Source of the DNA: Nemertoderma westbladi
Taxonomy: Eukaryota; Animalia; Xenacoelomorpha
Length of the DNA stretch: 53,479 nt
NCBI GenBank assembly: GCA_032718475.1
Contig: JAUCBJ010006358.1
Coordinates: forward strand, 1-53,479
Direction of reading: 5' to 3'
The translations under genes were made by a program, and so were the position numbers. Position 1 is the first letter of the stretch. The number at the start of each line of letters is the position of its first letter. This document shows, one piece after another, positions 1-53,479 of the stretch. The notes below the pieces were generated by a model. It saw only the letters and a list, made by a program, of their open reading frames with translations. It searched no databases and had not been told where the DNA came from.

Positions 1-2
1 GC

Positions 3-3000
3 AATCTCCGATCGTGGGAGCATGGCTACAGGTTTCTTCAGTAGGAAGTGCGCGGGTGTTAGCGCTTCCAGGGAATCGGGACTCGATGAGACTGGCATAA
101 GCGGTCTCTCGTTGAGATAGGCAGCGATTTCCTCCATTAACGTCCGCAAAAGTTCGTCGGTGAGATACGCGCGGCATGGCACTATAAAGTGAAATGCGGT
201 TTTGACACTTCGAATTAATCTCTCCCAACTTCCTCCCCACCAAGGGGCGTCGGCGGCGTTGAAGGTCCAGCTAGACGCTGTTATCCTTAGCTGGTCGTCC
301 ACCTGTCTTTGGTTCCAGTCCTTCACGTAAGCCTGTATCTCGTTGTTGGCACCTATGAAGTTCGTTCCTTTATCCGATCTCATGGTATTACTCGTCCCGA
401 AGCGAGCGATCTGTCGTCGTAAACTTAAGACGAAGCTGTTGGTAGATAGATCATTCACCATATCGAGATGGATGGCTCTACAAGTCATGCACACGAAGAT
501 GACACACCATCTCTTGACTATAGTCCTCGCACGATATACTTCAATAGGGCCAAATAAATCTACACCAGTATTAGTAAAAGGTGGTTCATAGAAGCTTACT
601 CGTTCCCTAGGTAATTCTGCCTCTCGCTGTGTTAAAGGCCTACTGAATGCTTTCCTACAGGGTATGCAGTTCCTAAGAACTTGGTTCAGAGCTCTACGGG
701 GTTTATCAAAATAATAGCGAGTTCGAATTTCGCTAAGAATTCGTTCTCTACCAGCATGGTAAAGTTTACTGTGAACGTCTACAATCATCTTGATTTGTAC
801 TTCAAGATTTCTAATAAGTATGGGGAATTTGGTGTCAAAGGATAAGGGCGCGTTGGTGAGTCTTCCTCCAACACGTATTAACCCATCTATCATTGTGCTC
901 GAGAATCGATCCCTTAAGCGCATCTGCGGATTTCTCAACAACAGGAAGTACTTTTCGGAATCCTCATAGCATTGCAGGAGTCTCAGTATCTGCTTATTTG
1001 TTTCTTCATGCTCCTGGTGACTAATTTTCTCTTTTAGAAAACGATCAGATATCTTATATTTGGGTAAATTCTTAATAACATGAACTTGTGCAGATGTCAA
1101 TGGAGCGTGATCACTAGTGGTCTTCGTCCTGGAGTAGTGATGATGAAAACATCGTCTTAAATATGTGACGGCTTTACAGAGCCGATTCCAGGAACTGTAA
1201 TGATGCATTGCTCTCTGCAGCATGGGTGAGATTCCTTGCGAGACGTCTGGTATTCCAGATTTCCAATCTTTATCTCTAATTTCCACAACAGACTTATTTG
1301 TGTTGAGGGATTGTGGATCCGAAGCATCATTCCCGGAAGTATGTAATACAGATAGATCGATAGTCGGTTTAAATAACTTCGATTTACTCGCCCGGGTTTT
1401 AGGTTTGACGGTCTCCGCTCCCTTGGCTTGTCTAATCTCTGCCGTAGTAAGGTGAGGAGGCCATTCATCCTCTTCCTTGCTCAGGAAGTCGGGTCCACCC
1501 AACCAATCTGGAGTATCTATCAGTTCCTGTGGAGTTGCTCCCCTGGAGGCGATGTCGGCTGGATTAATCGTACCAGGGCAATGTCTCCATTGATCTATCT
1601 TTGTGCGACTAAGAATAATAGCTACTCGGTTAGTAACAAAAACGCTAAACTGACAGACTTCATTGGTGAGATACTCCAACACGAGTAAAGCGTCGGTCCA
1701 ATAAACCGTTTTCTCCAGTGGGTAGTCGATTTGTTCCGTTACGTTCCGGCCGATGGCTGTAGCGTATAAAGCCGCCTTTAACTCCGCTCGAGGAACCTTT
1801 AACTTGTTGTTAATCAATGCCTTAGAGGTAACCAAGGCGACTTTGATTCCATCCGGAGTTTCGACTCGCAGATATGCTACTATACCTATTCCCATGTCGC
1901 TGGCGTCTCCAAACACATGGAGTTGATAGGAATACGTAGGAAGAACATGGCCAAAATATGCACGGGAAATTATAAAGTTCTCGATGGCAGGTAGAGAATC
2001 TTCCCATTTCATCCATTTCTTTAACAATTCCCCTTTAAGCGGATCGTCCCATGAGTGGTTTTCAAGCCACATTTGTTGTACTAAACTCCGAGCAATCAAT
2101 ATAACTGGGCTAATAAATCCCAATGGGTCGAAATAAGTGCTCAGGATACTTAAACAAATCCGTTTGGTCCGAACTGGATTATCTCGCTGTTTTAACTGAA
2201 AAAACAGGATGTCTCTTTCAGTGTCCCACTTCAAGCCTAGCGTCTTGGTTTCAGGAAGATCGTCCTTTATTAAGTCTAGGTCTTTCGCTCCGCGATCTTC
2301 TACCGGTATGGCTTCCAGAAACTCACGGGAGTTGCTAGTGAATTTCGTCAGTCGAAATCCACCTCTTTTCAAACACTCTACCGTTCCTTTCGCGACAGCT
2401 ATGGCTTCTTCTACTGATGGAAGGGACCTTAAATTGTCGTCCATGTATATATTGCGTTTTATGTTGTCTATCACTTCTTTGGAGAAGGAGTCTCGGTTGT
2501 CATTCGCAGTGGTTCGCACCACGGAGCAGGCGTTGGAAGGGCTTGATATGATCCCAAAAGCCTGGATGGTCATCCAGTACTCTACCGGTTTCTGGTTGAG
2601 GTCTCCTTCAGGCCACCACAGAAATCTCAGGCTATCTCTATCTCTATCCAGCGCCTTGACTTGTAAGAACATTCCTTCTATATCAGAGGCGAACGCGATG
2701 GAATATTGTCTTAATCTTAATAGTATTCCCAACAAAGATTGGAGTAAGTTGGGTCCTGGTAACAACTCGGAATTGAGGGATTGGCCCATATATAGAGCAG
2801 AGCCATCAAATACGACTCGTACTTCATGGGGTTTACCGGGTTTGGGAACGTAATGATGTGTTAAATAATACGTTCTCTCAGTCACTGGTGTTCCTTCCGG
2901 TACTCGCTCCGCGTATCCCTTTGTTATAAATTTCTTCAGCTGAGTTTGGTACATTTCTTTCGCTGAAGCATTAGCTGTAAGGCGTCGATATAATTGAGCG

Positions 3001-6000
3001 ATTCTTTTCTCTGCCAAGGGTCTGTTATTTATAAATCTAGGTTCTCGTTTTCGAAATGGTAGGCCGATTTCATACCTACCTTGGTCCTTTAAAAAACGTG
3101 TAGTTGTTTCCTGGATTTGCTTGGCTCTTTCTTCTTCTATCGATAGAGCCTTATCATATGAATTGGGCTCTACCAGTTCCTGAGTAAAGAATCGTACAGC
3201 TAGTTCGTCCCGAGTTCTAGCGTTGTAGCGCTCTATCTCATCGTTTAGTTCGTCATTGTAAGCGATGGGTTCCGATGGGTGAATCAGTTGACATAGGTTC
3301 ACCTGACTTTTCCAAGTTTGGTTTTCTGTAAGTAGGTCGATTGTGTTCTCTTCATCGAAGAGTTGGTAGATGTCGTCATTATCTGAGGAGTATGGTGTTC
3401 CCTCAGTTAGTTCGTCCACCTCACTGCTCTCCACTTCCCAATCGTGTACTTGGTATGTTTGTTCTTGTGGCATTCTCTCTTCGAGAGTCCTGCGGGAAGG
3501 GCCAGTAAAGTACCAACCTACTCTAGTTCTTACCGCATAGGTTTGCAGTGGCTGCGGTTGAGCAGGCCGTTTCTCTAATGTTTCGAGCGCCTCATGCGCG
3601 TTCTGGCCGATGAGTATTTGCACTCCAGGATAATCTGTCTGGAATCGAGGTATCTTAAGATGTTGGATGCTCTCATCCTCGTCCCAATTATAAAGGTCTG
3701 CTTGAGTAGTAGCGAAGTTCTTTATAGCCACCATTTTTACCGACCTTATACCTTGTGCTCCTAACTTATCCTGGGGGGTGGACAACACACCTACATAGTA
3801 ATCTGCCGTTAAGGTAGATTTCCAAACCTGCATAATTCCTGACATATTCAATTTAGTCCGGAATTTGGGTTGTCCAGCAAAGATATCTTCGGCTAATTCT
3901 TGATCGATGAATGTTCCTGTGCTGCCGGAGTCAAGGAGGGCGTTCACTATGTAACTTTTGTTAAGACCGTGAACTCTTACCTGCACTACAGGAAATTCTC
4001 TGATTCCTACGTTGGAAGTTGGAGCTTTCCAAGATGGTTGTTTGGCAAAAGTAGTTGGGGGAAACTCATTGTTGGTGTCCTTTTCATAAGTAAGTGCTCG
4101 ATACACTGCGGTATTGATTAGATAACAGGATTCGTTGGCGTCGGAGAATTCGTCAGTATAGAATCCTTCCATCTCAGACTCCTGATCAGTGTCATTTACA
4201 TCACTGAATTGGACATGTAGTTCGGGCTCACTTACCTGACTCTGTTTGTCTCGTTCGAACTCACTGTGTAACAAGATGTGATGTTTCGCGCCACACTTTG
4301 CACACTTTATGTCGGAGTAACAGGTTCGCCGTTGGTGTCCTGGTCTGAGGCAATTATAGCATAACCGCTTGTCCCACACAACTGCTCGTCTGTCTACAAG
4401 GGATTTCTTTAGAAATTCAGCACACGCACTCAAACGGTGGGTCCCGTCGCACAGCGCACAGTTAGGTTTTATGTTACTCACTTTACCTTGGGTAACTTGA
4501 TGCACTCTCGTCCTTTGTTCGGGCTTTCTTACGTGCATTCTGTTAGGGGACTGAGGAGGGGTCTTGGCAACCTGTTCTCTCCTATCGTTGGTTCGAGACT
4601 TGTATTTACTTACGTCTTTTGGGGTTTTGCTAACGTAGTAAGATCGGTCAGTGTCTTTTCCGCTGTCCTCTTCTTGAGAAACTTGGCTTTCGCCGTCGTC
4701 AGTGTAACACACCGGTGTTATTCTTCTCCTAGAAGCGGGTTTCTCACTTACCTTATTTTCCGATGTTTTCTCTCTGGACTGCTTGATGAGTTGTAGTTTT
4801 ACCTCACCATCCAAGAAGGACATGAGATCAGCCATGGTAGGACTTCGTCGTTGTTGTTCATTCATGTACAACACTTTCTTGTCCCAGCGTGTACATACTC
4901 CACCCTTTGGTAAAGTAGAGACTACGGCTCCAATAACCATGGAACTCTGATATTCATGAGACTTACCTAACCAATCCAATTGTCTACAGATCTCTTGAAT
5001 CTCATCGGAAAACTCTATAATCCCGCTACTAAGGAAGTGTCGGGGGGCTACTAATTTTGCATACAAATACTTAGCTATGTTATCCTTGTTACCATACCTG
5101 ATGTTTAATGTATCCCATACTTGTCTTAATCCTTCTGGATGTCCAATAAACTTTAACGCCATTAACTTGGGAGGTCCTTCCAAGCACTTGATGAGGAACC
5201 GAAGTTTCTCTCCGTTAGATAGCACAGAGTTCTGTATGCTGTCTTTGTAATATTCGTTGAAAGGTAACCACTTCATCTCATCCCCATTGAATTTGACGAT
5301 CTCTCCCACTTTGACCGCTTGGCGGGCTTCTGTTCTAGCCATCTGACGCGTAAAGCTTTCTTGGGCCATCGTGTTATTTAATATCGAATTATCGGTATAT
5401 AAATTTCTCGGATCATTATCAGGTCTATAGGGAATATCATTAATAACAGGTCTATAATCACCCTTAATAGGGTTTGCTATAGGAGTTTCTACTTCACTAG
5501 CAGTATAGATGCGTGTAGGCTCTACACCTTGCGCATGTAATACTTCAGACCTAACAGGTTGACACAATGTTACAGGGGGTATTGGTATTCCCTTTTGAAT
5601 ATTGACTAATTTGTCGCGTTCTAGCGCGATACTTTGCTGCACTTCTTGCAATTCGGCCCTACTTTCCCTTACTGTTCCCTTAAGTTGATGGACAGTCTCC
5701 TGCATCTGTCCGAGCAGGAGATTCATCCCCCGCCGTCCCTCCTCTACCCACTCGACCGCCGAAGCGGGAGTCGCCAACATAGTAGCGGGCTGACGCGGGA
5801 CGACGGGAGACAAATCTTTGATTTCTCTCTCAGCTTCCAGGACAGGGATATTCTCATGGACTGTTCTACCGGGTACAGGCAGTGTAGTACTGTGTAAAGG
5901 GAATTTAGAGTGAAGCTCTGGAAGTACAGGGGTCTCTAACACAGAAGTGACTTTGGGAACGACAGGCCTAATTATTTCAGGCTCATCAACTATTGTAGGG

Positions 6001-7604
6001 AGTCTTTTGACCTGAACAGTTTGGTCTATGGGTTCCGTACTACCTAAGTCTGTGCTAGCTAGCTGTCTTTTAACAGCTGGGGGCAAATCAGGCAATTTGT
6101 GACGGTGAGATGTTTTTCTACGCCTGCTTAGACGAGATCTATTTCCTCCGCCTTCAGGATCGGTGGTTTCGCTTTCCTCCGATGATGTGTATCCCTGGCG
6201 TTTGGGAGTAGATCGTCTCATCATCTGCATTTGACTAGCAGTTAACTGTTTATTTATGTTGTCTTGCGTCTCTTGCAGATTTTCCAACTCCAGTTGGGTA
6301 GTCTGCTCAGACGCTCTCCGTTCTGCTTCTGCCACTGCCCTTTCCGCCTTTGCTGCTATTCTTTCTGCTTCTACTTCTACCGCCGCTGCTTTTCTTTCTG
6401 CTTCTGCTTCTGCCGTAGCCGCCGCCTTTTGTTCCTCTATCCGTCTTTTCTTTACCTTTTCTTCTTGGACTCTAGCGAGGCGGAGTTTTTCATCAAATTC
6501 TGCTTGGTTAGCAGCTAACATTTCAGCATCGATTGAATCTAACACACGCTGGGTTCCTTCACTATTGGGGGAAAGTCCAGACAGCCGTCTCCTCAATTCT
6601 TCGTCTCCTAGGAATCGCTGATAGTCGGACAGATAAATGTCTATGGCGTCTCTCGTTCGTGGTTTCTCTGAGGTCTCTTCGCCTTCCACCTGAGAAAGGG
6701 TGGCATCGGTTGGTTCTTCATAAGTTAGTCTCTCAGACAGCTGGGATTTCCACTGGTCTGTTTCTTGTACTTGGAGACCTACCCGCTGGAACCAAGTTTT
6801 GACAGCAACCTGCAGTGACGTGTCCTGTCTTCTTTTGGAAGTTTCCTCAAAAGCTGATAGGATTAGTCGAATGCGTAGGGTTCTTTCGCGTACTTGATAT
6901 AGCAGTTCTTCCTGCTCTTGAGGTCCTTGGGGTTGTCGAAACAGTTGTTCTTCTAATTTCTCTAAGGAGCCGAAGAATCCCTGCACATATCCTGCTGCCG
7001 ACCTCTTCCAAACAGCTGGATCCATCGTATCTTTAGCCACTCCCATCCTGTGTATATCTTCCCAAGTAGCCTCGGACAGATCTAACGGGAGTCCGGGTCC
7101 GGGAAAGTTCCATTGTGACTCGACAATAGACATCAATTCTTCCCTGGCGTATCCCGCATAATTATCTTGGGTCGCTCGCTTATTTCTCGCCCAATCTGCT
7201 TGATGTTCCTCCACCGCAATCAATATAGTTGTTAGCACTGCGGCAGGAAGGGTGAGAAGGGGGTCCGAGTAGGCTTTAGCCGTCATCTGCAATCCGCGTT
7301 CGGGGGTCAGTTCGACAGTATCCGAACTACTGGAGCTATCTGATCGCTGGGAACAAGTTTCTTGACTAGGCTGTTGCTGCTGTGGGACAGCTGCTTCCTG
7401 GTTCCGTTTGACTTGGGCCCGAGTGCCGATGATAGACCTACGGTGTTGGATTAGCTTAGGGTCTGATACTACTACTGGAGGGATGACCTTTCTTTCAGTA
7501 GGAGGTGAGCTGAACTCCTTTCTTAATCGCTCCACACTCCTATCTGTGTCACAGATGGTTGTATCGATTAGACTGTCTGACAGGTTTTGCTGAGTGTCAG
7601 ACAT
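3..7604 (-). CDS. Bel/Pao Gag-Pol polyprotein (>2500 aa, open at the window edge)
   Basis: ATG at 7604 (MSDTQQNLSDS). Zinc knuckles CALCDGTH/CYNCLRPGH/CAKCGAKHH ~4460-4270; protease ALLDSGSTGTF ~3940; RT YMDD ~2440; RNaseH LHVFGDAS ~1900; integrase GVDLFGP, SDKGTNFIGA, PWWGGSWERLIRSVK and LTPAHFL. Start codon and LTPAHFL are in the same frame. Absent from the ORF track, consistent with no stop inside the window; I did not check every codon. Confidence 0.9.
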   Translation of the reverse strand, partial: MSDTQQNLSDSLIDTTICDTDRSVERLRKEFSSPPTERKVIPPVVVSDPKLIQHRRSIIGTRAQVKRNQEAAVPQQQQPSQETCSQRSDSSSSSDTVELTPERGLQMTAKAYSDPLLTLPAAVLTTILIAVEEHQADWARNKRATQDNYAGYAREELMSIVESQWNFPGPGLPLDLSEATWEDIHRMGVAKDTMDPAVWKRSAAGYVQGFFGSLEKLEEQLFRQPQGPQEQEELLYQVRERTLRIRLILSAFEETSKRRQDTSLQVAVKTWFQRVGLQVQETDQWKSQLSERLTYEEPTDATLSQVEGEETSEKPRTRDAIDIYLSDYQRFLGDEELRRRLSGLSPNSEGTQRVLDSIDAEMLAANQAEFDEKLRLARVQEEKVKKRRIEEQKAAATAEAEAERKAAAVEVEAERIAAKAERAVAEAERRASEQTTQLELENLQETQDNINKQLTASQMQMMRRSTPKRQGYTSSEESETTDPEGGGNRSRLSRRRKTSHRHKLPDLPPAVKRQLASTDLGSTEPIDQTVQVKRLPTIVDEPEIIRPVVPKVTSVLETPVLPELHSKFPLHSTTLPVPGRTVHENIPVLEAEREIKDLSPVVPRQPATMLATPASAVEWVEEGRRGMNLLLGQMQETVHQLKGTVRESRAELQEVQQSIALERDKLVNIQKGIPIPPVTLCQPVRSEVLHAQGVEPTRIYTASEVETPIANPIKGDYRPVINDIPYRPDNDPRNLYTDNSILNNTMAQESFTRQMARTEARQAVKVGEIVKFNGDEMKWLPFNEYYKDSIQNSVLSNGEKLRFLIKCLEGPPKLMALKFIGHPEGLRQVWDTLNIRYGNKDNIAKYLYAKLVAPRHFLSSGIIEFSDEIQEICRQLDWLGKSHEYQSSMVIGAVVSTLPKGGVCTRWDKKVLYMNEQQRRSPTMADLMSFLDGEVKLQLIKQSREKTSENKVSEKPASRRRITPVCYTDDGESQVSQEEDSGKDTDRSYYVSKTPKDVSKYKSRTNDRREQVAKTPPQSPNRMHVRKPEQRTRVHQVTQGKVSNIKPNCALCDGTHRLSACAEFLKKSLVDRRAVVWDKRLCYNCLRPGHQRRTCYSDIKCAKCGAKHHILLHSEFERDKQSQVSEPELHVQFSDVNDTDQESEMEGFYTDEFSDANESCYLINTAVYRALTYEKDTNNEFPPTTFAKQPSWKAPTSNVGIREFPVVQVRVHGLNKSYIVNALLDSGSTGTFIDQELAEDIFAGQPKFRTKLNMSGIMQVWKSTLTADYYVGVLSTPQDKLGAQGIRSVKMVAIKNFATTQADLYNWDEDESIQHLKIPRFQTDYPGVQILIGQNAHEALETLEKRPAQPQPLQTYAVRTRVGWYFTGPSRRTLEERMPQEQTYQVHDWEVESSEVDELTEGTPYSSDNDDIYQLFDEENTIDLLTENQTWKSQVNLCQLIHPSEPIAYNDELNDEIERYNARTRDELAVRFFTQELVEPNSYDKALSIEEERAKQIQETTTRFLKDQGRYEIGLPFRKREPRFINNRPLAEKRIAQLYRRLTANASAKEMYQTQLKKFITKGYAERVPEGTPVTERTYYLTHHYVPKPGKPHEVRVVFDGSALYMGQSLNSELLPGPNLLQSLLGILLRLRQYSIAFASDIEGMFLQVKALDRDRDSLRFLWWPEGDLNQKPVEYWMTIQAFGIISSPSNACSVVRTTANDNRDSFSKEVIDNIKRNIYMDDNLRSLPSVEEAIAVAKGTVECLKRGGFRLTKFTSNSREFLEAIPVEDRGAKDLDLIKDDLPETKTLGLKWDTERDILFFQLKQRDNPVRTKRICLSILSTYFDPLGFISPVILIARSLVQQMWLENHSWDDPLKGELLKKWMKWEDSLPAIENFIISRAYFGHVLPTYSYQLHVFGDASDMGIGIVAYLRVETPDGIKVALVTSKALINNKLKVPRAELKAALYATAIGRNVTEQIDYPLEKTVYWTDALLVLEYLTNEVCQFSVFVTNRVAIILSRTKIDQWRHCPGTINPADIASRGATPQELIDTPDWLGGPDFLSKEEDEWPPHLTTAEIRQAKGAETVKPKTRASKSKLFKPTIDLSVLHTSGNDASDPQSLNTNKSVVEIRDKDWKSGIPDVSQGISPMLQRAMHHYSSWNRLCKAVTYLRRCFHHHYSRTKTTSDHAPLTSAQVHVIKNLPKYKISDRFLKEKISHQEHEETNKQILRLLQCYEDSEKYFLLLRNPQMRLRDRFSSTMIDGLIRVGGRLTNAPLSFDTKFPILIRNLEVQIKMIVDVHSKLYHAGRERILSEIRTRYYFDKPRRALNQVLRNCIPCRKAFSRPLTQREAELPRERVSFYEPPFTNTGVDLFGPIEVYRARTIVKRWCVIFVCMTCRAIHLDMVNDLSTNSFVLSLRRQIARFGTSNTMRSDKGTNFIGANNEIQAYVKDWNQRQVDDQLRITASSWTFNAADAPWWGGSWERLIRSVKTAFHFIVPCRAYLTDELLRTLMEEIAAYLNERPLMPVSSSPDSLEALTPAHFLLKKPVAMLPRSEI

Positions 7605-8929
7605 GTTTAGCTATACAGTTGAATGCTTACTGCTATAGTTACAGTTAAAGCAAGTCTAGTAATTCAGTATGACCGTTGGCCTAGTACCAGTAATTTATTG
7701 CAGTATATTAGAATACCGGTATGCACTTATAATATATATAAGTATTGTAAACTAGTTTTGTCACAGAGTACCGGTATATAAATTTAGCACAAATATATAT
7801 AAATATATAATAGGCCTATCGTGAATACCAGTATACAGCTTACACTTATAGTATATATAAGTATAATTATGAACTAGAATTAATTACAGAATACCGGTAT
7901 GATTTCAGCTCAAATTTATAGAAATAAATATAATAAGCCTATGGTAAATACCGGTGTGTCAATTATTTTAGAATAATTGATTTTCTGAATATTTTAGGGT
8001 TACTTGGTTACTTTAACTTACTTTGTTACCGTTATTTAAGCAGTAGTCCAACTGATTTTGAGACCTAGTTGTTGTATGGCAGGCCTACTATTTATAAATC
8101 GTTTGAGTTGATTTATAATAGATATATACCCGTTTAAAATATTCGAAATAAATGCTATTATTTCTGGGGGAAGTCACTACACAGAAGCTGTGCGCTCTCA
8201 GTGAAGTGCTACCTATTTGACACTAAAACAGATAATTCTAATTTACCTAAGTTACTTAATACTACAAATTACTTACGATACGGGTGAGATTAATTCTCTA
8301 ATTAAACACAACAAAAATATTACGTACGAATTTTTAGGGTAATTTTACAGGAAGTCTACAAACCAGTCTAACAAAGGGTTAGAATTCGGTTTATTTACAA
8401 CGGACAGGGTACTACGGCATTTGAAATAATAAGTAGTAGTAAATATATTGTACTGTCCAGATAGGAAAAATACCACCGCCTGACGACCTATAACCGTATC
8501 GCTATAGGTACTACGTTATGTATCACGGAGTGTTCCTACCTAGAAGTTAATTACCGCGGACTACCAGATCCAGCGTGCCTATTAACCACTTTACAACACA
8601 AATATACTGCCTACACACTAATTACTTCGGAAAGCACTGTACACTAAACCCTAAATTAGGTACAAGTACTGGTACAACAAATAATCAGTAGTTAAATATA
8701 CTTGAACAGTTAAAAGAACCACGGCATCTGCTGGAGTGACCAGAGCACAAAGTCACCAGTCTTGTCCTACGCCAAGCAGCCCGTGTAGTACCGGGGTTAA
8801 TTTAACTATAACGGTATGTATAACAAACACAATTACTGTAGGAATAAACTTGGGGACATGAATGTTGCGAATAATCGCATAAACTCTGAATAATAAATAA
8901 TACGCTACCCGTACAGAATACTCAAACAA

Positions 8930-9475
8930 AATACAGACCAAACGCTGGCAGACTACCACCAAGCCTAAATAAACTACTGTATGTGCAGATTCCAAAACGG
9001 TTAGTTAGTATGCGTTCTAACACGGTAGTACGACTTATTCTTTAAGAGGGGATTGACCTTACAGCTATTGCTGCCCCAACTTACTAACTGGCACTTTATC
9101 AGACAAACTCTACACAAGCAGCAATCTCTTCAGACCTAATAATAGCTAGACAACAATCCAGCCTACAAAGTATCTGAGTAATAACTATTACGGTATCTGA
9201 ACAGACCACACAAACAAACACAGTCCAAAGCGCTGGCAGAATACTGTCAAGCCTAAATAAACTACAGTATGTGCAGATTCCAAAATTGTTAGTTAGTATG
9301 CGTTCTAACACGGTAGTACGACTTATTCTTTAAGAGGGGATTGACCTTACAGCGATGGCTGCCCCAACTTACTAACTGGCACTCTATCGGACAAACTCTA
9401 CACACGCCGTAATCTCTCCAAACCCAACAACAATCCGACAACAGTCTGGCCTACAATTATCTGAACAATCTGAGC
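8930..9475. repeat. ~288-bp tandem duplication in the element 1 leader
   Basis: The gcgttctaacacggtagtacgac block recurs at ~9012 and ~9300. Confidence 0.85.
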
Positions 9476-9635
9476 AGACTTACACGTCTTCAGCTCAATA
9501 TTAACTTACTAGGAAATAAAACTGACAGAAATAGACCTAAGTAAAATCTCAATAAAAACCAGGCGTCCCCGATTTAATATCGAGACCTACCGGTATACAA
9601 TAATCAAATCGAATAATACTAATGTACTTATACTG

Positions 9636-9765
9636 GAAGTACCGGTTAGGACAGTTGGGCCTACAGGCCTACAGAAGTACCGGTTCTGACAGTTGGACCT
9701 ACGGACCTACAGCAGTACCGGTTCTGGCAGTTGGGCCTACTGACCTACAGAAGTACCGGTTCAGG
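9636..9765. repeat. ~36-bp tandem repeat (3-4 copies) in the element 1 leader
   Basis: agtaccggtt...cagttgggcctac.gacctacag repeated. Confidence 0.8.
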
Positions 9766-9818
9766 TTTACCGGTTGACCGGTACTTTCAACTTTATTGCT
9801 TACTGCAATAAAGTCAAA

Positions 9819-9827
9819 GACTGTTAT
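9819..9827 (-). promoter_or_regulatory. Non-tRNA primer-binding site of element 1 (ATAACAGTC on -)
   Basis: Abuts the LTR end, lacks TGG, and is the exact complement of the LTR-internal site 10582-10590. Confidence 0.7.
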
Positions 9828-11092
9828 TGTACGCGCTTTTGAAGACCTTTAGCAGTTTAACCTGCCAAAATTTATATGTCTTTTGGTTTATCAATATACT
9901 TTAGAAGATGACAAATATTTAATACCAATAAACACAACATTAGCAGAAGCCAGCCTAGTGCGCGTCCATTCACCCGCTGGATATTCCCGGGAGACTGGAT
10001 TCTGAGGGCTTAAATTATTATTGCAGTGAAGCTTACTGTATTGTATTATTCGATTGATCGTTAATAATTAATTTCTGACTAATATTATTTACTTTCGGGA
10101 AATATTAACAGTTCCTTTAGGACGTGGCGCTCTATCTAAATAAACAGAGATATGACTTATACTAATCACAACGGTAAGTCGGTAAGGCTTAAGATTCACG
10201 TATGAGGCGCATTCTTTAGGAAATGCTTAGTTATCAATCACAATCATGCACACTACCGGTAACACACAATACTGCACACTAATTTGCCAACCGTCAATGA
10301 ATTTTATCATATATAAAGAGAACAGCAACGGACCAATGTAGTGCTTATCAAATAGCATTAAATTCACTACAAACCACAACAATATAAGTCGCAATCGCTA
10401 TATATAACCCGTCTCTCTAACCTGTAGTGTATCAAGAAAATTGGGAAATTTGGGTTCTTTATATATGTTCTCCAAATAATATTCAACCAAACACAACAGT
10501 AAATAGCAGTATAATAATGTATGTTGAACAGTAATAACAACAAAGTATTGAATTGTGAATGGATTGATTTGATTTGCATTGATAACAGTCATACGCTCTA
10601 TAATTTAAGCCTACTAATGTTTCTTCTAAAAGTATGAAACGAATTGACTCTAGAGCCGTTGTTCCTGGCCTAGACAGCAATAACAACAAAGTATCCAGAA
10701 AAAACAGTAAGACTGAACACTCTCCTTATGATCGACCGAAAAGCTACACGTCGACAGGAAAAATCGCTCTGATTGGCTCAAGCCAAACAAAGAACCATGC
10801 ATCCAATGGCTGTTTCCATGTCAGCAACCAGCTGTTAGATGTCGTAATATGAATCATCACGGCTAAGCTATGAAAGGTATTTGTCGCATTGCAGGTTTTT
10901 TGCCTTACCATGTCCGCTAAAACACGTATATAGCAGAATGACTTTTATGTCCGTTAAAACACCTGTAACGGTACCTTGCGGGCGAGGGGAATATATATAC
11001 AGTTAGAGAACCTTTTTAGAGTATTCCAGCGCCTGGGGGGAAACTGGATTGCGAAGCAAAAGGGCCAGTTATATCCCACAGAAGCTTTTACA
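9828..11092 (-). repeat. 5' LTR of element 1 (~1265 bp)
   Basis: TGT...ACA termini (tgtacgcgc...gcttttaca) align with the element 2 LTR termini (tgttcgcgc...gcttttaca). The partner LTR is outside the window. Confidence 0.85.
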
Positions 11093-11782
11093 GAAACTAC
11101 CCAGTAATTTTACTTTAATTGTAACGGACGACCTCGTACACCGTAACAGTCAAGTTTTTTTAATAGTATGTCCATGACCTACTATAGATACGACCCGCCA
11201 AGCTGCTGCAAAGCCCCTAAATTTGGAGGGCCAGTTATTTCTCTTAGATAAAACCCCTGAAACAATAGGTCTAGCGCGTCGAAAGTACTTGTCCATAACT
11301 AAAATTATATTCTCTTTCAAATGAGACAAATAAAAAGTTAATAGCTCCAGTAGTTTACGAGATATGAGGAGTTCCTGGCACCCATACCATTTCGGAACCT
11401 TTCGGAATTGATAAAATTACACAAAATACATTACCCTTCAAAGACTTGGGTATAACCATGAAACCATACAATGATTTTTTGATTTGTTGAATTCATTATT
11501 AGTAATCGAAAGTAAGATTAGAAGCAAAATTTTCATTTTTTTATCAATATATACCAAAGGAGCACCAAAAGTGCAAGTAGCACTTTTTTCAAACGTGGTA
11601 AATTGGCCATACAGTTTGGCTACTGAGGTTTTAGAATGTGCTGATTTCATTGGGAAGGTTTATTCCTCTACATCAAACATATCAAAGAGTTGTGTAATAT
11701 AACAGCATAGGCATGTTGTTATATTATTTATTAGTCAGTTATTTGTGCCCCTGGAGCGCGAAAAAAACAAGTAGTGGAAATA

Positions 11783-12440
11783 TGTAAGCGGATTCAATTC
11801 CCTTCATTCTCCACCCTAAAAATGGGACCAGTGGCATTTTACCAATATAGTTGGCGATACGAGATTACCACTAATAATCTCGCCTCATAACCAACTCGGG
11901 GGGGGGGGGGGGCAACACAGGCCCTAAAGCCATAGAGAGAGGTGAGAGGTCAAACCACCTCGGAGAGAGAACCCAGCTAGTTAAGGGTAGCAGCAGGGGG
12001 TAACACTTACAGGGAGTGCCAAAGTGACAATTAGTATATAAGCCAATAGCGGGCAGGGGAGCACGTGGGGAAAGATAGGAAAGCATCCATTGGGTAGCAA
12101 AAGGCCAAAGTAGAGTAGAGGTGAAACCAATATCTATGTGTATCAATCATAGAGTTATCCTGATTACTGGTTTACCGGTCAGTTCATTAATCACAGAGTT
12201 GCAGAACGGCAACAGTTTTAACCATCACTTTATACACTGCTGTTATAATTCTGTATTGCAATTCCTACCATTATTTGTTATACATTCTGTGCTATTATCA
12301 TTGGAACATTAACAACGAGAAACACAAACTCAGTTATTTTCCTGACGGCCTTCGGCCAAAGATACTAGTTCAGCAGCCCAGCAGCAAAGTGACGCGTATA
12401 ACCTAACCCGGTCGGGATCCTTGAACTCGATCCCGTCACA
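11783..12440 (+). repeat. 5' LTR of element 3
   Basis: tgtaagcgga...cccgtcaca; about 15 substitutions plus small indels versus the 3' LTR (counted by eye). Confidence 0.95.
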
Positions 12441-12450
12441 GTTAAAACTA
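12441..12450 (+). promoter_or_regulatory. Non-tRNA primer-binding site of element 3 (GTTAAAACTA)
   Basis: Directly follows the LTR. Complementary to AGTTTTAAC at 12214-12222 and TAGTTTTAAC at 21150-21159. Confidence 0.7.
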
Positions 12451-12525
12451 ACCGAGTCGAAACTAGCCAAGAAGTTAAAACTATCAAGCTTACAACTAAG
12501 ACTGTGACCGCAACACAACACTAAG

Positions 12526-15500
12526 ATGAGCAAACAGTTGCCCCGAGAACCGGAGGGAGAAAGAACGCCGCCACGGACCCCGGACGACACCAACCAAACG
12601 ATCTGAGAGGCTGCGACGAGACGGTACCGGCCAGCCACACCTGATTCGCCAACGAGGGACGATCCAAATGCCCAAGTGGAGGGCGGCCGACAACTACGAG
12701 GAGGGAAAGACAACGACGAGTCGACGCACGACGACGACGGCGGTCGAAGTACCGAAGTCGCCGGCCAGCCACAGGCCGAGGGCGACGGACGGCCTATCGG
12801 AATGGCGACGGTGGGGCGACTGGTACAATGCCGGATGAGGAGGGAAGGTAGAGTCAACGAGGAGGACGTCGGGACGAGTGATCGCCTACGACAGGTGTAC
12901 AACGCCATGAAGAAACTACTAAAAGAGGCTAAGGAGGGGAGAAAGGTAGACCAGCCCAAACTATACCAGAGGCTAGGTGAGTCGAATAAACATTTTCGTT
13001 ACTTAGTCCGTTTTGGACAGGGAGAACTGGCGAGTGAGAGAGCGAGGGGGGTCACCACAGAACTGTTTGAATTGTGGCGGTCCGAGGTAATGCAACCAGA
13101 TGTAGTGTACATAGGGCCTTACCTAGTGGATGCCAGGGGAATTAAGTTAGTGGGATGGGTGGACCCACACAATGGCGAATCCGAGATTAACCCCGAGGAT
13201 TCGGTGTCGTCGGTTAGTAAGAACCCCAGTAAACGGGGGAAAATTAGTAGGACAGAGAGGCGACGGGAGTCCGTCGCGACCGATAAGTCCGCTACATCCT
13301 CCGCGAAAGCAAGAAGGATGTTAGAGATAGATCTGGCGTGTCAACTAGACATTGTGGCGCTGGATCAAAAGGAACTGGAAAGGCAGTTAGATGAGGGAAC
13401 TGCGCTATTAGAGAGGGAGAGAGAATTAGCGAGAGAGTGTAAAGAGAGTGCCGAGAGGGAGGCGAGAAACTTTAGGGAGGGTGAGGCGAGGGAAACGAAC
13501 GAGCGCAAAGAGCGAGAGGCGAGAGAGGCAACGAGGATTGAGAGAGAAACGAACGAGCGCAAAGAGCGTGAGGCAAAGCGGGCGGAGAGGATTGCGAGAG
13601 AGGCAGAGTTAGCCGACCAAAGTATGAGGGAGGATAGGGAGAGAGAGAGGGCGGGCAGACGTATGCGGGATGATATGCATACCCGGCTGAGGGGGTTAAT
13701 GTAATAACAAGCGAAGCAAAAGCGCCGATTAGAACTGGCAAAAATGGGATTATCGGAGACTGAGGCTGGTTCGGGTAGTATTTACGAAGAACCAGAGGTA
13801 ATGGAAACCTTTGTTAATACCCCACTTACAGGTACCAAACGACAGACCCAGGACTGGTGTAATCGTACGGGCAGGGGGGGGGGGGTAATAATAATAATAT
13901 GTTAGAGAGAGTTAATATTAATAGTACCGTAATAGACAACCCTAATCAAACCTTTCTTGCAGGAAATAATGTTTTACCCGGTAACAATAACCTTAATTTA
14001 AATGTGCAAAATAACTAAATAATACAAATAATTCTGAGCAAAAGAATTTAAATAATTTGGGTAACATCAATACGTAAAACAACCCTGAAGAAATTAACCA
14101 AAATAATATCATTAGTAATAGTGTAACGAATCAGGGCGAAATTAATAATGGTGCAATTAATACAAACGTAGGGGGAACAGGTGGGCCGGCCAACGAGAGC
14201 GTGCAAGGCCACGCAGTTGCACAGGGGGAAGCGGGGGTGAGTCAACCCAACGAGAGCCTGCAAGTTAGGTGAACCGCGGCACCCGACGACAGAGATTAGT
14301 AGGGGGATTGCGAATATCCCCAGAACCGTCCAACCGGGCAGAGACAGAGACGTTGGTGCCGTGAGCGGGCAAGCGAGAAGACGTCGAGCTCAGTCGGAAG
14401 ACGGAAGAAGAACAGTGGAGTTTATCCGGGAGGTCGAAGCGAGATCTCACGAGGAGGAACACTGCACTGAAGCAAGACGAAGTCAAGAGAATCGAAGGAG
14501 CGTTGCTACGAGCAACCGGAGAGGAAGGACGGACAGTGAACCGTCGATAGTCGAGATGGAGTTAGAGAGCCGGTGGGGTCATACTCCGGGAGATTGCCGT
14601 CGCCCCGGAGAGACACAACCTGGTGAGATATACTACACACCGGGAGAAGGGTACAGGATGTACTGGTATGAGAATGAAGACAGAAGAGGGGATCGAAGAG
14701 AAACTTTCCGACGGAACGTAGCTGCTGATCGAGAATATGGTAGTCGCAGGGAGGACTTCTTGGAATATTCAAGAAGATTAAACTTCGGTCCGGAAGGACA
14801 CAGGCAGACTGCAGGACATACTGTAGGCCTTACTGCACATACTATAGGACATGCTGGGAGAGATAGTGTAGGCGATAGGGTAGCGTGGACAACAGGATTA
14901 GACCCGGAAATCGCGGCATACATACCGGTAGGTAGGCAAGAAGTGGATAGGCCTATACCGGTATCTGCACACCAGTATGACTATAACATGCAGGGATATA
15001 ATATATACCCAGGGGAGGGGGGAGCTATTGCCGATAGATGCATGGGCCCTAACATGATAACATCAACCCCAGTACCAAATATAACACCGGTGGGGGGGGG
15101 GGGGGGGGGGGCAGGGTGACATTCCCCCATTGCAATATCAGCAATACACTCAACCAAGAACAAAAACCCCAAACCCCTCAGACCCAAATAAGTCATGTGA
15201 CACGGAGATATGGAGGGGACCGTTACCCCCGATGATATATCCTAAACAAGGAAAGTGGACAGGCCCGATGGGCGAACCGTACCCAACAGCAGGGGAGTCT
15301 GCACCACAACCATCGGGCGCGCTAGAAGTACAAGCGATGGGAATGGCAACACTCATCGACGCGCTAGAGACCAGGATCGAGCCACCACCAGTGGAGCCAT
15401 TCAAATTCAATGGTAGTTAGCCGGAGGAATACCTGCAATTCCGGTGTATATACAGTAACGAAATATTAACGAAGAACTTGACGCAGGCGGAGTGCCTTAA

Positions 15501-17412
15501 ATACTTACAAGTTTACACAGGGGGGCCAGCATACGACATTGTTAGGCAGTACCAAGGTATCGAAGGGGGATTCACGACTGCATGGCGGGCCCTAGACAGG
15601 GAATTCGGGCATCCTGCAAAGATCATTCGACAAACCTTAAGGGGAATAACATCAGGCGGACTATAGGATAACCCTGTCAGCATCAAGACTTTCGCAAATA
15701 AAGTCAAAAAGGCGCTGATTGTGCTAAAGACCCTAGATGCACCTTACGAACTCAACGCATCAAATAACATCACTACAATAGAGCAGGCACAACCGATCTG
15801 GCTGAGGAACAAGTGGAGAAAGATCGCCTTCTCCACCCGGGAGAAGAAAGGTGCGGAGCCAGGGCTAGATGAGATGTCGAACTTCCTTAACTATGAGGCG
15901 GAGTTGATTACAGACCCAGTCTACAGCGACGATAGTTTGGGGAGGGTACTGAAAGCTGAATACAACAGGCCTAAACTCGAACATAATCCGGCAGATGCAT
16001 TCCCAAGTGTGAGACAGTCGCTACCGCATGCGGCCCCGCAGGGGACTTGTAGTCCACAAACAGCTGGGAGTAGAGCCACACCGTGGCAGGGGCAGAAGCA
16101 AAACAACAACACAAACAAATACAAACCCAGTACCCCCAGTAGGCCAAGTCCAAATAATAAAAACACTAAACCGCTAGGTATGAATATATGCGCGATACGC
16201 GAAGCGCTGTATAAAGAAGGCTACAATCCAAAATACAAATGCCAATTACACACAAACGCATTCCACTAGGCCATGAATTGCAGGCATTGGCAGGCGTTGC
16301 CTAAACAAGATCAGGTCGCTTACGTGGATATAAATGGACTATGTCGTTGATGCGTGGTAGAAGGACACAGATTCAGAGAGTGTAGAGAAACACCGATAGT
16401 ATACGACGAGACTGATGAGACTGGAGGCCAAACTATGGCTATAAGCACGACGGGAGCAAGGAGGAAGAGGACAGTACTACTGGGGGTAGTACCAGTGAGA
16501 AAAACAGGAGAGGATGGGCTATCGGTCACAACATTAATGTTGGTCGATAGTGGAGCAGCATTCACATTAATGGAGAGTTGGGTGGCCGAAAGGATAGGGT
16601 TATGAACGAGGCCTAGCAAGATGGCGGTAACCACTATCTCCAATAAGGACTAGGTCATGAGAATGAGCATGGGGCGTTGCGAGATATCAGCGATAACACC
16701 AAGGTGCGGCTATGGGGCTACCATCGAACCCATCCAAATAATGGAATCGATTAATATTAACGCCAGGCGACCCACGAAGATCAAGGTCGAGCAATACCGG
16801 TACCTGGATGACATTGATTTTTCCATACCAGAACTGGACGTCCCGAAAGTATCTCTCATAGTCGGCATGGACTGCCCAACAGCCCACGAGAGACTACAGA
16901 CCATTTTCTGCGATGACAGGGAGCGAGACCCAATGGCCATTCTCACGCTATTTGGATGGACGCTCACTGGCCCAATTAAGACGAGGACACCATTTGGTGT
17001 GTCCGGGACATCAGGGTGCGTGCTGTCTGGTATTGTTGAGGACATAGGGAAGAAACCAGAGATGGGCGATGGGGAGGTCCCATGTGAGAAGCGGCCCGGG
17101 GAAGGATACCAGGAGTCGGGGATGGGTATGGATCTGGAACCACGCATAGTGGAGCATGGTGAAAGGATAGAGGATAGTTCCAGAGAAATACCACCGATAG
17201 ATGAGTTAGGAGGGGAAGCAACAGCAAGAGAGTGGGCGGAGGAGAATGGGTTCAATGCAGAGGACCTAGAGGCGATGGGATGGAACAAGGATATTCCTGG
17301 TGAGTATCGTTATGAGGATGGGGTAGAGTGGACGGCGAGATGTCCGGAGGGGTGTCCGGGAGGAGACGCCGGTCCGGTTGAGAGGCATACCGAAAAGGGG
17401 GAGGTCAAATAA
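12526..17412 (+). pseudogene. Degenerate Bel/Pao gag-protease ORF
   Basis: Fragments: coiled-coil (12676-13704), Gag core PFKFNG..EYLQF..ECLKYLQVYTGG..AWRALDREFG, broken knuckle GLCR*CVVEGHRFREC, protease LVDSGAAFT, and SLIVGMD..AILTLFGWTLTGP. Interrupted by roughly ten stops or frameshifts. Confidence 0.85.
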
Positions 17413-17814
17413 GAAGACAGGGTGGAATGGGATAGGTTTTTTATTCTCCATTCTGCTTTACCTATTCTCTCGATTTCTTTTCATTCTACCGCCAGGTGAC
17501 GACAAGATGAAGGGTGGCATTTTGCTGCCAGGGGACCATGAGGAAGTCAAGAAGGCAACTGAAAGACCCGATTTTAGGGTGGAGGAGAAGGGAAGATCAA
17601 TTCCGAGAGAGTTTGAATTGACAAGGAGAATGGGGCGAAGGATAAGAGGACCTACAGGGGGGCAGTGGGAGAGTGCCTGTTGTAAGAATCGCCCTTAAAG
17701 TTTAGTCGTCCAATATATTGGACTGAGGGGGGTGGGAATGAGGGCTCCCACATATAAAAACAAAAAAATAAACAAGCAAAATAATAAAATAATTAGTAAT
17801 AGTAGTAGTAGGTA

Positions 17815-18295
17815 GTACATAGTACTAAGTAAGGTACATAGCGAGTACCATAGAACCTGTGGGCACTGAGGGCGCCATGTAGTGAGCGGAATTAAAGGGT
17901 ATGTAGGCATGCCATAGTAGTAGGGTACATAGTACCGTAGAAGTTGTGGGCACTGAGGGCGCCACGTAGTGAGTGAAAGTAAAGGGTACATAGTACCATA
18001 GAAGTTGTGGGCACTGAGGGCGCCACGTAAGAAAGTAAAGGGTATGTATGTATACCATAGAAGTAGTAGTAGGGTACATAGTACCGTAGAAGTTGTGGGC
18101 ACTGAGGGCGCCACGTAAGAAAGTAAAGGGTATGCATGTATACCATAGAAGTAGTAGTAGGGTACATAGTACCGTAGAAGTTGTGGGCACTGAGGGCGCC
18201 ACGTAAGGAAGTGAAGGGTATGTACACATACCATAGTAGTAGTAGTAGTACACAGTACCGTAGAACCTGTGGGCACTGAGGACGCCACGTGAGGA
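17815..18295 (+). repeat. Internal tandem repeat, 6 units of ~88 bp (one of 61 bp)
   Basis: gtgggcactgag core at 17859, 17946, 18007, 18095, 18183 and 18269. Confidence 0.9.
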
Positions 18296-18953
18296 ACTAG
18301 GAAGGTAGATAGGAAAATAGCACAGGCAGGGGGGAACATAGATAAAATAAAATAAAACTAAGGAAAATTGGCACTTTGGGGGTGGTAGAGAACAGAACAC
18401 AGGACATTGTGGAGCAGTGGCGATGGGCCAGCTCATGGGGCTCGTCTGCCACAAGCCGATGGACTGGGGCAAGCTCCAAGAGGAGTACGGAGCGGAACTG
18501 GCGAACTCGCTGAAATGGGGAGCAAGGCCAGGGAAGCAAGAGGTATACATATCAGTTTCGAAAGGGAGCGATTAAGATATATCAGAAGAGATATATCTGG
18601 TGTATATCTGGCCGTGGTTATCGGAAGAGAGCCAACGGCGTTTCTGCTATCAAGGATATAAGGGGAGAGGAATACGAGTTCGAAGCCCAGAACCCGGACA
18701 AGCTGAGGTAGGGATCAGAGACCTCAGGAGAGTTTCTGGAAGACGAACTGGGATGGGTGGAAGGATCACCGAAACAGTCGACATTGGGATTACAAGTAAT
18801 GCCCATACCAGGGGGCTCCGAATGCGATTTTGCAAGGAAGAGACCGAGGGAGCAGGAAGGGTGGAAGGTCACTGGTGGAAACCAAGGCAGAAAGGGACAT
18901 AGTGGATCTACCGGGTTACCGGGTTCGGATCCACTCCCAGCGAGTTCGGGGAG

Positions 18954-20000
18954 ATGCCGCCCATTGAGAGAATCGGCCACTCAGACACAGACTGGGTGGG
19001 CGGGAGAGTGGTGATGGCCAGCGGGGCGAGAGCCTTCTGGGACAAACCCAGCAAGCGGGCCTGGGAGCACGAGAAGCCGACGATGGATTTCGTGGCAAGT
19101 ACGATCAGGTTGGGCGAGCATCCAGGAATGGCACCACGGGTAGTGTTCGGGGAGACGATGCCGAGGGTGGAGGAAGACGTCGATATGGGTAGGGACCACA
19201 GCGTCCAGATGTTTGCCTATCAGCGGCTCCATAGACCCAGGAGACCGCATGGGGCAAAGGACGACTTGGTTCGGGACGCGTTGATACACGGCTGTGACTA
19301 CTGTGGGAGACTAACCCACCAGGAAAAGAGCTGTTTGTATCGATTTCAGAAGGGGACGACCTGTCTCTACTGCCGCGAGTCGACCCATAGGATGGGTGCA
19401 TGTCCGAGGCTGCACAACCGATGCTCAAAGTGCAACTTTCGAGGGCACTATGGGCGCCAGTGCGACTGGATGGATGACGAAGAGAAGTTCAAGATCTTCG
19501 AGGAGTGGGCCGACGTCAGTGTCATGACACGGCAGAGGATGAAGGCCCAGGAGTTCTGGTGGGGCTTCTTTAATATCAATCCGGGAGCCCACCAGGAGAT
19601 TATCAAGAGGAGACTGCCATTCACATATCAGGAGGTAGCGACAGCGGCATCATATGGAGGAGTCATCAACACTCAGAGATACTTGGATAGACGGTCGCCA
19701 GAAAATAGGGTCGAGTTCAGGGACTTTCTGGCGGAGCACTTGCCGCGGGCAATGAAAATGATCCTGTGGGACGCTACCAGGGGGATGCAGGAGGGACACT
19801 CGGAGGGACCACCTGCAAAGCGTTACCGGGAGTTGATAACACCAGCGCCCAAGGAACCAATGATGGGGCTTAGCAAGACGGTAATGACAAGAATGAGAAG
19901 TCTCAGGGAGGACAAGCCGGAGAGAAGGAAGCGGCCCAGACAAGACGATGACAGGGGCAAAGAACTTAGATGGTTCCCGAAGACGGGAAGAGCGAACTAG
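18954..20000 (+). CDS. Accessory 348-aa ORF with three CX2CX4HX4C zinc knuckles (may originally have started ~18420)
   Basis: CDYCGRLTHQEKSC, CLYCRESTHRMGAC and CSKCNFRGHYGRQC; basic C-terminus (RRKRPR); lies inside element 3. Confidence 0.7.
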   Translation: MPPIERIGHSDTDWVGGRVVMASGARAFWDKPSKRAWEHEKPTMDFVASTIRLGEHPGMAPRVVFGETMPRVEEDVDMGRDHSVQMFAYQRLHRPRRPHGAKDDLVRDALIHGCDYCGRLTHQEKSCLYRFQKGTTCLYCRESTHRMGACPRLHNRCSKCNFRGHYGRQCDWMDDEEKFKIFEEWADVSVMTRQRMKAQEFWWGFFNINPGAHQEIIKRRLPFTYQEVATAASYGGVINTQRYLDRRSPENRVEFRDFLAEHLPRAMKMILWDATRGMQEGHSEGPPAKRYRELITPAPKEPMMGLSKTVMTRMRSLREDKPERRKRPRQDDDRGKELRWFPKTGRAN

Positions 20001-20715
20001 AACTCAGGGACAGAGATATGGGTGTCCCTGGAAGGGACCACATGTAGGGTAAATACGAACTCCTAAGTGCAAATAATCAAGTGCAATTAGTATGTACGTA
20101 TGTAGATAATCAATTAATAACTATAAATATATAATCAATGTAAGTACTATAGTCATATATACAACCTTTTTCCAATTAGCTACTGGGACTGGGGACCAAT
20201 TGACTATGACAGGAGGACGAGACACTAGACGGATAACACTTCTTAAGTGCGATGGCATAAAGGGGAGGGTGAGGCTCGTCAGGGGTGAGTGGAGGAGAAT
20301 ATCGGTTGAGTACAATGAAAATGGGGGAAGTATGCGAAGGAGGTGTTGACATGTGAGGAAGTGAAAGGAGTGCAATTCAAGTGTGGGGAGCGAGCAGTGA
20401 GAGAGGAAGACTCCCAAGGGACCGGAGAGAGAGTAAGGGACAGTAAGGTCCGTGAGAAAGATTTGAGTAAGGTTAAAGAAAATTGTTTTGAGAGTGAGCA
20501 CAATAGTCTCAAACAGAGACACCAGATACCTTGGTGCAACATAGCTCGCGATTGCACCAAGGATGGGTAGTGATAACACACCCAGGGGGGGGGGGGCGGT
20601 CTGGAAAGCCGACCCCGAGAAAAGAATTCCACCCCACACCCAATATTAGATTGGGTTCCAGCGGAATTGAAGCGCACTTAAGGTTGATGCTATCTTCTCA
20701 CCGGGAAGATAGCAT

Positions 20716-20723
20716 GGGGGGAG
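20716..20723 (+). other. Polypurine tract of element 3
   Basis: GGGGGGAG immediately before the TGT of the 3' LTR. Confidence 0.85.
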
Positions 20724-21377
20724 TGTAAGCGGATTCAATTCCCTTCATTCTCCACCCTGAAAATGGGACCAGTGGCATTTTACCAATATAGTTGGCGATA
20801 CGAGATTACCAATAATAATCTTGCCTCATAACCAACTCGGGGGGGGGGGGGGCACAGGCCCTAAAGCCACAGAGAGAGGTGAGAGGTCAAACCACCTTGG
20901 AGGGAGAACCCAGCTAGTTAAGGCTAGCAGCAGGGGGTAACACTTACAGGGAGTGCCGAAGTGACAATTAGTATATAAGCCAATAGCGGGCAGGGGAGCC
21001 CGTGGGGAAAGATAGGAAAGCATCCATTGGGTAGCAAAAGGCCAAAGTAGAGTAGAGGTGAAACCAATATCTATGTGTATCAATCATATAGTTATCCTGA
21101 TTACTGGTTTACCGGTCAGTTCATTAATCACAGAGTTGCAGACCGGCAATAGTTTTAACCATCACTTTATACACTGCTGTTATAATTCTGTATTGCAATT
21201 CCTACCATTATTTGTTATACATTATGTGCTATTATCATTGGAACATTAACAACGAGAAACACAAACTCAGTTATTTTCCCGACGGCCTTCGGCCAAAGAT
21301 ACTAGTTCAGCAGCCCAGCAGCAAAGTGACGCGTATAACCTAACCCGGTCGGGATCCTTGAACTCGATCCCGTCACA
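20724..21377 (+). repeat. 3' LTR of element 3
   Basis: Direct repeat of 11783-12440, followed by TSD AAATA. Confidence 0.95.
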
Positions 21378-21574
21378 AAATATGATAACGAAAAATCACC
21401 ACGAAAATAAATTGCTTTTATGACCATGTTGTTTTTTTGGGATGCTGATCACGAATATGACATTTGAAAATATCGCACCTTGTTGAATACGGCTTTTTTG
21501 GATACGTGCCAAAGTCCTGATTTTATAACATTTGGGTTTTTTGGGATGCTGATCACGAATATGACACTCATAAA

Positions 21575-22876
21575 AATAAAATATCGAGAGCAAAAATATC
21601 GAGTGTTGAAAAATATCGAGAGTAAAATCATCGAGGGTTGAAAAATATCGAGTGTTGAAAAATATCGAGTGTTGAAAAATATCGAGAGTAAAAATATCGA
21701 GTGTTGAAAAATATAGAGTGTTGAAAAATATCGAGAGTAAAAATATCGAGTGTTGAAAAATATAGTGTTGAAAAATATCGAGAGTAAAAATATCGATAGT
21801 AAAATCATCGAGGGTTGAAAAATATCGAGTGTTGAAAAATATCGAGTGTTGAAAAATATCGAGAGTAAAAAAATCGAGTGTTGAAAAATATCGAGTGTTG
21901 AAAAATATCGAGAGTAAAAATATCGAGTGTTGAAAAATATCGAGTGTTGAAAAATATCGAGTGTTGAAAAATATCGAGAGTAAAAATATCGAGTGTTGAA
22001 AAATATAGAGTGTTGAAAAATATCGAGAGTAAAAATATCGAGTGTTGAAAAATATAGTGTTGAAAAATATCGAGAGTAAAAATATCGATAGTAACAATTT
22101 TTTTAAATAAGGGTTGTATGATAATTTTTTTTACTAAAAATGTTCTAGAACAACAATATTTATCAACATTTGGTAGCTTATAAGGTACGTGTTCTAATAT
22201 AATATTTAACAATATTTATAATATTTATCAAAATTTATAGCTAGCACTTCTTTTATAATATTTATTAAAAAAATAGCAAAAACTAGCTAGTATAATAAAT
22301 CTGGTAAATGGTGTACACCCAAGGTGTATTACATAATGCAATTCATTCACTTGCACTTGCACTGTTGTAACCCATGCACTGCAATATTGTTCCATAATTC
22401 TAAATAAAATGCTCAAGCAAAATGCAATATTTTTATTATCTTATTTTTATCATCTTATTTTTATTATTTGATATTTTTCAACACTCGATATTTTTCAACA
22501 CTCGATATTTTTACTCTCGATATTTTTACTATCGATATTTTTAAACTCAATATTTTTACTCTCGATATTTTTACTCTCGATATTTTTACTCTCGATATTT
22601 TTACTCTCGATATTTTTCCTCTCGATATTTTTCAACACTCGATATTTTTACTCTCGATATTTTTACTCTCGATATTTTTCAACACTCGATATTTTTCAAC
22701 ACTCGATATTTTTACTCTCGATATTTTTCAACACTCAATATTTTTACTCTCGATATTTTTCAACACTCGATATTTTTCAACACTCGTTATTTTTGATATT
22801 TTTCATCTCGCGTTATTTTCAACACTCGTTATTTTTACTCTCGATATTTTTACTCTCGTTATTTTTCACCATTACC
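21575..22876. mobile_element. Foldback/MITE-like structure: inverted arms made of 15/17-bp tandem units
   Basis: AAAAATATCGAG(TGTTG/AGT) array ~21580-22095; reverse-complement array CTCGATATTTTT ~22470-22870; ~375-bp AT-rich spacer. No TSD identified. Confidence 0.65.
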
Positions 22877-25800
22877 GGGCACCGAGATGTTGGAGCAGGA
22901 ATCGGTGGGAGTGGGGTTCCTTTTGTGGTGGATCCGATAGGGGCACCGAGATGTTGGAGCAGGAATCGGTGGGACCGGGGTTCCTTTTGTGGTGGATCCG
23001 ATAGGGGCACCGAGATGTTGGAGCAGGAATCGGTGGGACCGGGATTCCTTTTGTGGTGGATCCAATAGGGGCACCGAGGTGTTGGAGCGGGAATCGGTGG
23101 GACCGGGATTCCTTTTGTGGTGGATCCGATAGGGGTACCGAGATGTTGGAGCAGGAATCGGTGGGACCGGGATTCCTTTTGTGGCGGATACGAAAGGAGC
23201 ACCAAGGCGTTGGAGCGGGAATCGGTGGGACCGGGATTCCTTTTGTGGTGGATCCGATAGGGGCACCCAGGTGTTGGAGCAGGAATCGGTGGGACCGGGA
23301 TTCCTTTTGTGGTGGATCCGATAGGGGTACCGAGATGTTGGAGCAGGAATCGGTGGGACCGGGGTTCCTTTTGTGGTGGATCCGATAGGGGCACCGAGAT
23401 GTTGGAGCAGGAATCGGTGGGACCGGGATTCCTTTTGTGGCGGATACGAAAGGAGCACCAAGGCGTTGGAGCGGGAATCGGTGGGAGTGGGGTTCCTTTT
23501 GTGGTGGATCCGATAGGGGCACCGAGATGTTGGAGCAGGAATCGGTGGGACCGGGATTCCTTTTGTGGCGGATACGAAAGGAGCACCAAGGCGTTGGAGC
23601 GGGAATCGGTGGGACCGGGATTCCTTTTGTGGTGGATCCGATAGGGGCACCCAGGTGTTGGAGCAGGAATCGGTGGGACCGGGATTCCTTTTGTGGTGGA
23701 TCCGATAGGGGCACCGAGATGTTGGAGCAGGAATCGGTGGGACCGGGGTTCCTTTTGTGGTGGATCCGATAGGGGTACCGAGATGTTGGAGCAGGAATCG
23801 GTGGGACCGGGGTTCCTTTTGTGGTGGATCCGATAGGGGCACCGAGGTGTTGGAGCAGGAATCGGTGGGACCGGGATTCCTTTTGTGGCGGATACGAAAG
23901 GAGCACCAAGGCGTTGGAGCGGGAATCGGTGGGAGTGGGGTTCCTTTTGTGGTGGATCCGATAGGGGCACCGAGATGTTGGAGCAGGAATCGGTGGGACC
24001 GGGATTCCTTTTGTGGCGGATACGAAAGGAGCACCAAGGCGTTGGAGCGGGAATCGGTGGGACCGGGATTCCTTTTGTGGTGGATCCGATAGGGGCACCC
24101 AGGTGTTGGAGCAGGAATCGGTGGGACCGGGATTCCTTTTGTGGTGGATCCGATAGGGGTACCGAGATGTTGGAGCAGGAATCGGTGGGAGTGGGGTTCC
24201 TTTTGTGGTGGATCCGATAGGGGCACCGAGATGTTGGAGCAGGAATCGGTGGGACCGGGATTCCTTTTGTGGCGGATACGAAAGGAGCACCAAGGCGTTG
24301 GAGCGGGAATCGGTGGGACTGGGGTTCCTTTTGTGGTGGATCCGATAGGGGCACCGAGATGTTGGAGCAGGAATCGGTGGGACCGGGATTCCTTTTGTGG
24401 CGGATACGAAAGGAGCACCAAGGCGTTGGAGCGGGAATCGGTGGGACCGGGATTCCTTTTGTGGTGGATCCGATAGGGGCACCAAGGCGTTGGAGCAGGA
24501 ATCGGTGGGACCGGGGTTCCTTTTGTGGTGGATCCGATAGGGGCACCCAGGTGTTGGAGCAGGAATCGGTGGGACCGGGATTCCTTTTGTGGTGGATCCG
24601 ATAGGGGCACCGAGATGTTGGAGCAGGAATCGGTGGGACCGGGATTCCTTTTGTGGCGGATACGAAAGGAGCACCAAGGCGTTGGAGCGGGAATCGGTGG
24701 GACCGGGATTCCTTTTGTGGTGGATCCGATAGGGGCACCAAGGCGTTGGAGCAGGAATCGGTGGGACCGGGGTTCCTTTTGTGGTGGATCCGATAGGGGC
24801 ACCCAGGTGTTGGAGCAGGAATCGGTGGGACCGGGATTCCTTTTGTGGTGGATCCGATAGGGGCACCGAGATGTTGGAGCAGGAATCGGTGGGACCGGGA
24901 TTCCTTTTGTGGTGGATCCGATAGGGGCACCAAGGCGTTGGAGCAGGAATCGGTGGGACCGGGGTTCCTTTTGTGGTGGATCCGATAGGGGCACCGAGAT
25001 GTTGGAGCAGGAATCGGTGGGACCGGGATTCCTTTTGTGGTGGATCCGATAGGGGTACCGAGATGTTGGAGCAGGAATTTGTGGGACTGGGGTTCCTTTT
25101 GTGGTGGATCCGATAGGGGTACCGAGATGTTGGAGCAGGAATCGGTGGGACCGGGATTCCTTTTGTGGTGGATCCAATAGGGGCACCGAGGTGTTGGAGC
25201 AGGAATCGGTGGGACCGGGATTCCTTTTGTGGTGGATCCGATAGGGGTACCGAGATGTTGGAGCAGGAATCGGTGGGACCGGGATTCCTTTTGTGGTGGA
25301 TCCAATAGGGGCACCGAGGTGTTGGAGCAGGAATCGGTGGGACCGGGATTCCTTTTGTGGTGGATCCGATAGGGGTACCGAGATGTTGGAGCAGGAATCG
25401 GTGGGAGTGGGGTTCCTTTTGTGGTGGATCCGATAGGGGCACCGAGATGTTGGAGCAGGAATCGGTGGGACCGGGATTCCTTTTGTGGTGGATCCAATAG
25501 GGGCACCGAGGTGTTGGAGCAGGAATCGGTGGGACCGGGGTTCCTTTTGTGGTGGATCCGATAGGGGCACCCAGGTGTTGGAGCAGGAATCGGTGGGACC
25601 GGGATTCCTTTTGTGGTGGATCCGATAGGGGCACCGAGATGTTGGAGCAGGAATCGGTGGGACCGGGATTCCTTTTGTGGTGGATCCGATAGGGGCACCA
25701 AGGCGTTGGAGCAGGAATCGGTGGGACCGGGGTTCCTTTTGTGGTGGATCCGATAGGGGCACCGAGATGTTGGAGCAGGAATCGGTGGGACCGGGATTCC

Positions 25801-28800
25801 TTTTGTGGTGGATCCGATAGGGGTACCGAGATGTTGGAGCAGGAATTTGTGGGACTGGGGTTCCTTTTGTGGTGGATCCGATAGGGGTACCGAGATGTTG
25901 GAGCAGGAATCGGTGGGACCGGGATTCCTTTTGTGGTGGATCCAATAGGGGCACCGAGGTGTTGGAGCAGGAATCGGTGGGACCGGGATTCCTTTTGTGG
26001 TGGATCCGATAGGGGTACCGAGATGTTGGAGCAGGAATCGGTGGGACCGGGATTCCTTTTGTGGTGGATCCAATAGGGGCACCGAGGTGTTGGAGCAGGA
26101 ATCGGTGGGACCGGGATTCCTTTTGTGGTGGATCCGATAGGGGTACCGAGATGTTGGAGCAGGAATCGGTGGGAGTGGGGTTCCTTTTGTGGTGGATCCG
26201 ATAGGGGCACCGAGATGTTGGAGCAGGAATCGGTGGGACCGGGATTCCTTTTGTGGTGGATCCAATAGGGGCACCGAGGTGTTGGAGCAGGAATCGGTGG
26301 GACCGGGATTCCTTTTGTGGTGGATCCGATAGGGGCACCAAGGCGTTGGAGCAGGAATCGGTGGGACCGGGGTTCCTTTTGTGGTGGATCCGATAGGGGC
26401 ACCGAGATGTTGGAGCAGGAATCGGTGGGACCGGGATTCCTTTTGTGGTGGATCCGATAGGGGTACCGAGATGTTGGAGCAGGAATCGGTGGGACCGGGA
26501 TTCCTTTTGTGGTGGATCCAATAGGGGCACCGAGGTGTTGGAGCAGGAATCGGTGGGACCGGGATTCCTTTTGTGGTGGATCCGATAGGGGTACCGAGAT
26601 GTTGGAGCAGGAATCGGTGGGAGTGGGGTTCCTTTTGTGGTGGATCCGATAGGGGCACCGAGATGTTGGAGCAGGAATCGGTGGGACCGGGATTCCTTTT
26701 GTGGTGGATCCAATAGGGGCACCGAGGTGTTGGAGCAGGAATCGGTGGGACCGGGATTCCTTTTGTGGTGGATCCGATAGGGGTACCGAGATGTTGGAGC
26801 AGGAATCGGTGGGAGTGGGGTTCCTTTTGTGGTGGATCCGATAGGGGCACCGAGATGTTGGAGCAGGAATCGGTGGGACCGGGATTCCTTTTGTGGTGGA
26901 TCCAATAGGGGCACCGAGGTGTTGGAGCAGGAATCGGTGGGACCGGGATTCCTTTTGTGGTGGATCCGATAGGGGCACCCAGGTGTTGGAGCGGGAATCG
27001 GTGGGACCGGGATTCCTTTTGTGGTGGATCCGATAGGGGCACCGAGATGTTGGAGCAGGAATCGGTGGGACCGGGATTCCTTTTGTGGTGGATCCAATAG
27101 GGGCACCGAGGTGTTGGAGCAGGAATCGGTGGGACCGGGATTCCTTTTGTGGTGGATCCGATAGGGGCACCAAGGCGTTGGAGCAGGAATCGGTGGGACC
27201 GGGGTTCCTTTTGTGGTGGATCCGATAGGGGCACCGAGATGTTGGAGCAGGAATCGGTGGGACCGGGATTCCTTTTGTGGTGGATCCGATAGGGGTACCG
27301 AGATGTTGGAGCAGGAATTTGTGGGACTGGGGTTCCTTTTGTGGTGGATCCGATAGGGGTACCGAGATGTTGGAGCAGGAATCGGTGGGACCGGGATTCC
27401 TTTTGTGGTGGATCCGATAGGGGCACCGAGGTGTTGGAGCAGGAATCGGTGGGACCGGGATTCCTTTTGTGGTGGATCCGATAGGGGTACCGAGATGTTG
27501 GAGCAGGAATCGGTGGGACCGGGATTCCTTTTGTGGTGGATCCAATAGGGGCACCGAGGTGTTGGAGCAGGAATCGGTGGGACCGGGATTCCTTTTGTGG
27601 TGGATCCGATAGGGGTACCGAGATGTTGGAGCAGGAATCGGTGGGAGTGGGGTTCCTTTTGTGGTGGATCCGATAGGGGCACCGAGATGTTGGAGCAGGA
27701 ATCGGTGGGACCGGGATTCCTTTTGTGGTGGATCCAATAGGGGCACCGAGGTGTTGGAGCAGGAATCGGTGGGACCGGGATTCCTTTTGTGGTGGATCCG
27801 ATAGGGGCACCAAGGCGTTGGAGCAGGAATCGGTGGGACCGGGGTTCCTTTTGTGGTGGATCCGATAGGGGCACCGAGATGTTGGAGCAGGAATCGGTGG
27901 GACCGGGATTCCTTTTGTGGTGGATCCGATAGGGGTACCGAGATGTTGGAGCAGGAATCGGTGGGACCGGGATTCCTTTTGTGGTGGATCCAATAGGGGC
28001 ACCGAGGTGTTGGAGCAGGAATCGGTGGGACCGGGATTCCTTTTGTGGTGGATCCGATAGGGGTACCGAGATGTTGGAGCAGGAATCGGTGGGACCGGGA
28101 TTCCTTTTGTGGTGGATCCGATAGGGGCACCGAGGTGTTGGAGCAGGAATCGGTGGGACCGGGATTCCTTTTGTGGTGGATCCGATAGGGGTACCGAGAT
28201 GTTGGAGCAGGAATCGGTGGGACCGGGATTCCTTTTGTGGTGGATCCGATAGGGGCACCGAGATGTTGGAGCAGGAATCGGTGGGACCGGGGTTCCTTTT
28301 GTGGTGGATCCGATAGGGGCACCGAGATGTTGGAGCAGGAATCGGTGGGACCGGGATTCCTTTTGTGGTGGATCCAATAGGGGCACCGAGGTGTTGGAGC
28401 AGGAATCGGTGGGACCGGGATTCCTTTTGTGGTGGATCCGATAGGGGTACCGAGATGTTGGAGCAGGAATCGGTGGGAGTGGGGTTCCTTTTGTGGTGGA
28501 TCCGATAGGGGCACCGAGATGTTGGAGCAGGAATCGGTGGGACCGGGATTCCTTTTGTGGTGGATCCAATAGGGGCACCGAGGTGTTGGAGCAGGAATCG
28601 GTGGGACCGGGATTCCTTTTGTGGTGGATCCGATAGGGGTACCGAGATGTTGGAGCAGGAATCGGTGGGAGTGGGGTTCCTTTTGTGGTGGATCCGATAG
28701 GGGCACCGAGATGTTGGAGCAGGAATCGGTGGGACCGGGATTCCTTTTGTGGTGGATCCAATAGGGGCACCGAGGTGTTGGAGCAGGAATCGGTGGGACC

Positions 28801-30439
28801 GGGATTCCTTTTGTGGTGGATCCGATAGGGGCACCGAGGTGTTGGAGCAGGAATCGGTGGGACCGGGATTCCTTTTGTGGTGGATCCGATAGGGGCACCG
28901 AGATGTTGGAGCAGGAATCGGTGGGACCGGGATTCCTTTTGTGGTGGATCCAATAGGGGCACCGAGGTGTTGGAGCAGGAATCGGTGGGACCGGGATTCC
29001 TTTTGTGGTGGATCCGATAGGGGCACCGAGGTGTTGGAGCAGGAATCGGTGGGACCGGGATTCCTTTTGTGGTGGATCCGATAGGGGTACCGAGATGTTG
29101 GAGCAGGAATCGGTGGGACCGGGATTCCTTTTGTGGTGGATCCAATAGGGGCACCGAGGTGTTGGAGCAGGAATCGGTGGGACCGGGATTCCTTTTGTGG
29201 TGGATCCGATAGGGGTACCGAGATGTTGGAGCAGGAATCGGTGGGACCGGGATTCCTTTTGTGGTGGATCCGATAGGGGCACCCAGGTGTTGGAGCAGGA
29301 ATCGGTGGGACCGGGATTCCTTTTGTGGTGGATCCGATAGGGGCACCAAGGCGTTGGAGCAGGAATCGGTGGGACCGGGGTTCCTTTTGTGGTGGATCCG
29401 ATAGGGGCACCGAGATGTTGGAGCAGGAATCGGTGGGACCGGGATTCCTTTTGTGGTGGATCCGATAGGGGTACCGAGATGTTGGAGCAGGAATCGGTGG
29501 GACCGGGATTCCTTTTGTGGTGGATCCAATAGGGGCACCGAGGTGTTGGAGCAGGAATCGGTGGGACCGGGATTCCTTTTGTGGTGGATCCGATAGGGGT
29601 ACCGAGATGTTGGAGCAGGAATCGGTGGGAGTGGGGTTCCTTTTGTGGTGGATCCGATAGGGGCACCGAGATGTTGGAGCAGGAATCGGTGGGACCGGGA
29701 TTCCTTTTGTGGTGGATCCAATAGGGGCACCGAGGTGTTGGAGCAGGAATCGGTGGGACCGGGATTCCTTTTGTGGTGGATCCGATAGGGGTACCGAGAT
29801 GTTGGAGCAGGAATCGGTGGGAGTGGGGTTCCTTTTGTGGTGGATCCGATAGGGGCACCGAGATGTTGGAGCAGGAATCGGTGGGACCGGGATTCCTTTT
29901 GTGGTGGATCCAATAGGGGCACCGAGGTGTTGGAGCAGGAATCGGTGGGACCGGGATTCCTTTTGTGGTGGATCCGATAGGGGTACCGAGATGTTGGAGC
30001 AGGAATCGGTGGGAGTGGGGTTCCTTTTGTGGTGGATCCGATAGGGGCACCGAGATGTTGGAGCAGGAATCGGTGGGACCGGGATTCCTTTTGTGGTGGA
30101 TCCAATAGGGGCACCGAGGTGTTGGAGCAGGAATCGGTGGGACCGGGATTCCTTTTGTGGTGGATCCGATAGGGGCACCCAGGTGTTGGAGCAGGAATCG
30201 GTGGGAGTGGGGTTCCTTTTGTGGTGGATCCGATAGGGGCACCGAGATGTTGGAGCAGGAATCGGTGGGACCGGGATTCCTTTTGTGGTGGATCCGATAG
30301 GGGCACCCAGGTGTTGGAGCGGGAATCGGTGGGACCGGGATTCCTTTTGTGGTGGATCCGATAGGGGCACCCAGGTGTTGGAGCAGGAATCGGTGGGAGT
30401 GGGGTTCCTTTTGTGGTGGATCCGATAGGAGCACCGAGA
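22877..30439. repeat. 64-bp GC-rich satellite array, ~118 copies
   Basis: Unit ggcaccgagatgttggagcaggaatcggtgggaccgggattccttttgtggtggatccgatagg, with a few recurrent variant positions. Confidence 0.98.
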
Positions 30440-31600
30440 CTTCTATAGACTTCGACACCGAGAGTTCTATAAATTATCATTTTAGTACAGGCTCCAGACT
30501 ATGACCCCGTAGGAATTTTATATATGACTGAGTTACCCCACATAGATGTTTAGTGCAGATATGGGATATTTAAAAAAAAATTGGGTAGACATCACCAAAC
30601 GGTTGCGCTGGTTTTTTAGAGGGCCTTAACGATAGCAACGGAGGGAATTGCCATAGGAACAGCTCTTATAATAGATATGACGAGTTACAATTTATGGAAG
30701 ATTACCATTTTGGATATGAAGAATGAATATTATGGCATATTTAGTTTTTTGAATAAATAATAGCGACCACCTATTGGGTTTATTCAAACATTATTCACAC
30801 ATTATGTGATATTTACATAATTGTGATTTCATGACTAAGATACCAAAATGCTAATGGTCTGCAGCTGTCTTATTGGCACGTGTGTTGTAAGAGGTTGTAT
30901 CACCCCCTACAATCGCGTTCGTAGTGGATACGCCGCAGGTATTAATAATACAATTGCTGTATTAAATAATAAATTTGTCATCTTTTTACTAAAATACACT
31001 GTTATTCCTAAAATTACTATATTTATCCTTCTTCAATATATAATTAATCTATAACTTTACCAATATTATTATTGCACTTTCCACATACGCGCTTGTATTA
31101 TTTGCTGCACACGCCTTTCTTCTAAGCAAAATATTTCCGTTGTTGGAATTATAATAATAAAGTAGAATCATCTAATTGCAACCTTGGAGACACAGATCAC
31201 CTGGAACATTGCACCTATTCGGAGCCACATCATACGAACAGCCAATGGAAGCATTTTGAGTAGCTTTTACTCAAGGTTGCTATCTAACCCTTATCATCAA
31301 TGTTGCTGGGGATTAGTCCACAATTCTCCATTGGGGGCACCATTTTGTACGCGAAGCCATCGTTGCGGACTTACTAGCAAGGCACCGTAATTAACCTACT
31401 TGATATAGGTAGTGGTGGAGCTATAAATTCCGCTACAACTGCTGTTTAAACTTTCTCGTAATTTGTGGCACTTCATGTTAATAATATTATGAAAGTTACG
31501 ACGTTATTAATTAACGTATACATATAATTCATAACTGAAGGTTATTTCTACAAGTAATATTAGTTAGCCATTTGTACATTTACTGTCTAATTATTTGGAT

Positions 31601-33079
31601 ATGTACAGAGTAATATGGAAGAAACAAACAGGATTAATTGGACCGTCGCGATTTCTGACTTCTGATTCAAAATTATTTCCAAACGATCATGATTCACCGA
31701 ATATGCTCACCGATTGTCCCGGCCCAAAGTCCCATCAGTTGCATCACAAGTTGCAGCTGCTACAAAACGCGGGAGCAGTCACCTTCTTTGCCGATTACGA
31801 GAAAAGCAAAGGGAACTTCATTGTGGATGCAGACGGAAACCGCCTCCTCGACATGTTTATGCAGATCAGCTCCATTCCCTTGGGTTACAACCATCCATCC
31901 ATTATAGATGCGGTTACGAATAAAGTTAACATGGCAATGTTCGTGAACCGACCAGCTCTCGCTTCCTTTCCCCCTTCTACCTTCCCCGATAAGTTGAATA
32001 GCACCCTAATGTCAGTTGCTCCTCCTGGTCTGCATGAAGTGCAACAGATGGCGTGTGGCGCATGCTCAAATGAGAATGCTATGAAGCAACTATTCTTCGC
32101 TCATATGGGTAAACAGAGAGGAGAGAAGCCTGTAAGTGACTTGGAAAGTTCATCGAGTGTCATTAACCAACAACCGGGAAGTCCCAAGATTTCTATGCTG
32201 TCGTTCACTGGGGGGTTCCATGGAAGGTCTATGGGAACACTAAGTTGTACTCATACAAAGCCAATCCACAAATTAGATGTGCCTGCTTTTGATTGGCCGA
32301 TTGCGGATTTTCCGCAACTGCAATACCCCCTTGATGAGCACGTTGTTGAGAATAAGAAAGAAGAAGAGCGATGTTTAGCGATGGTCGAAGATCTTATTGA
32401 AAGGTGGAGTCATCATTGCCCTGTTGCCGGGGTGATTATAGAACCAATTCAGTCTGAAGGGGGTGATAACCACGCCTCTGGTAATTTCTTTCGCTCTCTT
32501 CAACGTATATGTAAATCAAACAATGTTGCGTTGATTATGGATGAAGTTCAGACAGGTGGTGGCGCAACTGGGGCGATGTGGATGCACGAACTGTTTGATC
32601 TCCCTGAACCGCCAGACATGGTGACATTCAGCAAGAAAATGATGACTGGCGGTTATTATTACAAAAAGGATTACAGACCTGATCTCCCGTTTAGGATATA
32701 CAACACCTGGGTTGGAGATCCATCGAAAATTATCCTTCTTGAAGCGTTCTTAAAAGAAATGAAGTCCAAGGATTTGTTGAATAATGTTCGAAAAGTTGGT
32801 GAAATTCTCCAGAAGGGATTGTTGGAATTATGTATGTTGTACCCCAACTTCGTATCTAATGCAAGGGGAGCTGGGACATTATGTGCGGTGGATATTGTGG
32901 CACCTAGACAAAGAAATACAATTGCAGCTCAGCTTCGTTCTAAGGGCATTGTGGTTGGTGTGAGTGGCCAGCACGCTATACGTACCCGCCCATCACTAAC
33001 ACTGCAGGAATATCATGTTGAGATATTTATAGATCGATTTTCCGAGGTCCTTCAGGGCCATGAAAGTAAAAAAAGATAA
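31601..33079 (+). CDS. ABAT: 4-aminobutyrate aminotransferase (GABA-T), mitochondrial type, single-exon CDS
   Basis: 492 aa from ATG 31601. Motifs: QISSIPLGYNHP, ACGACSNENA, GGFHGR, HKLDVPAFDWP, EPIQSEGGD, DEVQTGGG, PLP lysine in VTFSKK, NTWVGDP. Confidence 0.96.
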   Translation: MYRVIWKKQTGLIGPSRFLTSDSKLFPNDHDSPNMLTDCPGPKSHQLHHKLQLLQNAGAVTFFADYEKSKGNFIVDADGNRLLDMFMQISSIPLGYNHPSIIDAVTNKVNMAMFVNRPALASFPPSTFPDKLNSTLMSVAPPGLHEVQQMACGACSNENAMKQLFFAHMGKQRGEKPVSDLESSSSVINQQPGSPKISMLSFTGGFHGRSMGTLSCTHTKPIHKLDVPAFDWPIADFPQLQYPLDEHVVENKKEEERCLAMVEDLIERWSHHCPVAGVIIEPIQSEGGDNHASGNFFRSLQRICKSNNVALIMDEVQTGGGATGAMWMHELFDLPEPPDMVTFSKKMMTGGYYYKKDYRPDLPFRIYNTWVGDPSKIILLEAFLKEMKSKDLLNNVRKVGEILQKGLLELCMLYPNFVSNARGAGTLCAVDIVAPRQRNTIAAQLRSKGIVVGVSGQHAIRTRPSLTLQEYHVEIFIDRFSEVLQGHESKKR

Positions 33080-33395
33080 AAGAAAAGAAGAAAGCGGACT
33101 TAGTCGTAAAGTTATTATGTTGTATACATATCATTGTCGTATTAATTAACTACCATGTAGACTGACTGTTATTAAGTGTTATTTATTATTATTTATTAGT
33201 AATTATCTTATATGATATAAGAGTATTATAATTTACACCTTACTCGGTTTATGATGTTTAATGTTTATTCGTTGGTAACATGTTGTTTGATTACCCTTAA
33301 TTATTTCAGTCATCAAATTTATATAATTAATTTTTGGGATAGCGCTGCATTCTATTTTTCAGATTTTTCGCTGAAAGGATCAGATTAATTATATT

Positions 33396-33963
33396 AACAT
33401 AACAAAAAGCGAAACAGTAGAAATATATAACATAACGTAACATAACAGTAGAAATATATAACATAACATAACAAAACATAATATAACATAACATAACAGT
33501 ATAAATATATAACATAACATAACAGTATAAATATATAACATAACATAACAGTAGAACTATATAACATAACATAACAGTAGAAATATATAACATAACTTAA
33601 CATAACAGTAGAAATATATAACATAACATAACATAACAGTAGAAATATATAACATAACTTAACATAACAGTAGAAATATATAACATAACATAACAAAACA
33701 TAACATAACATAACAGTATAAATATATAACATAACATAACAGTATAAATATATAACATAACATAACAGTAGAACTATATAACATAACATAACAGTAGAAA
33801 TATATAACATAACTTAACATAACAGTAGAAATATATAACATAACATAACATAACAGTAGAAATACATAACATAACTTAACATAACAGTAGAAATATATAA
33901 CATAACATAACATAACAAAACATAACATAACATAACAGTATAAATATATAACATAACATAACA
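33396..33963. repeat. AACAT-based minisatellite (left part)
   Basis: (aacat)n-aacagtagaaatatat units. Confidence 0.95.
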
Positions 33964-34759
33964 GGCTCATTCCAAAGTAAAGTACGGGACATTCGTACAC
34001 AATTTTGAACTGTGATTGCCTGTACAATGTTATCGACAGCACATATGTGCACAAAATTGTGCTTGGATTGAACTTTCGAATATCAGCTTTGATTTCGCGA
34101 AGATTATGGCGGGACTTGGTCACTTTTGATAAAACACCAGCTTGTCCAATTAAGGTAAAGTACGGATTCGTACGAAATGGTTTTTTTTATTTTATGATTT
34201 CAATTCTAAAGTTTAGCGAATTGTGCGCAGGTACAGTGTTGAGTTGATGTTTAGGATAAAGCTGTATTATTAAGCTTAAATGAAAATATAAATATCAGAC
34301 GAATTGCTACATTGTTAATTTTTTACAATTTGTTTTGTGTGGTAAAGTATGGGACATTGCTAGGTAAAGTACGGGACCTGTACGAATTTTATGGTCGAAA
34401 TGGTCTCTTACACTTAATCTAACAGTAATTTCTGGACTGTCAGGGCCCTAAACCGATTAGGTTCTCTGTTCGCAGAACACCGAACACTATTCCGGCCACG
34501 GAACTAGTCCAGCAGAATGCCTTTATAGAATCCTGGAATTTGTGGGACGAGAGGATCTCAGCAACTAAGCGAAAACGAACAATAGGATGTTCCTAGACCC
34601 CCCCCCAAAATTTATCCAGAAGACTTTTCGCCATACATAATGTGTTAAAAAAGTCTACGGTTCTCCAGCTAGGGCCAATTTGAGTCAAAAAGTCCGCTTC
34701 CCTAGCAACCACGTTGCTATGGAGATAAGTCCAGAACCGCTAATGCTACGGACTTGGGA

Positions 34760-35507
34760 CCGGCGCCAATCGATAGGCAGCATATGGGTTTACATTCAAA
34801 TGAAAAAGTTGAGAGTGATCCGATCATGATCTTGACCATGATCAGCAAAGATCAGTTTTGATCAGCAATCGGACACTCAAGGCTTGCTCCAATCGAAAAA
34901 CTTAACATTACAAAAAGATTCAGCGACCCCACATTAGTCATGATTCCCGTTAAAAGATTTAAAAAAAAGTGAATTCTTCCCGGTCAAAACGCAAGATCAT
35001 GATCGCGCAAAGATCGGACTTCGTAAAATCGTAACTAAGCATTTTGGATATAAACAATTACTGTAGGAAACGTTCAGAACACCGCCCTGAGTCGATTAAA
35101 AAAAAAATTGGCCCGATCGGACAGCCGGTTCTCGAGATCTGATACCTGATCATTAAAGATGATATTTTTCGGTTTTTTCAAATTTTCTCGAAAACTTTGT
35201 TTGAGACCCCCGATTTTTTTTTTACGAATCGACTTCTATGATGAAGGGGCAACTTTTGAACATTTCGAAATTTTCAAAAAGCGATTTGATCAGGCCGCGA
35301 TCAGAAAAGATCGTGTTTTCGGTTTTATTTTGAAGACCAAGTCCTGGGAGTTCACCGTATGGAAAAACTTAACATCACAAAAAGATTCCTCGCCCTCGAA
35401 TTATGGGGGGTAGCCAAAATTTGGGCATAAAAAAGTTCAAGTCTAGTGGGTCAAAACTCAAGATCATGATCGCGAAAAGATCAGTATATTTAAAATCGAA
35501 TCTAAGC
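34760..35507. repeat. GATC-rich ~470-bp-period repeat, interrupted by element 2 (continues 47628-48250)
   Basis: aaaacttaacat.acaaaaagattc at ~34898, ~35366 and ~47957; gagacccccgatttttt at ~35203 and ~47795. Confidence 0.7.
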
Positions 35508-36751
35508 TGTTCGCGCTTTCAGACCTTTGGCAGTTTAACCCGCCAAATTAGAATGTCTTCTAGATAATAAATCACTTTTAGTCTATGACAAGTATTTAAT
35601 TCACTACACTAGTCGAAACCAATCTGTGCGCGATCATTCACCCGCTGGATATTCCCGGGAGATTGGGTTCGACGGTTTAATTTTATTGCTATGTAAGCCT
35701 AATGTATTATTCGACTGACAGTATTATATAATCTCTGACAATATTATTCACCTTCGGGGAATATTAACAGTTCCTTTAGGACGTGGCACTTTATCTATAT
35801 AAACAGAGTTATGACTTAAACTACTCACAACGACATGGCTTAATTATAATTCACATATATGGCGCATTCTTTAGGAATGCTTCTTTAACAGACTCACTCA
35901 TACACAATGCTGCACAATACTGCACACTAATCTGCCAATCTTCACTGATTTTAGTCACATATAAAAGGAACACAGACTGACTCATGTAGGGTCTATCAAA
36001 TAACATTAGATTCACTTCAAACCACTTTAACATAAGTCACAATCGTTTATCTGTAACCCTTCTCTCTTACCTTCGGTATATCAAGAATATTGGGTTTCGG
36101 GGTTATTTATCGTTATTCCAAATATAATTATTCATCAACCATATTATGAAGAACTGACGGTAAATAGCAGTATAAAACAACAATGAAAACACTGATTGTT
36201 ATGAGTTTGCAATGTTTCAGCAGTCAGCATGTATGATCAGTCAGCAGTATGCCGGTCCGCAGTAGTCGTTAGTTAAAGGATATATGCCCTTTATAATTAA
36301 ACCTACTAGTGTAAGACTAAAAACAGTAAAGCACAAAAATACTTCCAAGCCGTTCTTTCTTTGGCTCAGGACTGAATGTAAACACTGCACATAGGCATTG
36401 CGTCATTTCTCGGAAATTTTCTGTACAAGGAGCCACAAAAACGCTCTAATTGGCTGACTGAACTGAGAGACGCCGTAGAACAAAGGAAATCAACACGTAT
36501 GAATGTCAGCTGTTAACCGTAGTCATAGTAACTACTGTTCAAGAGTAGCTATCACCCTTTTGCGTCACGAATTGCCATAGAATCATAAAATATGCCTTTC
36601 ACAGTACACATACGGAGGAAATAGGTCTTAGATCCTCTAAAAACACCGATACAGCAATAATACGGTCTCTTACACTTATTAAATCAGCTACAGAGTATTT
36701 TAATGTAAAAGATAATAAAAATAACGGGGCAATTCAGCAAAGGCTTTTACA
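35508..36751 (-). repeat. 3' LTR of element 2
   Basis: tgttcgcgc...cttttaca; preceded on the - strand by purine-rich GGGAGCGG (36752-36759, PPT-like). Confidence 0.96.
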
Positions 36752-39700
36752 CCGCTCCCAGAAAATGGGATTTTCAGTCTATAAAATATAAAAATCACAG
36801 TTTCTAAAACATAAAGATACTCTAAACAGTTAGTCTTTCTTACGCAGACGGCGTTTACGCAGTTTTTTGAGGCTAGCAAGAGTCTTTTTCTCTTTGGGGG
36901 AGCCACTTTACTAGGAGGGCCATAACTCCTGGGTGAAGGGTGCAATATGATTGCATCAGAAGGTGTAGGATTGTGGTCGAGGTATCTGCCGTTTCGATAT
37001 GCTTCTCCTCGAGCTGATTTTCCTCCGCTCGTAGCTGGATACGTTCATCCAAAAACTCTCGCAGAGAATAGGATCGTCCAAGTTCGATAACTTCTTAGAG
37101 ATTCTGGATTTCCCAATCGAATTGAGATAAGGCCAATTCGTTTATCGATTGGACTCACTGTTATAACTTACGTTTATCTGAACAAACGCAGGTTTCCTTT
37201 TTGATCTTTATAAAATAGCGTTTAACTCGTTTCGTACAACGCTCTCCTTCACCTTGATGAGGGGTTGTATCGCGTTAAACGTGGACGACCATACGGTTGG
37301 ATAGTGATATTAGGTGTCCGCGTCACAATCCGGCTAGGTAAGATGGGCGGCTAGCTAGAAATCACTGTCGGAGTGTTACCGATTAATTGTTAGGGTAGCA
37401 CTAGATCTTTGAACAGTGAATACAGTCCGCGAGGATCCGCGACACCACCAAGATCGCAGGTCTGAGGTCCAACTAAGGAATGAGGAGGTTTGACCGAGTA
37501 TTCCGGGACTCTGATCGTAGGTTTACTCCAGGATCATTCGAGCCGAGTGAGCATAGGTGATACGTCAACAAGTTTCGGTTTACGTGGATGTTTATGTCTT
37601 TCCGTTTATTAGTTGGGTCTAGGGCATTTATCGTAATAATACCAAAGACGCACGTCTGGTAGGGTAAACGCGGGTGATATTTATTTGTTGTTACAATGCT
37701 TCTATCAAGAATTCCAAATATACGTTGGAGTTACCGCGTCCATTTGTTTCTTAAGTGTCTTTTCTTTCGAGTCGATTTCGAATAGAATTTTCGCATTCGA
37801 ATTTCCGTTTATGGTTCCGACTCCGCTGGGCAGGATATATAGTCGACATAGTCCGTATTGTGTAAATCGATAGGATGACCAGTAGTTAAGAAGCCCATAT
37901 ACATACCATTACGCCGCGTATATCGAGCAGCGAATTTTCTATAGTCCAACTCGCGCGAGCTGCTCTTGGGACATTGGCGGTTCGATATAACGACCATCGT
38001 CCTCCGCAGCAGTTGGACTAACGTCGCCGCGTATTAAGCTATCAACAAACGCTTGTAAAAGTAGAGTATATCGCTCCCCGATACCAAGACCATCTTCTAT
38101 CAACTCCGTCATATCTGCTATATATGGGTTTATCCATATTATAATGAGTTTATATTTAGGCGAGCGGGCGTCGCTGCCTACCCCAATCAACCCCGGACAG
38201 TACGAGATCCTCAGCGCCGATGTGTCGTCGCCGCTGTACTTTCGCCAACGACGTAGCCGCACAACGACAACGACAACCGGCACAAGTCACTCAACTGTCC
38301 GTCCCAAAGGCTTAGATGTACTTCAGGTTTCCTTGGAGAGTTAGGTTACTTTTACGATTGCGACTAGCTACTGTAAACACACCTTAGCAGTAACATTCAC
38401 CTATAAACTCACAAATACCACACACACAACTTGTCACAAATTACACACACTCGGGTCACTTGTCCGTTAGTCAATGCCTTCCAGAATGTCACTGTATTAT
38501 TATGTATCCTTGGATACTAGTAGTGCGCTATTTATTCCCAATGCTATTCAATGGGACAAGCTTTCTATTGTTCTTTTAACTCAATTTTAATTCTAGCGTG
38601 GTTGTTGCTATGGTGACATTATGCAAAGCTAGCGGTAGAATTAGGATAGTTCCAATGCATACAGATCTGGGATGTTATTTAATAGTATTCTTTAATAGTC
38701 AATGTTCTGTTTTATACATGACTTTATGAATTTTATCGGCTATTGACTATGTTTGGGAGACTTTCACACTCTCATACGCATGATAAGATAAATCTCCGCT
38801 CCCTTGATCTATTAATTAATGGAATTTTGGGAACTTTATAAATTGCGTAAAAATGGCAATTTATTAAATTCATTAAAAGGCATGAATTTAAATTTATTCC
38901 CTGAAATTTTATTATTTGATAATTAAATGGACATATTTTGATTCTAGAACATGTCTAGGGACACAAGATCCTTAATTCTATGACAATTGTCTTTTTTAAG
39001 AATATCGGTAAATGCTACGATATCTTAATTGACTAGAATTGTTGAAGGATCTGAATTTTACAGATTTTGACTTATTTGATTTGTAAATATTAACTAATTA
39101 ATATTTGAGATGGGCACCGATTTATTCCAGAACTTGTCTGGGGACGTTAACCACTGATTCTATAATTTGTCTTTCAAGTATATCGGTGGGTGCCACGATA
39201 TCTTAATCGACTAGAATTACAGATGGTCAAAGGGTTTAACAGATTTATTTTGCGTTATACGCTACTGTTAAAGGGACATCACGCTACTATATGTATTATT
39301 TAATATACGGTATGAGAGCAATATCGCACGAAGCAATGTCAGTGTGAAGAGGCAAGTCGTTTCCAAGGTCTACCCAGAGCTTGGTTTAGCCGAGACACGA
39401 GGATCTGAACTTTGCATTCCTAATACTCTGCCTACCAATAATACTTAAATATAGTAGTGGCTTTATTGTACTTTAATAAGTACGGACATTTCATCTTACT
39501 GTAGTCACGTATTTATAATATGATACGGACAGTAAGGAAAGAGGAAAAGAATTATTTCTTGCCGTCGCATTAAATATAATATATACGTAATTAAGTAATA
39601 AACGCGAATATATATTGCACTAATCTACTAAATAATCGCTAAAATAACATTCTACTGAATAAAATTAAAGAAAACGATTATAATAAAATTACATAGTAAT

Positions 39701-39768
39701 ACATACATAAATATAAAAATAATAAAATAATATAAAATAATAGAGTCACACACCCACTCCATATGTTG

Positions 39769-42700
39769 TTACGTTATGGAGTCCCTAGATGTTTGAAGGA
39801 TTAGGGAGGTGGTCGTGGGAAGAGAATCTTGCCTTCCACAGTTTCCGGAGAGTCCTCCATTCCCTTCCGATAAACACAAACGACCGACTGGGTGATTGAG
39901 TCGCTGCATCCTGAATACAATTCCAGGTTTCCTCTTCGTCCTGGAATAGTGACGATAGAAACATCGCTCAAAGTATATGACGGCGTCACAAAGCCGATTC
40001 CAGGAGCTATAGTGGTCCGTCGCTCTCTGCAGGAGAGGTGAGAGTCCCTGCGAGACGTCTGATGTTCCAGAGCTCCAATCGCTCTCTCTGATCTTCATGA
40101 AGGATCCACTCGCGGAGGGGAGGCCCAGATCCACGGCGTCGTCCCTGGCAACATGTAATACCGACAGATCTATCCCGGGTTCAAATAACTCCGATCCACC
40201 CGTCCGGGTTTCAGGTTCGACTTTCTCCGCTCCCTTGGCTGGTCTAATCTCAGTCGGAGTAAGATGGGGAGGCCATTCATTCTCCTTACTCAGGAAGTCG
40301 GGTTCACCTAACCGGTCTATAGTATCTGTCAGTTCTTGAGGAGTTGCTCCTCTGGAAGCGATGTCCGTTGGATTAAACTTCTTGGGGCAATATCTCCATT
40401 GATCTACATTGGAGCTAAGATTGTCATTATCTGAGGAGTGTGGTGTTCCCTCAGTTGGGTCGTCTCCCTCACTAGTATCATCTTCCCATTCACTCACCTG
40501 GCAGACGCGATCTTGAAGCAGTCTTTCCCTGAGCGTTCTACGGGAAGGTCCAGTAAGGTACCAACCTACTCTAGTTCTTACCGCATAGGTCTGTAGTGGC
40601 TGCGGTTGAGCAGGCCGTTTCTCTAATGTCTCCAGCGCCTCATGCGCGTTTTGGCCGATGAGTATTTGCACTCCAGGATAATCAGTCTGGAATCGAGGTA
40701 TGTTAAGATGTTGGATGCTCTCATCCTCGTCCCAATTATAAAGGTCTGCTTGAGTAGTAGCGAAGTTCTTTATAGCCACCATTTTCACTGACCTGATGCT
40801 ATGTTCTCCTAGTTCGTCCTGGGGGGTGGACAACGCGCCTATATAATAGTCGGCAGCTACAGTTGAATTCCAAACCTGCATGATCCCTGACATGTTTAGC
40901 TTGGTTCGGAACTTGGGTTGTCCAGCAAAGATGACTTCGGCTAGTTCCCTATCGATGAATGTTCCTGTGCTACCGGAGTCCAGGAGGGCGTTCACTATAT
41001 AGCTCTTCTGAGGTCCGTGGACCCGTAACTGGACTACATGAAATTCTCGGATTCCTATATTGGAAGTTGGCGCTTTCCAAGATGGTTGTTGATCGGAAGT
41101 AGTTAAGGTAAGGTCGCTGTCTGTGTCTTTCTCATACACGAGTGCTCGATACACTGCGGTGGTGTTTATTAGGTAACAGGATTCGTTTTGGTCGGAGAAC
41201 TCGTCCGTATAGAATCCTTCCATCTCAGATTGATCAGTGTCGTTCACATCACTGAATTGGACATGTAGTTCGGACTCACTTACCTGACTCGGGCTGTTTC
41301 GTTCGAATTCCGTGTGCAACAAGATATGATGTTTTGCGCCGCACTTTGCACACCTTGCGTCGGAGTTACAGGTTCGCCGTTGGTGTCCTCGTCTGAGGCA
41401 ATTATAACACAACCGCTTATCCCACATGACTTCACGTCTATCCTTTAGTGATTTCCTCAGGAATTTATCACACGCATTTAAACGGTGGGGCCCGTCGCAC
41501 AGCACACATTTCGGCTTGATGTTACTTACTTTAACCTGTGCTATGTGGTGCACACTTGTTCTTTCCTCGGGCTTTCTCACCTGAATTCCTTTAGGAGACG
41601 TAGGAGGGGTTTTTTGTACCGGTTCCCTTCTGTCATTGGGTCGAGACTTGGATTTACTTACCTGTTCTTTAGGCATTTTATTCACGTAATAAGATCTATC
41701 CGGGTCCTTCCCGCTATCTTCTCCTTGAGAAGTCTGGCTTTCGCCGTCATCGGTATAACATACTGGTGTTATTTTTCTCCTAGAGACGGGTTTTTCACTT
41801 ACCTTGTTTTCCGGTGTTTTCTCCCTAGACAGTTTCAGGAGCTGTAATTTCACTTCTCCATCTAGGAATGACATGAGATCAGCCATGGTAGGGTCTCGCC
41901 GTTGTTGTTCCATCATATATAACACTTTCTTATCCCAGCGTGTGCCTACTCCACCTTTAGGTAAAGTAGAAGCCACTGCTCTAATAACCATAGTGTTCTG
42001 ATACTCGTGAGACTTACCTAGCCAGTCTAATTGTCTGCAGATCTCCTGGATCTCATCGGAAAACTCGATAATTCCGCTACTAATAAACTTTCGGGGCGCT
42101 ACTAACTTGGCATACAAGTACCCAGCGATATTATTCCTATTACCATACCTGATGTTTAGTGTATCCCAAACTTGTCTTAATCCGTCTGGATGTCCAATAA
42201 ACTTTAACGCCATTAACTTGGGAGATCCTTCCAAGCACTCGATGAGGTATCTAAGTTTTTCTCCATTAGATAGTACAGAGTTCTGTATGTTATCTTTGTA
42301 ATATTCATTAAAAGGTAACCATTTCATCTCATCTCCATTGAACTTGACGATCTCTCCAACCTTTACCGCTTGCCGGGCTTCGGTTCTAGCCATTTGACGC
42401 GTAAAACTTTCTTGGGCCATCGTGCTATTTAATATCGAGTTATCGGTATATAAATTTCTCGGATTATGATCAGTTCTATAGGGAATATCATTATCAACAG
42501 GTCTATAATTACCCTTAATAGGGTTCACTATAGGAGTTTCTACTTCGCTAGCAGTATAGATGCGTGTAGGCTCCACACCTTCCGCATGAGATACTTCAGA
42601 CCTAACGGGTTGACACATTGTTACAGAGGTTGGTGGTATACCCTTTTTTAAGTTTACTAATTTATCGCGTTCTAACGCGATACTTTGCTGCACTTCTTGC

Positions 42701-44211
42701 AACTCTAACCTGCTTTCCCTCACCGTTCCTTTTAAATGTTGGACAGTCCCTTCCAACTCTCGGACCTGTTGGGAGGAGCGTATCCGATTCTCCTTCATCT
42801 CTCCGAGGAGAATATCCATCCCCCGCCGTCTCTCGTCTACCCAATCAACCGCCGAAACGGGATCCGCCAACGTCGTAGCGGGCAGACAAGGGACAACGGG
42901 CGACAAATTCGGAATATTTCGCTCGGGGTCCAGGACCTGAACTGTCTCTCGGGCAGTTCTACGGGGCACAGGTAGCTTAGTGCTATGTAGAGGGAATTTA
43001 TAGGTAGCTTCAGGGAGCACAGGTGTATCTATTACCGTAGGGGTGATTTCAAGAACAGGCCTACTTATTTCAGGCTCATCTACTATAGTAGGGAGTCTTT
43101 CTATTTTAATTATTTGGTCTGTGGGCTCTGTACTACCTAAGTTGGTGTTATTTAGCTGCCTTCTAACAGCTGGAGGCAAATCAGGCAATTTCTGACGGTG
43201 GAATGTTCTTTTACGTCTACTTAGACGAGATCTATTTCCCTTGCCTTCAGTATCGGTGGTATCGCCTTCCTCAGATGATGTATATCCCTGTCTTTTGGGA
43301 GTAGATCGATTCATCATCTGCATATTACTAGCTGCTAACTGTTTATTTATGCAGTCTTGATTCTCCTGAATGTTTTCCAATTCTAATTGGGTGATTTCGT
43401 CAGCCGCTTTCCTTTCTGCTTCTGCCACTTTTGTCTCTGCCGCTGCCTCTGCCGCTGCCTCTGCCGCTGCCTCTGCCGCTTTTGCCTTGGCCGCTGCCGC
43501 CTTTCTTTCTGCTTCTGCAACTACTACTGCTGCTTTCTTTCTGTCTTCTATACGTTTTTTCTTTACTTGTTCTTCTTGGTCTCTAGCGATGCGGAGTTGT
43601 TCATCGAATTTAGCTTGGTTCGCCGCTAACATTTCCGCATCGATTGCGTCCAGCACAAGCTTGGTTCCTTCACTATTAGGGCTAAGCCCCTCCAGCCTTC
43701 TCCTCAACTCTTCATCTCCTACAAAGCGTTGATAGTCTGACAGATAGATGTCAATAGCATCCCTCTTATGCGGTTTCTCTGCTGTCACTTCGCTTTCTTC
43801 TTGAGAAGAAGTGGCGTCGGTTGATTCTCCATAGGTTGGCCGCTCATCATAAACCTTATCCACCATCTTCGCTCCGCGTTCGGGCGTCCGATCATCAGTA
43901 TCCGAACTACTGGAGCTATCGGGCCGCTGAAAACTAAGTTCTTGGCTCGCGGGTTGTTGCTGTTCCGCTGCTTCTTGGTCCCGCTTGACCTGAGCTCGAG
44001 TGCCTATGATAGACCTACGATGTTGGACCAGTCTAGGGTCTGAGATTACTACAGTAGGGATGGCCTTTCTTACAGCAGGAGGTGACTTAGACTTGGATCT
44101 AGGATGTTCTATACTTGGATCTGGGTCACTGATCTTTTTAAGACACTTTCTGACAGTCATTCTAACACTATCTAGGAGACTATCCGACAGTGATTGGGTT
44201 GTGTCAGACAT
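39769..44211 (-). CDS. Gag-protease polyprotein with RT/RNaseH and integrase deleted in frame (1480 aa)
   Basis: Gag core, three knuckles, ALLDSGSTGTFID, then junction NLSSNVDQWRYCP..NPTDIASRG (post-RNaseH segment), and an integrase C-terminus-like HPVGRLCLSE. No YMDD. Confidence 0.92.
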   Translation of the reverse strand: MSDTTQSLSDSLLDSVRMTVRKCLKKISDPDPSIEHPRSKSKSPPAVRKAIPTVVISDPRLVQHRRSIIGTRAQVKRDQEAAEQQQPASQELSFQRPDSSSSSDTDDRTPERGAKMVDKVYDERPTYGESTDATSSQEESEVTAEKPHKRDAIDIYLSDYQRFVGDEELRRRLEGLSPNSEGTKLVLDAIDAEMLAANQAKFDEQLRIARDQEEQVKKKRIEDRKKAAVVVAEAERKAAAAKAKAAEAAAEAAAEAAAETKVAEAERKAADEITQLELENIQENQDCINKQLAASNMQMMNRSTPKRQGYTSSEEGDTTDTEGKGNRSRLSRRKRTFHRQKLPDLPPAVRRQLNNTNLGSTEPTDQIIKIERLPTIVDEPEISRPVLEITPTVIDTPVLPEATYKFPLHSTKLPVPRRTARETVQVLDPERNIPNLSPVVPCLPATTLADPVSAVDWVDERRRGMDILLGEMKENRIRSSQQVRELEGTVQHLKGTVRESRLELQEVQQSIALERDKLVNLKKGIPPTSVTMCQPVRSEVSHAEGVEPTRIYTASEVETPIVNPIKGNYRPVDNDIPYRTDHNPRNLYTDNSILNSTMAQESFTRQMARTEARQAVKVGEIVKFNGDEMKWLPFNEYYKDNIQNSVLSNGEKLRYLIECLEGSPKLMALKFIGHPDGLRQVWDTLNIRYGNRNNIAGYLYAKLVAPRKFISSGIIEFSDEIQEICRQLDWLGKSHEYQNTMVIRAVASTLPKGGVGTRWDKKVLYMMEQQRRDPTMADLMSFLDGEVKLQLLKLSREKTPENKVSEKPVSRRKITPVCYTDDGESQTSQGEDSGKDPDRSYYVNKMPKEQVSKSKSRPNDRREPVQKTPPTSPKGIQVRKPEERTSVHHIAQVKVSNIKPKCVLCDGPHRLNACDKFLRKSLKDRREVMWDKRLCYNCLRRGHQRRTCNSDARCAKCGAKHHILLHTEFERNSPSQVSESELHVQFSDVNDTDQSEMEGFYTDEFSDQNESCYLINTTAVYRALVYEKDTDSDLTLTTSDQQPSWKAPTSNIGIREFHVVQLRVHGPQKSYIVNALLDSGSTGTFIDRELAEVIFAGQPKFRTKLNMSGIMQVWNSTVAADYYIGALSTPQDELGEHSIRSVKMVAIKNFATTQADLYNWDEDESIQHLNIPRFQTDYPGVQILIGQNAHEALETLEKRPAQPQPLQTYAVRTRVGWYLTGPSRRTLRERLLQDRVCQVSEWEDDTSEGDDPTEGTPHSSDNDNLSSNVDQWRYCPKKFNPTDIASRGATPQELTDTIDRLGEPDFLSKENEWPPHLTPTEIRPAKGAEKVEPETRTGGSELFEPGIDLSVLHVARDDAVDLGLPSASGSFMKIRESDWSSGTSDVSQGLSPLLQRATDHYSSWNRLCDAVIYFERCFYRHYSRTKRKPGIVFRMQRLNHPVGRLCLSEGNGGLSGNCGRQDSLPTTTSLILQTSRDSIT

Positions 44212-45529
44212 GTTTGATTGTACAGTTGGATGCCTACTGCTATATTACAGTCTAAGCAAGTCTAGTAATTCAGTATTAACTGCTAGCCTAGTAATTAATT
44301 ACCGATACTGCTACTCAGTGTAGCGTGATATATATATAATATATTAAAATACCGGTATGCTTATAGTATATATAAGTATTATTACAGACTAGGTTTATCT
44401 CAGAATACCGGTATAATTTTAGCACAAATATATATAAATATATAATAGGCCTATCGGGAATACCGGTATACAGCTTACAATTTGTAGTATATATAATTCT
44501 GGACTAGAATTAATTACAAGTACCGGTATAATTTCAGCCTAAATTTACAGAAATAAAGATAATAGGCCTATCGTAAATACCGGTATATCAATTATTTTAA
44601 ATAATTGAATTTCTGAACTTTAGGGTTACTTTGTTACTTTACTTACTTTATTACCGTTATTTGAACAGTAGTCCAACTGATATTGAGACCTAATGGTTAT
44701 ATGGTAGGTCTACTATTTATAAATCGTTAGATTTGATTTATAATATATATATACCCGTTTTAATGGGCTTTGTCAATATTTGAAATAAATGTTATTATTT
44801 CTGGGGAGTAATCACTACACAAAGCGGTGCGCTTTCAGTGAAGTGTTACTTATAGGACACTAAAACAAATAATTCTAATTTACCTAAGTTACTTAATACT
44901 ACAAATTACGTACAATTCGGGTTGAGATTACAATCTCTAAATAAACACAAAAATTTACAAAAACACAAATACGAATTTTTAGGGTATTTTTACAAGAAGT
45001 CTACAAACCAGCCTAACAAAGGGTTAGAAACTGGTTATTACAACGGACAGGGTACTACGGTATTTGGAAATAATAAGTAGTAGTGAATACACTGCGTTGT
45101 CTAGATAGGAAAATACCACCGCCTGACGACCTATAGCCGTATCGCTATAGGTTCTACGTTATGTATCACGGAGTGTTCCTACCTAGAAGTTAATAGAGCT
45201 AATCGAATGTGCCTATCAACCACTTTACAACACAAATATAATGTCTACAATAATTACTTCGGAAAGTACTGTACACTAAACCCTAAATTAGGTACGAGTA
45301 CTTATATAACAGACAATCAGTAGTTAAATATACTTGAACAGCTAAAAGAACCACGGCATCTGCTGGAGTGACCGATGCACAAAATCACCAGTCTTTACCT
45401 ACGCCGAGCAGCCCGTGTAGTACCGGGTTAATTTAACTATAGCGGTATGTATAACAAACACAATTACTGTAGGAACAAACTTGGGGAATGAATGTTGCGG
45501 ATAATCGCATAAACTCTGAACAATAAATA

Positions 45530-46110
45530 TTACGCTACGCGTACAAACTACTCAAACAAAATACAGACCGAACACTGACAGACTACTATCAAGCCTAAAC
45601 AAACTACGGTATATGCAGACTCCGAAATGATTAGGGAGTATGCGCTCTAACCCAGTAGTGCGACTTATTCTTTAGTTGGGGGATTACCTTACAGCGTTCG
45701 CTGCCCCTACTGCCTAATCGTACTTAATCGGACAGATGATCTACACACGCGGCAATCCGTTCAGACCTAATAACAGCCAGACAACTATCCAGCCTACAAA
45801 TTATCTAAATAAAATTATACGCTACCCGTACAGACTTACACAAACAAAGTACAGACTAAACGATGGCAGACCACTCTCAAGCCTAAATAAACCACAGGAC
45901 ATGCAGACTCCGAAATGATTAGGGAGTATGCGCTCTAACCCAGTAGTGCGACTTATTCTTTAGTTGGGGGATTACCTTACAGCGTTCGCTGCCCCTACTG
46001 CCTAATCGTACTTAATCGGACAGGTGATCTACACACACTGCAATTCGTTCGGACTTAACAGCAATCAGACAACAGCTCAGCCTACAAATCGTCTGTACTA
46101 TCTGATCAGG
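45530..46110. repeat. ~288-bp tandem duplication in the element 2 leader
   Basis: atgcagactccgaaatgattaggg at 45613 and 45901. Confidence 0.85.
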
Positions 46111-46372
46111 CTTACACGCCTTCTGTTCAATACTGGCCTACAAATAAATAAAACTTGACAGAAATAAGTAAACCATATAAAGGTATAAGGGGTGATCAAT
46201 CCCTAATCCCTTAACAGCCTACCGGTATACAACAATCAAATCGAATAATACTAGTGTACTTATACGGCAGTACCGGTTCTAGCGGTTGGGCCTACTGACC
46301 TACAGGTGTACCGTTCAGGTTTACCGGTTGACCGGTACTTTCAACTTTATTGCTTACTGCAACAAAGAAGCC

Positions 46373-46383
46373 ATATCCTTTAA
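46373..46383 (-). promoter_or_regulatory. Non-tRNA primer-binding site of element 2 (TTAAAGGATAT on -)
   Basis: Abuts the 5' LTR. Exact 11-nt complement at 47149-47159 (and 36273-36283). Confidence 0.75.
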
Positions 46384-47627
46384 TGTTCGCGCTTTCAGAC
46401 CTTTGGCAGTTTAACCCGCCAAATTAGAATGTCTTCTAGATAATAAATCACTTTTAGTCTATGACAAGTATTTAATTCACTACACTAGTCGAAACCAATC
46501 TGTGCGCGATCATTCACCCGCTGGATATTCCCGGGAGATTGGGTTCGACGGTTTAATTTTATTGCTATGTAAGCCTAATGTATTATTCGACTGACAGTAT
46601 TATATAATCTCTGACAATATTATTCACCTTCGGGGAATATTAACAGTTCCTTTAGGACGTGGCACTTTATCTATATAAACAGAGTTATGACTCAAACTAC
46701 TCACAACAACATGGCTTAATTATAATTCACATATATGGCGCATTCTTTAGGAATGCTTCTTTAACAGACTCACTCATACACAATGCTGCACAATACTGCA
46801 CACTAATCTGCCAATCTTCACTGATTTTAGTCACATATAAAAGGAACACAGACTGACTCATGTAGGGTCTATCAAATAACATTAGATTCACTTCAAACCA
46901 CTTTAACATAAGTCACAATCGTTTATCTGTAACCCTTCTCTCTTACCTTCGGTATATCAAGAATATTGGGTTTCGGGGTTATTTATCGTTATTCCAAATA
47001 TAATTATTCATCAACCATATTATGAAGAACTGACGGTAAATAGCAGTATAAAACAACAATGAAAACACTGATTGTTATGAGTTTGCAATGTTTCAGCAGT
47101 CAGCATGTATGATCAGTCAGCAGTATGCCGGTCCGCAGTAGTCGTTAGTTAAAGGATATATGCCCTTTATAATTAAACCTACTAGTGTAAGACTAAAAAC
47201 AGTAAAGCACAAAAATACTTCCAAGCCGTTCTTTCTTTGGCTCAGGACTGAATGTAAACACTGCACATAGGCATTGCGTCATTTCTCGGAAATTTTCTGT
47301 ACAAGGAGCCACAAAAACGCTCTAATTGGCTGACTGAACTGAGAGACGCCGTAGAACAAAGGAAATCAACACGTATGAATGTCAGCTGTTAACCGTAGTC
47401 ATAGTAACTACTGTTCAAGAGTAGCTATCACCCTTTTGCGTCACGAATTGCCATAGAATCATAAAATATGCCTTTCACAGTACACATACGGAGGAAATAG
47501 GTCTTAGATCCTCTAAAAACACCGATACAGCAATAATACGGTCTCTTACACTTATTAAATCAACTACAGAGTATTTTAATGTAAAAGATAATAAAAATAA
47601 CGGGGCAATTCAGCAAAGGCTTTTACA
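46384..47627 (-). repeat. 5' LTR of element 2
   Basis: Direct repeat of 35508-36751. Confidence 0.96.
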
Positions 47628-49202
47628 TAAGCATTTTTCTAATAAACATTCATTGTAAGAAATGTGCAATGGTCTATTCTGAGTTGATTAAAAAAAAAAT
47701 TGGCTCGATCGTGCAACCAGTTCTCGAGATCAGCTTCCTGATCATAAAAGATCGTGTTTTTCAGTTTTTCCCGATTTTCTCTAAAACTTTGTTTGAGACC
47801 CCCGATTTTTTTTTTACTAATCGACTTCTATAAAGAAGGGGCAACTTTTGAGCATTTCAAAATTTTCAAAAAGCGATTTGATCAGGCCATGATCAGGAAA
47901 GATCATGTTTTCGGTTTTATTTCGAAGACCAAGTCCTGTGAGTTCACCGTATGAAAAAACTTAACATTACAAAAAGATTCCTCACCCTCGAATTCGGGGG
48001 GGTAGCCAAAATTTGACCATAAAAAAGTTCAATTCTAGGGGGTCAAAAGATCATGATCGCGAAATGATCAGTTTTTTTGAAATTACTTCTGAGCATTTTG
48101 GGGCAAAACTTTCAAACTAAAAAACATTCACTGGAGTGTTCTAAGTAGATTAAAAAAAATTTCGACTCAATAGGCCTACCGGTACCGGAGATATGGTCGT
48201 CCAAAGTCTGCTTCCGGTAATTCGAAAATATTTCGAAAACCCTTGATCGAATTTTTTCCTTGAAAATATGTGAATGTACAGTTAGTGGACCCGCATCTAA
48301 CGATATATCACAATCCATATTTCTGATGATAGGTACCGGTGAAATCAGACTTTACCAAAAAAATTCAAATTTTAGCTACTCATGTCTGACTATCTCGAAA
48401 ACTATAATAGGTATGGAAATACTTTCACTGCAAGAAATGTTCGCCTATCCAATGCGCTTCTAACTCTGTGCTCGGATTTTGCATAGTGTCAAAACCTACA
48501 ACTTAACCCCCCCAGCGGAGGGAACGGAGTGACCGGAGCGCCAGTACTATCTTTCATTATTATGAAGTAATAAGGGCGGTGGGTGAGGTAGGTGGTGAAC
48601 ACTATTTATAGGGTGGAGGGAGGGTCTAGTATATTACTTTAGGATATTTGATTTCTTTGCAATATAGTTTAGCTGCCTCAGTCTTATTTGTAATATGTTA
48701 TACATTATACCAAATTATATCAAGTTTTAACATACTACATTGTCTACCTGTAGGAGAAATATACAATGTAGGGCTCATAATATATTTATAAATAGACTTA
48801 GTATATTTACATTGTATAACAGAGTTAATTGATACTATTACGGTATTATACTAAAGACGCCGCTTTGATATATCTGATCAAATGGCAATTTCTTGTATAT
48901 TATCTATTTCACTATCTTGGGTATATCATTCAATTTCTAAAACTATAATAATAAACATTTACTTCACTTCTTGTTTACTCGCATGGATATATTGATATAA
49001 AACACTTCAGTATAATATCTTATAGGGCCAAACGCAGATTAATCGGAATAATATGTTTAATTATTGTTACAATTGGCACATTGAAGTAAGTAGTACATGA
49101 GTTTGATAAAATAATTATGAATCTGTATCTTATTCTACTTTGTCTATATGATTATGTTATATAATAATGTTACTTTATCACTTTGGTTTAAACCGATCTC
49201 CT

Positions 49203-49270
49203 TTACTATTACTTACTACTTATACTACTACTACTACTACTATTACTACTACTGCTACTGACTACTACAG
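49203..49270. repeat. (TAC)n microsatellite
   Basis: Imperfect tactactac run. Confidence 0.85.
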
Positions 49271-50606
49271 AGTTATATATTATAAGAGGATGGGGTTCGT
49301 GATTATTAGTTATTATACAAGTGCCCCTCGGCTATAGAGAGTCCACCCTCGGTTGCTTACTGGATAATTAGCCTAGTGATAATAAAGTGCAACTAAGTAT
49401 TTCCAACCAAGACATGGATGCAAAATGTGGGGCGACCCACAAATTGACCCGAAGTCTTAGCATATGGGTGCCCTTGAGGAGTTGTATGTCATCTGTCATC
49501 TGTCAAATTTTTGATCGCTAATACTGTATAACTCGGTCATTTATAGATGAAATTAAACCAAACTTGGTACGTATGAAGTCTGTCAAAAGTTTGGAAAGAA
49601 TCTGAGGTTTAAGGAATCAAAGGTCACATATCAGACAGTCTGTACCGATAGTTTCAAAAAATTTTGATAAAAACCGAAATAAGTCATTTATAATGTCATT
49701 TTTAAATTGACATTTTCAATATCATTTTGTCAAATTATCACTTTCGAATTGACATTTCGACATGTCATTTTGCCAAAACGTTATTGTGTCAATATGTCAC
49801 TTTCAAATTGACTTTTCAAATTGAGATTAAATATAACTAAACTTGGTACACATATAGTCTGTGAAAAGTTTAGAAATTCTTTCCATTTTTCTGAAAATGT
49901 ATCAATTACTGTACTTACCGATCTTCTTATCTGCTAAAAAAACTAAATTTTTGAAATTTGTTGTAAAGTACGGGACTTTACATGCATAAACTCAAAGATT
50001 AGTTAACTGAGGAATGATTCTTAGTTGAAAATACATACTTCTAATGCTTCCCACTACTATCACCCTAAAACATTATAACACTCCTGCCCTCCAGGCTTCA
50101 CATATTACATTAATACAGTGCACTAATATAATCGCCATTTTGGGGTGGTAAAGTATGGGACAATTTTCAATTGGCCGCCATGATATTTCTAAGGGAGTGA
50201 AGATGAAACTAATTGTTTTATACGATGACGCAACACAAACGTGCTTTGCATTCCACTGGGTGATTAGGATGAGTTACATCTCTGTGAATAAAATAAAAAT
50301 TTCACTATTTTAGGTAAAGTATGGGACATCACATGATTAATAACTTTATCGATTTCATTCCAGAGGGATGAAACACTGGTGAAATTGGATGAAACCAAAA
50401 AAAATCGAAAATGGGTTTGTTTTTGATTTGGTACATGCTCAGAAATGTTAATTTATTGGTCATAGGAAGTGCCTACAGGAAACGAAACTTTTGCACACTT
50501 TTATTGACATTTTGTGCAGAACAGGTGCATAATTTTAAGTATAAATTCAATGCTCCGTCTCATTTTTTGAAATTAGTAGGGAGGGTGACCTTTTCATGGA
50601 ATGACC

Positions 50607-52580
50607 AACAGTAGAAATATATAACATAACATAACAGTAGAAATATATAACATAACATAACAGTAGAACTATATAACATAACATAACAGTAGAAATATAT
50701 AACATAACTTAACATAACAGTAGAAATATATAACATAACATAACATAACATAATATCATAAATTCACTTAAAGACAATTTCCATCTCTTCCTACAGAGTT
50801 AAACAATATTCCCATTATATATATATATATATTAAAAAATATAATAAAAATAAAGTAATAGGAACGCATTTTAGACCACCATGTTCAGCATGATCCGGTC
50901 TCTTAAATATAATTTTGAGTTGAACGAATTATGTTTTTGACAGACCAATATCAAGCAAGTAAAATTATTTGGAAACAGAGAAACAACATGTTCCTATCTG
51001 TTCAACCGTAAGTAGTCATCGTTTTAATTATAATTGAAAGTACCGACATACTGACTAATGGGGGCTTGGTATATAAATATAATAAATGGGTAAAATTATA
51101 AAAAATAATAAATGGCCCTATTTTGGGCTTAATGTCCTGATCCTATTTTTTTTTTTGTTAGATTAAGGGGTGTAAGACTTTAGTGTTTACCCATTTATTA
51201 TATTTATATACCAAGCCCCCATTAGTCAGTATGTCGGTACTTTCAATTATCATATTATGAAGTTAAGCAGAATTCCGACAATTACTGCAAATTGTAAAAT
51301 CTAATATATTTTTTATACTGTGTGTGTTTGCCCCAGCAACCTACCAGTTTTCCATTGATATCACTGATTTACTTACTGTATAGGGTTCCAATGTTCTGTG
51401 GTCTGATGTCTGTTTGGGATAGGTGGTAACAGAGTTCATGGTGCGATTTTTTTAGGTCATTGGTGCAATATAGATAGGCTTTGGGTAATCCTTTGTCCAG
51501 CTGACTACCGGTATCATTTAGTGTATGGCGGTTAGGTTAGGGTTAGGGTGCGATACATACCTGTATGTTGAGCATGTTTCAATATATTTGTTTATGTCGT
51601 TTTTGTTTGTATTATTTTGTGTCGTTTTTTGATGGCCTTAGGGCTGAGTACTACTTAGGGCTTAATGTCCTGATCCTATGTTTTTTGTTAGATTAAGGGG
51701 TGTAAGACTTTAGTGTTTACCCATTTATTATATTTATCGTTTTATTTAAGCAGGGACACAAAGCGCAACCCTGTTTAAATACTGTAAGTAAAATTATCAC
51801 ATTGGTTACATTTTTTGCATATGTGTTTCGCCGGGAATTTGGCTCATCAGCTACACTAACCCGTGCAGGACACATGTTAATCCAACTAACTACACCAAAA
51901 CCCAGCTAAACACACACACATACATAATAAACAAAATAGTATTGCATTCCAGATCAAATAAGCAATCATTTCCTTAGCAACACTATAATCATGTGATAAT
52001 TTTTTTGTCTAGTGCATGGTTGCTAATTATAATAAAGACTAAAGTAATAGGAACGCATTTTAGACAGCCATGTTCAGCATGATCCGGTCTCTTAAATATA
52101 ATTTTGAAAAACATATGCAAAAGTGTAGCCAATGTGATAATTTTACTTACAGTATTTAAATAGGGTTGCGCTTTGTGTCTCTGCTTAAATAAAACGATGA
52201 CTACTTACGGTTGAACAGATAGGAACATGTTGTTTCTCTGTTTCCAATTAATTTTACTTGCTTGATATTGGTCTGTCAAAAACATAATTCGTTCAACTCA
52301 AAATTATATTTAAGAGACCGGATCATGCTGAACATGGTGGTCTAAAATGCGTTCCTATTACTTTATTTTTATTATATTTTTTAATATATATATATATAAT
52401 GGGAATATTGTGTAACTCTGTAGGAAGAGATGGAAATTGTCTTTAAGTGAATTTATGATATTATGTTATGTTATGTTATATATTTCTACTGTTATGTTAA
52501 TTATGTTATATATTTCTACTGTTATGTTAAATTATGTTATATATTTCTACTGTTATGTTATGTTATATAGTTCTACAGTT
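50607..52580. repeat. Large inverted repeat (~400-bp arms) enclosing nested inverted and direct repeats; Penelope-like remnants
   Basis: Arms ~50610-51026 and ~52190-52575. Inner inverted pairs 51030-51093/51186-51251 and ~51736-51828/52106-52198. Direct pair ~51125-51205/51658-51736. Confidence 0.85.
51826..51850 (-). ncRNA. Partial hammerhead ribozyme core
   Basis: Minus strand reads CTGATGA-GCC-aaattccc-GGC-GAAA (conserved core plus stem II). Stem I cannot be closed. Confidence 0.45.
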
Positions 52581-53479
52581 CTATAGTTCTTCTAGTGTTA
52601 TATAGTTATATTAAAAAATATATATATTAAAAAATATATAAAATAAGTAAAAATAAAAAATGTAATTATTAAAAATTCTGCGCTCGAGCTCCCTGTGCCT
52701 GCGTGGTGGTAGGCGGCCATGGAGGCCGCTCGGATTTGGGGACGGTGCCGGTCTGCGGGGGTCTGACCTTCCTGATCGGTACTGATCCCTTGCCTCTGAG
52801 CTCCAACATATCCTTCCAGTGCTTTGGTGGTAGGCCCGATGATATTTGTGTGGTGGCGGAATTAATTTTGTTATTTTTGGTGCACATCTTTTTAATTTAT
52901 GATTTTGTTTTAATAAAATACTCCTTCTTGCCTTTTTTTTCACTCTTAAAATAAAAAAAAAAATTATTAAAAATATTAGTAATATTGGAGATATTCTCGA
53001 TGATGTTGAAAAGTATATAACTAGTTGATTTCGTTAATCGGGGATAAAAAGGCAAAGGGATAAACCTCCACTACTGGCGAAAAGCAAAGGAAAGGATAGG
53101 GCTTACAACGTTATGACACGTGTACGGTGGTCCATTATCGGCATAACATTAAAAACTTAGCTAGGACCATGTTGCGAATTAATCAAATTGACTTGAACGA
53201 CAACCACTGTTTTACATTACTTATAGATGTGGCTGACAAATAATACTGTGAATATTTGTCAATAATCGACCTTATCTAATGCGAGTTGAGCTATTGTAAT
53301 TGAATTGGATTTGTTATTTGCCTACATTTAGGCGTCAAATTTCAACTACACAGAGGCACAGAGCATAATGCAGCTATTGTGAGGCAGTAGCTCTGAAACT
53401 ACAGTTTGTCAGTAGCTCAAACCACGCTTCATAATCACTGCCTGGTGCAACAGAGTTCCATGCAATAACTGTTAAATGT

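Follow-up and report, generated by a model that had tools for sequence, protein, structure and literature searches.

How does a BEL/Pao retrotransposon whose long terminal repeat (LTR) is followed by no tRNA-type primer-binding site (PBS) begin reverse transcription? The question is raised by element 1, which lies in the window, that is, the whole 53,479-nt stretch of Nemertoderma westbladi DNA analyzed here. Our preferred answer, to which we give a probability of roughly two in three, is that element 1 would self-prime reverse transcription in cis with the 5' part of its own RNA. That the primer would derive from the LTR, whether in cis or otherwise, appears highly probable from the sequence.

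Element 1 is a BEL/Pao LTR retrotransposon on the minus strand, with the following main parts.

9828..11092, minus strand: 5' LTR of 1265 nt, TG...CA, its right end homologous to the end of the element 2 LTR pair
7605..9818, minus strand: leader of 2.2 kb with tandem repeats, ATG-depleted by ATG counts
3..7604, minus strand: single open gag-pol frame (Gag, protease, RT, RNase H, integrase) that exits the window edge

The gag-pol frame starts with an ATG at 7604 and stays open to the window edge (2536 residues, stop-to-edge). Pfam matches comprise Peptidase_A17 (E 2e-35), DUF1759 and an Integrase_H2C2 zinc finger, and PF05380 is carried by all 120 RT-RNase H relatives among the matches listed. 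The domain order gag-PR-RT-RH-IN is that of BEL/Pao, as are the three Cys-His boxes of Gag and the protease motif LLDSG, an instance of the LLDxG motif described for BEL/Pao in the accessible text of PMC554778. A Tf1-like Ty3/gypsy identity is ruled out because the Pol and Gag domains are those of BEL/Pao. The YMDD of RT, the four acidic residues of RNase H and the D-D-E of integrase are intact in comparison with 39 relatives. RT-RNase H identity to relatives is ~37-45% (35% for the top-ranked row), and the named relatives among the matches listed come from sea anemone, coral, molluscs, echinoderms including sea urchins, barnacle and fish. No relatives were found in the viral contigs scanned, and the element 1 LTR has no match in the 79 metagenome loci described below.

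The PBS of element 1 is complementary to its own LTR.

9819..9827, minus strand: PBS of element 1, without TGG, adjoining the LTR end
10582..10590, minus strand: exact complement of this PBS, the predicted self-primer, with no intron interruption

The PBS reads ATAACAGTC and follows immediately on the LTR end ...CGTACA; the predicted primer lies 754 nt before that end. An earlier note had proposed this pairing in a copy with apparently intact RT and RNase H. Both parts hold, as the pairing is exact and the catalytic residues are present. The LTR right end was set independently of the PBS match: the element 2 LTR pair stops matching at the homologous CA, and no TGG occurs within 3 nt past the element 1 LTR end. 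The LTR starts with TGTAAAAGC, which matches the LTR start of element 2. GAAAC, which the note had expected as the target site duplication (TSD), adjoins the LTR start at 11093-11097; the other side of the duplication lies beyond the window, with the 3' LTR. In contigs of run X1 (possibly DNA), 10474-10643 is uncovered and what is covered holds no GT-AG joint; two contigs have other letters at PBS positions 9-10.

Two further LTR elements share the window.

46384..47627, minus strand: 5' LTR of element 2, a young copy without RT and most of RNase H (LTR pair, TSD TAAGC)
35508..36751, minus strand: 3' LTR of element 2, paired with 46384-47627
46373..46383, minus strand: PBS of element 2, TTAAAGGATAT
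47149..47159, minus strand: 11-nt complement of the element 2 PBS, at a place homologous to the element 1 complement
11783..12440, plus strand: 5' LTR of element 3 (LTR pair, TSD AAATA)
20724..21377, plus strand: 3' LTR of element 3, paired with 11783-12440
12441..12450, plus strand: PBS of element 3, GTTAAAACTA, without TGG
12214..12222, plus strand: 9-nt complement in the 5' LTR of element 3, 218 nt before the LTR end
21150-21159, plus strand: 10-nt complement in the 3' LTR of element 3

All three LTR elements in the window carry a 9-11-nt self-complement, the letters of which differ between elements. Elements 2 and 3 have TG...CA LTRs and 5-bp TSDs. The LTRs of element 2 show 3 differences in 1244 nt, and its predicted primer lies 765 nt before the LTR end. 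Element 3 (11783-21377, plus strand) is a decayed BEL/Pao-related gag-protease element with LTRs of 658 and 654 nt that are 97% alike; no RT was found in it. It also holds a 365-residue frame (18903-20000) with Cys-His clusters and without a Pfam match.

Taken alone, the 9-nt match of element 1 stands only modestly above chance: 49 of 9591 exact internal 9-mers have a complement anywhere in the LTR. The 11-nt match of element 2 is equaled by 5 of 9289 exact words and, among random internal 30-mers, by 2 of 1000; the match of element 3 is reached by 12 of 1000 such 30-mers. The reading that the element 1 match arose by chance, or that its LTR boundary is misplaced, could appeal to the 16 of 1000 random internal 30-mers that reach at least 9 nt in the element 1 LTR under a more permissive search, and to the position of the 3' LTR outside the window. 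We nevertheless consider it very improbable, given that the match occupies the same place as the 11-nt match of element 2, that the boundary is set by the element 2 LTR pair, and that element 3 and relatives show the same pattern. The self-complementary arrangement is real and beyond chance.

Elements 1 and 2 covary at the pairing. Five of the first nine PBS letters differ between them, and each change is compensated in the partner; a consensus fold of the two recovers the primer:PBS helix, and in 5 of its 7 pairs both partners have changed. Cross-pairing between the elements scores 5 and 7, against 9 and 11 for each with its own partner. Element 2 lacks RT and most of RNase H, corresponding to residues 1413-2005 of element 1, and its deletion joint is present in three contigs of run X1. 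Since element 2 is young yet RT-less, it was moved in trans. Element 1 could be the enzyme source, but the two elements are only ~80% identical, so element 1 is not necessarily the helper that was used. The primer-PBS pair of element 2 itself has been retained, which is what a primer acting in cis would predict.

No tRNA genes were found in the window. No Rfam family reached gathering score there either (two weak sub-threshold matches lie in the leader), and hence no known ribozyme or IRES able to make the primer end. The rest of the window is rich in repeats. A tandem array of ~118 copies of a 64-nt GC-rich unit (22877-30439) is preceded by inverted arrays of 15-17-nt units (21578-22866), and a ~470-nt repeat array surrounds element 2 (34892-35507 and 47628-48083). 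Long inverted repeats (50633-52580; ~400 nt, 95%) occur with ATAAC-type arrays, also present at 33386-33964, and are MITE- or foldback-like. Between repeats lies an uninterrupted 4-aminobutyrate aminotransferase (ABAT) frame (31568-33079, plus strand), which is a retrocopy or an intron-poor gene. It is ~50-56% identical to its counterparts in many phyla, which marks the host as an animal without a near relative among the named ones.

In relatives of element 1, the self-complement is frequently completed by a predicted intron. A profile of 40 proteins yielded 79 metagenome loci (the best 80 of 486 confirmed). Twelve of these loci have an apparent LTR right end; TGG is found in none of the 12, and their short complements often start directly after a pyrimidine run and AG. 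When one GT-AG intron was allowed, the complements were completed. With LTR ends anchored by their flanks in seven relatives, five gave strict GT-AG spliced matches of 10-15 nt, each reached in 0-1 of 1000 nulls: 12 nt in L013 (donor 6662, exon 2 at 6739), 12 nt in L014 (donor 908, exon 2 at 985), 15 nt in L016 (donor 6570, exon 2 at 6646), 11 nt in L023 (donor 6924, exon 2 at 7110) and 10 nt in L050. Another, L059, has a contiguous 11-nt match in its 3' copy (3 of 1000 nulls) and an acceptor at the joint in its 5' copy, while L045 fails the strict acceptor rule and gives 10 nt once this is relaxed. Off-diagonal LTR-PBS pairs score 4-9, save for the sister pair L045/L050. An unanchored scan of 78 loci found spliced matches of at least 11 nt in 10 real loci versus 0 and 1 in two nulls, and of at least 10 nt in 15 versus 2 and 1.

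Where the LTR is linked to the leader (20 loci), 17 loci carry a 10-15-nt self-complement, 16 of them spliced and one contiguous. The self-complement of the 16 spliced loci appears only once a predicted GT-AG intron within the LTR is removed; in three of them, a contiguous 11-12-nt match deep in the leader ranked first. The remaining three linked loci have no convincing match, and two of these resolve without the terminal-CA requirement (L034 spliced, 11 nt; L048 contiguous, 11 nt). Further matches are contiguous in L030 and L038 and spliced in L027, all of 11 nt. No convincing match was found in L036, L043, L020, L029, L047, L060, L061, L068 and L076, in which the LTR is mostly not delimitable, nor in seven of the eight loci tested with the 3' LTR alone.

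Two loci show unusual copy arrangements. On one contig, L059 has LTRs with (5' copy, 1-326) and without (3' copy, 6694-7103) the predicted intron, which could be a real intron loss or a copy chimera. L032 (1-18507) comprises three head-to-tail units that share LTRs at an exact 6138-nt period, either a tandem array or an assembly artefact.

We tabulated 23 families: 16 spliced, five contiguous, and elements 1 and 2. They were picked for having a match and so give no prevalence. Match lengths are 9 nt (1 family), 10 (3), 11 (14), 12 (2), 13 (2) and 15 (1), the element 1 match being the shortest. The predicted introns are 71-426 nt long, and exon 2 contributes 4-7 nt to the match. The PBS starts with GT in 18 families, AT in four and TT in one, and never with TGG (0/23); position 2 is T in 23/23 and position 1 a purine in 22/23. 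The right end of the pairing is sharp, with A then C or U in 22/23. The distance from primer to LTR end is 46-360 nt in relatives versus 754 and 765 nt in elements 1 and 2.

These regularities bear on the possibility that the pairing is structural, serving genome circularisation, packaging or a translation switch, while a host RNA such as a tRNA fragment primes. The loose PBS pattern across families (mean 5.1 of 11 positions identical) would suit such a role. However, the pairing lies at precisely the position that a primer has to occupy, 0-3 nt from the LTR end; its right end is sharp and its length is most often 11. Furthermore, elements 1 and 2 reside in one host and differ at five of nine positions, so no single host RNA fits both. 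We therefore regard a structural role as improbable, and self-priming by the LTR segment remains our preferred reading.

Spliced and contiguous designs are intermingled among relatives. In a quick RT-RNase H tree (without L073, which is too short, and without named Sinbad/Sailor, Suzu, Dan or Flow references), spliced families spread over the whole tree and contiguous ones are scattered; the contiguous L030, for instance, neighbors the spliced L031. Element 1 forms a long branch (1.98), and its predicted position among the spliced families is unsure. A spliced (GT-AG-split) primer was sought in elements 1, 2 and 3 and not found. We lean, somewhat less firmly than toward self-priming itself, to a wider scheme: throughout a broad aquatic-animal clade of BEL/Pao, the spliceosome would assemble the primer from the LTR exon-exon joint, marking the 5' copy for cleavage and sparing the 3' copy, and element 1 and its two neighbors would be intron-less derivatives with a ready-made primer, which in element 1 would act across a 750-nt structured R. 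Element 1 is likely to be an intron-less descendant of a split-primer design.

Under self-priming, transcription of element 1 would begin at or shortly before 10590, and the segment 10590-10582 would fold onto the PBS. The element's RNase H would then cut after the last A-U of the paired stretch, where a 3'-OH is needed. As no ribozyme was found, the analogy with Tf1 makes RNase H the probable cutter; work by Levin from 1996 is said to attribute Tf1 priming to RNase H cutting. The Tf1 primer is 11 nt long. RT would copy U5 and ~750 nt of R and then jump to the 3' R, and later plus-strand synthesis would write the primer back into the PBS. In LTR elements generally, plus-strand DNA copies the primer into the PBS. 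Such recopying would keep the primer/PBS match constant over ~11 nt, which the 11-nt mode fits. In most relatives, the paired stretch would be the exon-exon joint of the predicted LTR intron. The primer would arise when the 5' copy is spliced, and the 3' copy, left unspliced, would transmit the intron and escape cutting. Only the spliced copy can pair fully in intron-bearing families. Inheritance of the intron would require the 3' R copy to remain unspliced. Splicing of the 3' R copy would yield the intron-less LTRs of L059, L030 and L049, and probably those of elements 1-3.

The scheme places a long R-U5 between primer and PBS, flanked by several candidate signals.

9828..10581, minus strand: ATG-depleted segment predicted to be a long R-U5; its last 635 nt are 76% identical to element 2
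10591..10630, minus strand: block kept with element 2 just upstream of the primer, candidate core promoter from alignment and motifs
9918..9923, minus strand: ATTAAA, kept in element 2, likely a poly(A) signal, ~95 nt before the LTR end
9848..9870, minus strand: hairpin predicted by folding in U5, shortly before the LTR end and also present in element 2
9790..9814, minus strand: hairpin predicted by folding directly downstream of the PBS, also present in element 2

An R-U5 of this length, ~760 nt, had been put forward in the earlier note, and it gains indirect support from ATG depletion, the ATTAAA and folding. From primer to LTR end, element 1 has 7 ATGs where 19.0 are expected and element 2 has 12 where 23.0 are expected; upstream of the primer there is no depletion (6 seen, 7.8 expected; 7 and 7.6 in element 2). 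LTR identity between the two elements is 42-44% over the first 400 nt and 63-78% over the last 660 nt. No common ORF was found in the two long R regions, and no Rfam family in the long R-U5. In folding of both elements, long-range folds being weak evidence, the probability of primer:PBS pairing is 0.95-1.0 if the RNA starts 0-12 nt before the primer and ~0 if it starts at least 35 nt upstream. Together these data agree with transcription starting close to the primer and with R being ~700 nt long. The 2.2-kb leaders of elements 1 (7605-9818) and 2 contain 4 and 5 ATGs against 34.6 and 35.1 expected, together with 288-, 123- and 38-nt tandem repeats, and look like very long scanned 5' UTRs. The two long R regions also have in common a donor-like site (10421) and a pyrimidine-AG (10135) on the minus strand, ~285 nt apart (46946 in element 2). 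The pair is possibly a second LTR intron; its joint is not PBS-complementary, and the element 2 acceptor fails the strict rule.

That the primer is an LTR self-complement is borne out by covariation in the window and across relatives, but an RNA start exactly at the primer is not. Across the 23 families, the sequence next to the perfect match shows better pairing with the flank of its own PBS than with the PBS flanks of other families (permutation p=0.002), which points to an RNA start somewhat upstream of the primer. The upstream block holds a pyrimidine-AG at about -35 and, at about -12, the only TATA-like motif common to elements 1 and 2, from which a canonical start would fall slightly 3' of the primer. 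A start at least 35 nt upstream, where the predicted pairing collapses, would agree with a CCAAT box located 170-186 nt before the primer. The spacing of neither motif is canonical for a start at the primer. Among 12 relatives we found no fixed TATA-to-primer spacing: TATA-like motifs occur in four, 93-228 nt from the donor, and only L013 has canonical TATA spacing. The 23 families have no AT peak upstream of the primer, and 10 of them have pyrimidine-purine starts, versus a background of 0.24.

The same LTR sequence might instead prime from another molecule or end. A short LTR transcript, running from the start to the LTR poly(A) site and spliced in relatives, could act in trans, or the primer could come from the 3' LTR copy of a co-packaged genome; either route would be tRNA-independent and would need no 760-nt loop. 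Poly(A)-like signals 6-87 nt past the primer end in 10 of the 12 spliced relatives examined make a short transcript possible, and a start set by the TATA-like motif at -12 would keep the primer within U3. On the other hand, each PBS matches its own LTR and not those of its neighbors, as expected in cis, and cis folding is favored when the RNA starts near the primer. Moreover, the primer described for Tf1 is formed by the 5' end of the very mRNA that it primes, according to the accessible parts of PMC4600332 and bioRxiv 2022.12.06.519325. Priming from another molecule or end is thus unlikely, though clearly less so than a structural role, and we favor self-priming in cis.

If true, this would add a third superfamily with self-priming, beyond Ty3/gypsy and Ty1/copia, and would make self-priming a repeatedly used solution. 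A splice-completed primer would link retrotransposition to the host spliceosome. Silencing by tRNA fragments at the PBS is described for ERVs in the accessible text of PMC7472051, and self-primed elements would be expected to escape it. Self-priming would also explain why annotation that relies on tRNAs misses the PBS of these elements. Element 1 is a useful test case: its RT-RNase H frame is open and its primer is not split, and cleavage could therefore be assayed without splicing.

Element 1 is a variant with BEL/Pao proteins and not a typical family member. Cer7-type BEL elements of Caenorhabditis elegans are said to carry the gene for a primer RNA of their own, which is short, separate and derived from the internal region; tRNA-independent priming is thus proposed within BEL/Pao there as here, but the primer of Cer7 is not an LTR segment. 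According to ICTV, the replication of BEL/Pao (Belpaoviridae) elements is poorly understood, and the 18-nt PBS of these elements serves a host tRNA-Arg or tRNA-Gly (PMC8742986). Element 1 resembles that description in its single gag-pol, PR-RT-RH-IN order, ~1.2-kb LTR and polypurine tract. It lacks the tRNA-type PBS of this description and of the insect element Achilles, for which the accessible text of PMC4580426 gives a tRNA-Tyr PBS; a tRNA-Arg/tRNA-Gly-type PBS is equally absent from the 23 tabulated families (TGG in 0/23) and from element 3. In their accessible main text, the BEL/Pao surveys PMC3118150, PMC554778 and PMC6238403 mention neither PBS nor tRNA, and PMC8220671 treats the PBS only generically. 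In the literature covered, which excludes Repbase Reports and most subscription journals, we found no BEL/Pao self-priming and no splice-built primer.

As far as the accessible parts of PMC6317226, PMC3601003, PMC4600332, PMC5443660 and bioRxiv 2022.12.06.519325 go, self-priming is confined to Tf1/sushi, Tcn1 and TAR. Self-priming is predicted from sequence in the plant Ty1/copia TAR (Houba, Osr-1) and Ty3/gypsy Tcn1 lineages in the accessible text of PMC6317226. These resemble our case in that self-priming was deduced from sequence outside fission yeast, but they are plant elements of other superfamilies, and that text describes no splice-built primer. Tf1, Tf2, Tj1 and the Tf1/sushi group of Ty3/gypsy chromoviruses have a PBS complementary to their own LTR and no tRNA site, and cleavage makes the primer (PMC4600332 and bioRxiv 2022.12.06.519325, accessible parts). 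Element 1 shares with them a PBS that adjoins the LTR end, is complementary to its own LTR and has no tRNA site. It differs in its BEL/Pao proteins, in a primer 754 nt before the LTR end and in the intron-split primer of its relatives. Membership in Tf1/sushi is rejected, as element 1 has BEL/Pao domains and no Ty3/gypsy chromovirus RT or integrase; the resemblance is one of mode at most. When checked for the three-duplex pretzel of Tf1, the folds show local hairpins to either side of the PBS, and the helices that join the LTR end to the post-primer bases are only weak. A short, sharp-ended, element-specific complement at the LTR end without a tRNA site is the hallmark of self-priming known from Tf1 and Tj1.

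Follow-up and report, generated by a model that had tools for sequence, protein, structure and literature searches.

According to the ICTV description, the Belpaoviridae carry an 18-nt primer-binding site (PBS) for tRNA-Arg or tRNA-Gly and are primed by a host tRNA, and their replication is poorly understood (PMC8742986). Several other LTR retrotransposons have been described as turning to their own RNA. About 11 nt of the LTR itself are complementary to the PBS in Tf1 and Tf2 of Schizosaccharomyces pombe, in Tj1 of S. japonicus and in the sushi group (PMC7175516, PMC4600332, PMC5341516); in Tf1 the paired segment is the first 11 bases, which RNase H sets free (PMC7175516). Self-priming counts as shown for Tf1, whereas for Tf2, Tj1, Tcn1, the sushi group and the plant TAR copia elements it has been proposed (PMC6317226, PMC4600332, PMC5341516, PMC7175516). 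For Tcn1 (gypsy) and TAR (copia; Houba, Osr-1), the criterion is LTR complementarity of at least 10 nt, located 0–5 bp past the LTR (PMC6317226). A different arrangement is outlined for the ‘Conserved Hairpin Site’ of fungal GalEa copia elements and for bivalve TRIMs, which have an inverted repeat in place of the PBS (PMC5445492, PMC6934838). A literature search, outside which lay subscription journals, Repbase and GyDB, found no report of self-priming in BEL/Pao elements or of splice-made primers, and nothing on priming was found in the available parts of PMC3118150, PMC554778, PMC6238403 and PMC12440569, and general statements only in those of PMC8220671 and PMC3601003.

The window analyzed here, a 53,479-nt stretch of the Nemertoderma westbladi genome, contains three LTR elements, labeled E1, E2 and E3. 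E3 lies on the forward strand and is bounded by a target-site duplication, AAATA, at 11778–11782 and 21378–21382. Comparison of its LTR pair defined a 5′ LTR of 658 bp (11783–12440) and a 3′ LTR of 654 bp (20724–21377), which begin with TG, end with CA and are 96.8% identical; a polypurine tract (20716–20723) adjoins the 3′ LTR. Such LTR ends, a target-site duplication and a polypurine tract are likewise present in E2, while the 3′ end of E1 is located beyond the window. Domain and polyprotein matches place an interrupted gag of the BEL/Pao type (DUF1759) together with a protease at 15217–17325: the DUF1759 match has an E-value of 1.4e-7 in the domain search, an aspartic protease motif is also present, and matches to BEL/Pao polyproteins reach E-values down to 1.6e-31. 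In place of pol there is a 365-codon frame with three CCHC-like knuckles (18903–20000), preceded by an 88-bp tandem array (17983–18290). The Pfam search with this frame returned no match and the Atlas search returned CCHC leads only, all scoring below 0.9. Reverse transcriptase (RT), RNase H and integrase, all present in their BEL-type forms in E1, were not detected inside E3, the matches of 120 BEL/Pao polyproteins being confined to 15217–17325. Because these matches cover gag and protease only, we count E3 as a non-autonomous BEL/Pao derivative. As a whole, E1–E3 share with the Belpaoviridae the LTRs, polypurine tract, DUF1759 gag, Pao peptidase, RT and integrase (not all of them in E3), and differ in that they have no tRNA-type PBS.

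An earlier note on this DNA had presented E3 as a third, independent example of an LTR complementary to its own PBS. The LTR of E3 does indeed have no significant similarity to those of E1 and E2 (best E = 0.98), and its gag-protease region resembles that of E1 only weakly (E = 0.008). On these two grounds we treat E3 as a family separate from E1/E2 within the same superfamily. A separate origin does not follow: since E1, E2 and E3 are all BEL/Pao, E3 represents a third family and not a third origin.

The first base after the E3 5′ LTR is 12441, and the PBS position (12441–12450, forward strand) is occupied by GTTAAAACTA, which lacks TGG. The reverse complement of GTTAAAACTA occurs inside the LTR, over 9 nt at 12214–12222 in the 5′ LTR and over 10 nt at 21150–21159 in the 3′ LTR. 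This segment, also on the forward strand, is the putative self-primer. E3 has in common with Tf1 the layout in which the PBS is complementary to a stretch inside the LTR. When the E3 3′ LTR was dinucleotide-shuffled, seven of 2000 trials gave an offset-0 contiguous match of this length. Against 17 foreign LTRs, the E3 PBS found at most 8 contiguous nt, and the same limit applies to the words of E1, E2 and E3 together; if loose splice junctions are allowed, the A/T-rich E3 PBS reaches 10–11 nt in 3 of the 17. No TGG was found 0–5 nt past the LTR end in any of the three elements (E2 has one only at offset 10), and none of them carries the 18-nt tRNA-Arg/tRNA-Gly site, the TGG form of which occurs in two relatives, L027 and L047. 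The predicted duplex between PBS and site is weak (−7.5 to −8.1 kcal/mol), and in RNA folding predictions for four leaders the pair forms with a probability of 5–7%. With a duplex this weak, pairing would require a chaperone, for example the Gag knuckles. A primer made at a splice junction was considered for E1–E3 and rejected, as splicing improves the match in none of them; in E3 the spliced match is 9 nt vs 10 nt unspliced, and there is no polypyrimidine acceptor. Because splicing does not better their match, we assign E1–E3 to a contiguous form of self-pairing.

Conservation of the pairing was assessed in assembled contigs of the E3 family, drawn from four public runs that represent no more than three samples and aligned over 11700–12700. 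Base 12213, next to the 9-nt site, is T in all covering contigs (9, 12 and 5 in three runs from two samples, the fourth run giving no cover) and in the corresponding position of the 3′ LTR, while the neighboring positions 12206, 12210 and 12211 vary among the contigs. Because all the covering contigs and the 3′ LTR carry T at 12213, we take the tenth pairing base to be the family state. Among the 40 of 338 substitutions listed, none falls in the site or in the U5 stem discussed below. The PBS side has a sharp boundary. Of the 15 joints listed, eight depart from the window sequence where the 10-mer ends, at 12449/12450, and rejoin it at 12523–12590; the contigs are concordant up to 12449/12450 and divergent beyond. 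Summed contig depth, not to be read as copy number, is in the thousands on either flank and drops to ~40–70 at 12448–12481, a segment common to few family contigs. As the joints sit at 12449/12450 and the depth drops from 12448, we put the shared PBS of the family at 9–10 nt. The complementarity between PBS and LTR that the earlier note had described is thus borne out for both LTRs, and family-wide with the tenth base included; all the positions given in the note are correct.

Other parts of that description fared differently. The note had read CAGTT at 12213–12217 as resembling the arthropod TCAGT initiator. That reading is rejected as formulated: the CAGTT context is private to the 5′ LTR copy, the 3′ LTR and covering contigs having T at 12213, and full TCAGTT words occur only elsewhere, at 12179 and 12330. 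Moreover, the AG close to the site is predicted to act as a splice acceptor in seven relatives. The arthropod argument is baseless in any case because the tree, with weak support, places the host gene of the window outside the arthropods. TATATAA was correctly located at 12035; it occupies 12035–12041 (forward strand), ~178 nt upstream of the pairing site, and the E3 LTR has no other TATA-like word. None of E1–E3 has a TATA-like word 25–30 nt upstream of the site (E3 at −178, E2 at −12), and one near −30 was found in 1 of 14 elements. A transcription start ~30 nt past TATATAA (near 12065), which the note had named as a refutation, would go against a strict Tf1 geometry but would be compatible with self-priming, since splice-type relatives pair upstream of their intron.

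A second PBS copy does begin at 12474, 33 nt downstream, as had been claimed, and it is absent from most family contigs. It is part of a short degenerate repeat (12474–12484, forward strand), with AACTA occurring four times in 12441–12500. As a conserved part of the element it is rejected, being located in a variable leader segment common to few family contigs, and it is likely a by-product of local duplication. The hairpin proposed to close U5 is real as a stem, CGGGATC/GATCCCG at 12413–12419/12429–12435. Folding predicts it with high probability as a 7-bp stem with a 9-nt loop (12413–12435, forward strand), which is not unusual for the composition, as 20 of 200 shuffles fold equally well (z = −1.41, not significant by itself). 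Family indels cluster in the loop: 5 of the 12 listed (out of 158) fall at 12420–12428. U5 hairpins are predicted in all of E1–E3 (z from −1.4 to −1.8), and the relatives described below have no consistent terminal hairpin. Priming of Tf1 requires an auxiliary U5 stem-loop beside the PBS. A role of the E3 hairpin as a helper of priming is possible, with weak support.

The two other elements lie on the reverse strand. E1 is typified by an uninterrupted BEL/Pao gag-pol frame (DUF1759, Peptidase_A17, Integrase_H2C2; 3–7610) that runs off the window, and its RT-RNase H is ~35–42% identical to the nearest marine-invertebrate BEL/Pao relatives. As the 3′ LTR of E1 is outside the window, its LTR end (9828) was set by alignment with E2. 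The PBS position, ATAACAGTC at 9819–9827, is complementary over 9 nt to an LTR-internal site at 10582–10590. E2 is an E1 relative from which most of pol is deleted. Directly past its 5′ LTR (47627–46384) stands TTAAAGGATAT (46373–46383), complementary over 11 nt to a site at 47149–47159. Offset-0 matches as long were obtained in 1 of 2000 dinucleotide shuffles of the LTR for E2 and in 27 of 2000 for E1. E1 and E2 share ~77% of U5 and the block that immediately precedes the site, yet the PBS and the site differ together. The 5′ edge of the site is at a fixed place relative to the shared upstream block, which would fit a transcription start there.

Some further details of the E1/E2 pair may be mentioned. 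In E2 (47159–47095, reverse strand) the 11-nt site directly follows the block shared with E1, and a look-alike of the E1 site is found ~45 nt further on, which suggests that the E2 site was replaced through an insertion. A common U5 hairpin is predicted ~18 nt before the LTR end (46395–46420 in E2 and 9840–9870 in E1, reverse strand) and is kept despite two one-sided changes. Because the LTRs of E2 (35508–47627, reverse strand) are 99.8% identical even though pol is largely deleted, we regard E2 as recently inserted and as presumably mobilised in trans. E2 is nested in another repeat, since 35036–35496 resembles 47628–48083. Both elements have leaders of ~2.1–2.2 kb (7610–9827 in E1 and 44244–46383 in E2, reverse strand), with 288-bp and 123-bp tandem duplications.

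To place these elements among their relatives, E1 was aligned with 33 homologues, and 79 BEL/Pao loci comprising 61 families were fetched from metagenome contigs; a scan of viral contigs for relatives found none. The LTR end could be fixed by the divergence of its two copies in 16 loci, the other 63 of the 79 being without two end copies. One of the 16 (L062) was left out because the repeat, 3.9 kb long, does not qualify as an LTR; in three others (L015, L041 and L073) the LTR end was adjusted by eye. In this anchored set of 15 families, 11 show pairing of 10–15 nt with their own LTR. A contiguous match of 9–12 nt located 0–4 nt past the LTR is found in five, and seven pair over 11–15 nt across a predicted intron with a strong donor and acceptor; six of these seven have at most 7 contiguous nt at the offsets concerned. 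The overall tally is four contiguous, seven spliced, two with a TGG tRNA-type site (L027 and L047) and two with neither (L073 and L077). All counted matches are purely Watson–Crick, free of G–U pairs, and begin 0–4 nt past the LTR end. Pairing of at least 11 nt between a PBS and its own LTR occurs in 11 of 18 elements vs 5 of 306 cross pairs. Among 44 further loci with unanchored ends, pairing of at least 11 nt was seen in eight vs none in either the reversed-only or the complement-only control, a partly non-blind test in that three of the eight had already been met; a further two are closely related to anchored families, and one (L048) is chance-like.

In the RT-RNase H tree a single clade (support 0.99) holds all the self-pairing loci, and L027 and L047 fall outside it. 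E1 forms a long branch outside both groups, a placement that is not firm. The best scores of the E3 gag-protease region, weak as they are, go to loci of the self-pairing clade. The introns predicted in the LTRs of the splice-type families (L004, L013, L015, L022, L037, L058 and L078) are 76–186 nt long and have pyrimidine-rich acceptors. By eye, the spacer between LTR end and primer is an inverted copy of the spacer between polypurine tract and LTR in L044, L058, L013, L078 and L047, the last of which is tRNA-type; in E2, E3, L037 and L072 the primer site follows the LTR directly.

Against the described systems, E3 resembles Tf1 in outline, and by its proteins we do not class it as a Tf1/sushi member. 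What is shared with Tf1 and the sushi group is the absence of a tRNA PBS and a PBS complementary to the LTR itself. However, Tf1 and the sushi group are Ty3/gypsy elements (Metaviridae), whereas the proteins of E1–E3 are of BEL/Pao and not of chromovirus type. The Tf1 segment constitutes the first bases of the RNA, whereas the E3 site is known from DNA as LTR-internal only. Unlike Tf1, E3 has no RT or RNase H and would need a helper, and, again unlike Tf1, in 7 of the 15 anchored families the best match spans a predicted intron. The threshold used for Tcn1 and TAR is reached by the E3 3′ LTR (10 nt) and by E2 (11 nt), but not by E1 or the E3 5′ LTR (9 nt each); those elements belong to other superfamilies and other hosts, and a splice-junction form is absent from the parts of their accounts available to us. 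GalEa elements and TRIMs resemble E1–E3 in having an inverted repeat and no PBS. Nevertheless, both of their arms are downstream of the LTR, 12–41 nt apart, whereas in E1–E3 one arm is ~230–780 nt inside the LTR.

Our reading, based on the missing TGG, the offset-0 matches in E1, E2 and E3 (equaled in 27, 1 and 7 of 2000 shuffles, respectively) and the similar layout in most relatives examined, is that E3 likely primes reverse transcription with its own RNA and not with a tRNA, the primer probably being cut from its own leader. The leader would fold back so that the PBS meets the LTR-internal site, probably assisted by the Gag zinc knuckles. By analogy with Tf1, the RNase H of a helper element's RT would then cut immediately 3′ of the paired segment, leaving a 3′-OH that would prime minus-strand strong-stop DNA across U5, E3 borrowing its RT in trans. 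The transcript would not have to begin with the site, because seven relatives are best matched across a predicted intron. E3 may accordingly be seen as the contiguous variant of a mechanism more widespread in BEL/Pao. A more general version, that a large clade of marine-invertebrate BEL/Pao elements abandoned tRNA priming for their own RNA, often with a primer spliced across an LTR intron, and that E1–E3 represent a contiguous form whose primer is excised from within the transcript, possibly following intron loss, seems to us evenly poised between true and false; the origin of E1–E3 by loss of an LTR intron is in itself a guess.

It might be argued that the pairing is a long-range RNA helix serving packaging, dimerisation or translation control, while another primer is used. 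Covariation demonstrates pairing, not priming, and the region is flanked by predicted U5 hairpins in all three elements. Yet the match lies 0–4 nt past the LTR end, exactly where L027 and L047 carry TGG, and it replaces TGG and is not added to it; the lack of G–U pairs in the counted matches and the mirrored spacers, which place the cDNA end at the site, also argue against a purely structural helix, and we consider this explanation unlikely. Somewhat less credible still is the same site being used with a primer contributed by the 3′ LTR copy, or by the other RNA packaged in the particle. The two copies are indistinguishable by DNA, the 3′ copy of E3 is one base better, and no TATA is found at the expected distance. 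On the other hand, splice-type relatives keep their LTR intron: a 3′ RNA copy that templates U3 would have to retain it, and only the 5′ copy could form the junction. In addition, a cut in the 3′ copy would take away R.

Priming by half a tRNA or some other small RNA of the host, with the LTR match a chance or relic feature, has a precedent in half-tRNA priming in copia lineages (PMC6317226), and the E3 word is A/T-rich; we regard it as very improbable, as it leaves unexplained why matches of at least 11 nt concern the element's own LTR (11 of 18 own vs 5 of 306 cross pairs). The most implausible of these alternatives is that the E3 match, taken singly, is a coincidence. Its 5′ LTR has only 9 nt, the word is A/T-rich and the predicted pairing is low, but the shuffles (7 of 2000), the family conservation that stops at the tenth base and the recurrence of the layout in E1 and E2 all speak against chance.

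If self-priming holds for E3 and its relatives, it would enter a third superfamily of LTR elements, as one more independent switch away from tRNA. The missing annotatable PBS in such elements would be accounted for, and a rule for placing LTR ends would be at hand. In the splice-junction relatives, reverse transcription would depend for its start on splicing by the host. For every element a single, exactly defined primer end is predicted.

Outside the three elements, the window contains a 7.5-kb satellite (22877–30438) made of ~118 copies of a 64-bp unit, with arrays of 15–17-bp units ahead of it (21578–22866). An intronless 4-aminobutyrate aminotransferase frame at 31568–33079 (forward strand), ~50–56% identical to proteins of many animal phyla, is possibly a retrocopy. 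Finally, inverted repeats of ~400 bp with shorter ones nested occupy 50633–52580, and their ATAAC-rich arrays are also found at 33386–33964; the arrangement is MITE- or foldback-like.

Follow-up and report, generated by a model that had tools for sequence, protein, structure and literature searches.

Bel/Pao retrotransposons are generally regarded as tRNA-primed. The first-pass annotation of the DNA studied here took this as the established view, and the ICTV profile of the Belpaoviridae agrees: it gives an 18-nt primer-binding site (PBS) complementary to the 3' end of a host tRNA, with priming by that tRNA, and describes Bel/Pao replication as poorly understood (PMC8742986). In Tf1, according to the accessible parts of two papers, pairing involves the first 11 bases, and RNase H cleaves between base 11 and base 12 (PMC7175516, PMC4600332). 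The accessible text of another paper describes self-priming for Tf1/sushi and predicts it for Tcn1 and for the TAR lineage of plant Ty1/copia elements (Houba, Osr-1), the latter from a match that spans 10 bp or more and starts 0–5 bp past the 5' LTR; the same text has tRNA halves priming some Ty1/copia lineages (PMC6317226). The first-pass annotation knew of no description of self-priming in Bel/Pao elements, and there was likewise none among the openly available papers that our literature check listed. Term searches showed that PBS and tRNA are absent from the main text of three Bel/Pao papers (PMC554778, PMC3118150, PMC6238403), and the accessible parts of five further papers (PMC3601003, PMC3286476, PMC13524379, PMC5445492, PMC8220671) contained nothing on Bel/Pao self-priming.

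The stretch of 53,479 nucleotides analyzed here (the window) contains three elements of interest. Element 1, on the minus strand, possesses a Bel/Pao-type gag-pol ORF of 2536 aa (3–7610, minus strand) that is open to the window edge and carries PF03564, PF05380, and PF17921, with the integrase last; these domains identify it as Bel/Pao. Its RT region is 36 to 43% identical to the best Bel/Pao polyprotein matches, the named ones being mostly from marine invertebrates. The window does not reach its 3' LTR, and the ends of the 5' LTR (9828–11092, minus strand) were therefore inferred from homology to element 2, to which element 1 is 81% identical in gag DNA and 77% identical in the BLAST-aligned part of the LTR. 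The PBS of element 1, ATAACAGTC (9819–9827, minus strand), has a 9-bp complement at 10582–10590 (minus strand), 754 nt from the LTR end. A 288-nt tandem duplication is present in the long leaders of both elements 1 and 2 (8885–9469 and 45531–46089).

Element 2 is bounded by two 1244-nt LTRs on the minus strand, the 5' copy at 46384–47627 with TG...CA ends and the 3' copy at 35508–36751 with a short purine tract just before it. The copies are 99.76% identical by self-BLAST (three differences) and are flanked on both sides by the 5-bp target duplication GCTTA. This near-identity suggests that element 2 moved recently, presumably by means of the enzymes of a coding relative. An ORF of 1491 aa (39769–44244, minus strand; Pfam PF03564) covers the gag and protease region, which is 77% identical to that of element 1. 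When the element 1 polyprotein was used in a tblastn search, element 2 matched only aa 2–116, 293–1420, and 2003–2163, and the RT, RNase H, and integrase regions were missing. The roughly 3 kb where the integrase region would be (36752–39768, minus strand) had no match to the element 1 polyprotein and held two short frames without a Pfam match. Element 2 sits within a repeat array, as its flanks (35036–35496 and 47628–48083) share 86% identity in direct orientation. Its PBS, TTAAAGGATAT (46373–46383, minus strand), follows the 5' LTR with a 0-nt spacer and is not of the TGG type. The exact 11-nt complement, the predicted self-primer, is located within the 5' LTR at 47149–47159 (minus strand), 765 nt from the LTR end; the same 11-mer occurs in the 3' LTR at 36273–36283 (minus strand) and nowhere else in the window.

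Element 3 lies on the plus strand, with a 658-nt 5' LTR at 11783–12440 and a 3' LTR at 20724–21377 that is preceded by a G-rich purine tract; the LTRs are 97.3% alike and the target duplication is AAATA. Elements 2 and 3 thus both display TG...CA ends, a purine tract, and a target duplication in the 4–6-bp range. A degenerate Bel/Pao gag-protease region was located at 15352–16977 (plus strand) by tblastn with Bel/Pao polyproteins (best E value 1.6e-31); the same search gave no RT match, and the region had no Pfam match. Near the 3' end, a 365-aa frame (18903–20000, plus strand) contains three zinc-knuckle-like motifs (weak PF14392 match, E 0.06). The PBS, GTTAAAACT (12441–12449, plus strand), has a second 9-mer copy at 12474. 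Its complement spans 9 bp at 12214–12222 (plus strand) in the 5' LTR and 10 bp at 21150–21159 in the 3' LTR.

In each of the three elements, the PBS was flush with the LTR end and perfectly complementary to the element's own LTR, over 11 nt in element 2, 9 nt in element 1, and 9 nt in element 3. No TGG was found in the first 10 nt past the LTR in any of them, and an 18-nt tRNA-type PBS was therefore absent; as this absence is the finding itself, it leaves the protein-based assignment to Bel/Pao unchanged. A TGG does occur at PBS positions 11–13 of element 2, and a tRNA site beginning there was rejected because element 1 lacks TGG at the same place. The match lengths were compared with those of dinucleotide-shuffled LTRs (5000 per element, scored when the match was at least as long as observed). 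At offset 0, the observed length was reached by 4 of the 5000 shuffles for element 2, 48 for element 1, and 36 for element 3; allowing offsets of 0–3 raised these counts to 7, 120, and 102, respectively. Each PBS matched the LTRs of the other two elements over only 5 to 7 nt. When other interior positions were examined (1396 per interior), the same length was reached at one in element 2, nine in element 1, and four in element 3.

The first-pass annotation had also pointed to a compensatory change between elements 1 and 2, and the alignment bears this out. The two complements occupy the same aligned LTR columns even though the two PBSs differ, and when the pairs were compared in register from the LTR end, five of nine were changed on both sides and none was broken. 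The claim of the same 11-nt pattern in all three elements was upheld in part: element 3 does have a complement and its PBS is flush with the LTR, but the match extends over 9 bp, as in element 1, and 11 nt were found in element 2 only. The complementarity between PBS and LTR in these elements is real and far beyond chance. Chance matching in AT-rich sequence would be conceivable for element 1 or element 3 taken alone, with shuffle rates of about 1 to 2%, but it is largely refuted, and we give it hardly any credence, in view of the shuffle result for element 2, the homologous position with its five double changes, and the enrichment among relatives described below.

In having no tRNA site and a PBS that complements their own LTR, the window elements resemble Tf1/Tf2 of Schizosaccharomyces pombe, Tj1, and the Tf1/sushi and Tcn1 elements of Ty3/gypsy; the complement is about 11 nt in the Tf1 group and 9 to 11 bp here. 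They differ in superfamily, being Bel/Pao by protein (PF05380, PF03564) and without the Ty3/gypsy chromovirus RT lineage; they are not members of Tf1/sushi but Bel/Pao elements that probably work like Tf1. They further differ in that the complement of elements 1 and 2 lies about 760 nt from the PBS, and most of their Bel/Pao relatives use a predicted splice joint. Tf1 reportedly requires a hairpin in U5, as the title of a paper has it; a predicted counterpart, resembling a U5 inverted repeat, occurs in both element 1 and element 2, some 20 nt short of the LTR end (46402–46423, minus strand, in element 2). The nematode element Cer7 reportedly encodes a tRNA-like primer of its own, which would be a different mechanism from the self-priming considered here. 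By the TAR rule, as given in the accessible text of its source, element 2 would be predicted to self-prime, and element 1 and the 5' LTR of element 3 are short by one base; TAR elements are plant Ty1/copia, and the splice-joint form is not mentioned in that text (PMC6317226). The tRNA-primed Bel/Pao elements (Belpaoviridae, Semotivirus) are like the window elements in their LTRs, purine tract, 5-bp duplication, and gag-pol domain order, and differ in the 18-nt tRNA PBS (PMC8742986), which elements 1 to 3 lack.

We consider it highly probable that elements 1 to 3 are Bel/Pao elements that self-prime in one form or another. With moderate confidence, we favor the Tf1-like form, in which a 9- to 11-nt stretch of the element's own RNA, and not a tRNA, serves as primer. 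Transcription would start at the base with which the complement begins, or very close to it (47159 in element 2, 10590 in element 1, and 12214 in element 3). The 5' end of the RNA would fold back and pair with the PBS, RT would use its RNase H to cut past the last paired base as in Tf1, and the freed 3' end of the primer would initiate minus-strand DNA at the LTR edge. Elements 2 and 3, having no RT, would depend on a coding relative to supply it and the other enzymes.

The main rival to this reading, which we regard as rather unlikely, retains self-priming and moves the start further upstream. The primer would then be an extended 5' fragment whose tail stays unpaired, or an internal segment that two cuts set free. 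The promoter motifs bear on this point. The first-pass annotation had cited CCAAT boxes and YR initiators in support of a start at the complement. The CCAAT boxes are indeed present, 170, 186, and 171 nt upstream in the three elements, but they are far away, a distance that would suit the upstream start, and YR steps occupy 24 to 26% of LTR positions, about a quarter, which makes them weak evidence for a start site. A motif scan of the three elements found no TATA box at −30 of the predicted starts; a TATA-like word lies about 11 to 12 nt upstream of the complement in elements 1 and 2. Initiator-like TCAGT words occur about 90 nt (element 2), 125 nt (element 1), and 33 nt (element 3) upstream of the complement, as the rival would have it. 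On the other side, the pairing was rarely extended by G-U pairs.

RNA folding was compatible with self-priming, in a manner that depended on the RNA span, and was not decisive. For RNA reaching from the complement to 60 nt past the PBS, the primer:PBS helix had a probability of 0.96 in element 2, 0.98 in element 1, and 0.32 in element 3; in that span it was part of the most stable fold. Of 13 relatives folded likewise, 11 gave a probability of 0.79 or higher. The complement-to-PBS distance is 80 to 371 nt in these 13 folded relatives, far shorter than the approximately 760 nt of elements 1 and 2. Both this distance and the short duplexes of element 1 (−9.7 kcal/mol) and element 3 (−6.8 kcal/mol), at 9 bp each, count against the Tf1-like form. 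Adding 35 upstream nucleotides abolished the primer:PBS helix in the folds of elements 1 and 2, a result that counts against an upstream start. With a leader of at least 100 nt (element 2) or 240 nt (element 1), the helix probability fell to 0.06 or below and U5-leader helices were preferred under a nested-only model; these helices cross the primer:PBS helix, and the folding program is unable to represent the two together. In element 3, the helix probability varied from 0.05 to 0.9 with the RNA stretch chosen, and the start position made little difference.

Elements 1 and 2 have 18 predicted helices in common, several of them with compensatory changes, and being shared does not by itself set a helix apart. 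Among these are a leader hairpin 5 nt past the PBS (46345–46367, minus strand) and a 13-bp U5-leader helix (46592–46580 with 46251–46239, within 46239–46592, minus strand) that is not nested with the primer:PBS helix. Two segments directly upstream of the element 2 complement (47171–47190, minus strand) are predicted to pair with 46558–46550 and 46489–46480, with compensatory changes between the two elements. The resulting helices use the 30 nt that directly precede the complement, and this covarying stretch speaks for a transcript that begins further upstream. The U5 arm 46489–46481, however, can also pair with the leader segment 46258–46250, and all three segments have changed together between elements 1 and 2. 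Such an arrangement fits different folds in the 3' and 5' LTR copies, and the upstream helix sharing that arm would then be used in the 3' copy only, which weakens the case for the rival. The number of shared helices also raises the possibility that the PBS-LTR pairing is simply one of many conserved LTR-leader structures for packaging, splicing, or polyadenylation control, the true primer site being elsewhere. We find this very improbable: among the shared helices only the primer:PBS helix has an arm that directly abuts the LTR end, a place where a tRNA-type site is absent. The LTR end fixes the start of minus-strand synthesis in LTR elements. As a separate observation, an AATAAA in the element 2 LTR (46558–46565, minus strand) can pair with the leader past the PBS (46345–46367, minus strand), a pairing that could hide AATAAA in the 5' copy only; at this place element 1 has AATAAT.

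Relatives were collected by a profile search with the RT region, which confirmed 515 loci in metagenome contigs; the 80 best of these were fetched. Viral contigs yielded no relative, and a motif common to elements 1 and 2 had no match in the metagenome contigs. For ten loci in which two copies fixed the 5' LTR end, we looked for PBS matches across a predicted exon-exon joint in the LTR, allowing any GT as donor. Five loci (L019, L020, L034, L068, and L070) gave matches of 11, 15, 10, 12, and 12 nt, respectively, across such a joint in their own LTR; the donors (GTAAGT, GTAAGG, GTAAGC, or GTACGT) were near consensus and the acceptors pyrimidine-rich. L033 matched over 11 nt unspliced at offset 3. 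L013 and L035 reached 8 and 6 nt, and 11 and 12 nt only once the end or the offset was shifted. L030 and L042, which have a TGG-type PBS, matched their LTR over at most 7 nt.

The first-pass annotation had proposed to look for enrichment of PBS-LTR complementarity over controls, and this was observed in the relatives. Enough upstream DNA for a blind scan was available at 61 loci. In 19 of the 61, the own LTR offered a spliced match of 11 nt or more, compared with 67 of 3660 cross pairs, many of the latter being between members of one family. At a threshold of at least 10 nt, 22 loci were found. Nine further loci were picked by eye, and seven of the nine gave 10 to 15 nt under relaxed splice rules; two were already among the 22. 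A match of about 16 nt in L005, read by eye across two contig ends, was excluded from the counts. Twenty loci were tabulated, of which 18 have a PBS beginning with GT and two with AT; the predicted introns span 71 to 426 nt. Exactly 11 nt pair in 11 of the 20 (a list picked at ≥10 nt), which is the Tf1 length in the accessible part of the source (PMC7175516). L019 and L021, like L003 and L068, are copies of one family, so the independent cases are fewer than the loci. With these results, the candidate self-priming PBS has held in the shuffle, cross-element, and covariation comparisons and extends to distant relatives. The splice joint goes beyond the first-pass annotation, as do the lack of RT in elements 2 and 3 and the self-priming proposal for Ty1/copia TAR found in the accessible text of PMC6317226.

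These loci also bear on whether a host RNA (a tRNA half, a tRNA fragment, or another small RNA) primes in trans, the LTR match being a regulatory helix that masks the PBS. Precedent comes from the tRNA halves of Ty1/copia (PMC6317226, accessible text) and from the tRNA priming that the ICTV assigns to the family (PMC8742986). We judge this improbable. The 20 loci have 15 different PBS sequences, each matching its own LTR joint, and one host RNA cannot serve them all; the gap between the LTR end and the match is 0 to 4 nt, no window PBS begins with TGG, and the tRNA-type relatives L030 and L042 lack the LTR match. Rfam and ARAGORN detected no tRNA genes in the window, and none in a scan of 60 of the 80 loci. 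A clear tRNA-type PBS was seen in only four of the fetched relatives (L030, L040, L042, and L065), which formed one weakly supported group in an RT tree. In this tree, from which sequences covering <300 aa (including L068 and L071) were left out, the spliced type was scattered over many branches and element 1 lay apart from the clade of fetched relatives, its branch having weak support (0.16).

In retroviruses the PBS is regenerated from the primer, and the simplest account of a PBS matching an exon-exon joint would be that it was copied from a spliced primer. Most relatives would make their primer by removing an intron from the LTR, these introns being predicted from motifs only. If transcription began at the complement, the first exon of the spliced relatives would be only 4 to 10 nt long, a point in favor of the upstream start. 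We looked for the same arrangement in the window. A motif scan yielded a candidate GT-AG intron 3' of the complement in element 2 (46671–46946, minus strand), with its homologous place at 10421 to about 10134 in element 1. Element 3 is like the relatives in the GT start of its PBS and an AG before the last 7 nt. A splice-joint primer was nevertheless rejected for elements 1, 2, and 3, because the best spliced matches (6, 8, and 9 nt) are no longer than the unspliced ones. The window elements are, as read from their sequence, the unspliced form, like L033 and L023. A comparison of L023 with L026 did not show precise intron loss, their LTRs having diverged beyond alignment. In assembled contigs of one run (its RNA nature being a guess) with many element variants, no clear GT-AG joint was seen among six listed. 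In L031, L056, and L007, the predicted end of the first exon is the same 9-mer as the element 1 complement, probably by coincidence. L027 and L028 lie on one contig as two identical elements in tandem, 12276 nt apart.

A broader reading, which we hold tentatively and at slightly below an even chance, is that self-priming may be the rule in a large Bel/Pao branch, mostly with a primer built by the spliceosome from a cap-proximal first exon of 4 to 10 nt and a second exon in the LTR, which would tie reverse transcription to splicing. Elements 1 to 3 would have lost the intron or never had it, and the LTR of elements 1 and 2 would switch its fold between the two copies. Should self-priming be correct, Bel/Pao would be the third LTR superfamily with the Tf1 strategy, and both the description of the Belpaoviridae and PBS-based annotation would need revision. 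The splice-joint form would represent a primer made by host splicing, which we did not find in print. The predicted start, cut site, and joint are all exact to the base.

Several other features were noted in the window. A GC-rich tandem array at 22877–30438 comprises about 118 copies of a 64-nt unit that are 90 to 95% alike, and it contains three open frames on the minus strand. Two mutually inverted short-period arrays (21578–22088 and 22470–22866) adjoin it. A single 503-aa open frame at 31568–33079 (plus strand) encodes a 4-aminobutyrate aminotransferase with 43 to 56% identity to the listed animal homologues, and is an intron-less gene or a retrocopy. The element at 50633–52580 has long inverted ends of about 400 nt (95%), and their tips match the satellite at 33413–33964.
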